A stretch of DNA of 40,234 nt from an uncultured Chloracidobacterium sp. (lineage in GTDB: Bacteria; Acidobacteriota; Blastocatellia; Pyrinomonadales; Pyrinomonadaceae). Numbering within the stretch: the stretch's first letter is position 1; the number at the start of each line of letters is the position of its first letter. Location: positions 1-40,234 of the forward strand of contig CAZWSK010000003.1 of the NCBI GenBank assembly GCA_964636445.1, given 5' to 3'. The notes under the pieces are model-generated. The model worked only from the letters and a program-made list of their open reading frames with translations, searched no databases and was not told the DNA's origin. Shown one piece after another: positions 1-40,234 of this stretch. The position numbers and the translations under genes were made by a program.

Positions 1-1017
1 CGAACCGTGCCCGGCGAGGTCATTGGACCGGGGCACAACTCGATCGTCCTTGGCCCCAACAACCGCGAACTTTATTGTGTTTATCACCGCTGGACCGACG
101 ATGGCCGCGTGATGGCGATCGACAGGATGGACGTCGTTGGAGATCGGCTTTTTGTACGGGGGCCGACGAACCGTCCTCAGCCGGCGCCATTTAAGCCTCA
201 ACGCCGCGGCGTGACATCGCTCGAACACACGATCGTTACGCCTCCGAGCTTTCTGCTCGACCTCTCGGTTCGGTGCACTGTTGCCGGCGGAGACTTTGGT
301 CTGATCCTGAACGACGGCGAACTTAACATGTCGCTTATCGATGAACTGCCGAACGGTCTCGATCCATCCGTATTTCACGACTTCAGGATCGAGGTCGACA
401 GCAGACGAGTCGCCGTAAGCATCGACGGCTGGTTCAGGTCCGCCGAAGAGTTACTTGACCGGGAAGCCGCGAGTTTTCGCTTCTACGAAAACGGCGCCGA
501 TGTCGAGCTCGGACATGTCAGCCTCACCGGTGGTTTCGAGGACCTGTTTGACGGAGACGCGGGTTCCGAGGAGCAGCGCGGCTGGAGCTTCAACGGTCGG
601 GGAGACGCGAGCATAGCCGACGGTATGATCGGACTGAACAGCCCAGCCGGAGAAACCGTCATGAGCCGTGAAATGCGGTTTGGTGCGATCGACCTGGCGG
701 CAAATTTGAAGAGGACAGCCTGCGGCGCATTCGGCGTACGGCTCCTTGCCGACGATGGCGTCGCGGCAGAACTGTCGATCAGCGATGTAGTTCAACTCTC
801 CGTCGGGCCCTTGGATCAAACGTTTCCTCTGCCAACGGGATGGACGCCGGATGAGCTTCATCAGTACGAGCTGATGTCGGTGGATGGACGCCTCACGGTC
901 TATCTCGAGGATCTCGAACTTGCCAGTCTCCCTTTCGACGGGCGGACCGTCAGGCCGGCGATCTTTTGCCGGGAGGGCTCGATCACTGTCGAAATGGTGC
1001 GGGCGACGGCTATTTGA
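1..1017 (+). CDS. Glycoside hydrolase family 43-like protein, C-terminal part (5' end outside the window), with a ~270-aa C-terminal beta-sandwich-like region
   Basis: Frame 1 is open from nt 1. Visible residues GPGHNSIVLGP..ELYCVYHRW resemble the last propeller blade of GH43 enzymes. Stop TGA at 1015-1017. Confidence 0.5.
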   Translation, partial: RTVPGEVIGPGHNSIVLGPNNRELYCVYHRWTDDGRVMAIDRMDVVGDRLFVRGPTNRPQPAPFKPQRRGVTSLEHTIVTPPSFLLDLSVRCTVAGGDFGLILNDGELNMSLIDELPNGLDPSVFHDFRIEVDSRRVAVSIDGWFRSAEELLDREAASFRFYENGADVELGHVSLTGGFEDLFDGDAGSEEQRGWSFNGRGDASIADGMIGLNSPAGETVMSREMRFGAIDLAANLKRTACGAFGVRLLADDGVAAELSISDVVQLSVGPLDQTFPLPTGWTPDELHQYELMSVDGRLTVYLEDLELASLPFDGRTVRPAIFCREGSITVEMVRATAI

Positions 1018-1113
1018 GCACGGGCGTTTGAAAAATCTTCGCCGCGAATCTATATTCGAAACTTCGGACACACTCCCCGTCCGTCAGATCGCATTCAACG
1101 AGCTAGGCCGTTC

Positions 1114-2403
1114 ATGGATCCCATAAAATCCTACTTGCAGCCTGAGAAATTCCTCTGGGCTGCGGGTATCGAAAATACTTTTGTACCTCAGGAGAAGAAG
1201 GGCCATCGTGCGCTTGATGAGTACGAATTGGTGGGCCACTACACGCATTGGCGTGAAGACCTGGCCCTGTGCAAAGAGTTGGGGCTAAAGGCTTTACGGT
1301 GGGGAATTCCGTGGTACAAGGTCGAGCCGGAACAGGGCCGGTTCGACTGGAGATGGACCGATGAGGTTATCCCGCACCTCGTGAATGACCTAAAAATTGA
1401 GCCGATCATCGACTTGATGCATTACGGCTGTCCGTTCTGGCTTAAGCGGGAATTTGCGAGTCCCTCATATCCGTCGCGGGTCGCCGAGTATTCGTTCGCC
1501 TTCGCCGAAAGGTATCGCGACCTTGTCAAGTGGTACACGCCGCTCAACGAACCGATCATCAATGCCCTGATGTGCGGCATGCGTGGACTTTGGCCGCCCT
1601 ACTTGAAGGGCGATAGCGGATACATCCGCATACTTCTGCAACTCGCCCGCGGCATCATCCGCACCGTGAACGCGATACGCGACGTAGACCCAACTTCAGT
1701 GATGTTCCATGTCGAGGCAACCGGTATGACGCGGACCAGCCGCGACGACCTCGCTGTGCTCGCGCATGAGGAAAAGCATCGGGGCTTCGTTTGCTATGAC
1801 CTCATCTCCGGCCGGATCGGGCATGATCATCTCCTGTTTCCCTGGCTCGTCCGCAATGGAGCGTCACCGGACGATCTCGACCAGCTGGCGGCAGAGGCCA
1901 TAGACCTCGATGTCCTGGGAATGAACTTCTATCCGCAATGGTCGACGAAGTTGATGTATATCGACAAGCGAGGCCGATTGGCGTTTAGCGAGACCGAGCC
2001 GGAGGGCGGCGGATTCATGGAGTTGATCACCGATTACCATGACCGCTATGGCGTCCCCATAATGATCACCGAAACGAGCGCCATCGGCAGCGATGAGATC
2101 CGCGAGCAGTGGCTCGACTCGTCGGTCGCGATGATCAAGACAATGCGGGGAAACGGGGTTCCGATAATCGGCTACACGTGGTTTCCGCTATTTACGATGA
2201 TCGATTGGCGGTATCGATTCGGGAACGATCCGTTGGAAAATTATTACCTAGAACTCGGACTCTATCAAATAAACCGCGAGGGGAACGTGCCGAGATGGAT
2301 CCCGACACACCTTGTCGATAAACTACAGCTATTCGTCGCGGAACCTGAGAAAGCGATCGGCACATTTCACAGCGCGACCTCGGAAGCCCCGTCGGCTGCC
2401 TGA
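1114..2403 (+). CDS. Glycoside hydrolase family 1-like (clan GH-A) enzyme, 429 aa
   Basis: Acid/base-type motif TPLNEPI and nucleophile-type motif MITETS (GH1 has NEP and I/VTENG). (beta/alpha)8-like length. No signal peptide. Confidence 0.65.
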   Translation: MDPIKSYLQPEKFLWAAGIENTFVPQEKKGHRALDEYELVGHYTHWREDLALCKELGLKALRWGIPWYKVEPEQGRFDWRWTDEVIPHLVNDLKIEPIIDLMHYGCPFWLKREFASPSYPSRVAEYSFAFAERYRDLVKWYTPLNEPIINALMCGMRGLWPPYLKGDSGYIRILLQLARGIIRTVNAIRDVDPTSVMFHVEATGMTRTSRDDLAVLAHEEKHRGFVCYDLISGRIGHDHLLFPWLVRNGASPDDLDQLAAEAIDLDVLGMNFYPQWSTKLMYIDKRGRLAFSETEPEGGGFMELITDYHDRYGVPIMITETSAIGSDEIREQWLDSSVAMIKTMRGNGVPIIGYTWFPLFTMIDWRYRFGNDPLENYYLELGLYQINREGNVPRWIPTHLVDKLQLFVAEPEKAIGTFHSATSEAPSAA

Positions 2404-3536
2404 AACACAAAGATCTCGGGCTCCCTTCCATATTTATTTTCAAATGTCCGGTTTACGGTATCTGTGAATGGATGGAAAGCGTCCGCCCGCAGAAGATTGA
2501 CCGTGCAGCCTCCAAATCCGCCGCCGGTCATTCTCGCTCCATAAACTCCCGAAACGCCCATCGCCGCGTCGACCAGTAGGTCCAGTTCGTCACAGCTGAC
2601 CTCGTAATCGTCTCGTAACGACCTATGCGAGGCCAGCATATGCCGACCGGCGTCCGCTAAGTCGCCGCGCTTAAAGGCGACGGCACCGTGGACGGTGCGC
2701 TCATTCTCGGTAACGACATGCCGGCAGCGGCGATACACGATCTCTGGTATTTCGGAGGCAAAATGGCTCAGGTCGAAGAGCGATAGGTCGCGCAGGGACG
2801 TGACGGCCGGGAGGCTTTTCGAGATGATCTCGACGCCCTTCTCGCACTGCTCGCGGCGAAGATTGTACTCGCTGGAGGCGAGTGAGTGCTTAACGCCCGA
2901 GTCACACAGAGCGATAACCGTCTCTTCGCCGGGAAGCGGCACGTACCGCCTCTCAAGCGAGCGGCAATCGAGAAGCATTGCGTGCCCGCGCCGGCCAAAA
3001 ACAGCCGTGAACTGGTCCATTATCCCCGAACGTATCCCGACGACCTCGTTCTCGCCCCGCTGGGCGGCGAATGCCAGCTGCTCTGGATCCGCCTTTATTT
3101 CGGCGAGCGAAAGCAGTGCAAATCCGAGGCTCACTGACATCGCGGCAGACGAAGACAGCCCGGCCCCGACTGGCACGTTTGAAGTGAAGAGCAGATCCGC
3201 TCCGGACCCAAGGCCGAACGAATCGCGCACCGAGAATATGATCCCGGCGGCGTGGTCTTGCCACGAACCTGTCCGGGCGGGTGGCGGCCCGTTTAGGTCG
3301 AAGGTCGCGTTGCCGTCTACGTCTACGGCTGCCACGGTCACCGTCGAATCTTGACGGGTGCGGCCAATAGTTAGCGAGTCGCGATCGATCGCGAAGGGCA
3401 TCACCAGCCCATCGTTATAGTCAGTATGTTCGCCGATCAGGTTGACACGCCCGGGGGCACGAAACACTCGGCCCTCGCCGCCGAAGCGTAAACGGAATTC
3501 TCGAGTAGCCGTTTCGACCTGGCTGTTTACTTCCAT
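2367..3536 (-). CDS. galK: Galactokinase
   Basis: Galactokinase signature GRVNLIGEHTDYNDG near the N-terminus. GHMP-kinase ATP motif PVGAGLSSSAA. Its start overlaps the galT stop by 10 nt. Confidence 0.93.
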   Translation of the reverse strand: MEVNSQVETATREFRLRFGGEGRVFRAPGRVNLIGEHTDYNDGLVMPFAIDRDSLTIGRTRQDSTVTVAAVDVDGNATFDLNGPPPARTGSWQDHAAGIIFSVRDSFGLGSGADLLFTSNVPVGAGLSSSAAMSVSLGFALLSLAEIKADPEQLAFAAQRGENEVVGIRSGIMDQFTAVFGRRGHAMLLDCRSLERRYVPLPGEETVIALCDSGVKHSLASSEYNLRREQCEKGVEIISKSLPAVTSLRDLSLFDLSHFASEIPEIVYRRCRHVVTENERTVHGAVAFKRGDLADAGRHMLASHRSLRDDYEVSCDELDLLVDAAMGVSGVYGARMTGGGFGGCTVNLLRADAFHPFTDTVNRTFENKYGREPEIFVFQAADGASEVAL

Positions 3537-4516
3537 CGTACAGGTTCGACTAGAGCCCGCAGCTCGGCGGCTTTCTCCTCGGGGAGCGTATCGTTGATGA
3601 ACATTCCGGCGCCGACCTCGCTACCGGCGAGGTATTTCAGCTTCCCGGCCGTTCGCATCGGCGGGTAGAACTCGATGTGGAAGTGGTAATGCCCGTACTC
3701 GCCGCCGTCCGATGGCGACTGATGCAGGACCATTATGTACGGGAACGACCGGTCGAAAACACGGTCGTACGCCGATAACACCAGCTTCAATATCTCTGCC
3801 AGCGCCCGCTCGTCGCGCGACGTAAAGTCCGCGAGCGAACCGAGATGACGGCGCGAGGCGATGTGGACCTCGTACGGATAACGGGCAAAAAAAGGAATGT
3901 ATGCTGCAAACGTATCATTCGCCGCTATGACCCGGTCGCCGGCCGCCTCTTCCTTGGCCACGATGTCGCAAAGGAGGCATCGCCCGGTCGACTCATAATG
4001 CCGGCGCGACTGCTCCAATTCACGAAGTACGATCGGCGGGACGAACGGATATGCGTAGATCTGCCCATGAGGATGGTGCAGGGTGACGCCCACGGCCTCG
4101 CCTTTGTTCTCGAAAATGAAGACGTACTTTACAAAATCATGAGCTGAAAGCTCTTCGTATCTGTGCCGCCAAACTTTGACGAGCTTGTATATCTGTTCGA
4201 CGGGCTCCGCGGCGAGGGTCGTGTTGTGATCAGGCGAATAGAGCACGACCTCGCATACGCCTTGAGAATGCCTGACATCGTAAATGCCGTCTGCGCCGAT
4301 CGCCGGTTGCTCGGGTTCGATCCTCAGGCTGGGAAACAGATTCTCAAACGCGACGAGATCGTAATCGGGCTCCGGAACTTCTGTGGGAAAGGCCTCGGGC
4401 CCGCGTGTCGGGCACAACGGGCAGAAATCCGCCGGCGGCAGAAATGTCCGGTCCTGACGGCGTGTCGCGGTTGCGAGCCACTCACCGAGAAGCGGATTGA
4501 AGCGGAGCTCAGACAT
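3527..4516 (-). CDS. galT: Galactose-1-phosphate uridylyltransferase (HIT superfamily)
   Basis: Active-site HPHGQIYAYPF (His-x-His-x-Gln). Zn-site-like PPADFCPLCP. N-terminal NPLLGEW motif. 329 aa, translationally coupled to galK. Confidence 0.92.
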   Translation of the reverse strand: MSELRFNPLLGEWLATATRRQDRTFLPPADFCPLCPTRGPEAFPTEVPEPDYDLVAFENLFPSLRIEPEQPAIGADGIYDVRHSQGVCEVVLYSPDHNTTLAAEPVEQIYKLVKVWRHRYEELSAHDFVKYVFIFENKGEAVGVTLHHPHGQIYAYPFVPPIVLRELEQSRRHYESTGRCLLCDIVAKEEAAGDRVIAANDTFAAYIPFFARYPYEVHIASRRHLGSLADFTSRDERALAEILKLVLSAYDRVFDRSFPYIMVLHQSPSDGGEYGHYHFHIEFYPPMRTAGKLKYLAGSEVGAGMFINDTLPEEKAAELRALVEPVRWK

Positions 4517-4667
4517 CGCTTTCCTTGTCAGCCGAGTCCTCGCCGTCCGGCTTTCGGAAGGTGAAGAAGATCATGTAACGGCCGTCCTTCATCGTAATGC
4601 GGCGTGGGACTATCTTCAGTTCGACATCGCCGTCCGACGTCTCAGATATATGCGTCTCGATTTCCAT
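4509..4667 (-). CDS. 52-aa ORF resembling the N-terminal extension of long-form GalT. It is either a separate small protein or a frameshifted 5' part of galT.
   Basis: Hand-translated as MEIETHISETSDGDVELKIVPRRITMKDGRYMIFFTFRKPDGEDSADKESDV (below the ORF-track cutoff). Its stop TGA (4511-4509) overlaps the galT ATG (4516-4514) in the string ATGTCTGA. No clear Shine-Dalgarno. Confidence 0.4.
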   Translation of the reverse strand: MEIETHISETSDGDVELKIVPRRITMKDGRYMIFFTFRKPDGEDSADKESDV

Positions 4668-4678
4668 CTGATCTTACA

Positions 4679-4703
4679 AAACGCGGGCATTGCGCCCGCG
4701 TTT
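4679..4703 (-). terminator. Rho-independent terminator-like hairpin, or a leader attenuator
   Basis: Perfect 10-bp stem AAACGCGGGC/GCCCGCGTTT (4679-4688 and 4694-4703) with a 5-nt loop. On the minus-strand RNA the GC stem is followed by UUUUGUAAGAU. Confidence 0.55.
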
Positions 4704-4921
4704 CGATATTAATGAACGCGGCTCCGGAGTCGCGAATGTTCTAGAGCATCCCTTGGCGAGCATGCTCGGCACGTGCAGCTTGGATCGCCGTCTTCACGAG
4801 CGGACAGTTCCTTCCACCCTTTTTTCATTAAATAAGAGATCCTCCGTTCAGGGAAAATATTCGCACGTGAGGAAAGCCGTGAAAGTAGCGGGGAATACGT
4901 AATTTCTCCCGTTGAGGATGA

Positions 4922-6838
4922 CTAAACAACTTGGTTTTCGGATCTTTGCTCGATCGGAATACGAGCGATCACGGTCGTGCCCTGTCCAGGCTCGCTCTCG
5001 ATCTCAAGGCTTCCGTTCAAGAGCGCGGTCCGTTCGCGCATGCCGGCAAGCCCGAGGCCTCTTGGGCCTGCGCCTGCAGTGCTGTCGGGATCGAAGCCCT
5101 GGCCGTCATCCTCGATGATCATCGTCAAATGATCTTTGCGGTGATGCAGCAGTAGATTCACTTTGCCGGCGTGGGCGTGTTTAAGGATGTTGTTCAGCCC
5201 CTCTTGGGCAATGCGGTATAGGTTCGTTTCAACGAGCATGGGAGCCCGGCCGTTTCCGTCTTGGCCTGTATCTATGTGCGCCTGAAAGTCGGCGGCGATG
5301 CCGTATTGCCCCGACCACTCGCGCACAAAGCTTCCGAGCGCATTTACCAGCCCGAGATTCTCAAGCTCGGTCGGCCTGAGTTCCCAAGACAGAAAGCCGA
5401 TGTCCCGGTCGATCATTTGAGCCGCCTCTTGGACGTGCTCGAGTGCGTCGGCCATGTCGGCGTTGTCGCCGCACTTTTCCATCAGCATCTCGACGTCTAT
5501 CCGCAGTCCCGTCATCTGTTGGCCCAGATGGTCGTGCAGATCGCGGGCGATGCGCTGCCGTTCCGATTCTTGCGCGTCGACGATGCGCTGCATTATCTCG
5601 GCCTCTCGTCGGGCCTTCTCAGCCATCCTTTGTTCTGTGACGTCTGAAAATACCAAAACCACCCCTCGCACGTCATCGCCGTCCTTGATGGGTGCGGCCG
5701 TATCGGCGATCGGGACCTGCTTGCCGTCGCGGCGTGTGAGAACAGAATGGTTCGCTAATGCGACGACGGATCCCGATTCCAGGACCCTCTCAACGGGGTT
5801 TAGAACCGCTTCTCCCGTGAGTTCATTGGCGACGTGGAAAATATCACCGAGCTTCCGGCCGATCGCATCGGCCTCAGTCCAGTCGGTCAACCTTTCGGCG
5901 ACCGGATTCATGAAGCTGACATTTCCCGAACTGTCGGTGGCGATCACGCCGTCACCGATGCTCGAGAGTGTCGTCTTCAGCCAGCTCCGCTGCTCACGGG
6001 TCGCCTCTTCGGCCTTTAACCTTGCGGCCGCCTCTGCGACGACGTTTGCGATCGCCCGAAGGAAGTTGAGGTCGTCCTCGGTAAATTCTCTGTGGGTTCT
6101 CGAGAAGGCTCCCAGCACACCATAAAGCCCATCGCGATGCATGATCCGTACACCAGCTGCACCTCGCGCATCTTCTTTTCTTATGATGGCCGACGCCTGG
6201 AATTTTACTTCTTTCGTGAGATCGGAGGTCGCTGCCTCACCGGTCTCGATCACCTGCCGGGCGAAAGAGCTGTCGTTCCTAAGATCAAATTTTTGCCCAA
6301 TGATCCCCTGGTCGAGGCCGCTTACCGAAGCGAAGCACAGCATTTCGGGCTCCTTGTCGACGGGCAGGCAGATCGACGTGAAGTCTGCCTCGAGGGTCTC
6401 GCGAGTGACCTCGCTCGCCATCGGGAGCAGGGCGCTCAGCGGCAGGGCGCCGAGTGCGCTCTGGCCGAGCTTGGCCACCGCGGCCTGCTGGCGCGCGCGC
6501 GTTTTTAGCCGGCGCTCGGCATAGCCGCGCGACGCCGCCAGAATGGCGACAACGGTCAGGACAAGCAGGCGGGCAAAATGGGCCCCAAAGTTACCCAGTT
6601 GATATGGTGTGTCGTCAAAAAGCAGGTCGATCGACAGATCAATGAGCACCGCGACCAGAATGCCGGGAACCCGCCCGGCGTACCACGCGGCCCCGACAAG
6701 AGCGAGCAGCAGGACCGGAGTCGGATTAAGCGAGAAGAAAAGCCGTGCCAAGATCGTAAGCGCAAGAGCCGCTGCAAGCACCAGCAGTGCGAAGCAATAG
6801 CGCATTAGGAATCCCTGCTGTCGCATTGGTTTTGCCAT
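4922..6838 (-). CDS. Sensor histidine kinase (membrane sensor domain, GAF, PAS, HisKA_3, HATPase_c), with no adjacent response regulator
   Basis: Four N-terminal TM helices. PAS-like SWLKTTLSSIGDGVIATD. HisKA_3 H-box ARDLHDHLGQ. ATPase boxes EGLNNILKHA, DDGQGF and GLGLAGMRER. Confidence 0.9.
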   Translation of the reverse strand: MAKPMRQQGFLMRYCFALLVLAAALALTILARLFFSLNPTPVLLLALVGAAWYAGRVPGILVAVLIDLSIDLLFDDTPYQLGNFGAHFARLLVLTVVAILAASRGYAERRLKTRARQQAAVAKLGQSALGALPLSALLPMASEVTRETLEADFTSICLPVDKEPEMLCFASVSGLDQGIIGQKFDLRNDSSFARQVIETGEAATSDLTKEVKFQASAIIRKEDARGAAGVRIMHRDGLYGVLGAFSRTHREFTEDDLNFLRAIANVVAEAAARLKAEEATREQRSWLKTTLSSIGDGVIATDSSGNVSFMNPVAERLTDWTEADAIGRKLGDIFHVANELTGEAVLNPVERVLESGSVVALANHSVLTRRDGKQVPIADTAAPIKDGDDVRGVVLVFSDVTEQRMAEKARREAEIMQRIVDAQESERQRIARDLHDHLGQQMTGLRIDVEMLMEKCGDNADMADALEHVQEAAQMIDRDIGFLSWELRPTELENLGLVNALGSFVREWSGQYGIAADFQAHIDTGQDGNGRAPMLVETNLYRIAQEGLNNILKHAHAGKVNLLLHHRKDHLTMIIEDDGQGFDPDSTAGAGPRGLGLAGMRERTALLNGSLEIESEPGQGTTVIARIPIEQRSENQVV

Positions 6839-6946
6839 TTCTTACGCTGGACCAGGAAGGGAGACGGGCTGAAAGACCATTCTCAACCTGCAACCGCATA
6901 CCTAGTGTAAGGAAGGATACATTAATACCTACAAACGGCACCTACG

Positions 6947-9900
6947 ATGAACTCATCTTCCCAACAGTTCGAAAATATGCTGAAACTCCGCTCAAAAGAC
7001 GATAGGGCGATCGTGTCAGTCTGGCTAGCCGTAATGGCCTGCCTCTTTGCGTTTTCGACGACGACTACAACCCGCGCGCAAAACTATCGAGCCACGATCC
7101 GGGGCCGCGTCGTCGACACCGCGGGACGAATGATTCCTGGAGCACGCGTCAAGATCACCGACCGGGACAGCAGCGAAAGCCGCGAGACCACGTCAGACGC
7201 TGACGGGAGCTACGCGATATCTGGCCTGCCCCCGGGCCGCTATTCGCTCTCGACCGAGCTCCCGGGCTTTCGCCGTTTTCAGGTGATGGAACTGACGGTA
7301 GAGGTTGACCAAACGCTGCAGATCGATGTGACGCTGGCGCCGGGCGGTGTTACGGCTGAGGTCCTTGTCCAGGATGAGCCTGGGACGATCGATACGCAGA
7401 CCGGCTCGCTGGGCGAAGTCATTACGAACCGCGAGATAGTCGATATACCTTTGAACGATCGCAATTACCTGAACCTCGCGGTCTTGAGTCCGGGGGTTGT
7501 ACCCGCCGCGTCCGGGGCAAATCCGAATAATATAAATGGCGGACGATCGGACCACGTTCATTACCGTGTCGACGGAATTGCAAATATGAACCGACGGGGT
7601 AACGAGCCTGTCGGCGCGCCGTCTATCGATGCGATACAGGAATTCAAGATCGCGACGAATAACTACTCGGCCGAGTCAGGGCATCTCGGCGGCGCGGTCA
7701 TCTCGGTCGCGGTAAAGCAGGGAGGCGATCGACTTCACGGGTCCCTATTCGAGTTCAATCGTGACGATCGCTTTGACGCGCGTAGCTTTTTTGACCAGGA
7801 CAAGCTGGAGCTGTCCAGGAACCAATTCGGTGGGACTTTGACCGGGCCTCTACTGCGCGGGCGGACGTTCTTTACGGCGAGTTACGAAGGATCAAGGCAT
7901 CGGCAGGGCGAAACGCGGGTGACGCGTGTCCCGACGCTTAATGAGCGAATGGGGATTTTCGCGACGCCCGTGCGCGATCCATTCACCGGCCAGCCGTTTC
8001 CGAACAACACGATCACGCCCTCGCTTCTGAGCCCGATCGCGATGACGCTCGCAAGCCTTTATCCGCTGCCGAATCGTTCCGGAGTGCTGAATTTGGCGAC
8101 GAGCGCGACGAATGAGTACAAGCAGGACAATTTTCTTGTAAAGCTCAACCATCGGTTTAACGATAGTAATTGGCTCACGGGCACGGGGATGGCTGACCGC
8201 GGCGACACTTCGCTGCCGTTTCGATCGACATCGCTGCCGGGCTTCGGTTCTACTCGCGAGACACGGCGGCAGTTTTGGGGGACCACTTGGACCAGTATCA
8301 TCGGCCCGAAGCTGATCAATGAGGCGAGGTTCGGATTCACTCACGATAGGTTTGGGGAGGCTTCGGTCAATTTCGGCAAGAATACCTCCGCCGAGATCGG
8401 GATCACCGGTACGACGGGCGGCCGCGGACTGGCGGCGATCGTGATCGCCGGTTTTCCGGAGTTAGGTGACGCAACCTTTCTCCCCGACGAGTGGCATGAC
8501 GATGGATATTCGATCTCGGAGACTGTGACGCTGCTCCGCGGCCGGCATAACGTGCGCATTGGGGGCGACGTCCAGGTCTCGAGGTTGTCAAACCTGTTTG
8601 CCGCCTTCGAAGGCGGGCAGATCGCTTTCACGGGCAGCTTTTCGCAGAATCCGTTCGCCGATTTTCTCCTCGGGCTCCCTGTACAGACACAGCGGCAAGT
8701 CGGCAGCAACCTGAGCAGACTGCGGAGCAGTTCATACGGTATCTTCGTCCAGGACGACTGGCAGGTGGGCAGCAGGCTGACGCTGAATCTAGGCCTTCGC
8801 TATGACCTGAGCAAACCCGCGGTCGAAGAGGACGACCGCTGGGCGAATTTTATTATCGCTGAGCGCCGGCTTGTGGCCGCCGGTACGGAGGGATTTCCGC
8901 GGGCTATGGTCCGGACAGATGGAAATAACTTCTCGCCGCGTATCGGCATCGCGTATCGGCCGTTTGCGAATGACCGCACTGTGATCCGCGCCGGTTACGG
9001 CGTTTTTCATAGTTTTGACCTGCAGTTCACGCAATATCAGATCATGGGAGCGAGCGCGTTCCCATTTACTCAGCTTGAGTTGTTTCAGGCGACGGCCATT
9101 GGGAACCCTAGCCTTTCGATCCCGTTCCCGAACCGTCCCGGGATCACGCCGGGGGCGTTGAGCCCGAATGGCTGGGACTTTGAGAACCCGACGCCCTACA
9201 CGCAAGTTTGGAGCGTGACATTCGGGCAAGAGCTTCCCGGTGGCGTTGCAGCCGAGATCAGTTATGTGGGCAGCAAGGGAACACACCTGTCATCAACGGC
9301 GAATATCAATCAGACGATCAGGACGCCGACCGGCAACATCGTCCCGTTCCCGGGCTTTGGCCGGATCCTTTTTCAGCGGTTGGCGGCAAGTTCGAATTAC
9401 GACGCACTGCAGATCTCCGTCAACCGCCGTTTTCGCCAGGGTCTTGCTTTCCGCTCGGCCTTTACATGGTCAAAGTCGACAGACAACGCGTCATTCGGCT
9501 CGCCGGCACGGCTGCCGCAGGACCCGAACGACCTCGCCGCCGAGCGCGGCCTGTCGGAATTCGACCGCCGCCGCGTGTGGAACAGCGACGTGATCTATGA
9601 GCTGCCCATCGGCCGCGGAAGTCGGTTCGCTGCTAACGCCGGCTCGTTTGCGAACGTTCTCATCGGCGGCTGGCAGGTGAGCGCGATCATCCAGCTCTAC
9701 GACGGACGTCCATTTACGCCGGTCGTGTCGACGGCGAACGCACAGCAGGGCTTCGCGACGCGGCCTGACCGCATCGCGTCGGGAGTGCTCGAAAACCCGA
9801 CGATCTCACGATGGTTCGACCCGACCGCGTTTGTCGTCGTCCCGGCGAATCAGTTCCATTTTGGCAATTCGGGCCGCAACATTCTGATCGGACCAGGCAT

Positions 9901-10105
9901 GGTTCTGATCGACGCCGCTATAATGAAGAATTTCGCTCTGCCGTGGGAAGGCCATCGTCTGCAATTTCGCACAGAGATATTTAACGTTCCCAACCGCGCG
10001 AATTTCGGCCAGCCCGACGCTCGCATAGATCAGCCCACGGCCGGCACGATCTCGTCGGCCGGGCCCGGACGGCAGATCCAGTTTGGCCTTAAGTATCTCT
10101 TTTAA
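6947..10105 (+). CDS. TonB-dependent outer-membrane receptor with an N-terminal carboxypeptidase-regulatory-like domain
   Basis: Signal peptide (VSVWLAVMACLFAFS...AQ). CarboxypepD_reg-like ATIRGRVVDTAGRMIPGARVKITD. Long barrel ending in the aromatic terminus QFGLKYLF. The start could instead be the ATG at 6977. Confidence 0.88.
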   Translation: MNSSSQQFENMLKLRSKDDRAIVSVWLAVMACLFAFSTTTTTRAQNYRATIRGRVVDTAGRMIPGARVKITDRDSSESRETTSDADGSYAISGLPPGRYSLSTELPGFRRFQVMELTVEVDQTLQIDVTLAPGGVTAEVLVQDEPGTIDTQTGSLGEVITNREIVDIPLNDRNYLNLAVLSPGVVPAASGANPNNINGGRSDHVHYRVDGIANMNRRGNEPVGAPSIDAIQEFKIATNNYSAESGHLGGAVISVAVKQGGDRLHGSLFEFNRDDRFDARSFFDQDKLELSRNQFGGTLTGPLLRGRTFFTASYEGSRHRQGETRVTRVPTLNERMGIFATPVRDPFTGQPFPNNTITPSLLSPIAMTLASLYPLPNRSGVLNLATSATNEYKQDNFLVKLNHRFNDSNWLTGTGMADRGDTSLPFRSTSLPGFGSTRETRRQFWGTTWTSIIGPKLINEARFGFTHDRFGEASVNFGKNTSAEIGITGTTGGRGLAAIVIAGFPELGDATFLPDEWHDDGYSISETVTLLRGRHNVRIGGDVQVSRLSNLFAAFEGGQIAFTGSFSQNPFADFLLGLPVQTQRQVGSNLSRLRSSSYGIFVQDDWQVGSRLTLNLGLRYDLSKPAVEEDDRWANFIIAERRLVAAGTEGFPRAMVRTDGNNFSPRIGIAYRPFANDRTVIRAGYGVFHSFDLQFTQYQIMGASAFPFTQLELFQATAIGNPSLSIPFPNRPGITPGALSPNGWDFENPTPYTQVWSVTFGQELPGGVAAEISYVGSKGTHLSSTANINQTIRTPTGNIVPFPGFGRILFQRLAASSNYDALQISVNRRFRQGLAFRSAFTWSKSTDNASFGSPARLPQDPNDLAAERGLSEFDRRRVWNSDVIYELPIGRGSRFAANAGSFANVLIGGWQVSAIIQLYDGRPFTPVVSTANAQQGFATRPDRIASGVLENPTISRWFDPTAFVVVPANQFHFGNSGRNILIGPGMVLIDAAIMKNFALPWEGHRLQFRTEIFNVPNRANFGQPDARIDQPTAGTISSAGPGRQIQFGLKYLF

Positions 10106-12063
10106 GTTTTCGAAATTACCCGGAGCAGTTCGGCCACGCTCCAAGCCTGAGCAGCTGCGCCTCGCGGCCTGTGCGGCGGATCCCCGTCGAATACCTCAGA
10201 TACCTGGCCGAGCAATGCCGCCGAAAGGTGCTCAATAAGCGGCGCGGTGATCTCGTCGATACGCCGTGCGGCGCGCGGGTCTTGTGAATGTGTGCGGCGG
10301 TAGGCGTCGACAAAGTGTCCGATGAGCCAGGCCCAGACCGTTCCCTGATGATATGCCGCGTCACGCACATGTGGCGGACCCTCGTAACGGCCGACGTAAC
10401 GCGGGTCGCGAGGCGATAAGCTTCGCAGGCCGTACGGGGTCAAAAGCTCAGCCTCGACCTTTTTCACGATGCTCCTCGCCTGCGCCGCGTCGAGCATCGT
10501 GTGTCTGAGGCTGACCGCGAAGATCTGATTTGGCCGCACCGACGCATCACGCTCGTCGCCATTGACCACGTCGAACAGGTAGCCCTCGGCTTCGTTCCAA
10601 AACGCGTCACGAAACGACGCCCTTGCGTCAGCGGCCATTGAGCGGTATTGCGCCGCAAGCGCAGCGTCGTCGAACGCATCCGCGAGGTCGGCCATCACGC
10701 ACAGAGCGTTGAACCACAACGCCTGGATCTCGACCGCTTTTCCTGTTCGAGGCGTTATGACCTCGTCGCCGACCTTGGCGTCCATCCACGTCAATTGAAC
10801 TCCAGGCACGCCGGCCGTCAGGAGGCCGTCCGCATCAACGCGAATGCCGAAACGCGTGCCGCGGACATGCCAATCAACAATGTCGACGAGCTTCTCAAAT
10901 AGATCGCCTCGGACCAGTTCAAGGTCGCCTGTCTCGGCGATATAGGCGCGGATCGCCTCAAAATACCAGAGCGTCGCGTCCACGGTGTTGTAATCCGGCA
11001 CTTCGCCCTCGTCAGGGAAGCGGTTGGGCAGCATTCCATCGGAGATATGGCGTGAGAACTCGGTCAATATGCTCTTCGCGGCGTCGTAGCGTCGAGTCGT
11101 GAGCGTGAGTCCCTGCAGAGCGATCATCGTGTCCCGGCCCCAGTCGGAAAACCAGGGGTAACCGGCAATGACCGTGTGTCCTTCGCCGCGGCGGACGATG
11201 AATTGGTCGGCGGCGAGAACGAGTTGCTGAATAACCTCGTTTTTCGCACCTGATGCGGCGACGATGCGAGCACGCCGCTTTATCTCGCTGCGTTCGAGAT
11301 CCTCGTGATCGGCCATGCCTTGCGGCTGCGTCGAGGCGATCACCACGGCCGGCTGCGAGAGGTCGAAATTCAGCACGCACGGCTGATAAAGGTCCTCGCG
11401 AGAGTCAAATCCACGCTCCTGCTCGATCGCGTATTCGACGTTGCGGTACCATACACCGCTCCGCTCGACGTCTGCGGCATTGTGAGCCAGATGCAGCGTC
11501 AAGGAATTCGCACCTGAATGCAAGCTTACGGTGTTGTCGGAGAACTCCGTGGTGACTTTCAGTGCTTCGTCGTGACGCAGATGGTGATGGTCACGAAACG
11601 CGACGAGGGGACGAAGCTCGAGACTTGCCTCCGCCGACTTATCGACCGACCATCGGCACACAGTTGTGTTCTCACCGTCGACCATGAACAACGAGCGTTC
11701 GAGCTTCGTCCCGTCCAGGTCATACGTCCAGACAGGGAACGGGTCGAGGCGAAATTGAACGAGATACTGATAACCTGACGGATGGATCGTGCCGGGATAC
11801 TGATTGCACGACAACTCGAAGCGTTTGCCGCCGATAACGGCTGCCTCTTCGAACTTCGACAGCAGCACCATCCGCCCTAGCGGAGGATGCGTGGCTGCGA
11901 CCAGCAGCCCATGATATCGGCGGGTGTTGGCACCCGCGACGCTCGACGAGGCATAGCCGCCGATGCCGTTCGTCTCGAGCCACTCGCGCGAGAGAGAGCT
12001 ATCGAGATCGGTGCAAACGTCGCGTCCTAAGGTGATCATTATGGGTTGATTATACCGCCGCAA
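10102..12063 (-). CDS. Glycogen debranching enzyme / amylo-alpha-1,6-glucosidase family protein
   Basis: N-terminal REWLETNGIGGYASSSVAGANTRRYHGLL. C-terminal six-hairpin region with GYPWFSDWGRDTMIAL and HQGTVWAWL. An alternative start is at 12039. Confidence 0.88.
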   Translation of the reverse strand: MRRYNQPIMITLGRDVCTDLDSSLSREWLETNGIGGYASSSVAGANTRRYHGLLVAATHPPLGRMVLLSKFEEAAVIGGKRFELSCNQYPGTIHPSGYQYLVQFRLDPFPVWTYDLDGTKLERSLFMVDGENTTVCRWSVDKSAEASLELRPLVAFRDHHHLRHDEALKVTTEFSDNTVSLHSGANSLTLHLAHNAADVERSGVWYRNVEYAIEQERGFDSREDLYQPCVLNFDLSQPAVVIASTQPQGMADHEDLERSEIKRRARIVAASGAKNEVIQQLVLAADQFIVRRGEGHTVIAGYPWFSDWGRDTMIALQGLTLTTRRYDAAKSILTEFSRHISDGMLPNRFPDEGEVPDYNTVDATLWYFEAIRAYIAETGDLELVRGDLFEKLVDIVDWHVRGTRFGIRVDADGLLTAGVPGVQLTWMDAKVGDEVITPRTGKAVEIQALWFNALCVMADLADAFDDAALAAQYRSMAADARASFRDAFWNEAEGYLFDVVNGDERDASVRPNQIFAVSLRHTMLDAAQARSIVKKVEAELLTPYGLRSLSPRDPRYVGRYEGPPHVRDAAYHQGTVWAWLIGHFVDAYRRTHSQDPRAARRIDEITAPLIEHLSAALLGQVSEVFDGDPPHRPRGAAAQAWSVAELLRVISKT

Positions 12064-12287
12064 GCGTCGCCCTGCAGGACGAGGCTCGACAAGGCGCGAT
12101 TCGCTCGTCCGTCTCCGGGTTCGGCGGTCAGATTGGTAGAGATAATTATTGAAAATGACTTTCGACCGATCTCAGGTTCATATGCGACCAAACCCGGGGC
12201 AGCCGCCCCGACTAAGGCGGTTTACGTTCGACCAAAGGGGGCATTTTTCTCGATTTTACTCAGTAGATCAGCTGCCTGTGGAAAAAA

Positions 12288-12326
12288 TGTGAAACGTTTC
12301 ACACTCAAATTGTGAAACGTTTCACA
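12288..12326. promoter_or_regulatory. Two tandem perfect 16-bp palindromes TGTGAAACGTTTCACA (CRP-type TGTGA-N6-TCACA)
   Basis: Site 1 is 12288-12303 and site 2 is 12311-12326, 23 bp centre to centre. Flanks (AAAATGTGA...TCACATTTT) also resemble the CRP consensus. They lie in the 400-bp divergent region between the debranching enzyme gene and the ECF sigma gene. Confidence 0.6.
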
Positions 12327-12463
12327 TTTTCAAAAACACGATCGGTCTTCCCCCTCATGAAACATAAGTACATGCCGTGGGGCCCTCCGACTGAAGTCGC
12401 GACGATTTCGCTTTTTACAAAAAACAGGTAAAATTTTAGTGCACCCCAAGAAAGCTCTCGAAT

Positions 12464-13036
12464 ATGAACGATGACAAGCCATCGGAGATAACCCGCATTT
12501 TGCGCGAGTGGAATGACGGCAACGAAGCTGCTAAAGAGCAGCTGCTGCCATACGTCTACGATGAGCTGCGCCGGCAGGCCCGCATAATGATGGCGTCTGA
12601 GCGCGGAAACCACACGCTCCAGCCGACGGCTTTGGTGCACGAGGCATTTATCAAACTCAGCAAGGATTCCGGCATCGCCTGGTTGAATCGAACCCATTTT
12701 TTCGGCATCGCGTCGCGCCTGATGCGTCAGATCCTGATCGACCACGCGCGGCTGCACGCGACCGCAAAACGTGGAAACCGGCCGATACACTTCTCGCTCG
12801 ACGACGTGCAGGTCCCCGTCGATAAGCGTGCAGATTCGCTCTTGGAATTGAACGAGGTGCTCGACCGCCTAGCGAAGCTTGATGAGCAGCAGGCTTCGAT
12901 AGTCGAGATGCGTTTTTTTGGCGGCATGACCAATCAAGAGATCGCCGAATGCCTGAATATATCGGAGAGGACCGTCGTGCGCGACTGGCAGGCCGCCCGA
13001 CTCTGGCTGTACAGGGAATTGAATTCGAAGCGTTAG
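12464..13036 (+). CDS. ECF-type RNA polymerase sigma factor (TIGR02999 / ECF43-like, kinase-associated group)
   Basis: The N-terminus ITRILREWNDGNEAAKEQLLPYVYDELRRQAR...GHTLQPTALVHEAF is typical of the TIGR02999 family. Region 4 HTH MTNQEIAECLNISERTVVRDW. A Ser/Thr kinase gene follows directly. Confidence 0.88.
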   Translation: MNDDKPSEITRILREWNDGNEAAKEQLLPYVYDELRRQARIMMASERGNHTLQPTALVHEAFIKLSKDSGIAWLNRTHFFGIASRLMRQILIDHARLHATAKRGNRPIHFSLDDVQVPVDKRADSLLELNEVLDRLAKLDEQQASIVEMRFFGGMTNQEIAECLNISERTVVRDWQAARLWLYRELNSKR

Positions 13037-13108
13037 CAAAAATCTTGGCTGATTTTTCTGACATTTTACGCATATTGGTTTGAGACCGAGCTATCGCGCA
13101 CGCAGCCG

Positions 13109-15844
13109 ATGCAGCCTAAGAACTGGGACACCATCAAAAACATTCTCGATGAGGCTCTGAGCCTCGATGCGAGCGCCCGGAACGCTTACCTTGACGGGGC
13201 AGGACTTGCTCCGGATATTCGGGCGGAGGTCGATTCATTGCTCAGCTTCGACGACCAGTCGGCGGACATGATGCAGCTGTCGGCGGTTGAGTTTTCACGC
13301 GAATTTCTCGACGAACCGGACGCGGGCAATTCTTTGAACGGACAGCAGATCGGGAATTACCGCATAGTTTCTGAGATCGGCCAAGGCGGCATGGGCGCCG
13401 TGTATTTGGCTGAGCGCATCGACGGCAAGTTTTCGCAACGAGTAGCGCTCAAACTGCTCAAACGCGAGATGAACACGGCGGCATTGCGACGCCGGTTTGA
13501 ATTGGAGCGTGACATTCTTTCGCGCCTCGAGCATCAAAATATCGCCCGCCTGCTAGCGGCCGGCACGACGGACGATAAAGTGCCATTCATTGCGATGGAA
13601 TACGTCGATGGGCGGCCGATCGACGAGTACTGTAATAAGCATCGGCTCGGCCTCGACGAACGGCTGAACCTATTCCGCCAGATCTGCTCGGCCGTAGATT
13701 TTGCTCACAGGAACCTGATCGTACACCGCGACCTTAAGCCGTCTAACATCCTCGTCACCGACGACGGCACGCCCAAGCTGCTCGATTTTGGCATTTCAAA
13801 GATCCTCTCCGACGATACTGATGGCCCCGCGGCGACAGTAACGCGGCTGGGCGCGATGACACCGAGTTATGCGTCGCCCGAGCAGCTCCGCAGCGAAAGC
13901 GTGACCACCTCGACAGACGTTTATTCGCTCGGCGTAATACTTTTCGAACTGCTCAGCGGCTGCCGGCCCTTCCAAAGCAAGGAAGGGAATCTGAACGACG
14001 TCCTCCACGCCGTGATCGAGACGGACCCGCCGCTGCCGTCGTCAGCGGCGTCGACGCTGCCGGGGCACTCAGTGCCGAGGCGGGCAAATGGCGATGTGGC
14101 ATCTGGTAACGGGCAGTCTACACGTCAGCGAGCCAACAAACTCACCGTGCCTCAGCGAATGAGCGTCAAGCCGCATTACCTGAGGGGCGATCTCGACAAC
14201 ATTATTCTGAAAGCTCTGAAAAAGGAGCCCGAGCGGCGATACCTATCACCTGAGAACTTCGCTGAGGACATTCGGCGTTATCAGGAAGGCCTTCCCGTGA
14301 CGGCCCGCCCTGACACGCTGGTGTACAGGGCAGGAAAGTTCGTGCGGCGGAATCGATTTGCGGTCGCAGCGGCAGCACTTATCCTTATTGCGATCATTGC
14401 GGGTGCGATAACGACGCTGTGGCAGGCGCGTGTCGCGCAGGCGGAACGGCTGCGTGCGGAGAGCCGGTTTAACGACGTTCGCAAGCTTGCAAATTCCTAT
14501 ATCTTCGATGTTTATCCTGAGATCGAGAACCTTGAGGGCTCGCTCAAGGCACGAGAAAAAATACTCACAAACGCCCTGCAATATCTCGACAGTCTTTCGA
14601 GTGAGGTCAGCGATGATCTCGAACTGCAGAGCGAACTAGCGACGGCGTACGAAAAGATCGGTGACGTGCAGGGTGCTCTTACGAATTCGAGTCTCGGCAA
14701 CATCCAAGCTGGACTCAACAGCTATCGCAAGGCCGCACGCCTACGCGAGGCCGTGTATGCGGCCGATCCGTCGAATTTGGAAGCAAAAGAGAAGCTAGCC
14801 GCGAATTATTACACGACCGCACGTACGCTGTGGAATAACAGCGAGACTAAGGAAGCATCAGAAGCATTTGAGCGGAGTATAACGCTGCGTCGCGAGTTGA
14901 TCGCCGCCGATCCAAGCTTTGTAAAGTACCAGGACCGCCTCGCAGTGACCCTGATCGACTACGGTGCAATACCGGTATTCAACTCGCAGACCGACAAGGC
15001 ACTCGTGCTGTTCGACGAGGCCTTGGCTATTGTCGAACGGCTGCGAGCGGCCGATCCTGCGAATTCAGATTTCAAGAAGACGCAGGCGCGGCTGCTCAGG
15101 ATAATGAGCAAGGCTAAAGGGTCGATCGGCGATTATGAAGGCGGCATTCGGGGCTTTGCGCAAGCGGCGGAGATCAGTCGAGAACTTGCAAATGAGTTTC
15201 CTGACGATTTCCGTGTTCAGCGAAGCGTGTGGCTAACGGATTCGATGACCTGCGAGCTGTATATCGATAAAGAAGACCCGCACAAAGGCGTCGAGACGTG
15301 CTTGCCCACGGTCGAGTTTCCCACCGCCGCGTTGGCCAAGGAGCCCGAAAACGGGGTTGTCGCTTACGATCTTGCTATCTCGCACTTTAATACTGCTCGA
15401 GCCTATCGCTTCGCGGGCGACTATAAAAACACCATCCTGCACGCCGACAAGGCCACGGCAGTAATGACAGCCCTAAGCAATACGACGGACGAAAACCTCG
15501 AATATCAACGCAACCTCGCCGTCTATCGGACCGAACGTGCACGGGCCCAGCTTAAACTCGGAAGATACCCCGAAGCCCAAGCCGACCTGCAGCGTGTGCT
15601 GGCGATCATGCTCCCCATTGCGGAGGCTGACCCCGAAACAACAACCTACCGGTACGATGCCGCGATGGCGTATCGCCTTTTAGCCGAGGCCTATGCGAAG
15701 ACCGGCAGTAAGCCGAAAGCGGTCGAGAATATCCAAAAGGCGATCGCGATCATCGAGGAGCTTCGCGACAAGAACGCCCTTCGCGACCACGATAAGGACC
15801 TGCTGACTGAGCTCGGCAGAGAACTAGCCGATTATTCCGCGTGA
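13109..15844 (+). CDS. Membrane Ser/Thr protein kinase with a large C-terminal TPR-like repeat domain
   Basis: Hanks motifs IGQGGMGAVY, VALK, HRDLKPSNIL, DFGISK and SPEQ. One TM helix (AVAAAALILIAIIAGAITTLW). About 450 aa of TPR-like repeats. Confidence 0.92.
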   Translation: MQPKNWDTIKNILDEALSLDASARNAYLDGAGLAPDIRAEVDSLLSFDDQSADMMQLSAVEFSREFLDEPDAGNSLNGQQIGNYRIVSEIGQGGMGAVYLAERIDGKFSQRVALKLLKREMNTAALRRRFELERDILSRLEHQNIARLLAAGTTDDKVPFIAMEYVDGRPIDEYCNKHRLGLDERLNLFRQICSAVDFAHRNLIVHRDLKPSNILVTDDGTPKLLDFGISKILSDDTDGPAATVTRLGAMTPSYASPEQLRSESVTTSTDVYSLGVILFELLSGCRPFQSKEGNLNDVLHAVIETDPPLPSSAASTLPGHSVPRRANGDVASGNGQSTRQRANKLTVPQRMSVKPHYLRGDLDNIILKALKKEPERRYLSPENFAEDIRRYQEGLPVTARPDTLVYRAGKFVRRNRFAVAAAALILIAIIAGAITTLWQARVAQAERLRAESRFNDVRKLANSYIFDVYPEIENLEGSLKAREKILTNALQYLDSLSSEVSDDLELQSELATAYEKIGDVQGALTNSSLGNIQAGLNSYRKAARLREAVYAADPSNLEAKEKLAANYYTTARTLWNNSETKEASEAFERSITLRRELIAADPSFVKYQDRLAVTLIDYGAIPVFNSQTDKALVLFDEALAIVERLRAADPANSDFKKTQARLLRIMSKAKGSIGDYEGGIRGFAQAAEISRELANEFPDDFRVQRSVWLTDSMTCELYIDKEDPHKGVETCLPTVEFPTAALAKEPENGVVAYDLAISHFNTARAYRFAGDYKNTILHADKATAVMTALSNTTDENLEYQRNLAVYRTERARAQLKLGRYPEAQADLQRVLAIMLPIAEADPETTTYRYDAAMAYRLLAEAYAKTGSKPKAVENIQKAIAIIEELRDKNALRDHDKDLLTELGRELADYSA

Positions 15845-15845
15845 T

Positions 15846-17285
15846 CTAAAAACTGTAAGCGAACGCCAAATTTAGGTGCTCGGCCGTTCGCCTTCGCGCT
15901 AGGCGATACCACGTATCAAAACGCCTGACCTCAAATCCCATCTGAAACTGGGGTGTAAATTTATAGATAACTTCGCCGGCAAACCCGAGGTTTCTGGTCC
16001 GCCAGTCGCGATTAGCAACGCTCGTCAGGACACTATCGTCAGGATCGTCGATCCCGACTGTGCCATAAAATCCGAGTTTATTGCCCTTCATTCGCGGCGT
16101 GATCGCGAGTTGAAGCCAGCCGCCGCGTGTACTTATCGCACGAATGCCATCCGCCGTGGCCGCGTTGCCTTGAACGTAGGCAAAATCCGTATTCACGCCC
16201 TGAAAAACGCCGGCCTGAAATCCGCCCAAGCCTTGTCCCGTGAATGCCTCGCCCGTGATCGCGATGATGTCGCTGAGCGGCAGGTTCCAGTCAGCGGCGA
16301 CGCCCCAGGACTCATCTGTGTAGCGCGTGTTCGCGGGGCCGGAATTCGCCGCTAGTCGGCCCCAATGGCCCGAGACGCCGATGGATCCGTTCTTCTTACT
16401 GGCAAACCAGTTTTTACCGCTATATGCCAGGCGGCTCTGGAAGAACGGAACACCCGATGTCGAGCCAGAGTTTGGTTGCAGGAGAAACCCGCCCGCGGCA
16501 GCTGAGTCGCCTGACTGCGGTGCAAGCACGGCCCCTTGCAACGAAACATGACCGAATTTCCGTTCGACCTTGATCTGCGGAATACGCGCCCAGTTGTTGC
16601 CGGCGGATGCCATCTGCGGAATCGCCGCCGCGGCGAGGGAAACAGGATTTTGCGGGGCAAACGGCATCCAATCTTGCCCGATCGTGACCGCGGTCTTTTC
16701 CCAATCGAGCCTTACGTTAGCCAAACGTAGACGAACAAGACCGAAATTCTCACCAATGCCGATCCCCGGCGAGCCGCCGTAGAAATCCGCCTCGACGATC
16801 GCTCCAAGCCGCGCCTTGCCGACCTTCGCCCCTTCCAGCCGAAGGCCCAGGCGTGTCTGCCTGAGGCTCGCGCTCGTGCCGCCGTTGCCGCTCGCAGCCG
16901 CAAACGTGGGTACGTCAGCATTGTTAACGCCGCGTGTGTTCCCATACATATTGAAGTAGATCGTGCCATACGGCGTGAGTCGTGCACCGCCGAGGTCAAC
17001 GCCAATATCGCGAGATTTGGCTGACTCTGTCTTTGCCGGAGGTTCGGGCTTTGTTGTGGCGACCACGGGTTGCGTTGTAGATGCGTTTGTATCCGCCGGG
17101 GGCGTGGGCGGTTGTTGCCGTCGAGCGAGTTCCTCGGTGAGAAGCTTGACTGTGGCCTCAAGGGCCTCGACGCGGCGCGTCAATTCATCGACGTCCGGCG
17201 AGCCCACGCGAGTCTGTCCGGATGCCCCGATAGAGGCGGCGGTAATGATGGCAATTGCGTAAATCGTTCGGTGCAGGACCTTCAT
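15846..17285 (-). CDS. Outer-membrane porin (DcaP / OprO-P-like architecture): signal peptide, coiled coil, Pro/Thr linker, beta-barrel
   Basis: Start moved to the ATG at 17285, which is preceded by AGGAGA. Signal MKVLHRTIYAIAIITAASIGASG. Coiled coil DVDELTRRVEALEATVKLLTEELARRQ. C-terminal NLAFAYSF. Confidence 0.72.
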   Translation of the reverse strand: MKVLHRTIYAIAIITAASIGASGQTRVGSPDVDELTRRVEALEATVKLLTEELARRQQPPTPPADTNASTTQPVVATTKPEPPAKTESAKSRDIGVDLGGARLTPYGTIYFNMYGNTRGVNNADVPTFAAASGNGGTSASLRQTRLGLRLEGAKVGKARLGAIVEADFYGGSPGIGIGENFGLVRLRLANVRLDWEKTAVTIGQDWMPFAPQNPVSLAAAAIPQMASAGNNWARIPQIKVERKFGHVSLQGAVLAPQSGDSAAAGGFLLQPNSGSTSGVPFFQSRLAYSGKNWFASKKNGSIGVSGHWGRLAANSGPANTRYTDESWGVAADWNLPLSDIIAITGEAFTGQGLGGFQAGVFQGVNTDFAYVQGNAATADGIRAISTRGGWLQLAITPRMKGNKLGFYGTVGIDDPDDSVLTSVANRDWRTRNLGFAGEVIYKFTPQFQMGFEVRRFDTWYRLARRRTAEHLNLAFAYSF

Positions 17286-17344
17286 ATATCTCCTTGCGTG
17301 CGGAAAGCGCTGAGTCAATTCTGAGTTCGCCCCGCAACGGCGGC

Positions 17345-17360
17345 TATGACCCAGGTCACA
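17345..17360. promoter_or_regulatory. Candidate Crp/Fnr-family operator TATGACCCAGGTCACA (copy 1 of 3)
   Basis: Quasi-palindrome in the porin/crp divergent region. On the porin strand it is followed 21 nt later by the -10-like CAGAAT (17323-17318). Confidence 0.5.
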
Positions 17361-17409
17361 TACCGAGTTCGATAACCCTGGGCCGAAGCGCTAAAATTGA
17401 GTTATTGCT

Positions 17410-18042
17410 ATGGCGCAAGTCGACGACAAAATTCTAGAGATGGTGGCGGAGCGGTCTTCTGCCAAGCGATTTTCGACAGGGGAGATCGTATTTTCCGAGG
17501 GCGACGACGCGACTTTCCTGCCGACGGTGGGCTCCGGCATGGTTAAAATGGTCCGTTATCCGGAGCTCGGAAAAGAGGTCATCGTCGGGACGTTTGGTGC
17601 GGGGGAGATATTTGCTATTCCCCCGGCGCTCGACGGCAAGAGTTTTCCAGCGACGGCAGTCGCAATGGAAGATTCCGAACTCCTGATCATGCCTCGAAAC
17701 GAGTTTAAGGCCCTTATGGATCGTTCGCCGAAATTCTCGGCGGTAATTCTTGAGCAAATGTGCGGCATTCTTCGCCAAAAGGCTGATACCGTGCGGATAC
17801 TTGCAACGCCGTCCGCCGAACAGCGTATCGCCGGCATTTTGCTCGGCATCGTCGGCGACATGAATGGCAACGGCCCAGTTCGCATCGATCACCGTCGCCA
17901 GGACATCGCCGACATGGCGGGACTGACAATTGAGACGACGATCCGCTCGATTAGGCGTATGTCATCTCGCGATATGTTCAGGATAGTCCGCGGCAAGATC
18001 TACATCGATTCTCTCGCGCCGCTCAGACGGCTGGCCGAGTAG
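17410..18042 (+). CDS. Crp/Fnr-family transcriptional regulator without an FNR-type Cys cluster
   Basis: cNMP-binding-like beta-barrel (FSTGEIVFSEGDDA...GAGEIFA). C-terminal HTH RQDIADMAGLTIETTIRSIRRM. There is only one Cys in the protein. Confidence 0.88.
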   Translation: MAQVDDKILEMVAERSSAKRFSTGEIVFSEGDDATFLPTVGSGMVKMVRYPELGKEVIVGTFGAGEIFAIPPALDGKSFPATAVAMEDSELLIMPRNEFKALMDRSPKFSAVILEQMCGILRQKADTVRILATPSAEQRIAGILLGIVGDMNGNGPVRIDHRRQDIADMAGLTIETTIRSIRRMSSRDMFRIVRGKIYIDSLAPLRRLAE

Positions 18043-18061
18043 GCTCTACTTTTTTGGCCTG

Positions 18062-18077
18062 TATGAGGCAGGTCATA
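18062..18077. promoter_or_regulatory. Candidate Crp/Fnr-family operator TATGAGGCAGGTCATA (copy 2 of 3)
   Basis: Centre is 59.5 nt upstream of the ric ATG. The -10-like CACAAT lies 21 nt downstream. The SD AGGAGG precedes the ATG at 18129. Confidence 0.5.
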
Positions 18078-18128
18078 TTCCACGAACTCCCAAACACGCA
18101 CAATGTCATAAGTCACTAGGAGGACTTT

Positions 18129-18869
18129 ATGAATCTAGACTTGCATACAAAAACAGTTCGCGAGATCGCACTTGCGATGCCGATAACAACGCGCGTTTTC
18201 GAGGAATACAAGATCGATTACTGCTGCCATGGCCATGTAAATTTTGACGAGGCATGTATTCACGCAGGGTTGGATCCCGACGCAATGGTGGAAAAGATCG
18301 ACGGCGTTGTGGGTGATCTCGGCAACCGGGAACTCGACTGGTTGCAGACGGCCGCTCTTGCCGAGGTTATCGATTATATTATCGACAAACACCACGCCTA
18401 TACCCGCGACGAGATGACGCAGTTGACGCCGTTGATGAACAAAGTGGCCACCCGTCATGGAGATCATCTGCCGTCCCTCATTGAGCTGGAAGCCACATTT
18501 CAGTCCCTGTGCGACGAATTATTCCCGCACATGATGAAGGAAGAAAACGTTCTTTTCCCGTACATCGAGGAGATGGAATCACGGCGTGATAAAAAGATGT
18601 CGCCGGCATTTCCGCCGTTCGCGACTGTTCGCAATCCCGTCAACATGATGTCGATCGAGCACGAACAGGCCGGCGAGCTGCTGGTCAAGATGCGTGAACT
18701 GACGGACAACTACACGCTGCCTGAATGGGCCTGTCCTAGTTTCACGGCACTGTATCATCGTATGGCCGAGCTAGAGGCCGACCTACACCAGCACATTCAT
18801 CTCGAGAACAATCTGCTCTTCCCGAAAGCAGTCGAGATGGAACAGGAACTGTTCGCAGCGGCGGTGTAG
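18129..18869 (+). CDS. ric: Iron-sulfur cluster repair di-iron protein (RIC; ScdA/YtfE family)
   Basis: ScdA_N-type N-terminus ITTRVFEEYKIDYCCHG. Hemerythrin-like His/Glu motifs (DKHHAYTRDE, HMMKEENVLFPYI, EHEQAGE, HIHLENNLLFP). Confidence 0.88.
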   Translation: MNLDLHTKTVREIALAMPITTRVFEEYKIDYCCHGHVNFDEACIHAGLDPDAMVEKIDGVVGDLGNRELDWLQTAALAEVIDYIIDKHHAYTRDEMTQLTPLMNKVATRHGDHLPSLIELEATFQSLCDELFPHMMKEENVLFPYIEEMESRRDKKMSPAFPPFATVRNPVNMMSIEHEQAGELLVKMRELTDNYTLPEWACPSFTALYHRMAELEADLHQHIHLENNLLFPKAVEMEQELFAAAV

Positions 18870-18872
18870 ACT

Positions 18873-19697
18873 ATGGCAATGTCCGCAACGATCTCAAAAC
18901 CCAGGCCCGTGCGGCGTGTTCGCCTCACGCAGATCCTACTTCCCACCGAGCATGGGTCCTGGGGCTTTTTGTTCGAACCGATCGTTGCCGGCCTTGCCAT
19001 TGCGTTCTCCCTCGGCAGTGTCTGGATAGCGGTTGCCGTGGTCGGGGCTTTTATGGCACGGCGGCCGCTCCAGGTGCTGATAAATGTGTGGCGTCGGGGT
19101 GATCCGAACAGCATAGCGCCTGTTGCTGCGAACTTCCTCGCCGCGTTCTCGATCCTGACAGTCGGCGGTGTTGTCGGCGCATACGTCTCGGCGGGGCCGC
19201 AAAGCCTCGTGCCGCTGGTGGCGGTATTGCCGCTCGCTCTCTTCCAGTTGTGGTACGAGATCTCGCGGCCCGGCCGTCAGCTGTTCGCAGAGATGTCGGG
19301 CGGCATCGTGATGGGCGCTACGGCCGCGGCGATGGTGATCGCGGCCGGGATGTCCTGGCCCATAGCCGCAGGGCTTTGGTTCATCTTTGCGGCACGTTTC
19401 CTCCCGTCGATCCTGTATGTTCGGAACCGCCTTGCCCTCGAGAAAGGGAAGCCGATGTCACACGCCATTCCGATCACCGCCCACATCGTCGCGCTCACCG
19501 GCGCGGCTGCGCTCGCGGGCGCCGGCATCATTCCGGTGCTGCCGGTCGCCGTATTCTTCCTGTTATTTCTTCGAGCCGCCGTCGGCCTCTCACCTCTGCG
19601 TCGACGCGTTAAGGCAAAGAGAATCGGCGTTTGGGAGGTTATCTATGGGGCATTATTGGTGGCTGTCGTTATCTTCTCGTACCATTCGCAGGCCTAA
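18873..19697 (+). CDS. YwiC-like integral membrane protein
   Basis: About 8 TM helices. The N-terminal LPTEHGSWGFLFEP motif is typical of the YwiC-like family. It starts 3 nt after the ric stop, so an operon is likely. Confidence 0.65.
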   Translation: MAMSATISKPRPVRRVRLTQILLPTEHGSWGFLFEPIVAGLAIAFSLGSVWIAVAVVGAFMARRPLQVLINVWRRGDPNSIAPVAANFLAAFSILTVGGVVGAYVSAGPQSLVPLVAVLPLALFQLWYEISRPGRQLFAEMSGGIVMGATAAAMVIAAGMSWPIAAGLWFIFAARFLPSILYVRNRLALEKGKPMSHAIPITAHIVALTGAAALAGAGIIPVLPVAVFFLLFLRAAVGLSPLRRRVKAKRIGVWEVIYGALLVAVVIFSYHSQA

Positions 19698-20332
19698 ACT
19701 CCTGCTCCACACTCGAACATCGTATCTTCTTCCTCCGCGAGGATCGGCAGAGCCGCCTCGCGGAGCTTATTTTTGTCCTTATCGGGCCCGACGCGTGCAA
19801 ATAGCGCCTCACCGGCAAGTTCGAGGTATTCGATCCCTGACCCGGCAAGCAGGGCGTTCATCTTTTCCGAATATTTCGACAGGTGGTCGTCGATGAACGC
19901 CGCGGCAGCGTCGGCCGTGATCTCGGCATTTTGGTCATCACCACACTCTCGTGCATACAGCTCTTTGAGCCGCATATAGCCCACGAAACCCGCCTCGACA
20001 GCGATGTGGTCGGGAACTTCGTTCGTTTTGGTCTTGAAACCAAACGCGTCGTAGTACGCAGAGAGCTCGGACAGCATCTGGCCGGGCTCGACCCAGCTGC
20101 GATAGCTGACCTCACGGCCCGGAGCCGGGCCGCCGGGACCGAATATCGAATGAAAAAATCCTTCCGACGCCTCTTTCTGTGCCGCTCTCGCTGCTTTTGA
20201 GAGCTCTTTGTCGTGTACTTGTTCGCCGAGCTGCGAGACCTGGCTGAACCAGTCGTCCTGCGGGCAATCGAACAACAGGCTGATCAAACGCCATTCGGCC
20301 GCCTCGTTCAATAGTTGATTAGCGTCTTTCAT
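19694..20332 (-). CDS. TorD/NarJ/DmsD-family redox-enzyme maturation chaperone (delta subunit)
   Basis: EWRLISLLFDCP and PDHIAVEAGFVGYM motifs are typical of the nitrate reductase delta / TorD family. It is the last gene of the operon. Confidence 0.78.
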   Translation of the reverse strand: MKDANQLLNEAAEWRLISLLFDCPQDDWFSQVSQLGEQVHDKELSKAARAAQKEASEGFFHSIFGPGGPAPGREVSYRSWVEPGQMLSELSAYYDAFGFKTKTNEVPDHIAVEAGFVGYMRLKELYARECGDDQNAEITADAAAAFIDDHLSKYSEKMNALLAGSGIEYLELAGEALFARVGPDKDKNKLREAALPILAEEEDTMFECGAGV

Positions 20333-20336
20333 ATTT

Positions 20337-20828
20337 TTAGGTATTCGCTGCCTTCAGAGCCTCGTCGCGTCGATGGACACGCGACATGACAGCGGCCTTT
20401 TCGTCTTTCGTCAAAGTCTCATCGAGCAGCGGATAGAGATGCTCAGCCTCGCGCCGGTCGTGGTGAGCGGATAGCCGCAGATAGAACGCCTCGTGGCCCA
20501 GGATCCGCAATACGTCAGCCTCGATATCAACAGCGTTGTTCAGAGCTGCAGTCGCGTTCTTGAGGACGTCCAGATGAGAGAGCATCTTCTTGTGCTCATC
20601 GAGATAGAGCTTAGGTGCGGCGACGGCAGGGAATTCACACCTTCCGGAATAGACCGGGATCAGCACCTCTTCCTCGTCCTTCATGTGCCGCATCAGCAGG
20701 GCTTCATAGCCCTCGAGCCGCTTGAGCGCGGAGGCGTGGTCGAGCCGCAGAAGAGCACGCTGGTGTTCGAGAAAGATAGCGTCTAGCTCATTGTGAACGC
20801 TCATTAAGCTTGCGATCGAAAGTGTCAT
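20337..20828 (-). CDS. Hemerythrin-like (HHE cation-binding) protein, 163 aa
   Basis: His/Glu patterns VHNELDAIFLEHQ, HMKDEEEVLIPVY, DEHKKM and HHDRREAEHLYPLL. Start set to the ATG at 20828, which forms an ATGA overlap with the upstream stop. Confidence 0.68.
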   Translation of the reverse strand: MTLSIASLMSVHNELDAIFLEHQRALLRLDHASALKRLEGYEALLMRHMKDEEEVLIPVYSGRCEFPAVAAPKLYLDEHKKMLSHLDVLKNATAALNNAVDIEADVLRILGHEAFYLRLSAHHDRREAEHLYPLLDETLTKDEKAAVMSRVHRRDEALKAANT

Positions 20829-21667
20829 TTCAACATCATCGGCACCCAACCGGTGCGCATTTTCCGTGCTCCGACCTCGCCGTGCGCCGCTTCCCAGACC
20901 GCAAACGCCGTCTGAGACGGCGTCGAAGACGAAAACGCCGCTGGCACCGGCCGTGAGATCACGACGGCCCAGCCGGTCTTCGTTCTTATGCCCTTGCCCT
21001 TGGACGTCGTAGCCGCAGCGGGCGTTAGCGTCCCGGGCCCTTCGGCTATCATGTCCTCGACCGGCTGCTCGCGTGGGCCCGAACGCCGATTGCCGACGGC
21101 CTTGGCGGGGGCATAACGCGCGGCTGCGTCGGCAAGCGCTTGCGGGTTTCCTTCGAGCGAGCTGGCCGTCGATGGATAATGATCGATGCTCGCATTCGGA
21201 TAAATGCTCTTAATGTCATCCGTAGCCCGGCCTTCGACGATGGCCTGCCAGTCCGCACGCCAGAACGCGATCTCGACGGTCTTCCCGGTCTCGCCCATCT
21301 GCGGAGCAGGAACGTTCGCCTCGATCTTTGCCGGGATCTGGACGGCACAGCCGTCGATAAAATGCTTCGGCCCCGGCATGTCATTCTGCGTGTCATCGAG
21401 CCATTCGAGCCTGAAAGCGATCTGCTGCCCGTCGGAGATGGCCTTGACCTGTACTTCCGCCGTCGAGGGCTGCATCACGCGCGGGTCGACGAGATCCTGC
21501 GGGATCATTTTCGAGATGTGCAGCGGCACATTTGCCCACACGCCCGCGTCCGGGTCGAGCGTGATCTCGGGAACCTGAGCGACCTGGACTTCCGCGGTCG
21601 CGACCTGTGTACGGCTGCACGCTGCGGCGAACAAACTAACCAAAACTACGAGTAATAACAGTCGCAT
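20825..21667 (-). CDS. Gamma subunit of a type II DMSO-reductase-family enzyme (EbdC/SerC/DdhC/NxrC-like heme-b domain), predicted lipoprotein
   Basis: Signal MRLLLLVVLVSLFAAAC with a lipobox-like FAAC. It sits directly after the FeS beta subunit. The C-terminal FAVWEAAHGEVGARKMRTGW resembles the EB_dh-domain terminus. Confidence 0.65.
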   Translation of the reverse strand: MRLLLLVVLVSLFAAACSRTQVATAEVQVAQVPEITLDPDAGVWANVPLHISKMIPQDLVDPRVMQPSTAEVQVKAISDGQQIAFRLEWLDDTQNDMPGPKHFIDGCAVQIPAKIEANVPAPQMGETGKTVEIAFWRADWQAIVEGRATDDIKSIYPNASIDHYPSTASSLEGNPQALADAAARYAPAKAVGNRRSGPREQPVEDMIAEGPGTLTPAAATTSKGKGIRTKTGWAVVISRPVPAAFSSSTPSQTAFAVWEAAHGEVGARKMRTGWVPMMLK

Positions 21668-21680
21668 AAATCCACTCTCC

Positions 21681-22810
<1,130 letters not shown>

Positions 22811-22823
<13 letters not shown>

Positions 22824-23290
22824 AGTTTGTTGTTCTCCGTAGTTGTGGGGTTAAGATCGGCGGCCCATTTGATGTGCCGGCCTTTGAAGATCGCCGCGAT
22901 GAGCAGCGTTGATGCGAAGATGCTGAATAATAGAACGACCGCATAGGCGAAGCGCGGAAGTTCGGCATCGACCTTTCCGCGAACGATGCCGACGACCGAC
23001 GCGATGCCTGCGAAGAGTACTGTCACGAGTGCTGCCGTCGCTATCAGCTTGTGTGTCTCGAGTGCTGCAGCCCGCGAGCCTTCAATCGTTGCCTTAACGG
23101 CCTGCCCGGCAAATTCGCCCGTGATCGCGACCGCTACAGTGAATAACGCCATCAGGGCGATGATCTTGAGCGCGAACCGTTTGCGGGGCGCACTCTGGGT
23201 TATGTAGCCCAACGCCAAGACGAGCGCGCCGATAACAAAACCGATCGCAGGGTAATAGTTGACCAAAAGATGTACTTTTAGGGCATCCAT
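22811..23290 (-). CDS. Small 4-TM membrane protein (DUF2231-like?) between the alpha and beta subunit genes
   Basis: Four hydrophobic helices. N-terminal [13 protein letters not shown] resembles the DUF2231 HPxxVHFPI motif. There is a 0-nt gap to the alpha stop and a 13-nt overlap with the beta start. Confidence 0.55.
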
Positions 23291-26200
23291 CTATTTCTTC
23301 TTGATAAATTCGCCGGCGAGATACTTCTTCATCGCGTCGGACTCGTTTCGCGGCCTGATGCCGAGCTTAACGGGACGCCATAGCGGCTCGTCTCCGATGC
23401 CGCCGGGCTCGGCTTTCGTGATCTTCACGAAGGCCTCACGCGGTGCTCCTGTCGGACAGTGGATATCGGCAGCAAATCCCTTGCCCATGCCCTGGCCGAA
23501 CATTCCTTTCCGCACCAGCGAATCGGTCATCCACGTCGGCTTGAGCCAGCCGCGTGTGGCGGACTGATGCGAGCCGGTGCGGAACATGGCCTGATAGTTC
23601 GTTCGCGGATTCTTCGCTAAGCCGTCCTTACGTTCCTTCGCTCCCTGCACAGAACCGGGCGTAGCGGCGTACATGTTGAACCACATTCGCGTCACGCCGC
23701 GCGGCGTGCCGGGATAGTAGCGTGCACGGCACATAAGGCGGGCGAACTCATAGTTCTTCTTGTCCTTCTGCCAACCCCGGAAAGGCCGATCCTCGGGGTC
23801 GCCGTCGATCCAAACGTAATCGCCGTCGTTTATGCCCAGCTCTCGCGCATCCGACGGGTTGATGTCCACATACCCCTCCGTCACGAACGGCTGTCGTTTG
23901 TCGTGGCGGTAAACGTCGCCGAACGGGCCAAACAGCATCGCGTTCATGTCCGTATCAATCGGCGTAGTATGAGCGCCGTGACGATACTTCGGCGTATGGA
24001 AAATGAACTTGTAATCGTCCTTGATCAGCGGATGCGGCTTGTTCTTGGCCTCGGCCCATGTGTAGACGACATTGCGGCCGCAACGCGTCTCGCACGACAG
24101 GTCGTCGCGCTTGACGCCGTAATCCTCAGGCTGAGCCGGCCGCAAGGCCTCGTGCGGGGCCGAGATGATGATGTTCGGCTCGTAGAATGTCGAGTCGACC
24201 GGTTCGCGGTGGACCGGCAGATTCTCGCCCGCCTCTATGAATTCGTCCTCTTCGCGATACATCTCGAGCCGGCCGCTCTTCGTGTACCACGGCGTATTGT
24301 CCTCGAGCTGGTCGTAACCGACGTTTTTAGGTGTTGTGCGACTGTTCATCAGCGCGGGGACGCCGTTCAGAGCTTTTTCGTGAAGCTCGTTGAAGTTGTA
24401 GCCTTTCGTGTTTGTCGAGTTATCGAGGATCCGCTGCAGGTAGATATCGGTCTTGCCCTCGCGGACATATTTCCAATAGTCGTTGAACCGCTGATCGCCC
24501 GTCAGGTCGGCGAGCTTGGATGCGACGGTCGCGAACACCTCGATGTCGCCCATCGTGTTGAAGATGCGCTCGATCGGCGTCTTGGGAAAAACGAGCAGGA
24601 ATGGATTCGTGACCGACGCGGTCATGTCGGGATGCTTCAATTCCGCCCATGAATCGACGCCAAAGACCACGTCCGCCCACTCACAGGATGTCGACCACCA
24701 CCATTCGTTGACGCAGATCATCTCGATCCGCGGCAACGCGTTGACCACCATGTTGTAGTGCCACTTTACGTTGCCAAGGATAGAATTGGCGTTAGCAAAC
24801 CAGAGTGACTTCGTGGGACACGGCATGTGCGATTTGCCTGTCAGCAGCCGGTTGCCAACACGGAGAGGGTGGTCCTCGTGGTTGTAATAATGTGCGGACT
24901 CAGCGTCCCAGTACTGTTTTGGCCGGGCCGGCTTCGCCGGGTCAAGCTCAATGTCAAACGGATTCTCAGCGATCCATTGCGGCGAGCCGTTGAACAAGGC
25001 GGTGCGGTAATTGCCCGCGTACGAGCCGACATTACCGCCGATCTTACCGACGTTTCCCGTCAGGGAAGCGAGTAGGAAGACGTCGCGGTCTTTGTTGTCG
25101 CTGTTAAAGAACTGGTTCGGGCCCATCCCGAGAGCGAACAGCGTCGTGCCGGGGTCCTTGGCAAAGTGACGTGCGAGCTTCTCGATAGCGGCCGCGGGTG
25201 CCCAGGTGAGTTCCTCGACCGTCTTCGGGTCAAAGTGCGCGGCATACTCCTTGACGAGATCGAAAACCGGACGGCACTTCACTTTGCTGCCGTCGGCGAG
25301 GGCGACCTCGACAACGCCTTCAAGCTGTGCGTCGCCCGCCTTGGAATTGTCGCCGACATCGTCGCGTGTCAACGCGACAGGGGCGCCTGTTTTCGTGTCC
25401 CAAACGACATAGTCGCCCCACTCGTTGCGGAGCTTTTCGGGAACTATATTCTTGATACCTTGTTGTATCGGCGGCGGCTCTTTCTCGCCTTCTTTGACGA
25501 TATAGGTCTGTTTGAGTTCGGCCGGGCCGCCGCCGAAAACCTCTGACGCCTTTAGATATTTGAGCGTGTCCATCCTGACGAGGATCGGCATATCCGTCCA
25601 TCGTCTGACGTAATCCTCGTCATAAAGCTTTTCCTGCATTATGACGTTTGCGAAGCCGAGTGCGACCGCCGGCGTCGTGCCGGGACGCACGACGACGACC
25701 TCGTCCGCCTTTGTCGCCGTCGCGGAATATTCGCATGCAATGACGACGACCTTTGTGCCTTTCATCCTCGCCTCGGTCAGCCAGTGTGCGTCGGGCATCT
25801 TGGTCGTTATCCAGTTCATTCCCCAGACGACGACTGTCTTAGCCTGTTCGACCGAGTTAAGATCGAATTCAACCGTCTGCTGGCCCGTGACCATCGTGTG
25901 GCCGGGCGGCAGGTCGGTGTGCCAGGAGTAATTGTCAAAGCCTCTCGCTCCGACAGCCTGATCGGGCCCGACGCCGCGGATCTTGCTGTCGAGCAGCGCC
26001 ATCGAATTTGCCATTCGGTACATACCGAACACTCGCGTGATGCCTAGCAGCGGCATACCGCCGCGGAACTTCATCACACGCGTTCCGATGCCGCGCGTCG
26101 CCTCGATCGTAGCCTCGTCGTAGTGCTGTTCCTTCAGGCGACGCATTCCTTCCTCGCCGGTGTAGGTCTCGGCGACATTCTTTAGAACCGCTGCGACGAT

Positions 26201-26728
26201 CACGGCGGCTTCGTCGTGAGACATCCGGACCCATTCGTCTCGGCCGCGGTTGAAGTATGTTTCGCTCGGTTTGCCGTCGTTGCCGCGCGGGAATCCGTCC
26301 TCGTACCACTTCTTAAATCCCGCACGGACCATCGTGCCGTTCACGCGGCGGTCGCCATAGAAGCGTCGCGTCAGAGCGAGTCCCTTTTGACAAACACGCG
26401 GGTCCCAGCGGTGCGAGGTGCCGTTGCCGAGCAGGTCGACGGCTTCGCCGTACTTCATCGTCGGCCCGATGCGCGTGATGACGCCCTGGCGTACGTGGGC
26501 GTTGAGGAGGCAGTTATGCGTGTCGTTCGGAGCACAGGTGAAGGTGTATCGCGAATCGTATTTCCAAAGGTCACGATATGCGTTTTCCCAGTCGCGATTC
26601 GGATAGACGGCGAGCGGATTGGTTATCGCGTCGAGGCCCCAGGCGTTTGTTGCCGACATCGCAAGGGCGCCGAAACCCGCGGCCGATACCCTCGCCATGA
26701 ACTCGCGTCTCGATAATTCGTTTTTCAT
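23291..26728 (-). CDS. Tat-exported molybdopterin catalytic subunit, NxrA / periplasmic NarG-like (type II DMSO reductase family), 1145 aa
   Basis: Twin-arginine signal [28 protein letters not shown]0 motif C65-X3-D69-X3-C73-X39-C113 ([11 protein letters not shown]...RVCQKG). Mo-ligand Asp context YSWHTD272LPPG aligns with E. coli NarG YDWYCDLPPASP. SD GAGGA lies before the ATG. Confidence 0.9.
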
Positions 26729-26737
26729 AACTGTCCT

Positions 26738-28399
26738 CTACTTCGCTTTTAATGACCGCAAATAAACCACGAGCGCTTCGATCTCAGACTGTGTCAGGAC
26801 GGGTCGAGTGGGCGAACCGTTCGCAAATCCCTGCATCACCGTTCCGCGTCGGCCGTTTGTAATGGTGCCGACCAGATACGTGTCAGTGGCCGCCGCGAGA
26901 AACGCAGGATTGCCAAGTGCCGGCCCTTCACCGCCGGCTCCGGCCTTGCCGTGGCAGCCCGAACAATTCGCGCTGAACAATCGCTCGCCGGTTGCCACAT
27001 CGCCGGCCGCCCATATCTGGGGCTTCGCGTCGGGTACGGCCTGAACGCCGCCGCCGAGAGCACGGATGTATGCGATCACGGAGCGGATCTCGTCGTCGTT
27101 CAGCCCGTTCTCCCGTTCACCCCACGCGAGCATCGGCCGCCCGGGGCGGCCGCTCTTGATGTTTGCTAACAGGAACTCATCCGATGCCAGAGCGAGAAAG
27201 TCCGGATTGGTGATCGACGGATTCGGCGCCAGGCCCGGATAACGGGCGCCTCCGCCATTCGCTGCGTGGCATGCCGCGCAGACCGCTGAATAGATCGTCG
27301 GACCGTCATTGGCAAACTCACGCTCACCGAAGCGCATTGCTCTCACTCGGTCTTTCGGCAAGAAGACGTCCGGCAGCGTCCGCCGCCGGAGGCTCAGCGT
27401 GTAGAGCGTCAGCAGATCGATCTCATCCTCGTTCAGGCCAAGTACGGGCATTTGCGATCCCGCAACAGTCGAGGCCGGCGATCGAAAATGCTGAGCCATC
27501 CAATTTGCCACGGAACGCTCGCCGGGAACGCGTGAAAAGTTGAGCTGATTCGGGTCTTTGAGGCCTGAGATCGAGAGGTTAAGACCTGCGTCACCGCCGA
27601 AACTTCCGATGGTGTGACAGCCGGCGCAGCCGAGAGAGTTGTACTGTGCCTTTGCCTCTATCAGCTTCGACGCACCCATTTGCGTGTCGAGAAAGATCTT
27701 GAGAGCGGCTTGGTCCTGCTCGCTGACCTCACGGAAGGAATTCTTCCATGCTCCGTCTGCTGCGGCCTGGTTCTTGGCCAAGTGTGCCGCGTACCATTCG
27801 GCGTTGTAGCCCTTCATTCCGACGACGGAGAGGTCGGGCCCTTCCATTCCCGTGATGTCGCCGCCCGGTCTTACCGTCCCCCCGCGGCCGTCGAGGCGGT
27901 GGCAGGCGTAGCAATCGAGGCGTTCGAAGGTCTTACGGGCATTGTCATACGTGGGCTTATTCGGGACATTCAGCGGTGTATGGCACGTACCGCAGCTCGC
28001 GTACGCATACTTGGCAGGCAGCATCGGCTCGGTCCAGAAATGAACGTTGCCGTGCGCATCGTCCCTCTCGGTCGCCTGTCCCTGGCCTCCGTGGCACGTC
28101 GTGCAGCCCATTTCGCTGACGGAATGGACCACCGGCTTATGCGCGGCACCAACCTTTAATGGGGAAGTGATCTGTTCGCCGGCGGCCATTCCGGTGTGGC
28201 AGGTGACGCAGCGGTCGGTGACCTTGAGATTCGGATTCACGATCTGCCGCAGCTTGACGTCGAGTGGCCCGTCCGCGGTCGAGGCGGTCCCCTGTATCTT
28301 GTGCCAGTCCTTGCGAAAATTCTCGCTGTACGCGGCCGCGACCAGCAGGACGAAAACCCCGAGGCTTGAGATCATCAATAGATACTTGTTCTTGTTCAT
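26738..28399 (-). CDS. Membrane-anchored heptaheme cytochrome c (4 multiheme-type plus 3 class-I-type domains)
   Basis: Seven CXXCH motifs: CVTCH, CTTCH, CGTCH, CYACH, CAGCH, CAACH and CSGCH. N-terminal TM helix YLLMISSLGVFVLLVAAAY. Confidence 0.88.
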   Translation of the reverse strand: MNKNKYLLMISSLGVFVLLVAAAYSENFRKDWHKIQGTASTADGPLDVKLRQIVNPNLKVTDRCVTCHTGMAAGEQITSPLKVGAAHKPVVHSVSEMGCTTCHGGQGQATERDDAHGNVHFWTEPMLPAKYAYASCGTCHTPLNVPNKPTYDNARKTFERLDCYACHRLDGRGGTVRPGGDITGMEGPDLSVVGMKGYNAEWYAAHLAKNQAAADGAWKNSFREVSEQDQAALKIFLDTQMGASKLIEAKAQYNSLGCAGCHTIGSFGGDAGLNLSISGLKDPNQLNFSRVPGERSVANWMAQHFRSPASTVAGSQMPVLGLNEDEIDLLTLYTLSLRRRTLPDVFLPKDRVRAMRFGEREFANDGPTIYSAVCAACHAANGGGARYPGLAPNPSITNPDFLALASDEFLLANIKSGRPGRPMLAWGERENGLNDDEIRSVIAYIRALGGGVQAVPDAKPQIWAAGDVATGERLFSANCSGCHGKAGAGGEGPALGNPAFLAAATDTYLVGTITNGRRGTVMQGFANGSPTRPVLTQSEIEALVVYLRSLKAK

Positions 28400-28400
28400 A

Positions 28401-29951
28401 TCAATGCCCCGGCCATGACGCGGGCGACCAGAAAAAGTCCCAGTTCGGACCGCGGAAATACGTGCCGATCACCGTCAGCACGATGAATCCCGCCAAAAAG
28501 CAGGTGAATAAAGCTAGTGCGCCCGCGCGCGTCGAGTTGTAACGCTTGACAGCCCAGATAGAGAACGCCGCGTAAATTGCCGTGATCACCGTTCCGGGAT
28601 TGACGAACGTGATCACCAACTGTGGTATGTCAGGGAACCACTCGCGAAGCCACCCAAACCGTATCGCGAACGCCTCGACCAGTATCGACGACGCGAAGCC
28701 GACCACGATCGACCATCTCACCAGCCGCCATCCGCCGGGCCCACCGAACCATTCGCCGGTGCCCTCTTTTTCGCGGTCCAAAAAAGGTATCAGTCCGAGT
28801 CCAACGATGCACAGCATAGGTATGCCGATCCCGCCCATGAAGGCAGAGAACGAGACGATCTCCTGAAGACCGAGGAAGTACCAAGGAGCTTTAGCAGGAT
28901 TCTCGGGCACAAGCGGATTTGCAAGTTCCTTTAATGGCGCGTCCGAAACCAATGCGAGCCCGACACAGATCAGTACCGTCAGCATGAGCACACCGAGCTC
29001 GGCGTAGAACAGGTGCGGCATTGACGGGACCGTGTGCTCAGGCCCCGAGTTCACGGCCGGCGTTTTACCTTTTACGATCGCCGCCAGCTGATATGTCTTT
29101 GCCGGCTGATCGGTAAACACGGGATAGAATTCCTTCGCTTCTTCGACCACACGCTCGTCCGCGTCTTCCGGTTTTGCAAGGCCGCCGTCCTTGCGAATCC
29201 GCCAAAAATGGACGGCCATCAGCCCCGCGAGCGTGAGCGGCAAGATCATCACATGTAACAAATAGAAGCGTATCAACGCCTCTTCGCCAACAACCTCAGA
29301 CCCGAGCAGGATCTCTCGCTGCAACCCGCCGATGTCCATGAATTCGGTTACGCCCATCGCGTCCGTGATCTCACGCGGGCTCTGCGCGATGTTCGCGCCG
29401 ATCGTGATCGCCCAGTATGCCAACTGGTCCCACGGCAGCAAATAACCTGTAAAGGACAACGCGAGTGTCGTCACCAACAATCCCCAGCCGATAAACCAGT
29501 TGAATTCCCGCGGATGCCGATACGCAGCTGTATAAAACGCCCGCGCCATGTGCAGTATCACTGCGACAACCATGACGTTAGCGGCCCAGCGGTGAATATT
29601 CCGCATGTACCGGCCCGTTGGCACGATAAAGTGAATGTCCTTGATCGACTGGTACGCCACGTCCGTGTACGGCTTGTAATAGAACATCAGCAGCACGCCG
29701 GTCACGAGTGTGATCAGGAAAGCCGCGGTCGTGATGATGCCGAGCCCCGCCGTAGTCGACCACCGCAATGACCACAGATGTGTCCGTACCGAGTGCAGGT
29801 GCAGAAAGACATTGCCGAATACGAACGACGAACGAGTCCTGTCCGTTTTCGGAGCGCCGCCGCGGAACATCGAGCGGTAAACGCGATACGGTATTGCCTT
29901 CAGGTTCGCCCAGAATTCGTTTAGTGCGGAATACGGTTGTTCAGCCTGCAT
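28401..29951 (-). CDS. Cytochrome b (fused b6 / subunit IV type with extra C-terminal helices) of a Rieske/cyt b complex
   Basis: Heme ligand pairs H-x13-H (IHRWAANVMVVAVILH) and H-x14-H (LHVMILPLTLAGLMAVH). PEWY-position motif APWYFLGLQE. 516 aa. Confidence 0.9.
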   Translation of the reverse strand: MQAEQPYSALNEFWANLKAIPYRVYRSMFRGGAPKTDRTRSSFVFGNVFLHLHSVRTHLWSLRWSTTAGLGIITTAAFLITLVTGVLLMFYYKPYTDVAYQSIKDIHFIVPTGRYMRNIHRWAANVMVVAVILHMARAFYTAAYRHPREFNWFIGWGLLVTTLALSFTGYLLPWDQLAYWAITIGANIAQSPREITDAMGVTEFMDIGGLQREILLGSEVVGEEALIRFYLLHVMILPLTLAGLMAVHFWRIRKDGGLAKPEDADERVVEEAKEFYPVFTDQPAKTYQLAAIVKGKTPAVNSGPEHTVPSMPHLFYAELGVLMLTVLICVGLALVSDAPLKELANPLVPENPAKAPWYFLGLQEIVSFSAFMGGIGIPMLCIVGLGLIPFLDREKEGTGEWFGGPGGWRLVRWSIVVGFASSILVEAFAIRFGWLREWFPDIPQLVITFVNPGTVITAIYAAFSIWAVKRYNSTRAGALALFTCFLAGFIVLTVIGTYFRGPNWDFFWSPASWPGH

Positions 29952-29953
29952 CG

Positions 29954-30433
29954 CTACACCTTTGTTCCTGATCTAACGGTCGTTCCCTCGTCGATATTGA
30001 CGACCGAGCCGTTCATGCTGCACTTGAGCCACGGCAGCGGTTTTGGGGCCGGGCCTTTGCGGACAGTGCCGTCCTTTTCAAAACCCGACCCGTGGCACGG
30101 GCAATCGAATCCCGCACCGCTCGCCTTCACGATGCATCCAAGATGCGTACATATCGTCGAGATCGCATAAACGCCTTCACCGTCGCGAAAAACCGCGACA
30201 TTGCGTCCCGGCGGTATGAACGCCTCGCCGTCGAGCAGCGTATCGGGCAGCGAGACATTGAACTTTTTCGACTGCGTCGCCGAGACCGCGGCTTTCGGCA
30301 GTTTGAGCATTCCGAACACAGAGAACACGAACGCCGCGATCATCGAGCCCAACGCTGCGAAGCCGAGAAAGTCGCGCCGCGGCATCGGCTCAGGATCAAA
30401 TCGCGATTGTTTCTTACCCGGATGTGTCGTCAT
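29954..30433 (-). CDS. Rieske [2Fe-2S] subunit with a Tat-type signal/anchor
   Basis: CTHLGC...CPCHGS Rieske boxes. PRRDFLGFAALG signal. Start set to the ATG at 30433, which forms an ATGA overlap with the upstream stop. Confidence 0.88.
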   Translation of the reverse strand: MTTHPGKKQSRFDPEPMPRRDFLGFAALGSMIAAFVFSVFGMLKLPKAAVSATQSKKFNVSLPDTLLDGEAFIPPGRNVAVFRDGEGVYAISTICTHLGCIVKASGAGFDCPCHGSGFEKDGTVRKGPAPKPLPWLKCSMNGSVVNIDEGTTVRSGTKV

Positions 30434-32343
30434 ACACAGCTCCAATTTGTCTGAAATGTCACCCGCTCCATGGAGATCGCATCGACCGGGCACCGCATCG
30501 CGCACAGGGCGCAGCGGATGCAGCGGTCTTCGTCCTTGAGGATCGCGGAGTTTGCGGCGATATCGGCGTCCTTGCCGAGCGCACGGTCAAACGCATCGCT
30601 CATCTCCTCGCCAAACTCGATCCGGTCCAGTGAGATGAGTTTTAAACATTCCGTCGGGCAAACATCCGCGCAGCCGCCGCAGAGCACGCAGCGCATTCCG
30701 TCGAAAACGGGCGTCACGCCGCAATCGAGACATCGCGATGCCTCGCGCATCGCCTCTTCTTTTGAATAGCCTATTTCTACGACATTCTCCGGATGTTCGA
30801 GTCGCTCCTCGGGCTCGATGGTGGGAACCTCGACGCGGCGGATGGATTCGTAGCCGAGCTCGCGGCGGTATCGTTCGAGGACCTTGTGTGCCTCGATCAC
30901 CTCGCTGCGCAGCTCGCGGCCTGTCAGGTATTGATAGACGGAACGCGCCGCCGATTTGCCGGAGGCGACTGCGTCGATCAGGAGGCGCGTTCCGTGGGCG
31001 AGATCGCCGGCGACAAAGACGCCATCAGCGGTGGTGGACAAGGTCTGTGGATCCACCTTTAACCAGTCACCGCGCATGCGCTCGACGTCTTTGCCGCCGG
31101 CCTCCAGGAATGTGAGTTTTGGTGCCTGGCCGACGGCGAGCAGCACGGTGTCGCAGGGAATGACACGCGTGTCGTCGTCATCGTAGAGCGGGGAAAACTT
31201 GCGTTCGTCGTCATATACGCGCAGGCACCGGCGAAAGGCAACGCCGGTTACGCGGCCATTCTCGTTCCTCACGATCTCGGTCGGGCCCCAGCCGTTGCTG
31301 CGGTCGATGCCTTCCTCGTCGCCCTCGACGATCTCGATAGTGTCGGCCGGCATCTCTTCGGCGTGTTCGAGGGAGACGAGATGAACCTTTGTCGTGCCGG
31401 CCAGGCGAGCCGCCGTCCGGGCGGTGTCAAAAGCGATCTGCCTTACCACCGATCTTGCGACATCGTAAGCGACATTTCCGCCGCCGATGACGACGACCTC
31501 ATCGCCGACCTCGACGGGCTCATTTAAGGAAACGTCCCGCAGCAGATCGACGCCGCCTATCACGCCCGGGCCGTCCTCGCCTTTCAGTCCGAGTGCTCGC
31601 GAGGATTTCGCCCCTACCGCGATGATGACGGCGGCATGATCCTCGCGAAGCTCGGCAAACGTAACATCGCGGCCAACCTCGACGCCGCAGCGTATGTCTG
31701 CCCCAAGAGCTTCAATGACCGCGACCTCGTTCGCGATCAGCTCTCGGGGCAGACGATACGCCGGCACGCCGACGGCGAGCATGCCCGCCGCGACGGGCTC
31801 GATCTCAAAAACGACCGGCTTGAATCCAAGGATCGCCAGGTCGTGTGCGGCGCTGAGTCCTGCCGGCCCGGCCCCGATAATGGCGATCTTCTCGCCATTA
31901 CCGGGCACCACGGCACGGTTGCGAGCGGCGCGGAGGAGTGCCGCTAATTCTTCTACATCGGCCGCGACGGGCGGGATGAAATCCGTTATCTCGTCGACGA
32001 CCTCGCTTACAGGACGTGCTTCGGGCCCGTATTGATCGCAGACAAACCGCTTCAGCGCACGGATCGCTATCGGGCGGTCCTGGCCGACGAACTTGCCGTC
32101 GTCGTTGACCTTCGGGATCTTTCCCCGGCGGCATTCGATCTCGCACGGTGCCCCGCAGATGCGTCCGCAGATCGATGCAAAGGGATTTGGGCCGCGGGCG
32201 ATGAGGTAAGCTTCGTTGAATCGTCCGTCGGCTATCGCCCTCACGTAACCGCGTGCATCTGTATGCACAGGGCAAGCCGCCTGGCACGAGATCAGGCCCT
32301 TGTGATACCCATCGCCCGGGATGTTGACCCTAAGCTGCTGCAT
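30430..32343 (-). CDS. GltD-like NAD(P)H-dependent FAD/FeS oxidoreductase with a C-terminal 2x[4Fe-4S] ferredoxin domain (cytoplasmic)
   Basis: N-terminal FeS region CQAACPVHTD...ICGRICGAPCEIEC. Dinucleotide folds IAIIGAGPAGLSAAHDL and VVVIGGGNVAYDVA. C-terminal CVLCGGCADVCP and CIRCALCAMRCP. No signal peptide. Start moved to the ATG at 32343 because the longer ORF would run into the operator at 32405-32420. Confidence 0.85.
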   Translation of the reverse strand: MQQLRVNIPGDGYHKGLISCQAACPVHTDARGYVRAIADGRFNEAYLIARGPNPFASICGRICGAPCEIECRRGKIPKVNDDGKFVGQDRPIAIRALKRFVCDQYGPEARPVSEVVDEITDFIPPVAADVEELAALLRAARNRAVVPGNGEKIAIIGAGPAGLSAAHDLAILGFKPVVFEIEPVAAGMLAVGVPAYRLPRELIANEVAVIEALGADIRCGVEVGRDVTFAELREDHAAVIIAVGAKSSRALGLKGEDGPGVIGGVDLLRDVSLNEPVEVGDEVVVIGGGNVAYDVARSVVRQIAFDTARTAARLAGTTKVHLVSLEHAEEMPADTIEIVEGDEEGIDRSNGWGPTEIVRNENGRVTGVAFRRCLRVYDDERKFSPLYDDDDTRVIPCDTVLLAVGQAPKLTFLEAGGKDVERMRGDWLKVDPQTLSTTADGVFVAGDLAHGTRLLIDAVASGKSAARSVYQYLTGRELRSEVIEAHKVLERYRRELGYESIRRVEVPTIEPEERLEHPENVVEIGYSKEEAMREASRCLDCGVTPVFDGMRCVLCGGCADVCPTECLKLISLDRIEFGEEMSDAFDRALGKDADIAANSAILKDEDRCIRCALCAMRCPVDAISMERVTFQTNWSCV

Positions 32344-32404
32344 ACTTGTCCGGTGGGAGCCGATTAGACTTACCTCGACGATATAGTCCGGCGAACCGCC
32401 CAAA

Positions 32405-32420
32405 TATGACTCAGGTCACA
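32405..32420. promoter_or_regulatory. Candidate Crp/Fnr-family operator TATGACTCAGGTCACA (copy 3 of 3), with a -10-like hexamer for the 10-gene operon
   Basis: On the minus strand the motif is followed 19 nt later by TATATC (32385-32380). The centre is about 69.5 nt upstream of the ATG at 32343. Confidence 0.5.
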
Positions 32421-32517
32421 TCGGTGAGGAATTTGTGCGAACTGTTGTATTATTTGTACGATCGGTGCTCGCCGGGCTTCTTTTTCCGGCCCTCGGCCAT
32501 CCAAACTCCGCTGATTT

Positions 32518-33369
32518 ATGAAATATCTGACCCTAGCATTCACGGTTCTCTTGGCGCCCATGCTCGGCCTGAGTCAGACCGAGCGGCCCGACTTCCGATC
32601 TGTTGTCGAGGACCTTTTTAAAAAGGAATACAAGCGTGATTTCGAGACAGTGTGCCCGATCACCAGTGATTGGGTCTCGGCTAAGATCTTTCGCGAATAC
32701 GGCGCGATCTTTGTAGCAAAAGGCGGGGCGATGCTGCCGCCGCGATGCATTTACGAGTCCGAAGCCGAGCTCGACAGGCTCCACAGTCAACTTGATTCTC
32801 AAACGGAGGTCGTCGACGGAGTTCGCGTCACTTTGCAGCGGCCAGCGATGGCGGCGTTGTTGAATGCCCGCCTGCAGGCGGCCAAGCGCCGGCTCAAGAT
32901 CAGTCCACGGGGTGGCGCGACTGCGTCGGCGCGAAGTTATTCAGCGACCGTCACGCTTTGGAAGTCCCGGGTCGACCCTGGCCTGCGATATTGGCGCCAG
33001 CGGGGCCGAATATCTGCAGCGGACGCAAATGCTGCTGCCGACGCACCGACACGCGAGCAGATCGAGAAGATACTCGCTTGGGAGGAGGACGGTATGTTTT
33101 TCAGCAAGGACCTCTCAAAATCGATACTCTATTCCGTTGCCGTGCCGGGCGCTTCGCAGCACAACTTCTTGCTCGCTCTCGACGTCCAGCAGTTCGGCAA
33201 CGCGCAGGTGCGAGCGATCCTTGCCGAAAATGGCTGGTTCCAAACTGTCAAGAGCGACTTGCCGCACTTCACTTATCTCGGCCTCAAAGAGAGCGAGCTG
33301 CCGGCGCACGGGCTCAAGAGCGTGACCGTCGGTGGACAAAAATTCTGGGTCCCGAATCTCAAAGAATAG
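32518..33369 (+). CDS. Secreted LAS/M15-family (VanY-like) zinc peptidase-like protein, paralog 1
   Basis: Signal peptide MKYLTLAFTVLLAPMLGLSQ. H-x6-D motif SQHNFLLALD and terminal His motif LPHFTYLG (compare VanY SxHxxGxAxD and WHFRY). Confidence 0.6.
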   Translation: MKYLTLAFTVLLAPMLGLSQTERPDFRSVVEDLFKKEYKRDFETVCPITSDWVSAKIFREYGAIFVAKGGAMLPPRCIYESEAELDRLHSQLDSQTEVVDGVRVTLQRPAMAALLNARLQAAKRRLKISPRGGATASARSYSATVTLWKSRVDPGLRYWRQRGRISAADANAAADAPTREQIEKILAWEEDGMFFSKDLSKSILYSVAVPGASQHNFLLALDVQQFGNAQVRAILAENGWFQTVKSDLPHFTYLGLKESELPAHGLKSVTVGGQKFWVPNLKE

Positions 33370-34212
33370 ATGAGGATCGCGCTGACCTTAACCGCCGTCG
33401 CTACCGTGACGCTGTTCTTCACGGCGTGCCAAAACGAAGCTGGCACCGCCCCGAATGTCGCAAAACCGATGAAGGACGGATTTACCGCCAACCTGCCAGC
33501 GGGATTTGAACAGCCCACCGACGACGTGGGGAAGAGGATGTTGAAGGAGTACGGTGCGGTATTCGTAGCCCGTGGGGGAGCGGTCGCGCCGCCGACGGCT
33601 GTCTTTCGCGATGCCGCCTCGGTGACGGCTTTCCAGGCTGCCGCGAAAGGGATAAGTGCCGACATCAACGGAATCACCATCGAACTGCAGGAACCGGCGA
33701 TGGAGCAGCTCCGGGAAGCTGTCGCCGAAGCTCGGAGTTCAGGAGCCTCCATCACGCCGCGCGGAGCAGACGCCGCAAAGCGCAGCTACGAGGACACCGT
33801 GACGCTATGGGCAAGCCGCGTGAATCCCGGATTGTCCCATTGGGTCGCGAAAGGCCGCCTTACTCAGGCCGAGGCTGACCGCATTCGCGTTCTGTCGCCC
33901 TTTGAACAGGTGCCTGAGATCTTCAAGCTCGAGGAGCAGGGAATTTACTTCGCCAAATCCCTCGACAAATCGATCATCTACTCAGTTGCCCCGCCGGGCA
34001 CCTCGCAGCACCTGTCGATGCTCGCGCTAGACATCAACGAGCACGACAACCCTAAGGTGCGAGCGATCATGGCAAAGCACGGCTGGTACCAGACGGTCGT
34101 CAGCGATCTGCCGCATTTCACTTTTTTGGGGGCTGAGGAGAGCGAACTTCCCACGCTGGGATTGAAGAAGAGAAACGACGGCGGCCGGGCCTATTGGGTG
34201 CCCGACATTTGA
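33370..34212 (+). CDS. Lipoprotein LAS/M15-family (VanY-like) zinc peptidase-like protein, paralog 2
   Basis: Lipobox-like LFFTAC. SQHLSMLALD and LPHFTFLG motifs. Collinear similarity to the preceding gene (EYGA[IV]FVA[KR]GGA, TVTLW.SRV.PGL, WYQTV.SDLPHFT). It starts immediately after the paralog 1 stop. Confidence 0.6.
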   Translation: MRIALTLTAVATVTLFFTACQNEAGTAPNVAKPMKDGFTANLPAGFEQPTDDVGKRMLKEYGAVFVARGGAVAPPTAVFRDAASVTAFQAAAKGISADINGITIELQEPAMEQLREAVAEARSSGASITPRGADAAKRSYEDTVTLWASRVNPGLSHWVAKGRLTQAEADRIRVLSPFEQVPEIFKLEEQGIYFAKSLDKSIIYSVAPPGTSQHLSMLALDINEHDNPKVRAIMAKHGWYQTVVSDLPHFTFLGAEESELPTLGLKKRNDGGRAYWVPDI

Positions 34213-34214
34213 AT

Positions 34215-36308
34215 TTACCCAAATCCTAACAACTTTCCGCCCTGATACGTCAGCAATGCCGCGACGTACGCGATCACCGTCATGTAACTGAACATAAATA
34301 GCGGCCATGTCCAGGAGTTCGTCTCGCGGCGCACCACCGCCAACGTCGACATACACTGCATCGCCAAAACGAAAAAGACCATCAGCGTCAGCGCCGTGAG
34401 AGGCGTCCAGACGGGCGTGCCGTCGTCTTTTTTCTCATCGCGGATGGCTGAAATGAGCGTTTCACTCTCTTCGTTCTCGTCCTTGCCGACGTTGTAGATG
34501 ATGCTGAGCGTCGAGACCAGGACCTCGCGGGCGGCAAAGCTTGCGATGAGCGCGACGCCTATCTTCCAATCGAAACCAAGCGGCTCGATGACCGGCTCGA
34601 TCGCATGGCCGAGGCGGCCGGCGAAACTGTTTTTTAGCTGTTGGCTTTCGGGAATCGCCACCTCGGGTGCGGGGTCGCCTTGGTCTTCGGGAGCCGAGAG
34701 CGGCGGGTCATCGGGATCAACGTCCCGGGCGGAAACGCGACCGTCAGGGAGCGGGCGTTCGGCGGCTACCGCGGCTGGGTCGGGCTTGGTTTCAGTTTGA
34801 CTTGACGCACGCTCCCTTACGGTCGCGTTTCCGCCCGGAACCGGCTCCGCTGAGCGGGGGAAGTACATCAGAGCCCACAGAATGATCGAGATCGCCAAGA
34901 TGACCGTACCCGCGCGTTTTAGGAAGAGCCAAGCGCGGGTGAGCATGTTTTGGATAACGGTGCGGAGGTTGGGAAGGCGGTACGGCGGCAGTTCCATCAG
35001 GAACGGCGGCGGTGGGGCCTTCAGAACTGTTCGCTTCAACAGGAAAGCGACCGCGATGGCGACGGCAATGCCGATCGTGTACATCGCGAGCATCAGCAAG
35101 GCGCCGACGGAGATGAATCCCATTACGTACTGTCCGCCAAAGAACGCCCCGATCATGAGCGTATAGACCGGCAAGCGCGCCGAGCAACTCATGAACGGAG
35201 CGATCAGGATCGTTGCAAACCGGTCGCGGCGGCTTTCGATCGTTCGGGTAGCCATGATGCCGGGGATCGCGCATGCGAAGCTGGATATCAGCGGCAAAAA
35301 CGCTTTACCGTGCAACCCAACGCGGGACATTATTTTGTCCAGCAGAAACGCCGCACGGGCCATATAACCGGTGTCTTCAAGCAGGGAAATAAAGAGGAAC
35401 AGCAGCAGGATCTGCGGTAGAAAGACGACTACGCCGCCGACACCTGCGATGATCCCGTCGGCGATCAGATCGGCGAGAATTCCTTCAGGAAGCAGTGATT
35501 TTGCCGTGTCGCTAAGAGCTCCGAAGCCTTGCTCCAACAGATCCATCGGCAGCGTCGCCCACGAGAAGATCGTTTGAAAAACGACGAGCAGGATAGCGAC
35601 GAGGATGACGAGGCCGAAGAATTTGTGCGTAAGGACGCGGTCGATTCTTTCCGACAGGCGGTGCTTGTCGTGGTCACTGTGCCAGACCGATTCCTGAACG
35701 GCGTTTGAGATGAAGTTATAACGAGCAAAGATCTTACCGTGCGGCCCGTCCTCATCCGTTCCGGCCGCAACGTAAGGCAACTCAGGTGTGGTGTCGATCA
35801 CGTCGCGGACTTTCTGCGACAGCTCGTCGATACCGCGGCCGGTCTTTGCGTTTACAGCAACGACTGGTGTTTTGAGCAGCGCCGAGAGCATCTCGACGTC
35901 GATCTGGTGCTTTTGCTTTTCAAACTGGTCGATCATCGTCAGGGCGACGACGACGGGGACACCGAACTCAAATAGCTGAGTAACAAGATAGAGATTGCGT
36001 TCGAGATTCGTCGCATCGACGACCGCCACCACCGCGTCCGGCCGCGGCACGTCGGCTTGCTCGCCGGTGATGATCGCACGGGCGATCTGCTCGTCGAGCG
36101 AGGTGGCGTCGAGGCTGTAAAGGCCGGGCAGGTCGATCAACTCGGATACCTTGCCGTTCAGCCGCCACGGACCGCTCTTGCGTTCGACCGTGACGCCGGG
36201 ATAATTCGCTACTTTTTGCTTAAGGCCTGTGAGAGCGTTAAAAAGCGTCGTCTTGCCGGCGTTAGGATTGCCGGCGAGTGCGATGGTGATGTGACGGTGG
36301 TCGGCCAT
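34215..36308 (-). CDS. feoB: Ferrous iron transporter B
   Basis: G-domain IALAGNPNAGKTTLFNALTG, DLPG and NMID-like TMID motifs. Polytopic C-terminal permease. Start moved to the ATG at 36308 (MADHRHITIALAG), because the longer ORF runs into the intergenic inverted repeat. Confidence 0.92.
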   Translation of the reverse strand: MADHRHITIALAGNPNAGKTTLFNALTGLKQKVANYPGVTVERKSGPWRLNGKVSELIDLPGLYSLDATSLDEQIARAIITGEQADVPRPDAVVAVVDATNLERNLYLVTQLFEFGVPVVVALTMIDQFEKQKHQIDVEMLSALLKTPVVAVNAKTGRGIDELSQKVRDVIDTTPELPYVAAGTDEDGPHGKIFARYNFISNAVQESVWHSDHDKHRLSERIDRVLTHKFFGLVILVAILLVVFQTIFSWATLPMDLLEQGFGALSDTAKSLLPEGILADLIADGIIAGVGGVVVFLPQILLLFLFISLLEDTGYMARAAFLLDKIMSRVGLHGKAFLPLISSFACAIPGIMATRTIESRRDRFATILIAPFMSCSARLPVYTLMIGAFFGGQYVMGFISVGALLMLAMYTIGIAVAIAVAFLLKRTVLKAPPPPFLMELPPYRLPNLRTVIQNMLTRAWLFLKRAGTVILAISIILWALMYFPRSAEPVPGGNATVRERASSQTETKPDPAAVAAERPLPDGRVSARDVDPDDPPLSAPEDQGDPAPEVAIPESQQLKNSFAGRLGHAIEPVIEPLGFDWKIGVALIASFAAREVLVSTLSIIYNVGKDENEESETLISAIRDEKKDDGTPVWTPLTALTLMVFFVLAMQCMSTLAVVRRETNSWTWPLFMFSYMTVIAYVAALLTYQGGKLLGFG

Positions 36309-36321
36309 CAAAGAAATTGCC

Positions 36322-36385
36322 CACGAAAGGCACGAAAGACACAAAAATAAGACGTTCTCATTTTGTGTGTTTCGTGTGTTTCGAG
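36322..36385. repeat. Long imperfect inverted repeat (25-nt arms, 13-nt loop) between feoA and feoB, built from CACGAAAG-like units
   Basis: Left arm 36322-36347 is CACGAAAGGCACGAAAGACACAAAAA. Right arm 36361-36385 is TTTTGTGTGTTTCGTGTGTTTCGAG. 21 of 25 positions are complementary. It fills most of the 85-nt spacer. Confidence 0.6.
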
Positions 36386-36393
36386 GGCTGGAT

Positions 36394-36639
36394 TTATACC
36401 GTCACCTCCACGGCGTCGGCTTCCGAGCGGCGCATGGCGAGGGAGTAACCGCGAAGGCGAACCTCGATCGGGTCTCCGAAGGGCGCGGCCTTAACGACTT
36501 TCAGGAAAACGCCGGGAACGACGCCCATTTCCATCAGGCGTTGTGTCACGCGGCCGCTGCCATTGACAGCCGTTACGCGTGCCCGCTCGCCAAGCGGGAC
36601 GCTCATCAGGGTCCGCTTATCAGGGTTTTTGTTTGTCAT
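36394..36639 (-). CDS. feoA: FeoA-family small protein
   Basis: FeoA/SH3-like pattern LGERARVTAV...RLMEMGVVPGVFLKVVKAAPFGDPIEVRLRGYSLAMRRSEA. The start may instead be the ATG at 36606, which would remove the 20-nt overlap with the upstream gene. Confidence 0.82.
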   Translation of the reverse strand: MTNKNPDKRTLMSVPLGERARVTAVNGSGRVTQRLMEMGVVPGVFLKVVKAAPFGDPIEVRLRGYSLAMRRSEADAVEVTV

Positions 36640-37078
36640 CCTTTTTGGGTTTCATTTCCCAGAGCACGTTTATGATCACCCATTTGCCGTTGACCTTGGC
36701 AACGTGAAGGTAATCGACCCAATCGCGCATCTCTAGCTTGACCGTCGCCGAATTTACCATCATATCGAGGATCGTAACGTCTTTCTTCTGCTCGGCCGCG
36801 GGCGTCTGCTTGCCGGAGCCGCCGCGGGTTGCCTGAACGAGCCGCATCGCGGTCATATTGTCGACCATCGTTTGCCCCCTGTCGTTGGTCCGGGCTATCC
36901 GCTTTGCGAGGTCAGGGCTCAGGGCTGATTCCATCTTGTCGGCGTTGCCCTCGTACCAACCCTCGGCGTAGTTCAATGCCGCACGTTTAACACCTTCGCG
37001 GTCAGCATCGGTTTGTGAATATCCGCTGACGGCGCACGCCGCCAGCAACAAAAGCGAAAGAAGAAATGTATTTCTCAT
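36620..37078 (-). CDS. NTF2-like (putative lumazine-binding / SnoaL-like fold) lipoprotein, first gene of the feo operon
   Basis: Start moved to the ATG at 37078, which is preceded by GGAG. Lipobox LLLLAAC. Motifs ALNYAEGWYEGNADKM and KVNGKWVIINVLW are typical of NTF2-like proteins. Confidence 0.55.
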   Translation of the reverse strand: MRNTFLLSLLLLAACAVSGYSQTDADREGVKRAALNYAEGWYEGNADKMESALSPDLAKRIARTNDRGQTMVDNMTAMRLVQATRGGSGKQTPAAEQKKDVTILDMMVNSATVKLEMRDWVDYLHVAKVNGKWVIINVLWEMKPKKDDKQKP

Positions 37079-37112
37079 CGGGGGAACTCCTTTTGTCAAA
37101 GTAATAGTAGCG

Positions 37113-37135
37113 TAATTGAAAGTCATTTTCAATTA
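37113..37135. promoter_or_regulatory. AT-rich palindromic operator candidate overlapping a sigma70-like promoter of the NTF2-like/feoAB operon
   Basis: TAATTGAAA-gtcat-TTTCAATTA (9-bp perfect arms). On the minus strand TTGAAA-N17-TACTAT precedes the SD and the ATG at 37078. Confidence 0.45.
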
Positions 37136-37211
37136 GCGGCGCTCTTTGCAGGCTGGAGGGAAACAGTCTCCCGAAAAGGCCGCATAGAAAACGCAGTGTT
37201 AATTACGCAAG

Positions 37212-38735
37212 TTACTTAGAAAGGTTCGAGGACCGCGACATCAGGTCGGCCGTGTAGCTGCCCGCGGTGAAACGCAGCGGAACGCGGTCCTCGACCCCTA
37301 GCCAGACGCTGAGGCGGAGTTTGTCCAGCGTATCGTCGCCGGTCGTGAACGAGATCATTTGCGCGGCAACCTTTTCGCCGTTTATCGTGATCTCCTCCGG
37401 AGCTGACGGACGCAGCGTCCAGATCATCGGTTTTTCGCCCCAAAAAACGGCAACACGCGTGTCGTTGACAGGATTTGCAGGGTTCTTGCTCGGCTTTAGA
37501 TTGAACGAGCGCATCGCGTAAAGCATGGACAGCATCGTGTGCGTCCCGACAGGGGCGTCGACGATAGCTTTTCCGCCGGTGCTGATCTCTCCGCCTTGCG
37601 GATCGAATGTCAGTGTCTGATTAAGTGAAGGAAAGGTAGACGCAAACCTCGCGGCCGAGTGCCTCGGGGCAAGCGTGTCCGGGTCGACGAATGTTTCCAT
37701 CATATCGCCCACACGCAATGAGTTCGGCCCGACACCACCGGCGGTCACAAGAGCTTTCAAAACGAGTGTGTCCTGATTGTTGATCTGCTTTCGCTCTTTT
37801 GCATTGAGCGTAACGGTCCCGGCCGGTATTCCGCCCGCGGTCACGCGATATTCGAGCATCTCTCCGACCTGGAACGACAACTCGGGCAATAGAGGCTGGT
37901 TATCCACATAAATAGCGGGTGTTGGCGACGGTTTGACTACCGGCGTCGGAGCGGGCGTCGGCGTTGGGACAGGCTTTACGACAACAGGTTCGGGCAAGGT
38001 GATCGACGCCAGCAGGGCTCGAAAAGCACCCTTGGGCGTTTTGAAACGCAGGAACACGGGATACCGGTTCTCATCCGCCGTAAAACCGATCTGCATATCC
38101 TTGACGGTGATCGTGCCGAAAAGATCACTCTGTACGTCAGAGACGTTCGTCTCGAGCTCGCCCACGTCTGTCTGGACGCGCTCGGTACCGGCGGGCGTTA
38201 GCGTGACGGTGTGAAGCCGTTCGTTCTCGGTCACATTAAAGCTGCCGACTCCGCCCGACTCGCGAAGTCGATAGAAAAGTGTCAGCAGGTCAAAGCTCGT
38301 GGTCGGGACCTTTAGATAGTCGTATGCCGTTTCCTTTGGCAGCGGGCCCGTGTTTGAGACCTTGGCGATGTAAATCGGCACGCCGGTGCCGGGCAAGACG
38401 TATGAGGTCCGTGTCTCGTCGATCATGAAAAACGCAGCACTCACGACCTCAAAGGTCTTTACACGCGACCGAAGCTCGACGACATCGACGCCGCGCAATT
38501 TTCCCTGCGACTGGACCGCGATCTCGGCGTGGCCGGCGTTGAGGAACCGGCCAAAAGAGATGTTGTAGGCGAGCTTTTCACCGACGCGAAATTTTGACGC
38601 CGGAGGTGCGGCCGCCGTATCTATGCCGCCGGCGTCCTGGCCGGGAACAAACGACGCTAAAACGATAATTGCGGCCGCAGCCGCGAGTATTCGCGGTCCT
38701 AGAAACGATGGAAGTGCGTCTTTAATGGTCATCAA
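37212..38735 (-). CDS. Secreted protein with two DUF3108-like repeats joined by a Pro/Thr linker
   Basis: Signal/TM ILAAAAAIIVLASF. Repeated pattern F.VGE.L.Y.(V/I)...G (KFRVGEKLAYNISFG and SFQVGEMLEYRVTAG). Linker PVPTPTPAPTPVVKPSPTP. 4-nt overlap with the pyrF stop. Confidence 0.55.
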   Translation of the reverse strand: MMTIKDALPSFLGPRILAAAAAIIVLASFVPGQDAGGIDTAAAPPASKFRVGEKLAYNISFGRFLNAGHAEIAVQSQGKLRGVDVVELRSRVKTFEVVSAAFFMIDETRTSYVLPGTGVPIYIAKVSNTGPLPKETAYDYLKVPTTSFDLLTLFYRLRESGGVGSFNVTENERLHTVTLTPAGTERVQTDVGELETNVSDVQSDLFGTITVKDMQIGFTADENRYPVFLRFKTPKGAFRALLASITLPEPVVVKPVPTPTPAPTPVVKPSPTPAIYVDNQPLLPELSFQVGEMLEYRVTAGGIPAGTVTLNAKERKQINNQDTLVLKALVTAGGVGPNSLRVGDMMETFVDPDTLAPRHSAARFASTFPSLNQTLTFDPQGGEISTGGKAIVDAPVGTHTMLSMLYAMRSFNLKPSKNPANPVNDTRVAVFWGEKPMIWTLRPSAPEEITINGEKVAAQMISFTTGDDTLDKLRLSVWLGVEDRVPLRFTAGSYTADLMSRSSNLSK

Positions 38736-39487
38736 TTCTGTCCCGCGGCCTCGCTCAGGATCTCGTCTAAAGCGGCGTTCATATTGTCAGCGCGTGTGAT
38801 GGGGCGGCCGATCACGAGGTAGTCGGCCCCGCTATCCAACGCCGCCCGGACGGTTGTTACACGCCGTTGGTCGTCGGTTGTTGCAAAAGCGGGGCGGATC
38901 CCGGGCGTCACAAGAGTGAAGTCTTCGCTCGGTATGGCCGCCTTAATGACCTTCGCTTCCAGGGCTGAAGCGACAACGCCGTCGAGCCCGCTTTCGAATG
39001 CTAATTTCGCCAGCCGTACGACCTGCGTTTCTGCGTCCGCGTCGACGCCGGTCTCTTTCAGCGCTTCGTCGCCCGAACTCGTCAGAACGGTCACCGCGAT
39101 GACCAACGGCCTTGCGGCACCTGACCTCGAGCAGAATTCATCGACGCGGCGTACCGTCTCGCGCATCATCTCGCTGCCGCCGGCCGCGTGCACATTGAAC
39201 ATCCAAACGCCGAGCTTCGCGGCTTCGACCGACGCGCTCGCGACAGTGTTTGGGATGTCGTGGAACTTAAGATCCAAAAACACGCGATGCCCCGCGGCGG
39301 TCAACTCGCGCACAAAGTCCGGCCCGGCGGCGGCGAATAATTGCAGCCCGACCTTATACGCTCCGACTCGCATGCCCAACTCAGCGACGATCCGGCGTGC
39401 CTCGTCAGCCGAATCGACGTCGAGAGCGACAATTATGCGGTCTTTTGTGCCTATTGCGGTCAAAGCGGAGCTGGCCGGCATGGTCAT
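38732..39487 (-). CDS. pyrF: Orotidine 5'-phosphate decarboxylase
   Basis: IVALDV, YKVGLQLF and FLDLKFHDIPNTV catalytic motifs. C-terminal DYLVIGRPIT. Confidence 0.92.
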   Translation of the reverse strand: MTMPASSALTAIGTKDRIIVALDVDSADEARRIVAELGMRVGAYKVGLQLFAAAGPDFVRELTAAGHRVFLDLKFHDIPNTVASASVEAAKLGVWMFNVHAAGGSEMMRETVRRVDEFCSRSGAARPLVIAVTVLTSSGDEALKETGVDADAETQVVRLAKLAFESGLDGVVASALEAKVIKAAIPSEDFTLVTPGIRPAFATTDDQRRVTTVRAALDSGADYLVIGRPITRADNMNAALDEILSEAAGQN

Positions 39488-39772
39488 CTAGTCGAGGTCG
39501 AGCGGATTTCTATATGGAGTAGTGTCGCCCTCGGCGCGTTTCAGGGCTTCTTTGAACTTTTCCTCAAGCAGCCGTTCGCGGTCCTTCATCGAGGACATTT
39601 CCTGTGCGAATATCTGCTCGCGAAGCTCCTTCTGCTTATCGAGGTTGCCTTTCAGGTCCTCAAACGAGCCGAGCACTTTCTTTTTTTCCTCGTGTGCGAG
39701 CAGTGCGCCGGTGCCGGCGTCAACGGTCAACGTCGCCTCACAGCATGGGCAGACTATCGAGTACTTTTCCAT
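39488..39772 (-). CDS. Small hypothetical protein with an N-terminal CPCC knuckle and a charged coiled-coil-like tail
   Basis: 94-aa ORF abutting the pyrF start with a 0-nt gap. Begins MEKYSIVCPCCEATLTVD, followed by a Lys/Glu-rich helix. No family recognised. Confidence 0.45.
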   Translation of the reverse strand: MEKYSIVCPCCEATLTVDAGTGALLAHEEKKKVLGSFEDLKGNLDKQKELREQIFAQEMSSMKDRERLLEEKFKEALKRAEGDTTPYRNPLDLD

Positions 39773-39813
39773 AAAAACTGTGATTATACATCATCGCAGT
39801 CGGGTTGTGCCTG

Positions 39814-40234
39814 TTATTGAGCAGACAAGCCGGCGATCTCGAGCAACTGCGCGGTAGTTGCGGATTGCAGGTTCTCCAGCTGCTTGGTCTTCTTGGTTAT
39901 CGTGCGGCCGTCGCGAAGCTTGAAGTGCAGTTCCTTCTCCGGCAAACCGATCCAAACCGCCTCGATCCGGTCAAACTGCGGGTGGCCGTTGAATACACGC
40001 ACCTCGACAAATCGTCCCTGATCGTCCATCGTTATCGCCGTTTGCGAACCTTCGCCGGACTCGCGGAATTGCGGCGTCGGCTTCGGCCCGGCGGTCGGGT
40101 CCTCGCCCGGCTTTCGGCGCTGAGCGTTTGCCTGAGCGATCGGGCCGCTCGCATTTGTAGCGAGCGAGACGTTGGTCGGTGCCGGCGACATCGTAACGGC
40201 GGCGTTAGTATTCGTGTTCCCCGGAGCGTTCGCG
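39814..40234 (-). CDS. Hypothetical protein, partial (reading frame stays open to the window edge)
   Basis: There is no in-frame stop between the listed ATG (40191) and nt 40234. Pro/Gly-rich N-terminal part, then a small globular C-terminal region. No family recognised. Confidence 0.4.
   Translation of the reverse strand, partial: ANAPGNTNTNAAVTMSPAPTNVSLATNASGPIAQANAQRRKPGEDPTAGPKPTPQFRESGEGSQTAITMDDQGRFVEVRVFNGHPQFDRIEAVWIGLPEKELHFKLRDGRTITKKTKQLENLQSATTAQLLEIAGLSAQ

Follow-up and report, generated by a model that had tools for sequence, protein, structure and literature searches.

Conserved palindromes as predicted operators of a Crp/Fnr-type regulator at nitrogen-oxide genes of Blastocatellia

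Comparison with related genomes supported the view that three palindromes in a 40,234-base stretch of DNA from an uncultured Chloracidobacterium sp. (the window) are real, conserved operator sites for the adjoining Crp/Fnr-type regulator, whose binding to them is predicted from the sequences. In this soil bacterium and in its relatives, the sites appear to switch on genes for nitrate and nitrite respiration and for protection against nitric oxide.

Palindrome copies and adjoining genes

The pattern TATGASNCAGGTCAYAT (TATGAsnCAGGTCAyAT) matched exactly at 17345-17361, 18062-18078 and 32405-32421. A fourth copy was absent from the 40,234-base window even when 3 mismatches were allowed, and a weight matrix from related genomes found no extra site in the window, also at a low threshold. 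When the window was shuffled with dinucleotides preserved, the mean was 0.27 matches, and three were reached in 0 of 100 shuffles. This bore out the initial annotation, which had placed three copies (starting at 17345, 18062 and 32405) far above chance. Its account of the motif length differed trivially. The coordinates correctly described a 16-nt core, but the motif was titled as 18 nt and the written pattern had 17 nt. All three copies were written on the plus strand, and they read alike there only because the box is a palindrome. In all three, the promoter-proximal half was a perfect GTCATA and the distal half was imperfect. The 50-nt flanks on each side could not be aligned among the sites. 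A dispersed repeat or MITE was ruled out because the three regions had only a core of 16-20 nt in common.

All copies were intergenic, and the gene positions around them confirmed the earlier statement to this effect. Site 1 lay between two divergent starts, ATG 17285 of the outer-membrane protein (OMP) gene on the minus strand and ATG 17410 of the regulator gene. Site 2 was located between the regulator stop (18042) and ric (ATG 18129), and site 3 between the GltD-like gene and a plus-strand ORF starting at 32518. The features are as follows.

15846..17285, minus strand: OMP479, 479 aa, with signal peptide, N-terminal coiled coil, probable beta-barrel and C-terminal Phe (translation)
17345..17360, no strand: predicted operator site 1, TATGACCCAGGTCACA, in the divergent OMP479/regulator intergenic region; matrix score 16.1
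17410..18042, plus strand: Crp/Fnr-family regulator, 210 aa, recognition helix ETTIR (Pfam, alignment, PDB profile search, AF2/Foldseek)
18062..18077, no strand: predicted operator site 2, TATGAGGCAGGTCATA, upstream of ric; matrix score 18.3
18129..18869, plus strand: ric, YtfE/ScdA/DnrN-type di-iron Fe-S repair protein (TIGR03652, Pfam ScdA_N and Hemerythrin)
18873..19697, plus strand: YwiC-like membrane protein (Pfam)
19694..23290, minus strand: operon genes 6-10, a 159-aa protein, Fe-S beta subunit, EB_dh haem-b gamma subunit, hemerythrin and NarJ-like chaperone (Pfam/NCBIfam)
23291..26728, minus strand: operon gene 5, NXR-type molybdopterin alpha subunit, 1145 aa, with twin-arginine signal (PDB match)
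26738..30505, minus strand: operon genes 2-4, Rieske protein, cytochrome b and multihaem cytochrome c (Pfam)
30430..32343, minus strand: operon gene 1, GltD-like NAD(P)H Fe-S flavoprotein (Pfam/NCBIfam, orthologue starts)
32405..32420, no strand: predicted operator site 3, TATGACTCAGGTCACA, upstream of the GltD-like first operon gene; matrix score 20.8

The OMP479 protein itself gave no match in Pfam. In its family, 7 of 14 members showed weak matches to OMP_b-brl (best E=8.8e-6), and a PDB sequence search matched the N-terminal coiled coil only. The name 'porin' is plausible for this predicted protein. The ric product scored 236 bits against TIGR03652, above the cutoff of 204.7. The pair of ric and the YwiC-like gene was kept in most related loci, and the YwiC-like gene is probably co-transcribed with ric. 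The operon consisted of ten tightly packed genes on the minus strand, from 32343 down to 19694, and the order of its genes 6-10 was conserved in relatives. The true start of the GltD-like gene was ATG 32343 (MQQLRV), where orthologues start with MxxLKV. The alpha subunit matched Kuenenia NXR-A (7b04_B) over its full length with E=1.5e-260, and the next-best matches were perchlorate reductase (E about 1e-52) and NarG (E about 1e-38). Its N-terminus carried a twin-arginine signal at SRREFMARV. Together, the full-length match and the signal indicated a periplasmic NXR-type nitrate/nitrite oxidoreductase. Scanning the window with Rfam and for tRNAs gave no match.

We also considered that site 3 might drive the plus-strand gene at 32518. 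This is unlikely, because the start of that gene is 105 nt away with a terminator-like hairpin between, its family was found only in the window, and in related loci it is GltD-like genes that follow the orthologous sites.

Conservation and promoter geometry in related loci

Phylogenetic footprinting was conducted with 80 Blastocatellia (Acidobacteriota) loci around orthologous regulators, covering 10 kb on either side of the regulator and 1.22 Mb in all. Every locus was chosen through the presence of the regulator. Genes were called heuristically (longest ORF, greedy), so that distances to start codons are approximate. In this set, TATGAY-N4-RTCATA with at most 1 mismatch gave 125 matches, of which 109 were intergenic, compared with about 10 expected. 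A symmetrised weight matrix from 81 distinct sites gave the family consensus wwTATGAy-yyrr-rTCATAww. At scores of 12 or more, it found 172 matches versus 3 in the reversed-sequence control, although the matrix is partly circular in that its sites were picked with the pattern. Strong sites were located within 350 nt upstream of the regulator or of nitrogen-oxide gene families in 147 of 163 cases, and most of the other 16 were at equivalent relative positions where the crude gene caller failed. The density was 0.49 per kb within 1.5 kb of the regulator and 0.029 per kb elsewhere, a 17-fold enrichment. Likewise, intergenic DNA had 0.77 sites per kb compared to 0.015 per kb in coding DNA (53 times). 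Of 77 regulator loci, 54 had a strong site no more than 1.5 kb from the regulator.

Perfect 5-mer palindromes upstream of gene families were also counted without a seed, with the window excluded. The palindrome ATGAT-N4-ATCAT / TATGA-N6-TCATA was the top one upstream of both ric and OMP479. Upstream of DUF7009, it was second, behind TGATC-N2-GATCA, an overlapping inner part of the box, and upstream of qNOR it merely tied (2 of 11). It was not found upstream of operon-internal control genes. The symmetrised matrix and the unseeded count both gave the dyad of the Crp/Fnr family, with 5-bp half-sites 4 bp apart in a box of 16-22 bp. The 5-N4-5 dyad of the initial annotation was retained, but its 'CAGG' centre reflected a general yyrr preference of the spacer, and the consensus became TATGAy-N4-rTCATA. 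In relatives, the half-site was more often TATGAT. The box variant, in which A replaces the T of FNR and the G of CRP, is apparently undescribed. No description of it was found in the literature searched for the motif strings, and no acidobacterial Crp/Fnr nitrogen-oxide regulon was found in the literature searched.

The sites were kept at the same target families. For ric there were 35-48 orthologous sites, and 20-23 loci had such a site ahead of the OMP479 gene. A block of 19 nt that includes site 2 showed no change among the 4 closest relatives, in contrast to the diverged spacer between it and the -10 element. Targets in the 80 loci were ric, the regulator, DUF7009, OMP479, qNOR, a divergent GCS2-CBS gene and a cupin. 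NrfA and NarK-like genes, an operon with mem366 and a molybdoenzyme, and the GltD-led NXR operon were further targets; in the last case the site ahead of the GltD-like gene was present in the window and in two related loci (L047 and L067). In most relatives, the small DUF7009 gene lay between the regulator and ric; the window lacked it. In a second Blastocatellia paralogue group, qNOR was located beside a globin gene. The box was thus kept both beside the orthologous regulators and ahead of the same target families as in the window.

Promoter geometry was examined from the site centre. A hexamer was called -10-like when it had A at position 2, T at position 6 and at least 4 of 6 matches to TATAAT. 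Of 42 ric promoters, 32 had such a hexamer starting exactly 30 nt downstream of the site centre, as did 19 of 34 DUF7009 promoters and 2 of 3 GltD promoters; for OMP479 and qNOR, the distance was 28-31 nt. Class II spacing was found in 0 of 33 regulator promoters. The elements in the window are as follows.

17318..17323, minus strand: -10-like CAGAAT (OMP479 gene); start 30 nt away from the centre of site 1 (orthologue spacing)
17369..17397, plus strand: predicted sigma-70-like regulator promoter, TCGATA-17 nt-TAAAAT (consensus scan)
18099..18104, plus strand: -10-like CACAAT (ric); start 30 nt away from the centre of site 2 (orthologue spacing)
32380..32385, minus strand: weak -10-like TATATC (operon); start 28 nt away from the centre of site 3

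As described earlier, CAGAAT, CACAAT and TATATC were seen 21, 21 and 19 nt past the 16-mer on the OMP, ric and operon strands. A hexamer at -12 to -7 places the site centre at -41.5, which is the class II position. The spacing agreed with this for ric and OMP479, where the distance was exactly 30 nt. It was weaker for the operon, where TATATC starts at 28 nt and has no T at position 6, and the operon promoter is the least certain of the three in the window. The GltD promoters of L047 and L067 had TAAAAT starting 29-30 nt from the site centre. In the consensus scan, neither a -35 consensus nor a complete sigma-70 promoter was found for ric. The spacing thus supported a predicted class II activator geometry at the ric, DUF7009 and OMP479 sites. 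In the window, this geometry predicts transcription starts near 17311 (minus strand), 18111 (plus strand) and 32373 (minus strand). Site 1 is placed for the divergent OMP gene and not for the regulator gene. With the regulator promoter at 17369..17397, site 1 would be near -51.5, and autoregulation through this site, in either direction, is possible. Between the regulator and ric, the search for an intrinsic terminator gave no convincing hairpin (z = -0.88), and transcription may read through from the regulator gene into ric.

The regulator and known Crp/Fnr systems

The gene at 17410-18042 had been annotated as a Crp/Fnr member, and domain and structure searches agreed with this. The protein contained cNMP_binding (PF00027; E=1.3e-20, 73.6 bits versus a cutoff of 27.5) and HTH_Crp_2 (PF13545; E=1e-10, 41.8 bits versus a cutoff of 27). 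Its AF2 model had a mean pLDDT of 78 and showed a beta-roll followed by a long helix. The top 50 Foldseek hits of this model were all CRP/FNR/GlxR/Clr-type structures with E about 1e-17 to 1e-15. Identities to CRP/FNR-family structures were 20-25%, and no subgroup was clearly closest. The PDB profile search ranked Clr, Thermus CRP, FNR and DNR in this order, with E-values at the superfamily level throughout. No NCBIfam equivalog reached its cutoff, and NF008732 (CRP) scored 42 bits against a cutoff of 266. Of 195 homologues, those that carried a source name were all from Acidobacteria, mostly labelled Pyrinomonadaceae or Chloracidobacterium, and the related genome loci were labelled Pyrinomonadaceae, Chloracidobacterium or Blastocatellia. 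The closest genome in the collection (L005) was 79% identical at the regulator.

The earlier observation that the FNR Cys cluster is missing was also correct. FNR ligates its cluster with three N-terminal cysteines and a central Cys; the regulator had a single Cys (C118) and none in its first 100 residues. C118 belonged to an 'MCG' motif that was present in 65 of 78 orthologues and is located where the dimerisation helix begins. The cAMP phosphate-binding Arg82/Ser83 of CRP were likewise absent from the regulator; in the alignment these positions were Phe79/Pro80, invariant in 19 orthologues. The regulator was ruled out as a cAMP-CRP by the lack of the cAMP-binding Arg-Ser pair, and as an FNR with [4Fe-4S] by the lack of the Cys cluster.

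The recognition helix E-[TS]-T-I-R was nearly invariant in 78 orthologues, and the ATGA/TCAT core of the motif was likewise invariant. In the alignment to 4ev0, SRETVSR paired with TLETTIR, with Glu and Arg corresponding to E181 and R185 of CRP. The position of CRP R180 was I, L or T in the 78 orthologues. Rodionov et al. (PMC1274295) connected R180 with a G at position 3 of the box, and E181 with the conserved A. In the present system, E181 and the conserved A were kept, R180 was absent and box position 3 was A. A residue other than Arg at the 180 position together with a box without G at position 3 fits the R180-G rule (PMC1274295).

By analogy, the system may work like DNR, NNR, NnrR, HcpR or NssR. 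Orthology to a characterised DNR, NnrR or HcpR member was not found with NCBIfam, the PDB search or the known boxes. The NO-responsive denitrification activators DNR, NNR and NnrR of Pseudomonas, Paracoccus and Rhodobacter also have a Crp/Fnr fold without the FNR Cys cluster, a 5-N4-5 dyad at the class II position and a nitrogen-oxide reductase regulon including nor. The DNR structure 3dkw matched the regulator with E=4e-16, which was worse than FNR or Clr and is similarity at the superfamily level only. The boxes differ: TATGAy-N4-rTCATA here, TTGAT-N4-ATCAA for DNR and TTGcg-N4-cgCAA for NnrR. Unlike the targets of DNR and NnrR, those in the 80 loci showed no nirS, nirK or nosZ, and they include an NXR-type enzyme, an outer-membrane protein and DUF7009. 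In P. stutzeri, a ric homologue (dnrN) adjoins a dnr gene. Against the NCBIfam DnrN model, ric gave E=6e-30 and 105 bits, well below the cutoff of 300.

HcpR is a predicted nitrosative-stress Crp/Fnr regulator that is divergent from norB in Synechocystis (PMC1274295). The HcpR box of delta-proteobacteria and cyanobacteria (wyTTGACnnnnGTCAArw) has the TGAC-N4-GTCA core in common with the window sites. However, the base before TGA is T in HcpR and A here, and hcp and frdX are not in the present regulon. E. coli FNR is alike in box geometry, in class II placement at -41.5 and in its recognition-helix Glu and Arg (E--SR in FNR). It differs in that the present regulator has no N-terminal Cys cluster, has Ile at the Ser212 position and has A instead of T in the box. 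With a single Cys and no N-terminal cluster, [4Fe-4S] sensing of O2 by the regulator is unlikely. NssR of Campylobacter is a Crp/Fnr activator of an NO-defence set (globins Cgb/Ctb) and is comparable to the second Blastocatellia paralogues, which adjoin globin and qNOR. Its box TTAACnnnnGTTAA and specificity residues A180/Q181 differ, and the similarity is remote. NsrR, an Rrf2 protein that represses ytfE/ric, hmp and hcp, is alike in the control of ric by NO or nitrite and in the ATG...CAT of its box. However, it is a repressor of an unrelated family, and its box gATGyAT-N5-ATrCATc differs in spacing and in the fourth base. An NsrR-type (Rrf2) box was ruled out by the spacing (N5 versus N4) and by the base after ATG.

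Activation model, alternatives and significance

We consider it probable that the palindromes are operators of the 17410-18042 Crp/Fnr dimer and serve class II activation of ric, the OMP gene and the 10-gene operon. In this mechanism, a dimer would bind the palindrome, with the E-T-T-I-R helix of each subunit reading one TATGAy half-site. At the three promoters, the site would take the place of the -35 element, centred about 41 bp upstream of the start. Activated by its signal, the bound dimer would recruit RNA polymerase and turn on ric-ywiC, the OMP gene and the NXR operon together. The regulon would control nitrogen-oxide respiration and nitrosative-stress defence, with an NO, nitrosative or anoxic cue as the likely signal. 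We infer that this regulator, and not a paralogue, binds the sites and that it acts as an activator. Its link to the motif follows from their co-localisation, in a set of loci that were all chosen through the regulator.

Chance or a repeat-element artefact without a regulatory role could be thought of because the motif is short and has three copies in the window. This is extremely improbable, as shuffling did not reproduce three copies, the flanks were unrelated and the motif was kept at orthologous promoters across the 80 loci. It is also rather improbable that the motif is read by another factor, such as a paralogous Crp/Fnr protein (for instance a true O2-sensing FNR) or a member of another family, with the adjoining regulator merely being a target. 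Two paralogues with an identical recognition helix did occur within single genomes (L052 and L068; L013 and L018), so that cross-talk at shared boxes is likely there, and the 54 of 77 loci with a strong site near the regulator fell short of all. In addition, FNR-type factors often have boxes in common with DNR-type factors (PMC8510549). However, the sites flanked the regulator in most loci with the 17-fold enrichment, the dyad geometry was of Crp/Fnr type, and the recognition helix was as invariant as the motif core. No other regulator family was conserved in the neighbourhood in the 80 loci, and the NsrR box has another spacing and another base after ATG. The same regulator could instead bind as a repressor, released by NO or nitrite, in the manner of NsrR at ytfE/hmp. 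Enterobacterial ric/ytfE is under the repressor NsrR (PMC1274295), and at the regulator's own promoter, site 1 lies just upstream of consensus-like -35/-10 elements, where either outcome is possible. Against this, the ric, DUF7009 and OMP479 sites occupy the place of the -35 element at a fixed 30 nt from the -10-like hexamer. This arrangement, with no recognisable -35, is the signature of an activator-dependent class II promoter and not of an operator over a self-sufficient one. Repression is accordingly an improbable reading, and activation by the adjoining regulator is preferred.

For the signal, the regulon content was the only guide, and NO or nitrosative stress stands at about an even chance. 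This signal was favoured because the constant targets form the classic NO-defence set, namely ric and, in the other paralogue group, qNOR beside globin. The signal could also be oxygen limitation, nitrate or nitrite (as for NarR) or a cyclic nucleotide, in which case the regulator would be a switch for anaerobic respiration rather than for nitrosative stress. This possibility is somewhat less than even, with sensing of anoxia or of nitrate/nitrite as the chief alternative to NO. A respiratory NXR/Nar-type complex, which brings its own Rieske/cytochrome b module, is the largest target, NrfA and NarK-like genes belong to the regulon of relatives, and the conserved Cys of the MCG motif (65 of 78 orthologues) is at the start of the dimerisation helix. 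However, the missing ligand residues of FNR and CRP disfavour [4Fe-4S]-based O2 sensing and cAMP: the FNR Cys cluster is absent, and the invariant Phe79/Pro80 replaces Arg82/Ser83 of CRP. The constancy of the NO-defence genes also speaks against these other signals.

A wider proposal is that the regulator represents an unrecognised, Blastocatellia-specific branch of NO- or nitrogen-oxide-sensing Crp/Fnr proteins. The branch would have a new specificity (A in the box, Ile at the FNR Ser212 position and a residue other than Arg at the CRP 180 position). Its main target would be a periplasmic NXR of the anammox/Nitrospira type with its own Rieske/cytochrome b, multihaem cytochrome c and NAD(P)H-oxidoreductase module. 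We regard this proposal as speculative and rather unlikely.

Nitrogen-oxide metabolism in Blastocatellia has so far been inferred from gene presence alone (PMC8100337, PMC5900883). Soils and activated sludge harbour members of this class (Pyrinomonadaceae and Chloracidobacterium-like bacteria) in abundance. The operator and the regulator define genes that act together: the NXR/Nar-type enzyme, NrfA, qNOR, RIC, the outer-membrane protein and DUF7009. They give a functional hint for DUF7009, the 479-aa OMP and the GCS2-CBS protein, and a testable rule of Crp/Fnr specificity at one box position. The mechanism is conventional; the box variant is modest and the composition of the regulon unusual. 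The box can serve as a sequence marker for metatranscriptomes and aids the annotation of abundant uncultured Acidobacteria. If the new NO-sensing branch were real, it would imply that abundant Acidobacteria of soil and wastewater respire nitrate or oxidise nitrite in an unstudied way that is switched by this regulator.

Operon and genes flanking the predicted operators

The features of the window were as follows.
12464-15844: gene for an ECF sigma factor (Sigma70_ECF), followed directly by that for a 911-aa Ser/Thr kinase with TPR repeats
19694-32343, minus strand: NXR operon, encoding a periplasmic NXR of the anammox/Nitrospira type
32462-32485, plus strand: terminator-like hairpin with a T-run, between site 3 (the predicted operator at 32405) and the ORF at 32518

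The alpha subunit matched the Kuenenia NXR-A with E=1.5e-260. The single operon combined this NXR with a Rieske/cytochrome b pair and a multihaem cytochrome c, and also encoded a GltD-like NAD(P)H Fe-S flavoprotein. This set resembles those anammox Rieske/cytochrome b complexes in which one subunit is an NAD(P)H oxidoreductase. According to a 2018 survey, nxrAB was found in none of the Acidobacteria (PMC5900883), and genome bins from wastewater were given a plain narGHI score (PMC8100337).

Beyond the terminator-like hairpin, the ORFs at 32518-33369 and 33370-34212 were paralogues in tandem, the second of which gave a weak VanY match. The sigma factor-kinase pair adjoined the gene for the 479-aa outer-membrane protein, and this arrangement was also observed in two related loci (L006 and L007; families f31 and f36). 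At the ric promoter, ATGTCATAAGTCAC (18103-18117) was located immediately 3' of the -10 element and was kept in the four closest relatives (alignment A2). It contained two GTCA repeats and could be the leader or start region; alternatively, it could form a second element resembling a half-site.

Conserved residues and paralogues of the regulator

Met-Cys-Gly at residues 117-119 of the Crp/Fnr-family regulator (encoded at 17410-18042), where the dimerisation helix starts, was kept in 65 of 78 orthologues, and His161 was nearly invariant. The motif and His161 are candidate ligand or haem contacts. Residues 118-132 were of low confidence in the AF2 model.

A second paralogue group was identified in the related loci (L060, L062, L068-L070 and L075-L083; for example L068 11258-15642). 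Its members were 45-50% identical and had an unchanged ETTIR recognition helix, and their genes adjoined those for qNOR and a globin-like protein. The same box, the palindromic predicted operator, was located between the qNOR gene and a divergent GCS2-CBS gene. Both paralogue types were present in some single genomes (JAKQII, with loci L052 and L068).

Neighbouring genes in the relatives

A divergent operon was frequently located opposite the regulator, upstream of it, with a common box (L019, L022, L024, L026, L030, L037 and L043). It encoded a 366-aa membrane protein and a 743-aa molybdoenzyme, together with an Fe-S and a Rieske protein, a protein of 81 aa and NarK-like MFS transporters; NrfA was included in some cases. 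The operon of the 366-aa membrane protein and 743-aa molybdoenzyme was absent from the window.

A DUF7009 protein of approximately 127 aa (PF22668, E=6e-37) was, in most relatives, encoded by a gene situated between those for the regulator and ric (L008-L065, mostly at about 10640-11040; for example L016 10651-11034); it was absent from the window and its three closest relatives. The gene had a box of its own, with the -10 element spaced as in class II promoters. The arrangement hints at a role in nitrogen-oxide stress for DUF7009, a family of unknown function.

Follow-up and report, generated by a model that had tools for sequence, protein, structure and literature searches.

The window examined here (the whole 40,234-nucleotide stretch of DNA that was analyzed) comes from a soil-type Acidobacterium and also holds sugar-use genes. 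A run of ten consecutive genes occupies positions 19694-32343 of its minus strand. These genes, the putative operator in front of them and the neighboring genes are listed below (coordinates, strand, what the feature is, and the basis of the call).

32405..32420, strand '.', candidate Crp/Fnr-family operator TATGACTCAGGTCACA (16-bp palindrome, perfect TRTGA-N6-TCAYA match)
30430..32343, strand -, GltD/NfnB-type FAD/NAD(P)-binding FeS flavoprotein (Pfam, PDB matches)
29954..30433, strand -, Rieske [2Fe-2S] protein (Pfam, PDB matches)
28401..29951, strand -, fused cytochrome b, 516 aa (Pfam, PDB, hydropathy, conservation)
26738..28399, strand -, membrane-anchored heptaheme cytochrome c (Pfam, seven CXXCH)
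23291..26728, strand -, Tat-exported NxrA-type molybdopterin catalytic subunit, 1145 aa (Kuenenia NxrA match, motifs)
22811..23290, strand -, small four-helix membrane protein (four hydrophobic segments)
21681..22823, strand -, NxrB-type FeS subunit (7b04_A match, Fer4_11)
20825..21667, strand -, NxrC-type heme b subunit, EB_dh fold (7b04_C match, Pfam EB_dh)
20337..20828, strand -, hemerythrin-like (HHE) protein (Pfam Hemerythrin, HHE motifs)
19694..20332, strand -, NarJ/TorD-type chaperone of the Mo subunit (Pfam Nitrate_red_del)
18873..19697, strand +, YwiC-like membrane protein (Pfam)
18129..18869, strand +, ScdA/YtfE-type di-iron 'repair of iron centres' protein (Pfam ScdA_N and Hemerythrin)
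17410..18042, strand +, Crp/Fnr-family transcription factor (Pfam cNMP_binding and HTH_Crp_2)
15846..17318, strand -, porin-like outer-membrane beta-barrel protein (signal peptide, C-terminal ...AYSF)

Starts were placed at the ATG at 32343 for the GltD-like gene (within a longest ORF starting at 32403), at the ATG at 30433 for the Rieske gene (ORF from 30505) and at an internal ATG for the hemerythrin-like gene (ORF from 20849). Computed from the ORF coordinates, the junctions from the GltD-like to the TorD-like gene are -4, 2, 1, 9, 0, -13, 13, -4 and 4 nt. An earlier note, made from the sequence alone, had described the same ten genes and nine junction lengths, and both agree with the ORF coordinates; a Pfam profile search likewise bears out its domain call for every gene. 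Its reading of the genes as one unit holds as well, given junctions of -13 to +13 nt and collinearity in 80 out of 80 loci (see below), and neither a consensus promoter nor a convincing terminator was found inside the operon. As the note had stated, no NarI, NarK or cld is found among the ORFs of the window.

Judged by sequence similarity, and as proposed earlier, this is a periplasmic molybdoenzyme of the NxrA type. Its alpha subunit aligns over the full length with Kuenenia NxrA (7b04_B; E 1.5e-260) and scores 871 bits against it, versus 182 for PcrA, 134 for NarG and 133 for EbdA; close kinship to NarG or PcrA was rejected on these scores, and a hydrocarbon-type enzyme is ruled out by the same measure. 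As far as sequence similarity reaches, this excludes the placement of alpha outside the N-oxide enzymes that the note had named as refuting its reading. The subunit (Pfam Molybdopterin) keeps the C-x2-N-D-x3-C motif, the Mo-ligand Asp, the substrate Asn and the 3Cys/1Asp FS0 site (residues as named in PMC8387239), and carries the twin-arginine motif SRREFM; of 81 alpha-subunit sequences compared, 79 have an RR motif. The beta subunit (Pfam Fer4_11) has 7b04_A as its top PDB match (E 7.6e-115), and its Cys set, with 16 invariant Cys, suits three [4Fe-4S] clusters and one [3Fe-4S] cluster. The gamma subunit (Pfam EB_dh; top PDB match 7b04_C) has invariant heme b ligands Met124 and Lys269 and is probably a lipoprotein: its signal peptide ends in a Cys that the sampled relatives share. 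All three subunits are full-length relatives of Kuenenia NxrABC (PDB 7B04), by far the best solved matches.

The Rieske protein, with a single TM helix, carries a Tat motif (PRRDFL, containing RRDFL) and a CTHLGC...CPCHGSGF cluster box whose ligands are invariant; CPCHGS[GRH]F recurs in the relatives sampled. Its top PDB matches, 9rk4 and 9rk3, are the two Rieske proteins of Kuenenia R/b complexes, the closest solved ones being Kuste4569 and Kustd1480. We take 9rk3 as Kustd1480 because the description of a box without tyrosine in PMC12954380 fits that protein; its CPCHGSGF box is identical to the one found here, and since Kustd1480 was measured at +335 mV (PMC12954380), the box match suggests a similar potential for this Rieske protein. 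The cytochrome b (Pfam Cytochrome_B / Cytochrom_B_N_2; top PDB match b6; ExtP/ExtQ-like in NCBIfam, below cut-off) combines a b6-like four-helix part (heme ligands H-x13-H and H-x14-H) with a subunit-IV-like part of five helices by hydropathy and the Qo motif APWY, the same 4+5-helix layout as in the anammox complexes (PMC12954380). In contrast to the anammox models, which include the heme cn Cys, this Cys is absent here (a Gly aligns with b6 Cys35), so that the cytoplasmic-side path may differ from that of anammox. The protein holds six extra invariant His, and the invariant H51, H53, H58 and H313 should face the cytoplasm if the topology is that of b6f. The cytochrome c (Pfam Cytochrom_C plus multiheme families) has one N-terminal helix and, in agreement with the heptaheme assignment of the note, seven CXXCH motifs, i.e. 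four closely spaced N-terminal ones followed by three class-I cytochrome c domains; seven invariant heme motifs are found in 72 out of 72 relatives. The flavoprotein contains Fer4_20 (N-terminal), Pyr_redox_2 and two Fer4 matches, its C-terminal part being a 2x[4Fe-4S] ferredoxin domain; the Cys ligands of its four clusters are invariant among 62 sequences. Its top PDB matches are HylB/NfnA/NfnB/GltD-type chains (NCBIfam matches all fall below cut-offs), and it is predicted to be cytoplasmic, with no signal peptide or TM helix found.

Gene order was compared across 80 related loci, and the same eight-gene core was found in the same order in all of them, far beyond chance: 55 contain the complete core, 24 are truncated by a contig end, and 1 is without NxrC/TorD. 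The TorD-like gene is found in every locus that extends that far, except one (L042). The carriers, many of them uncultured and a few in culture, span Acidobacteriota, Planctomycetota and Zixibacteria; among them are Thermopirellula anaerolimosa, which is cultured, and a MAG of Thermogutta. The genome database search proposed in the earlier note supports the operon as real and places it in at least three phyla, so it is not peculiar to the source genome. The ten genes are present as described here, but the conserved unit is the eight-gene core; the other two are lineage-specific, restricted to a Blastocatellia/Pyrinomonadaceae-like subset. The 4-TM gene, an insert between the alpha and beta genes with no Pfam or NCBIfam family found, occurs in 29 of the 80 loci (28-65% identity), and the hemerythrin-like gene in 19, with HHE motifs conserved. 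Across loci NxrA shares 75-94% and cytochrome b 66-95% identity, which, with the collinearity of the eight genes, suggests that the operon moves as a single block.

Both precedents named in the note are real, and neither joins all three modules. The operon's Rieske, cytochrome b, multiheme c and flavoprotein genes resemble those of anammox R/b-2 and R/b-3, in which R/b occurs with multiheme c and an NAD(P) oxidoreductase (PMC12954380); in haloarchaeal pNar, NarC co-purified with NarGH, but NarB and Orf7 did not (PMC7754194). The genome paper of Thermogutta terrifontis lists TorD, 'NarI', NarH, NarG and three 'cytochrome b/c1' genes, which were taken there for a cytoplasmic NarGHI close to complex III (PMC5673643); compared by this published gene list, the order is apparently identical to that of the operon.

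A palindrome of one type stands in front of three genes in the window: TATGACTCAGGTCACA, 62 nt 5' of the first ATG of the operon; TATGAGGCAGGTCATA at 18062-18077, 52 nt 5' of the ScdA gene; and TATGACCCAGGTCACA at 17345-17360, 50 nt 5' of the Crp gene. In most Blastocatellia-type loci it is found about 75-120 nt 5' of the GltD-like gene. Judged by its motif, TATGACTCAGGTCACA probably serves the operon as a Crp/Fnr-family operator, and the Crp/Fnr-family factor is a candidate regulator of the three promoters; no sigma-70 consensus promoter and no canonical FNR box (TTGAT-N4-ATCAA) were found upstream of the operon. The Crp/Fnr gene is conserved in 23 loci, the ScdA gene adjoins the operon in 29, and the YwiC-like gene, convergent with the operon (4 nt overlap), is conserved beside it in 25. 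The porin-like gene (no Pfam family found), divergent from the Crp gene with the palindrome common to both, is present in 16. In 26 loci the operon is preceded, at a distance of 14 nt, by an Rrf2 gene. In Thermopirellula anaerolimosa it has qNor and two Rrf2 genes on one side and a complete set of Moco-synthesis genes on the other.

From this context we infer the direction of catalysis, nitrate respiration being most likely and favored over nitrite oxidation. Nitrate reduction is supported by the palindrome shared by the operon, the ScdA/RIC gene and the Crp gene and kept in related loci, and, in other lineages, by genes for Rrf2 regulators, qNor and Moco synthesis. It is also supported by the anaerobic growth of T. 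terrifontis with nitrate (PMC5673643), since the sole described Nar locus of this organism has the gene order of the operon.

We consider it rather probable that the product of the operon is a respiratory nitrate reductase that depends on menaquinol, has its active site in the periplasm and passes the low-potential electron to NAD(P)+, which is also how the note had read it (a quinol:nitrate complex with an NAD(P) branch). Quinol would be oxidized at the Qo site of the b6-type Rieske/cytochrome b module, and the high-potential electron would pass from the Rieske cluster to the membrane-anchored heptaheme cytochrome c, the Met/Lys heme b of the lipoprotein NxrC, the four NxrB FeS clusters, FS0 and the Mo-bisMGD of the Tat-exported NxrA-type subunit, where nitrate would be reduced to nitrite. 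Energy would be conserved by proton release at Qo, and neither NarI nor a nitrate/nitrite transporter would therefore be needed. The second quinol electron would cross the membrane via hemes bL and bH, exit on the cytoplasmic side, possibly via an extra His-ligated heme, and enter the GltD/NfnB-like flavoprotein, whose four FeS clusters would lead it to the FAD; in the preferred reading it would there reduce NAD(P)+. This branch is supported by the flavoprotein, which is related to NfnB/GltD, has Cys ligands for four clusters and lacks an export signal, and also by the closest solved Rieske proteins and their box, the 4+5-helix layout of cytochrome b and its invariant His. The scheme is that of the quinol bifurcation proposed for anammox R/b-2 / R/b-3, here with nitrate/nitrite (+420 mV) pulling. 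By our own arithmetic on the standard potentials in PMC12954380, electron flow from MKH2 (-70 mV) to nitrate (+420 mV) and NAD(P)+ (-320 mV) has a favorable drop of ~0.24 V, averaged per electron pair, which also speaks for the nitrate-reducing direction.

The need for quinol-derived NAD(P)H is not obvious, because the carriers are heterotrophs, and NAD(P)H could just as well be the electron donor. The flavoprotein would then be the input of an NAD(P)H:nitrate chain with an internal Q cycle (NAD(P)H to FAD, FeS clusters, the cytoplasmic-side hemes and a putative Qi site), an arrangement we regard as unlikely but worth keeping in mind. Its electron flow would be downhill throughout, its carriers are NAD(P)H-making organotrophs (cf. 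the sugar-use genes in the window), and the cofactor chain of the flavoprotein is direction-neutral. A proposal for chloroplasts, in which b6f-bound FNR supplies the Qn site during cyclic flow, also counts in its favor. However, NAD(P)H:quinone activity can do without a Qo reaction, the box match to a +335 mV Rieske protein is easier to reconcile with a bL of very low potential than with a standard menaquinol Q cycle, and the strict linkage of the flavoprotein gene to R/b modules beside acceptors of very high potential, seen here as in anammox (PMC12954380), would be left unexplained.

We further infer that the two halves are physically associated, and they could share a transcript without forming one complex. 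R/b would then be a general complex III serving soluble carriers, with NXR one client and no dedicated supercomplex, which we think quite improbable. A four-gene R/b module without NXR does exist elsewhere (L087), and the haloarchaeal co-purification of NarGH with NarC, not with NarB or Orf7, points the same way (PMC7754194). Against this, strict order and near-zero spacing are kept across phyla, the membrane-anchored cytochrome c and lipid-anchored NxrC hold both partners at the membrane, and other genomes of these phyla have several further general-use R/b complexes (PMC3509893).

The nitrite:quinone direction, which the note had left open, is disfavored by context and energetics. Thermopirellula anaerolimosa, one of the carriers, is described as an anaerobe, which counts against nitrite oxidation. 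An enzyme passing nitrite electrons through cytochrome c and the Rieske chain to the quinone pool or NAD(P)+, which would make the carriers unrecognized nitrite oxidizers or nitrite-scavenging mixotrophs, is more improbable still, even with an alpha subunit of the NXR type that Kuenenia uses and that runs both ways (PMC8387239), a JGI label 'nitrate reductase / nitrite oxidoreductase' on some homologues, and NXR homologues in non-nitrifiers discussed as possible novel nitrifiers (PMC9562985): menaquinone reduction by nitrite is strongly uphill, the Qo route would also use up a low-potential electron from NAD(P)H (nitrite plus NAD(P)H to menaquinol being uphill at standard potentials), the neighbors are Crp/Fnr, Rrf2, ScdA/RIC and qNor rather than CO2-fixation or oxidase genes, the operon is found in T. 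anaerolimosa and in Thermogutta, a nitrate respirer (PMC5673643), and lithoautotrophic nitrite oxidation has been doubted for such clusters in Armatimonadetes and Zixibacteria (PMC4821891, PMC3903129).

The operon is real, widespread and uncharacterized, and is assembled from known modules. For its carriers, low oxygen or N-oxides would probably switch it on, through the adjoining Crp/Fnr-family regulator in the Blastocatellia-type lineage and through Rrf2-type regulators in Bryobacterales and Planctomycetota.

Ten ORFs lie in a row on the minus strand between 19694 and 32343. For the start codons, the first ATG with a sensible junction was taken (flavoprotein 32343, Rieske protein 30433, hemerythrin-like protein 20828), and the nine junctions are -4, 2, 1, 9, 0, -13, 13, -4 and 4 nt. 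The earlier note had claimed a ten-gene minus-strand operon; the ORF coordinates bear this out with all nine junction values identical, and Pfam agrees with its domain calls gene by gene. NarI, NarK and cld, which it had reported as missing, were not found by Pfam among the ORFs of the window either, and we therefore consider the observation confirmed.

Genes of the operon in operon order, with Pfam domains
Minus strand, first gene: flavoprotein; Fer4_20, Pyr_redox_2 and two Fer4 domains
Minus strand: Rieske protein; Rieske domain
28401-29951, minus strand: cytochrome b; Cytochrome_B / Cytochrom_B_N_2
Minus strand, between cytochrome b and alpha: cytochrome c; multihaem and class-I cytochrome c domains
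Minus strand: alpha subunit; Molybdopterin
Minus strand, between alpha and beta: 4-TM protein of 159 aa; four hydrophobic segments, no family
Minus strand: beta subunit; Fer4_11
Minus strand: gamma subunit; EB_dh
Minus strand: hemerythrin-like protein; Hemerythrin
Minus strand: chaperone; Nitrate_red_del

A sequence scan found neither a signal nor a helix in the flavoprotein, beta subunit, hemerythrin-like protein and chaperone. No operon subunit reached a curated NCBIfam cut-off, so a curated family name can be assigned to none of them. Scans for sigma-70 promoters and intrinsic terminators inside the operon gave nothing above shuffled expectation; as such scans are uninformative for Acidobacteria, this is weakly consistent with transcription as a single unit. 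Rfam (at gathering thresholds) and a tRNA scan returned nothing in the window, including no Moco riboswitch. The TorD-like chaperone gene (minus strand) and the YwiC-like gene beyond it (plus strand) are convergent and overlap by 4 nt (19694-19697), so that there is no room for a terminator hairpin between the two transcription units.

The alpha subunit has thousands of homologues, the best 120 of which are 77–100% identical to it and belong, where named, to Pyrinomonadaceae, Chloracidobacterium, Blastocatellia, Bryobacteraceae, Pirellulales and Planctomycetota. Scanning one genome per GTDB species gave at least 584 stretches encoding a relative of alpha (ordinary NXRs are possibly included), and the best 80 of these at least 584 loci (75–94% identical) were compared by tblastn with the ten window proteins. 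The gene order is the same in all 80 loci, which makes the operon widespread. All eight core genes (flavoprotein, Rieske protein, cytochrome b, heptahaem cytochrome c, NxrA, NxrB, NxrC and chaperone) are found in 55 loci, 24 are interrupted by contig ends, and one is without NxrC and the chaperone. The 4-TM gene (29 of the 80 loci) and the hemerythrin gene (19 of the 80) were seen exclusively in a Blastocatellia-like subset. The earlier interpretation, a quinol:nitrate (or nitrite:quinone) complex with an NAD(P) branch, is supported, except that the conserved core consists of eight genes and not ten, the 4-TM and hemerythrin genes being lineage-specific.

In loci from Thermoguttaceae, Phycisphaerae, Planctomycetaceae and Zixibacteria, NxrA is 75–78% and cytochrome b 73–78% identical to the proteins of the window. 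Identities of 73–78% across phyla fit inter-phylum transfer of the whole block, in which the Rieske/cytochrome b-flavoprotein-multihaem unit has apparently moved together with the NXR. Two cases deserve mention. The MAG of Pyrinomonadaceae bacterium CA_2019_TPIn_63 has the complete operon twice, on separate contigs (L023 and L029 in our set), and the two NxrA proteins are 85% and 84% identical to that of the window. L042 is the only one of the 80 loci without a detected NxrC or chaperone, despite 8.8 kb of sequence after NxrB; its record is labelled 'uncultured Clostridia', which is probably a binning or labelling problem.

The catalytic subunits resemble nitrite oxidoreductase (NXR) over their full length. 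The best PDB match of alpha is Kuenenia stuttgartiensis NxrA (7b04_B, E 1.5e-260, 871 bits, residues 5-1143), followed at a distance by PcrA (182 bits), E. coli NarG (134 bits) and the ethylbenzene dehydrogenase subunit EbdA (133 bits). The best matches of beta and gamma are the other two chains of the same structure (7b04_A, E 7.6e-115; 7b04_C, E 1.1e-16). Key residues of Kuenenia NxrA are Asp275 on the Mo, Asn70 facing the substrate, and an FS0 site of three Cys (including Cys67) and Asp71 (PMC8387239). In our alignment, CAPNDTHNC of alpha corresponds to Kuenenia CSPNDTHAC and WHTD to WHGD; the Mo-ligand Asp, the substrate Asn and the 3Cys/1Asp FS0 site are all kept, and are invariant in 81 sequences. 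The beta subunit has 16 invariant Cys and keeps those for three [4Fe-4S] clusters and one [3Fe-4S] cluster. In gamma, Met124 and Lys269, the counterparts of the Met/Lys ligands of the high-potential haem b in Kuenenia NXR, are invariant; its N-terminal signal peptide ends in a Cys, and gamma is probably a lipoprotein. Alpha carries a twin-arginine motif (SRREFM, residues 6-11); of 81 sequences of the family, 79 have an RR motif.

With NCBIfam models, alpha scored 142 bits against TIGR01580 (narG; cut-off 1084) and 308 bits against TIGR03479 (type II DMSO-reductase subfamily; cut-off 985). A respiratory NarGHI (nNar) was rejected on the narG score, far below the cut-off, on a window without NarI and on the Tat signal of alpha. 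A perchlorate/chlorate, selenate, DMS or ethylbenzene enzyme was rejected on the bit scores of PcrA and EbdA relative to NxrA and on the missed TIGR03479 cut-off, and no cld-like family recurs in the flanks of the 80 loci. The earlier note had named a placing of alpha among hydrocarbon, DMS or selenate enzymes as grounds for refutation; as far as sequence similarity goes, the PDB scores speak against such a placing. Given the 7B04 matches of all three subunits, the kept residues and the missed NCBIfam cut-offs, the molybdoenzyme is by its sequence a periplasmic NXR-type enzyme, and not a NarGHI or a chlorate, selenate or hydrocarbon enzyme.

The other half of the operon encodes a quinol-oxidising module (a Rieske/cytochrome b, or R/b, complex with a flavoprotein and a multihaem cytochrome c). 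Cytochrome b is a single protein of 516 aa, whose first half is b6-like (b6 is its best PDB match) and has the haem ligands H120/H134 (H-x13-H) and H233/H248 (H-x14-H), all invariant. The second half, after residue 310, has five hydrophobic helices, is subunit-IV-like and contains the Qo motif APWY. At the position of spinach b6 Cys35 (before Leu36), tested for the Cys ahead of helix A that binds haem cn covalently, there is Gly69, and a conserved Cys at this position is absent from the family. Six non-canonical His (H51, H53, H58, H107, H313 and H516, the last residue) are invariant in 68 sequences, and might bind one or more additional haems or contact cytochrome c or the flavoprotein. By b6f topology, H51, H53, H58 and H313 should be on the cytoplasmic side; AlphaFold3 models of the anammox complexes place an extra b-type haem between bN and the first FeS cluster, and by analogy we infer that these four residues are candidate ligands of such a haem.

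Seven CXXCH motifs make the cytochrome c a heptahaem protein, and a single N-terminal helix anchors it in the membrane. The Rieske protein has a twin-arginine motif (PRRDFL), and its two best PDB matches are the Kuenenia R/b Rieske structures 9rk4 (E 4e-15) and 9rk3 (E 2e-14). Its cluster box reads CPCHGSGF, exactly as in 9rk3, an anammox Rieske structure with the box serine and without the tyrosine. Kustd1480, whose description fits 9rk3, was measured at +335 mV (PMC12954380), and from the box motif the Rieske protein of the window is predicted to have a high-potential signature. The flavoprotein is of the NfnB/GltD/HylB type by its PDB matches and has no signal peptide; the Cys for two N-terminal and two C-terminal clusters are invariant, and its gene comes first in the operon wherever a locus extends far enough.

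Relatives of the quinol-oxidising module also occur in other settings. A search of representatives with cytochrome b recovered no named anammox cytochrome b and gave three informative contexts, most of the distant representatives being on 2–3 kb contigs. One locus (L087, 7692-14366) has a flavoprotein-Rieske-cytochrome b-multihaem c cassette without an NXR, its flavoprotein 42% and its cytochrome b 50% identical to those of the window; a CytoC_RC-like protein and another multihaem cytochrome come after it, and a sigma-54 two-component system before it. This R/b module without NXR indicates that the operon is a fusion of two portable cassettes. Another locus (L086, 7843-11300) has genes for a cytochrome b (41% identical), a Rieske protein, a cytochrome c/cupredoxin and an EB_dh-domain protein on a 12.9-kb contig where no molybdoenzyme was found; an NxrC-like haem b protein may work with R/b complexes elsewhere too.

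Among characterized enzymes, Kuenenia NxrABC (PDB 7B04; kustd1700, 1703 and 1704) is homologous over the full length to all three subunits of the enzyme in the window, and likewise has Tat export, an Asp on the Mo, the substrate-facing Asn, a 3Cys/1Asp FS0 site, and a Met/Lys haem b in an EB_dh gamma subunit. It differs in that the genes in the window are directly behind a Rieske/cytochrome b/multihaem c/flavoprotein module, that gamma is probably a lipoprotein, and that neither the NXR-T tubule protein nor the other cytochrome genes of kustd1699-1713 were seen here; the host of the window is a heterotroph without an anammoxosome. For the quinol-oxidising half, the closest systems are anammox R/b-3 (Kuste4569-4574) and R/b-2 (Kustd1480-1485), which have a Rieske protein of the same subfamily and, as in the operon, a cytochrome b that is b6-like and whose subunit-IV part has five helices, a multihaem cytochrome c that replaces cytochrome f or c1, and an NAD(P) oxidoreductase in the cytoplasm that contains FAD and four FeS clusters; their proposed partner is a very high-potential N-oxide reductase (PMC12954380). 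Our cytochrome b and flavoprotein are likened to the anammox counterparts (Kuste4570-4572 and Kustd1481-1483) by published description, and the Cys of the flavoprotein fit the 'four [4/3Fe4S] clusters' that the anammox models put between membrane and FAD. In contrast, an NXR-type Mo enzyme takes the place of the HAO-like octahaem protein as partner here, subunit IV is fused to cytochrome b, the haem cn Cys is absent, and there are seven haems instead of six or eight (PMC12954380).

The haloarchaeal Rieske/cytb-pNar cluster (narB-narC-orf-narG-narH-orf7-narJ) matches the operon in order (Rieske, cytochrome b, Tat-exported alpha, beta, a soluble haem b protein, chaperone), also lacks NarI, and has a Q-cycle-coupled, outward-facing nitrate reductase as its proposed function (PMC3509893, PMC7754194); NarC alone co-purified with NarGH (PMC7754194). 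Unlike the operon, it has neither a c-type cytochrome, so that a periplasmic cytochrome b would be its only shuttle, nor a flavoprotein; its cytochrome b groups with those of Actinobacteria and Thermus, its Rieske protein is predicted to be of low potential (PMC3509893), and its alpha is named NarG, whereas alpha of the window resembles NxrA far more than it does E. coli NarG. A Rieske/cytochrome b pair with multihaem cytochromes c was proposed to feed a periplasmic nitrate or nitrite reductase both in Caldithrix abyssi, with its Nap-Rieske/cytb-eHao cluster (PMC5317091), and in Methanoperedens, where the Nar and the R/b cluster are separate and not adjacent (PMC4683180). In these two the catalytic enzyme is NapA or an archaeal NarG, and no NAD(P) flavoprotein was described. 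NXR-like clusters were also reported from Zixibacteria RBG-1 (PMC3903129) and an Armatimonadetes MAG (PMC4821891), and in both cases the authors doubted a nitrifying role.

The earlier note knew of no described system with all three modules, and here one correction applies: a partial prior sighting exists in the genome paper of Thermogutta terrifontis R1, an organism that respires nitrate. The published order of THTE_1506-1512 is TorD, 'NarI', NarH, NarG and three complex III genes (PMC5673643). It was read as a cytoplasmic NarGHI with complex III genes merely nearby, which might reflect a role of complex III in anaerobic growth with nitrate; the flavoprotein and the affinity to NXR went unmentioned (PMC5673643). 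Homology searches for the R1 proteins surfaced only Thermopirellula anaerolimosa and a 'Thermogutta sp.' MAG, the latter with exactly the operon studied here, the flavoprotein and an Rrf2 gene included. Since this Thermogutta MAG has the operon, the R1 nitrate reductase, which we know from its published order, is very likely a member of the same family, and would then have been annotated as cytoplasmic NarGHI by default.

Three conserved genes converge on the end of the operon, and a perfect 16-bp palindrome (TRTGA-N6-TCAYA) is found at exactly three places in the operon part of the window:

17410-18042, converging on the operon end: Crp/Fnr-family regulator
18129-18869, converging on the operon end: ScdA/YtfE 'repair of iron centres' protein
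18873-19697, converging on the operon end: YwiC-like membrane protein
32405-32420: palindrome, 62 nt upstream of the operon
18062-18077: palindrome, 52 nt upstream of scdA
17345-17360: palindrome, between the Crp gene and a divergent porin-like gene

The Crp/Fnr, ScdA and YwiC-like genes are beside the operon in 23–29 loci, and most Blastocatellia-type loci have the same palindrome about 75–120 nt upstream of the first gene. When one mismatch was allowed, the whole window gave 5 matches (1.8 expected), the remaining two belonging to a different tandem site at 12288/12311. The canonical FNR box (TTGAT-N4-ATCAA, up to 2 mismatches) was also tried and rejected in favour of this palindrome (16 matches versus 12.7 expected, none upstream of the operon). 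As the palindrome is common to the operon, scdA and the Crp gene and is kept in relatives, we read the three sites as one putative regulon under a Crp/Fnr-type factor.

The product of the porin-like gene (15846-17318) is an outer-membrane beta-barrel with an N-terminal coiled-coil and without a Pfam match. The gene diverges from the Crp gene, with the palindrome in common, accompanies the operon in 16 loci and could encode a nitrate/nitrite anion channel. The tandem site consists of two perfect copies of another palindrome, TGTGAAACGTTTCACA (12288-12303 and 12311-12326, 7 nt apart), between a glycogen-debranching-type gene (10102-12063, minus strand) and an ECF sigma gene (12464-13036, plus strand) with a Ser/Thr kinase-TPR gene (13109-15844, plus strand) behind it; the site is probably the operator of another Crp-like or an unrelated regulator. 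On the other side, divergent from the operon, are two tandem paralogous genes (32518-34212; 283 and 280 aa) with only weak VanY-like similarity, which are not conserved next to the operon in the other loci.

In 26 other loci an Rrf2-family gene is 14 nt upstream of the flavoprotein gene, and MoaA, MobA and MoeA genes are recurrent neighbours of the operon. The cultured planctomycete Thermopirellula anaerolimosa has the eight genes, with qNor, an Rrf2-hemerythrin fusion and Rrf2 on one side and a complete Moco-synthesis set on the other. In denitrifiers and enterobacteria, RIC proteins, Rrf2/NsrR-type and Crp/Fnr-type regulators and qNor usually accompany enzymes that produce nitrite and NO at low oxygen; they are not known as companions of nitrite oxidation. 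The neighbouring genes and the palindrome thus argue for nitrate reduction over nitrite oxidation, as far as sequence can tell.

With moderate confidence, we take the function to be periplasmic, energy-conserving nitrate respiration. The quinol:nitrate complex with a periplasmic active site that the earlier note had proposed gains support from the Tat signal, the NXR-type residues and the genomic context. The operon would encode a menaquinol:nitrate oxidoreductase, that is, an R/b complex in which a seven-haem wire leading to the NXR serves as 'cytochrome c1'. Quinol oxidation at Qo would release protons outside, where nitrate would be reduced too, so that a nitrate/nitrite antiporter and NarI would not be needed. 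The haloarchaeal pNar was proposed to work with the same outside-facing Q-cycle logic (PMC3509893, PMC7754194).

The cytoplasmic flavoprotein is strictly conserved and therefore needs an explanation of its own. For its role we favour, by analogy, quinol bifurcation as in the scheme of Kartal et al. for anammox R/b, in the form in which PMC12954380 relays it. The low-potential electron would pass from Qo via bL, bH and (an extra haem) to the four FeS clusters, FAD and NAD(P)+, while the other menaquinol electron would pass via the haem c chain to the NXR and periplasmic nitrate. With potentials of about -70 mV for MK, -320 mV for NAD(P) (PMC12954380) and +420 mV for nitrate/nitrite (PMC8387239), the gain is about 0.49 V for one electron and the cost about 0.25 V for the other, which makes the coupled reaction exergonic; by the same potentials the reverse, nitrite oxidation through the complex, is endergonic and would consume NAD(P)H. 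A serious rival is that the flavoprotein is a plain NAD(P)H electron input. Mechanistically, an NAD(P)H:quinone activity could do without Qo; nevertheless, the flavoprotein gene is tightly linked to R/b modules beside very oxidising N-oxide reductases, both here and in Kuenenia R/b-3, and the Rieske box matches that of a +335 mV protein in a menaquinone organism. For these reasons we prefer bifurcation to NAD(P)H input. That the operon as a whole is a quinol-bifurcating nitrate reductase, with one electron going to nitrate and the other reducing NAD(P)+ across the membrane, we put forward as a tentative possibility.

Each module is known: the operon is real, conserved and widespread, but built from familiar parts. 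We found no description of the three-module operon in the open-access PMC and bioRxiv literature, the nearest being the one-paragraph Thermogutta annotation. Metagenome surveys of soil, groundwater and wastewater routinely count genes of this clade as 'nxrA/nxrB' or 'narG/narH'. If the enzyme is a heterotrophic nitrate reductase, such surveys overestimate the nitrite-oxidation potential of Acidobacteriota and Planctomycetota, and overlook a common route from nitrate to nitrite, together with a supply of nitrite to anammox.

Anammox R/b complexes with a multihaem c and an NAD(P) subunit are known from models, complexome data and Rieske structures, and the proposal that they bifurcate to NAD(P)+ draws its support from models and from measurements on isolated Rieske subunits (PMC12954380). 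To our knowledge, anammox bacteria are neither in pure culture nor genetically tractable. Cultured heterotrophs (Thermopirellula and probably Thermogutta) have this module together with a partner whose substrate, nitrate, is easily assayed, which would make bifurcation directly testable. The R/b-flavoprotein-multihaem unit emerges as a portable cassette with different periplasmic partners (an HAO-like protein in anammox, c-type cytochromes in L087). If bifurcation is true, the long-hypothesised R/b complex that produces NAD(P)H would have its first example outside anammox bacteria in this operon, and would be present in many species of Acidobacteriota and Planctomycetota, including culturable ones.

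Follow-up and report, generated by a model that had tools for sequence, protein, structure and literature searches.

Based on our analysis of a 40,234-nt stretch of an uncultured Chloracidobacterium sp. genome (contig CAZWSK010000003.1; hereafter the window), we propose that the GltD-like flavoprotein at the head of a ten-gene operon (hereafter OR) is most probably a subunit of the Rieske/cytochrome b (R/b) complex encoded directly downstream of it, with which it would physically associate. In this specialised complex OR would be the n-side subunit and bind FAD and NAD(H). The initial annotation had seen a genetic tie between the two, and this tie recurs far beyond the window: the Rieske gene directly follows OR in 75/75 related genome loci with downstream DNA, spanning more than 10 phyla that include Acidobacteriota, Planctomycetota, Binatia and Eisenbacteria.

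The OR gene is real, and its product is a cytoplasmic NAD(P)-binding iron-sulfur flavoprotein of the GltD/NfnB fold. On the minus strand it runs from an ATG at 32343 to a TGA at 30432-30430; an alternative start (TTG, 32403) would give 657 aa, versus 637 aa in most close homologues. The AlphaFold2 model has a mean pLDDT of 90.5 and a pTM of 0.90, and more than 120 protein clusters lie at 73-100% identity to OR; the gene is therefore not a chance reading frame. A signal peptide, a twin-arginine motif and a true transmembrane segment were looked for in the sequence and by hydropathy, and none was found; the single hydrophobic stretch (residues 177-195) lies within the FAD Rossmann fold. These results, together with the Fer4_20 and Pyr_redox_2 domains, bear out the initial description of OR as a cytoplasmic GltD-like FeS flavoprotein without an export signal, and all the sequence features listed in that description (ORF, Pfam domains, motifs) are present at their positions. 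The claim that OR is the first gene and is ATGA-coupled to the Rieske gene also holds: the overlap spans 30433-30430, the Rieske ATG is preceded at about 6 nt by a GGAG, and a 174-bp intergenic region (32344-32517) separates OR from a divergent plus-strand gene. The ten genes of the operon are tightly packed (Table 1).

Table 1. Positions in the window of the operon genes, of motifs discussed in the text and of two candidate regulatory sites
Feature	Position	Strand	Basis
Flavoprotein (OR) gene, 637 aa, operon gene 1	30430..32343	-	ORF, Pfam, NCBIfam, AF2
Fer4_20 (DPD/GltD N-terminal FeS domain), residues 19-104	32032..32289	-	PF14691, E 9.7e-18
FAD-binding GAGPAG, residues 157-162	31858..31875	-	sequence
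NAD(P)-binding GGGNVA, residues 287-292	31468..31485	-	sequence
Ser-Leu-Glu nucleotide site of OR (Tyr-Arg-Arg in NADPH-binding relatives)	31366..31374	-	alignments
CLDC pair, Cys538 and Cys541, invariant	30721..30732	-	invariant columns, sequence
First C-terminal [4Fe-4S] motif CVLCGGCADVCP, residues 552-563	30655..30690	-	sequence, conservation
Second C-terminal [4Fe-4S] motif CIRCALCAMRCP, residues 608-619	30487..30522	-	sequence, conservation
ATGA, OR stop/Rieske start overlap	30430..30433	-	sequence
Rieske [2Fe-2S] protein, 159 aa	29954..30433	-	PF00355, motifs, hydropathy
Fused cytochrome b6 and subunit IV-like protein, 516 aa	28401..29951	-	domains, hydropathy, alignment
Cytochrome b His51 codon	29799..29801	-	alignment to Kuste4571 His43
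Membrane-anchored heptahaem cytochrome c, 553 aa, 7 CxxCH	26738..28399	-	domains, motifs, hydropathy
NxrA-type molybdopterin subunit, Tat-exported, 1145 aa	23291..26728	-	match to PDB 7b04
159-aa protein, four hydrophobic segments, between nxrA and nxrB	22811..23290	-	hydropathy
NxrB-type FeS subunit, 380 aa	21681..22823	-	Pfam, NCBIfam
NxrC-type haem b (EB_dh) gamma subunit, signal peptide, 280 aa	20825..21667	-	domains, hydropathy
Hemerythrin-like protein, ~170 aa, start codon uncertain	20337..20849	-	PF01814
NarJ/TorD-type chaperone, 212 aa, last operon gene	19694..20332	-	PF02613, TIGR03482
Palindrome TATGACTCAGGTCACA, starts 77 nt 5' of OR ATG	32405..32420	.	candidate Crp/Fnr-family operator
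Second palindrome copy TATGACCCAGGTCACA, ahead of Crp/Fnr-family regulator gene	17345..17360	.	sequence, regulator domains

Besides the Fer4_20 domain, OR has a Pyr_redox_2 domain (residues 152-462, E 2e-23) and 4Fe-4S ferredoxin motifs at residues 545-626 (both Pfam). Among 45 diverse homologues, 16 cysteines are invariant or nearly invariant, among them Cys20, 24, 59, 63, 67 and 71 of Fer4_20. Cysteine counting suggests that Cys538 and Cys541 supply the missing ligands of both N-terminal clusters and that the 16 cysteines would be enough for four [4Fe-4S] clusters. In dihydropyrimidine dehydrogenase (DPD), an N-terminal 2x[4Fe-4S] domain, FAD and NADPH domains and a C-terminal 2x[4Fe-4S] ferredoxin domain form a wire; from the fold matches, the cofactor order of OR is identical and would likewise make one long wire. 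DPD differs in its FMN/pyrimidine-binding TIM barrel, which OR lacks, and its score on OR is only 78 bits. Both dinucleotide-binding motifs are well kept (G157 and G159 invariant, G162 at least 90%; G287-G289 and A292 at least 90%), and to this extent the 'NAD(P)H' module of the initial annotation stands. The nucleotide preference is another matter. When OR is aligned to 9bov, 8oh5, 9n5u, 5vj7 and Kuste4570, Ser-Leu-Glu replaces Tyr-Arg-Arg, so that 'NAD(P)H' may mean NADH for OR, whose site looks NADH-type. The Glu is found in 33/45 sequences (alignment A1), and [SC]LE in 73 of 80 loci.

The membrane and periplasmic partners are readily recognised. The Rieske protein has a Tat-type RRDFLG at its N-terminus, one membrane anchor and the boxes CTHLGC and CPCHGSGF; CPCHGS-x-F is kept in its relatives, and in the PDB its top matches are 9rk4 and 9rk3, both Rieske structures from Kuenenia. 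The cytochrome b has about 9 transmembrane helices (4+5) by hydropathy, and its four haem histidines (120, 134, 233, 248) are invariant in 67 sequences. So is His51 (67/67 relatives), which stands in an N-terminal segment with no counterpart among solved b6f or bc1 chains. That the operon also encodes a nitrate/nitrite partner, as initially annotated, is confirmed: the molybdoenzyme is NXR-type, and its NxrA matches Kuenenia NxrA (PDB 7b04) end-to-end with 870 bits (E 1.5e-260). The 159-aa protein between nxrA and nxrB has no Pfam family; genes similar to it occur only in Blastocatellia-type loci.

Where the contig continues in the related loci, cytochrome b comes next in 69 and multihaem cytochrome c in 64; every locus with enough DNA has OR, Rieske, nine-helix cytochrome b and multihaem c in this order, on one strand and tightly spaced, the gap between OR and Rieske measuring 0-9 nt in over half of the loci. 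What lies downstream of this constant four-gene order varies: at least 41 loci have an NXR-type enzyme, 9 have NapA-like plus NapGH, 6 have a type-II molybdoenzyme of another kind, and one metagenome lineage has a cbb3 oxidase. All identified partners are thus high-potential reductases (nitrate-type molybdoenzymes or oxygen reductase). The OR gene also co-occurs with a cytochrome b bearing the family-specific invariant n-side histidine. Paralogues of the same architecture exist away from R/b genes (P0164, beside ACS/CODH, and P0227), at 38-39% identity, and with a profile of the R/b-linked clade the Scalindua anammox OR scores below P0164. Since these paralogues lie at similar distance, and given the Scalindua score, neither a common origin of the OR-R/b association nor strict orthology with the anammox subunits is proven.

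Judging by sequence comparison, the window module is homologous, subunit by subunit, to the R/b complexes of anammox bacteria, with which the initial annotation had drawn a comparison. Our references were R/b-3 (Kuste4569-4574) and R/b-2 (Kustd1480-1485) of Kuenenia stuttgartiensis, with Kuste4570 and Kustd1483 as their OR subunits. Both sides have a Rieske protein, a b6-type cytochrome b, a five-helix subunit IV and a GltD-like FeS flavoprotein whose C-terminal domain carries two clusters; a multihaem cytochrome c anchored in the membrane is likewise common to them. Window OR is 34% identical to Kuste4570 (306 bits, end-to-end), its cytochrome b 41% to Kuste4571+4572 and its Rieske protein 35% to Kuste4569, and the 4+5 topology of the cytochrome b agrees with the anammox models. 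Window His51 is the aligned equivalent of Kuste4571 His43, modelled as axial ligand to an extra haem b between the monomers; Kuste4570 Arg511 contacts this haem in the anammox model (PMC12954380, section 3.3). This arginine is part of CVLCGRC, which aligns with the first C-terminal cluster motif of window OR, and its position suggests that the C-terminal domain is the docking face; CVLCGGCADVCP is the counterpart of the Kuste4570 cluster modelled beside the extra haem b. In its Ser/Phe pattern the window Rieske box agrees with Kustd1480, for which +335 mV was measured (PMC12954380).

There are also differences. As far as the alignments tell, two changes speak against an anammox-like reading: the anammox CxGG (haem c_n motif) is absent from the window cytochrome b, which has T-x-G-L-G (conservation checked in 67 sequences), and Arg511 is Gly in window OR. 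In the window, cytochrome b and subunit IV are fused, whereas they are unfused in anammox, and OR comes first rather than after Rieske. Window OR has Ser-Leu-Glu where Kuste4570 has Tyr-Arg-Arg, Scalindua having the Glu form, and carries a 12-14 residue insertion relative to Kuste4570. NXR takes the place of the HAO-like octahaem protein as partner, the host is an acidobacterium of heterotrophic appearance that has no anammoxosome, and the sequence distance from window OR to anammox OR is no smaller than to the non-R/b paralogues.

We suggest a plausible scheme for the complex. OR would hold a wire of four [4Fe-4S] clusters, two N-terminal (Fer4_20 with Cys538/Cys541) and two in the C-terminal ferredoxin domain, and the latter domain would dock onto the cytochrome b dimer from the n-side. 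There, His51 of both monomers may ligate an extra haem b that links this wire to haem b_H. Menaquinol would be oxidised at Qo, on the p-side. Of its two electrons, one would travel via the Rieske cluster and then the heptahaem cytochrome c to reach the NXR-type enzyme in the periplasm, acting as a nitrate reductase; the other would cross the membrane via b_L and b_H and go on to the extra haem, from there along the FeS wire to FAD and finally to NAD+, a quinol-based bifurcation as proposed for anammox. The sum would be 2 MKH2 + NO3- + NAD+ -> 2 MK + NO2- + NADH. We give the scheme as a whole, with subunit, wire and bifurcation, an even chance of being right, and put forward the bifurcating direction, from quinol to nitrate and NAD+, tentatively. 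Acidobacteria use menaquinone, and menaquinone combined with the Ser/Phe Rieske pattern gives the asymmetric energetics that motivated the bifurcation proposal. The high-potential partners are as required for bifurcation; since any bc-type complex requires an acceptor of fairly high potential, their pattern does not discriminate between the directions. We also count for bifurcation, as a fold-based indication, that the closest solved folds of OR (NfnABC/StnABC, NfnB) are NADPH-binding bifurcating modules. Against it, the transfer from b_H to NAD+ could be steeply uphill, and heterotrophs do not obviously need NADH from quinol.

The main rival, which we consider rather unlikely and over which quinol bifurcation is favoured, is the same complex run in the opposite direction, as an NADH-fed nitrate reductase. 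NADH would hand its electrons to FAD, from where they would flow along the FeS wire, over the extra haem and on to b_H to reduce menaquinone at a putative Qi site; the quinol would be re-oxidised at Qo and deliver electrons through Rieske and multihaem c to NXR and nitrate, the module serving as a built-in non-pumping NADH dehydrogenase. The evidence for association applies equally here. The window organism looks heterotrophic, with sugar-catabolic genes in the window, and must oxidise NADH, and the NADH-type Ser-Leu-Glu suits a catabolic donor. Cava and colleagues are said to have described in 2004 a functional analogue in Thermus thermophilus: Nrc, a nitrate-respiration-specific NADH dehydrogenase reportedly encoded with the nitrate respiration genes and made of an NDH-2-like NrcN plus FeS and membrane subunits, with no Rieske/cytochrome b complex; its proteins are unrelated to OR. 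The anammox authors considered the NADH-fed direction explicitly (PMC12954380), and it comes near to what Dibrova et al. proposed as an ancestor, a 'membrane-anchored dehydrogenase'; the loss of haem c_n with T-x-G-L-G resembles dehydrogenase-type four-helix cytochromes b as described in PMC5600118. On the other hand, its energy yield would be no better than that of NDH-2 plus a bc complex and below that of complex I (stoichiometric reasoning; also PMC12954380), and it leaves unexplained why a menaquinone organism has a Rieske box of the high-potential type. The initial annotation had further suggested reverse electron flow from nitrite to NAD(P)+, with nitrite feeding NXR, multihaem c and Rieske and electrons driven uphill through the module. 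The molybdoenzyme is indeed of the Nitrospira/anammox NXR type and periplasm-facing, and NXR is reversible in anammox bacteria according to literature cited in PMC3903129. However, Qo could run backwards only with a low-potential electron supplied by the b haems, so that on thermodynamic grounds the reversed module would consume NAD(P)H (confurcation); the window has heterotroph and NO-stress neighbours and no CO2-fixation or nitrifier hallmarks; and elsewhere the module is linked to reductases, Nap-like enzymes and cbb3 oxidase. We therefore regard nitrite oxidation as very improbable.

It is also quite improbable that OR is soluble and merely co-regulated, whether as an NfnB/SudA-like oxidoreductase (NAD(P)H:ferredoxin or polysulfide) or as a factor in redox balancing or maturation. 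The paralogues without R/b neighbours, the lack of any transmembrane segment or obvious membrane-binding element (hydropathy) and the soluble Nfn/Stn modules as best solved relatives would agree with it. The best PDB folds for OR are NfnABC NfnA, StnC, NfnI-L, NfnB, GltD and DPD, with 9bov_A, 8oh5_C, 9n5u_A, 5jca_L and 4ylf_B as best solved matches; NfnB, NfnI-L, NfnA and StnC share with OR the core for FAD and NAD(P) and the two-cluster domain at the N-terminus, and 9bov and 8oh5 also the RCLxC motif and subsequent ferredoxin-type cysteines. Unlike OR, Nfn/Stn enzymes work with NfnA- or HydB-like partners, use the flavin as bifurcating site and have Tyr-Arg-Arg at the NADPH site; no Nfn-type partner is encoded near window OR. 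The invariant order, the 0-9 nt or ATGA junctions in most loci across more than 10 phyla and four partner modules, and the co-occurrence with the n-side histidine argue against a soluble OR, as does the report, in PMC5600118 (citing de Almeida 2016), that Kuenenia complexes hold both cytochrome b and the oxidoreductase subunit. A conventional GltD, or a DPD or NfnB subunit with its partner encoded elsewhere, is hardly credible. OR and these proteins have the fold and the N-terminal FeS domain in common, and GltD also the FAD and NAD(P)H motifs; but all GltD, GltA and Nfn-type NCBIfam models fall well short of their cut-offs (TIGR01318, 169.8 vs 482.95; TIGR01317, 159 vs 447.7; TIGR01316, 218.6 vs 471.75), the GltD models reaching about one third, the C-terminal di-cluster domain is missing from GltD and NfnB, the NADPH-type Tyr-Arg-Arg is replaced, and the 40-kb window has no gltB- or nfnA-like gene. 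With these scores and the Rieske synteny, the glutamate synthase small subunit, which the initial annotation had named as the case against its own reading, was rejected.

The surroundings of the operon fit nitrate respiration rather than nitrite oxidation: its neighbours in the window are a Crp/Fnr-family regulator, ScdA/RIC and YwiC. Boxes like TATGACTCAGGTCACA stand 5' of the OR gene in 9/76 loci, against ~1 expected.

In haloarchaea, a Rieske/cytochrome b complex (narB/narC) clustered with pNar, a periplasm-facing NarG/NxrA-family enzyme, feeds it from quinol, and the activity is antimycin-sensitive, as summarised in PMC4683180. The window likewise has a periplasm-facing enzyme of this family and Rieske/cytochrome b in one cluster; the molybdoenzyme clade differs, the window enzyme being NXR-type. 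We know of no NAD(P)-binding flavoprotein reported from haloarchaeal pNar clusters. According to Dibrova et al. (PMC5600118), cytochromes b of subfamily G are found 'in many other cases' together with large cysteine-rich NAD(P)-binding oxidoreductases, and the long ones of clade G' belong to 'large conserved operons ... of an unknown function'; by these descriptions the window cytochrome b is likened to subfamily G/clade G'. Neither paper (Dibrova et al. 2013, 2017) gives an account of the NXR/Nap/cbb3 partner pattern or of the conserved histidine. The modules found here outside anammox bacteria offer test systems for an old hypothesis on such complexes.

We propose that the 637-aa flavoprotein of the window (OR) is quite likely a subunit of a Rieske/cytochrome b (R/b) complex. 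The initial annotation had described its gene (30430-32343) as the head of an operon, with a stop codon ATGA-coupled to the Rieske start, and its product as a protein with a GltD/DPD-type N-terminal FeS region, two dinucleotide-binding folds, two C-terminal CxxCxxCxxxCP motifs and no export signal. These features were all recovered. The domains and motifs were found by Pfam and in the sequence; the OR stop overlaps the Rieske start at ATGA 30433-30430, just downstream of a GGAG; and, since a divergent gene and a 174-bp intergenic region lie upstream, OR is the first gene of the operon. We looked for a signal peptide and a transmembrane segment in the OR sequence and found neither. In an alignment of 45 homologues (36–57% identity), 16 cysteines show complete or almost complete conservation (C20, C24, C59, C63, C67, C71, C538, C541 and the 8 of the two C-terminal motifs), and these would be enough for four [4Fe-4S] clusters. 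The N-terminal domain gives only six ligands, from which we infer that its two clusters receive their remaining ligands from the invariant CLDC pair (538/541). The AlphaFold2 model of OR is confident (pLDDT 90.5, pTM 0.90).

Features of the window and of the proteins discussed (positions are those of the window unless given as residues)
Feature	Position	Strand	Description
Operon gene 1, OR	ATG 32343 to TGA 30432-30430	minus	Flavoprotein, ORF, 637 aa
Fer4_20	OR residues 19-104		DPD/GltD-type N-terminal FeS domain; Pfam, E 9.7e-18
Pyridine-nucleotide-disulfide oxidoreductase core	OR residues 152-462		Pfam
4Fe-4S ferredoxin motifs	OR residues 545-626		Pfam
Dinucleotide motifs	OR residues 157-162; 287-292		GAGPAG; GGGNVA; sequence
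Two C-terminal CxxCxxCxxxCP motifs	OR residues 552-563; 608-619		Sequence
OR nucleotide-site triplet	31366-31374 (OR residues 324-326)	minus	Ser-Leu-Glu
Operon gene 2		minus	Rieske, 159 aa, N-terminal Tat-type RRDFLG
Operon gene 3		minus	Cytochrome b, 516 aa
Cytochrome b terminal His	28401-28406 (residue 516)	minus	...SWPGH
Operon gene 4		minus	Membrane-anchored heptahaem cytochrome c, 553 aa, 7 CxxCH
Operon gene 5		minus	Tat-exported NxrA-type subunit, 1145 aa
Operon gene 6	22811-23290	minus	159-aa protein, four hydrophobic segments; overlaps nxrB by 13 nt
Operon gene 7		minus	NxrB
Operon gene 8		minus	NxrC, EB_dh-type haem b subunit
Operon gene 9		minus	Hemerythrin-like protein
Operon gene 10		minus	NarJ-type chaperone
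Regulator group	17410-19697	plus	Crp/Fnr-family regulator (without N-terminal cysteine cluster), ScdA/RIC di-iron repair protein, YwiC-like membrane protein; downstream of operon
Porin-like gene	15846-17318	minus	490 aa, signal-like N-terminus, beta-barrel-like C-terminus ending in Phe; no Pfam match
Palindrome TATGACTCAGGTCACA	32405-32420		Starts 77 nt upstream of OR ATG
Palindrome TATGACCCAGGTCACA	17345-17360		Between porin-like gene and Crp/Fnr-family regulator gene
Tandem palindrome TGTGAAACGTTTCACA	12288-12303; 12311-12326		Two perfect copies, 23 nt start to start
ECF sigma factor gene	12464-13036

The operon consists of 10 consecutive minus-strand genes with gaps of -13 to +13 nt. Its NxrA matches the solved Kuenenia NxrA (PDB 7b04) end to end with 870 bits (E 1.5e-260), which places the molybdoenzyme with the periplasmic Nitrospira/anammox NXR type. 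A nitrate/nitrite partner had been predicted in the same operon, and the sequence match fits this; the Tat-exported NxrA is accompanied by NxrB, an NxrC of EB_dh type and a NarJ-like chaperone, and the set has the make-up of a periplasmic NXR. Judged by the sources named for close homologues, the window belongs to Acidobacteriota (Pyrinomonadaceae/Blastocatellia). The 159-aa protein encoded between nxrA and nxrB has no Pfam family, and its tblastn matches are confined to Blastocatellia/Pyrinomonadaceae-type loci (L001, L002, L004, L006 and L010 among the related genome loci); it may be a lineage-specific NXR membrane anchor.

For the survey of this arrangement, one genome per species was scanned, giving at least 555 stretches with OR relatives. 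The best 80 of these (48–90% identity) were searched by tblastn with the proteins of the window operon, ORFs in GC-rich loci being read in the frame of the tblastn matches. Within these best 80 of at least 555, a Rieske gene follows OR in 75 of the 75 loci with downstream DNA, a cytochrome b of ~510 aa comes next in all 69 that reach far enough, and a multihaem cytochrome c is next in 64. The module genes lie on the same strand throughout, and in over half of them OR and Rieske are 0–9 nt apart. What follows downstream changes: at least 41 loci have NXR-type genes, 6 have a canonical type-II DMSO-reductase-family enzyme with beta/gamma subunits (above the TIGR03479 cut-off), and 9 have a NapA-like enzyme behind a decahaem cytochrome (L050, L054, L056, L057, L060, L064, L065, L069 and L080; mostly Planctomycetota, 'Deltaproteobacteria' and Binatota), with NapG and NapH in most. 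In the NapA-type loci, the cytochrome c after cytochrome b has ~860–890 aa and ten CxxCH (counted in L050 and L054), and the NapA-like protein, ~910 aa and Tat-exported, scores well below the NapA cut-off. In one metagenomic lineage (L083, L084), an OR of 44% identity is joined to a complete cbb3 oxidase cluster; at ~7900-18000 of these loci, the genes after OR encode FixS, Rieske, a short cytochrome b, subunit IV, cytochromes c, CcoN, CcoO, FixG and a heavy-metal ATPase. This cbb3 module stands behind an Rrf2-family regulator, with glycoside hydrolase genes adjoining. Elsewhere, an OR of 49% identity stands ahead of Rieske, a short cytochrome b, subunit IV and an octahaem protein, and a 47%-identical OR lies directly upstream of a cytochrome b. 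Judged by this gene order, invariant while the downstream enzymes vary, the conserved unit is OR, Rieske, cytochrome b and multihaem c, joined to a periplasmic terminal enzyme that can be exchanged; the constancy of the module also argues that the flavoprotein belongs to it rather than to NXR.

The survey shows a predicted R/b-type complex in at least 75 species-level genomes and, by genome labels that need caution, in more than 10 phyla. The labels comprise Blastocatellia, Bryobacterales, Vicinamibacterales, Thermoanaerobaculia, Terriglobia, Planctomycetota/Phycisphaerae, Binatia, Eisenbacteria, Latescibacterota, KSB1, 'Deltaproteobacteria', Chloroflexota, Ignavibacteria, Abyssobacteria and Victivallales. 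The caution arises because near-identical loci of acidobacterial type (L005, L009, L024, L030) occur in MAGs named Heliomicrobium, Clostridia, Planctomycetaceae or Brocadiaceae, names that are probably binning or labelling errors. The SbA genomes (Sulfopaludibacter-type, peatland Acidobacteria) were originally described as having neither nxrAB nor dissimilatory nitrate reduction genes (bioRxiv 10.1101/197269). Two MAGs labelled Candidatus Sulfopaludibacter sp. SbA3 (L016, L027) carry the full OR-R/b-NXR operon.

The splitting of quinol electrons by an R/b complex between a high-potential acceptor and NAD(P)+ is an open proposal first made for anammox bacteria, which are hard to grow and manipulate; we know of no biochemical demonstration of this bifurcation to NAD(P)+. 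The Kuenenia work describes R/b complexes with a putative n-side NAD(P) oxidoreductase and proposes quinol bifurcation to NAD(P)+; in its AlphaFold3 models a novel haem b lies where the two cytochromes b of the dimer meet, liganded by His43 of each Kuste4571 and adjoining Arg511 of Kuste4570, and subunit IV has five helices (PMC12954380). Physical presence of OR in the membrane complex is reported for Kuenenia only, at second hand, by Dibrova et al.; the same article describes NAD(P)-binding FeS oxidoreductases as co-occurring with cytochromes b of subfamily G 'in many other cases' and places the long cytochromes b of its clade G' in 'large conserved operons ... of an unknown function' (PMC5600118). 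In the Kuenenia chromosome (L091, CP049055.1), the R/b-3 locus encodes Rieske (Kuste4569), OR (Kuste4570), cytochrome b (Kuste4571), subunit IV (Kuste4572), a hexahaem protein and an HAO-like octahaem protein.

The likeness to the anammox complexes that had been suggested for the window holds subunit by subunit. The window OR aligns end to end with Kuste4570 (34%, 306 bits) and with the Scalindua OR of L082 (36%, 354 bits), the latter reconstructed by hand across frameshifts; the window cytochrome b matches Kuste4571 plus Kuste4572 at 41% across 391 residues; and the window Rieske is 35% identical to Kuste4569, its two best PDB matches being the Kuenenia Rieske proteins 9rk4 and 9rk3. The L082 frameshifts, which affect its Rieske and OR genes (679-3104), are probably assembly errors, because intact 610-aa proteins of 97–99% identity exist. 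Both anammox and window ORs have a GltD-like FAD/NAD(P) core, N-terminal FeS and a C-terminal two-cluster ferredoxin domain, and lie in an operon with Rieske and cytochrome b genes. The complexes share a five-helix subunit IV part, the window cytochrome b showing nine hydrophobic segments (4+5 helices), and a multihaem c in place of cytochrome f/c1. The likeness does not extend to gene order, since OR precedes Rieske in the window and follows it in Kuenenia, nor to the fusion of cytochrome b and subunit IV, which are separate in Kuenenia. It also fails at the haem c_n motif CxGG of helix A: the window cytochrome b and its 67 relatives lack it and have T-x-G-L-G instead, whereas the Kuenenia and Scalindua proteins have CMGG.

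His51 of the window cytochrome b aligns exactly with Kuste4571 His43, and all 67 of the 67 related cytochromes b have this residue and the four canonical haem histidines; an equivalent of His51 also occurs in the OR-linked short cytochromes b. A counterpart of the N-terminal segment bearing it was sought in solved b6f/bc1 chains, and none was found. Kuste4570 Arg511 sits in the first C-terminal cluster motif (CVLCGRC), where the window OR has Gly, and its position points to the C-terminal ferredoxin domain as the docking face. An equation of Arg511 with the invariant Arg537 of the RCLxC motif was rejected on this alignment. In addition, His58 of cytochrome b is 97% conserved, and the terminal His is present in 63 of 67 relatives, preceded by RGPNWDFFW (RGPFWSFFW in the Kuenenia subunit IV); the terminal residue could be a further ligand or contact site.

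The comparison of OR with GltD, NfnB and the anammox subunits, which had been recommended, set the end-to-end match to the anammox ORs against scores far under the cut-offs of all GltD, GltA and Nfn family models: 159 and 169.8 for the GltD models TIGR01317 and TIGR01318 (cut-offs 447.7 and 482.95) and 218.6 for the NfnB/GltA model TIGR01316 (cut-off 471.75). Among solved structures, OR comes closest in fold to the NADPH-binding modules of the bifurcating NfnABC/StnABC and to NfnB, with GltD and DPD next. The alternative that OR is a glutamate synthase small subunit partnered by gltB has not been borne out. The 40-kb window contains no GltB-sized ORF, nor an NfnA-like gene near OR, and the OR neighbours in all related loci are Rieske and cytochrome b; a GltD role is therefore excluded by the synteny of OR, Rieske, cytochrome b and multihaem c with an exchangeable terminal enzyme, in addition to the model scores. 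Proteins of the same architecture without R/b neighbours exist at 38–39% identity, namely P0164, encoded beside ACS/CODH, and P0227. Family relations were assessed by distance clustering and by HMM scoring, in which the R/b-linked clade model gave 592 for P0164, 539 for the Scalindua OR and 453 for P0227; orthology of OR with the anammox subunits and a single origin of the OR/R/b association are not proven by these sequence comparisons.

At the nucleotide site, the Ser-Leu-Glu of OR follows an insertion of 12–14 residues, whereas Tyr-Arg-Arg stands at the equivalent place in NfnB-type NADPH relatives, in the NADPH-binding structures 9bov, 8oh5, 9n5u and 5vj7, and in Kuste4570. The glutamate (E326) is 73% conserved in a diverse alignment, and [SC]LE occurs in 73 of the 80 loci (the best 80 of at least 555 relatives) and in Scalindua. 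By the general Rossmann-fold rule, this site would prefer NADH, not NADPH. Since the Scalindua ORs have the Glu form and Kuste4570 has Tyr-Arg-Arg, nucleotide preference may differ among anammox bacteria themselves.

In the mechanism we propose, OR would dock via its C-terminal di-cluster domain onto the n-face of the cytochrome b dimer, and an extra haem b on His51 would connect b_H with a wire of four clusters that leads to FAD and NAD(H). The p-side route would take electrons from the Rieske cluster to the heptahaem protein and on to NXR. In such an operon NXR would act as a nitrate reducer, because the coupling of R/b and NXR is thermodynamically sensible only that way; haloarchaeal pNar clusters with Rieske/cytochrome b genes offer a precedent (PMC4683180).

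We tentatively favour bifurcation, at a confidence a little short of even: 2 menaquinol (MKH2) + NO3- + NAD+ -> 2 menaquinone (MK) + NO2- + NADH. The window host is a menaquinone organism, and the Rieske box CPCHGS-x-F, conserved in the family and matching the Kuenenia R/b-2 Rieske Kustd1480, is of the high-potential type; this combination favours bifurcation, as does the fact that the identified partners are exclusively high-potential. Kustd1480 has been measured at +335 mV (PMC12954380). If electrons instead entered from NADH and ran through FAD, FeS and haem to Qi, OR would be a built-in non-pumping dehydrogenase, which would be physiologically natural in a heterotroph and compatible with the loss of haem c_n; its energy yield, however, would be no better than that of NDH-2, and we regard this reading as rather unlikely. 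The initial annotation had also suggested reverse electron flow from nitrite to NAD(P)+, but this is unlikely, because the module run backwards would consume NAD(P)H. With bifurcation, feeding the NADH back through complex I could yield ~6 charges per 2 electrons instead of 2, by our own stoichiometric estimate. A 'super-charged Q cycle' widespread in menaquinone bacteria is a doubtful but possible extension of bifurcation. Since the span from menaquinol to nitrate (or O2) is ~500 mV or more, the second Qo electron would not be recycled at Qi; it would be lifted through the extra haem b and the four-cluster wire to NAD+, and the NADH would be re-oxidised by complex I. We estimate that such a cycle would translocate up to ~6 charges per 2 electrons to nitrate versus 2, near the thermodynamic limit at a proton-motive force of 150–170 mV.

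The neighbouring genes fit nitrate respiration, as does the palindrome shared by the operon and the Crp/Fnr-family regulator gene. TATGACTCAGGTCACA and TATGACCCAGGTCACA are near-identical, with the common form TATGAC-N4-GTCACA, and lie before the operon and before the regulator gene, making this palindrome a candidate binding site for the regulator encoded nearby. In the other loci, a strict regular expression for the Crp/FNR box had no match; boxes with at most 2 mismatches from TGTGAC-N4-GTCACA lie upstream of OR in 9 of 76 related loci, where ~1 is expected. The TGTGAAACGTTTCACA pair, upstream of the ECF sigma factor gene, looks like a tandem Crp-type operator. A scan of the operon for sigma-70 promoters and terminators gave results at or below shuffle expectation. 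The regulator, ScdA/RIC and YwiC suggest a handling of NO/nitrosative stress tied to nitrate reduction. The porin-like gene and the regulator gene are divergent and have the palindrome region in common; the 490-aa product of the former may be a nitrate/nitrite porin.

Our literature search did not find descriptions of the OR-R/b-multihaem-NXR operon (including in Acidobacteria), of Nap, type-II and cbb3 variants of the OR-R/b module, of a family-wide conservation of the extra-haem histidine, of a fused cytochrome b lacking haem c_n, or of an NADH-type OR site. The survey generalises the anammox puzzle and offers many alternative test organisms. The comparison also constrains the mechanism: haem c_n would be dispensable, and NADH-type and NADPH-type nucleotide sites both occur. 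An invariant histidine predicted to bind the extra haem is common to the relatives, and the identified partners are either an oxygen reductase or molybdoenzymes of nitrate type. In heterotrophic Acidobacteriota, genes of NXR type should be taken to belong to a predicted quinol-dependent nitrate-reducing supercomplex rather than to indicate nitrite oxidation, which bears on the counting of nxr genes in metagenomic nitrogen-cycle surveys. If the super-charged Q cycle is true, quinol-based bifurcation to NAD+ would be no anammox curiosity: Acidobacteriota, Planctomycetota, Binatia and others in soil and sediment would use it as a general means of conserving energy, the bifurcating module being paired with molybdoenzymes (NXR-type, Nap-type and type-II) or cbb3 oxidases.
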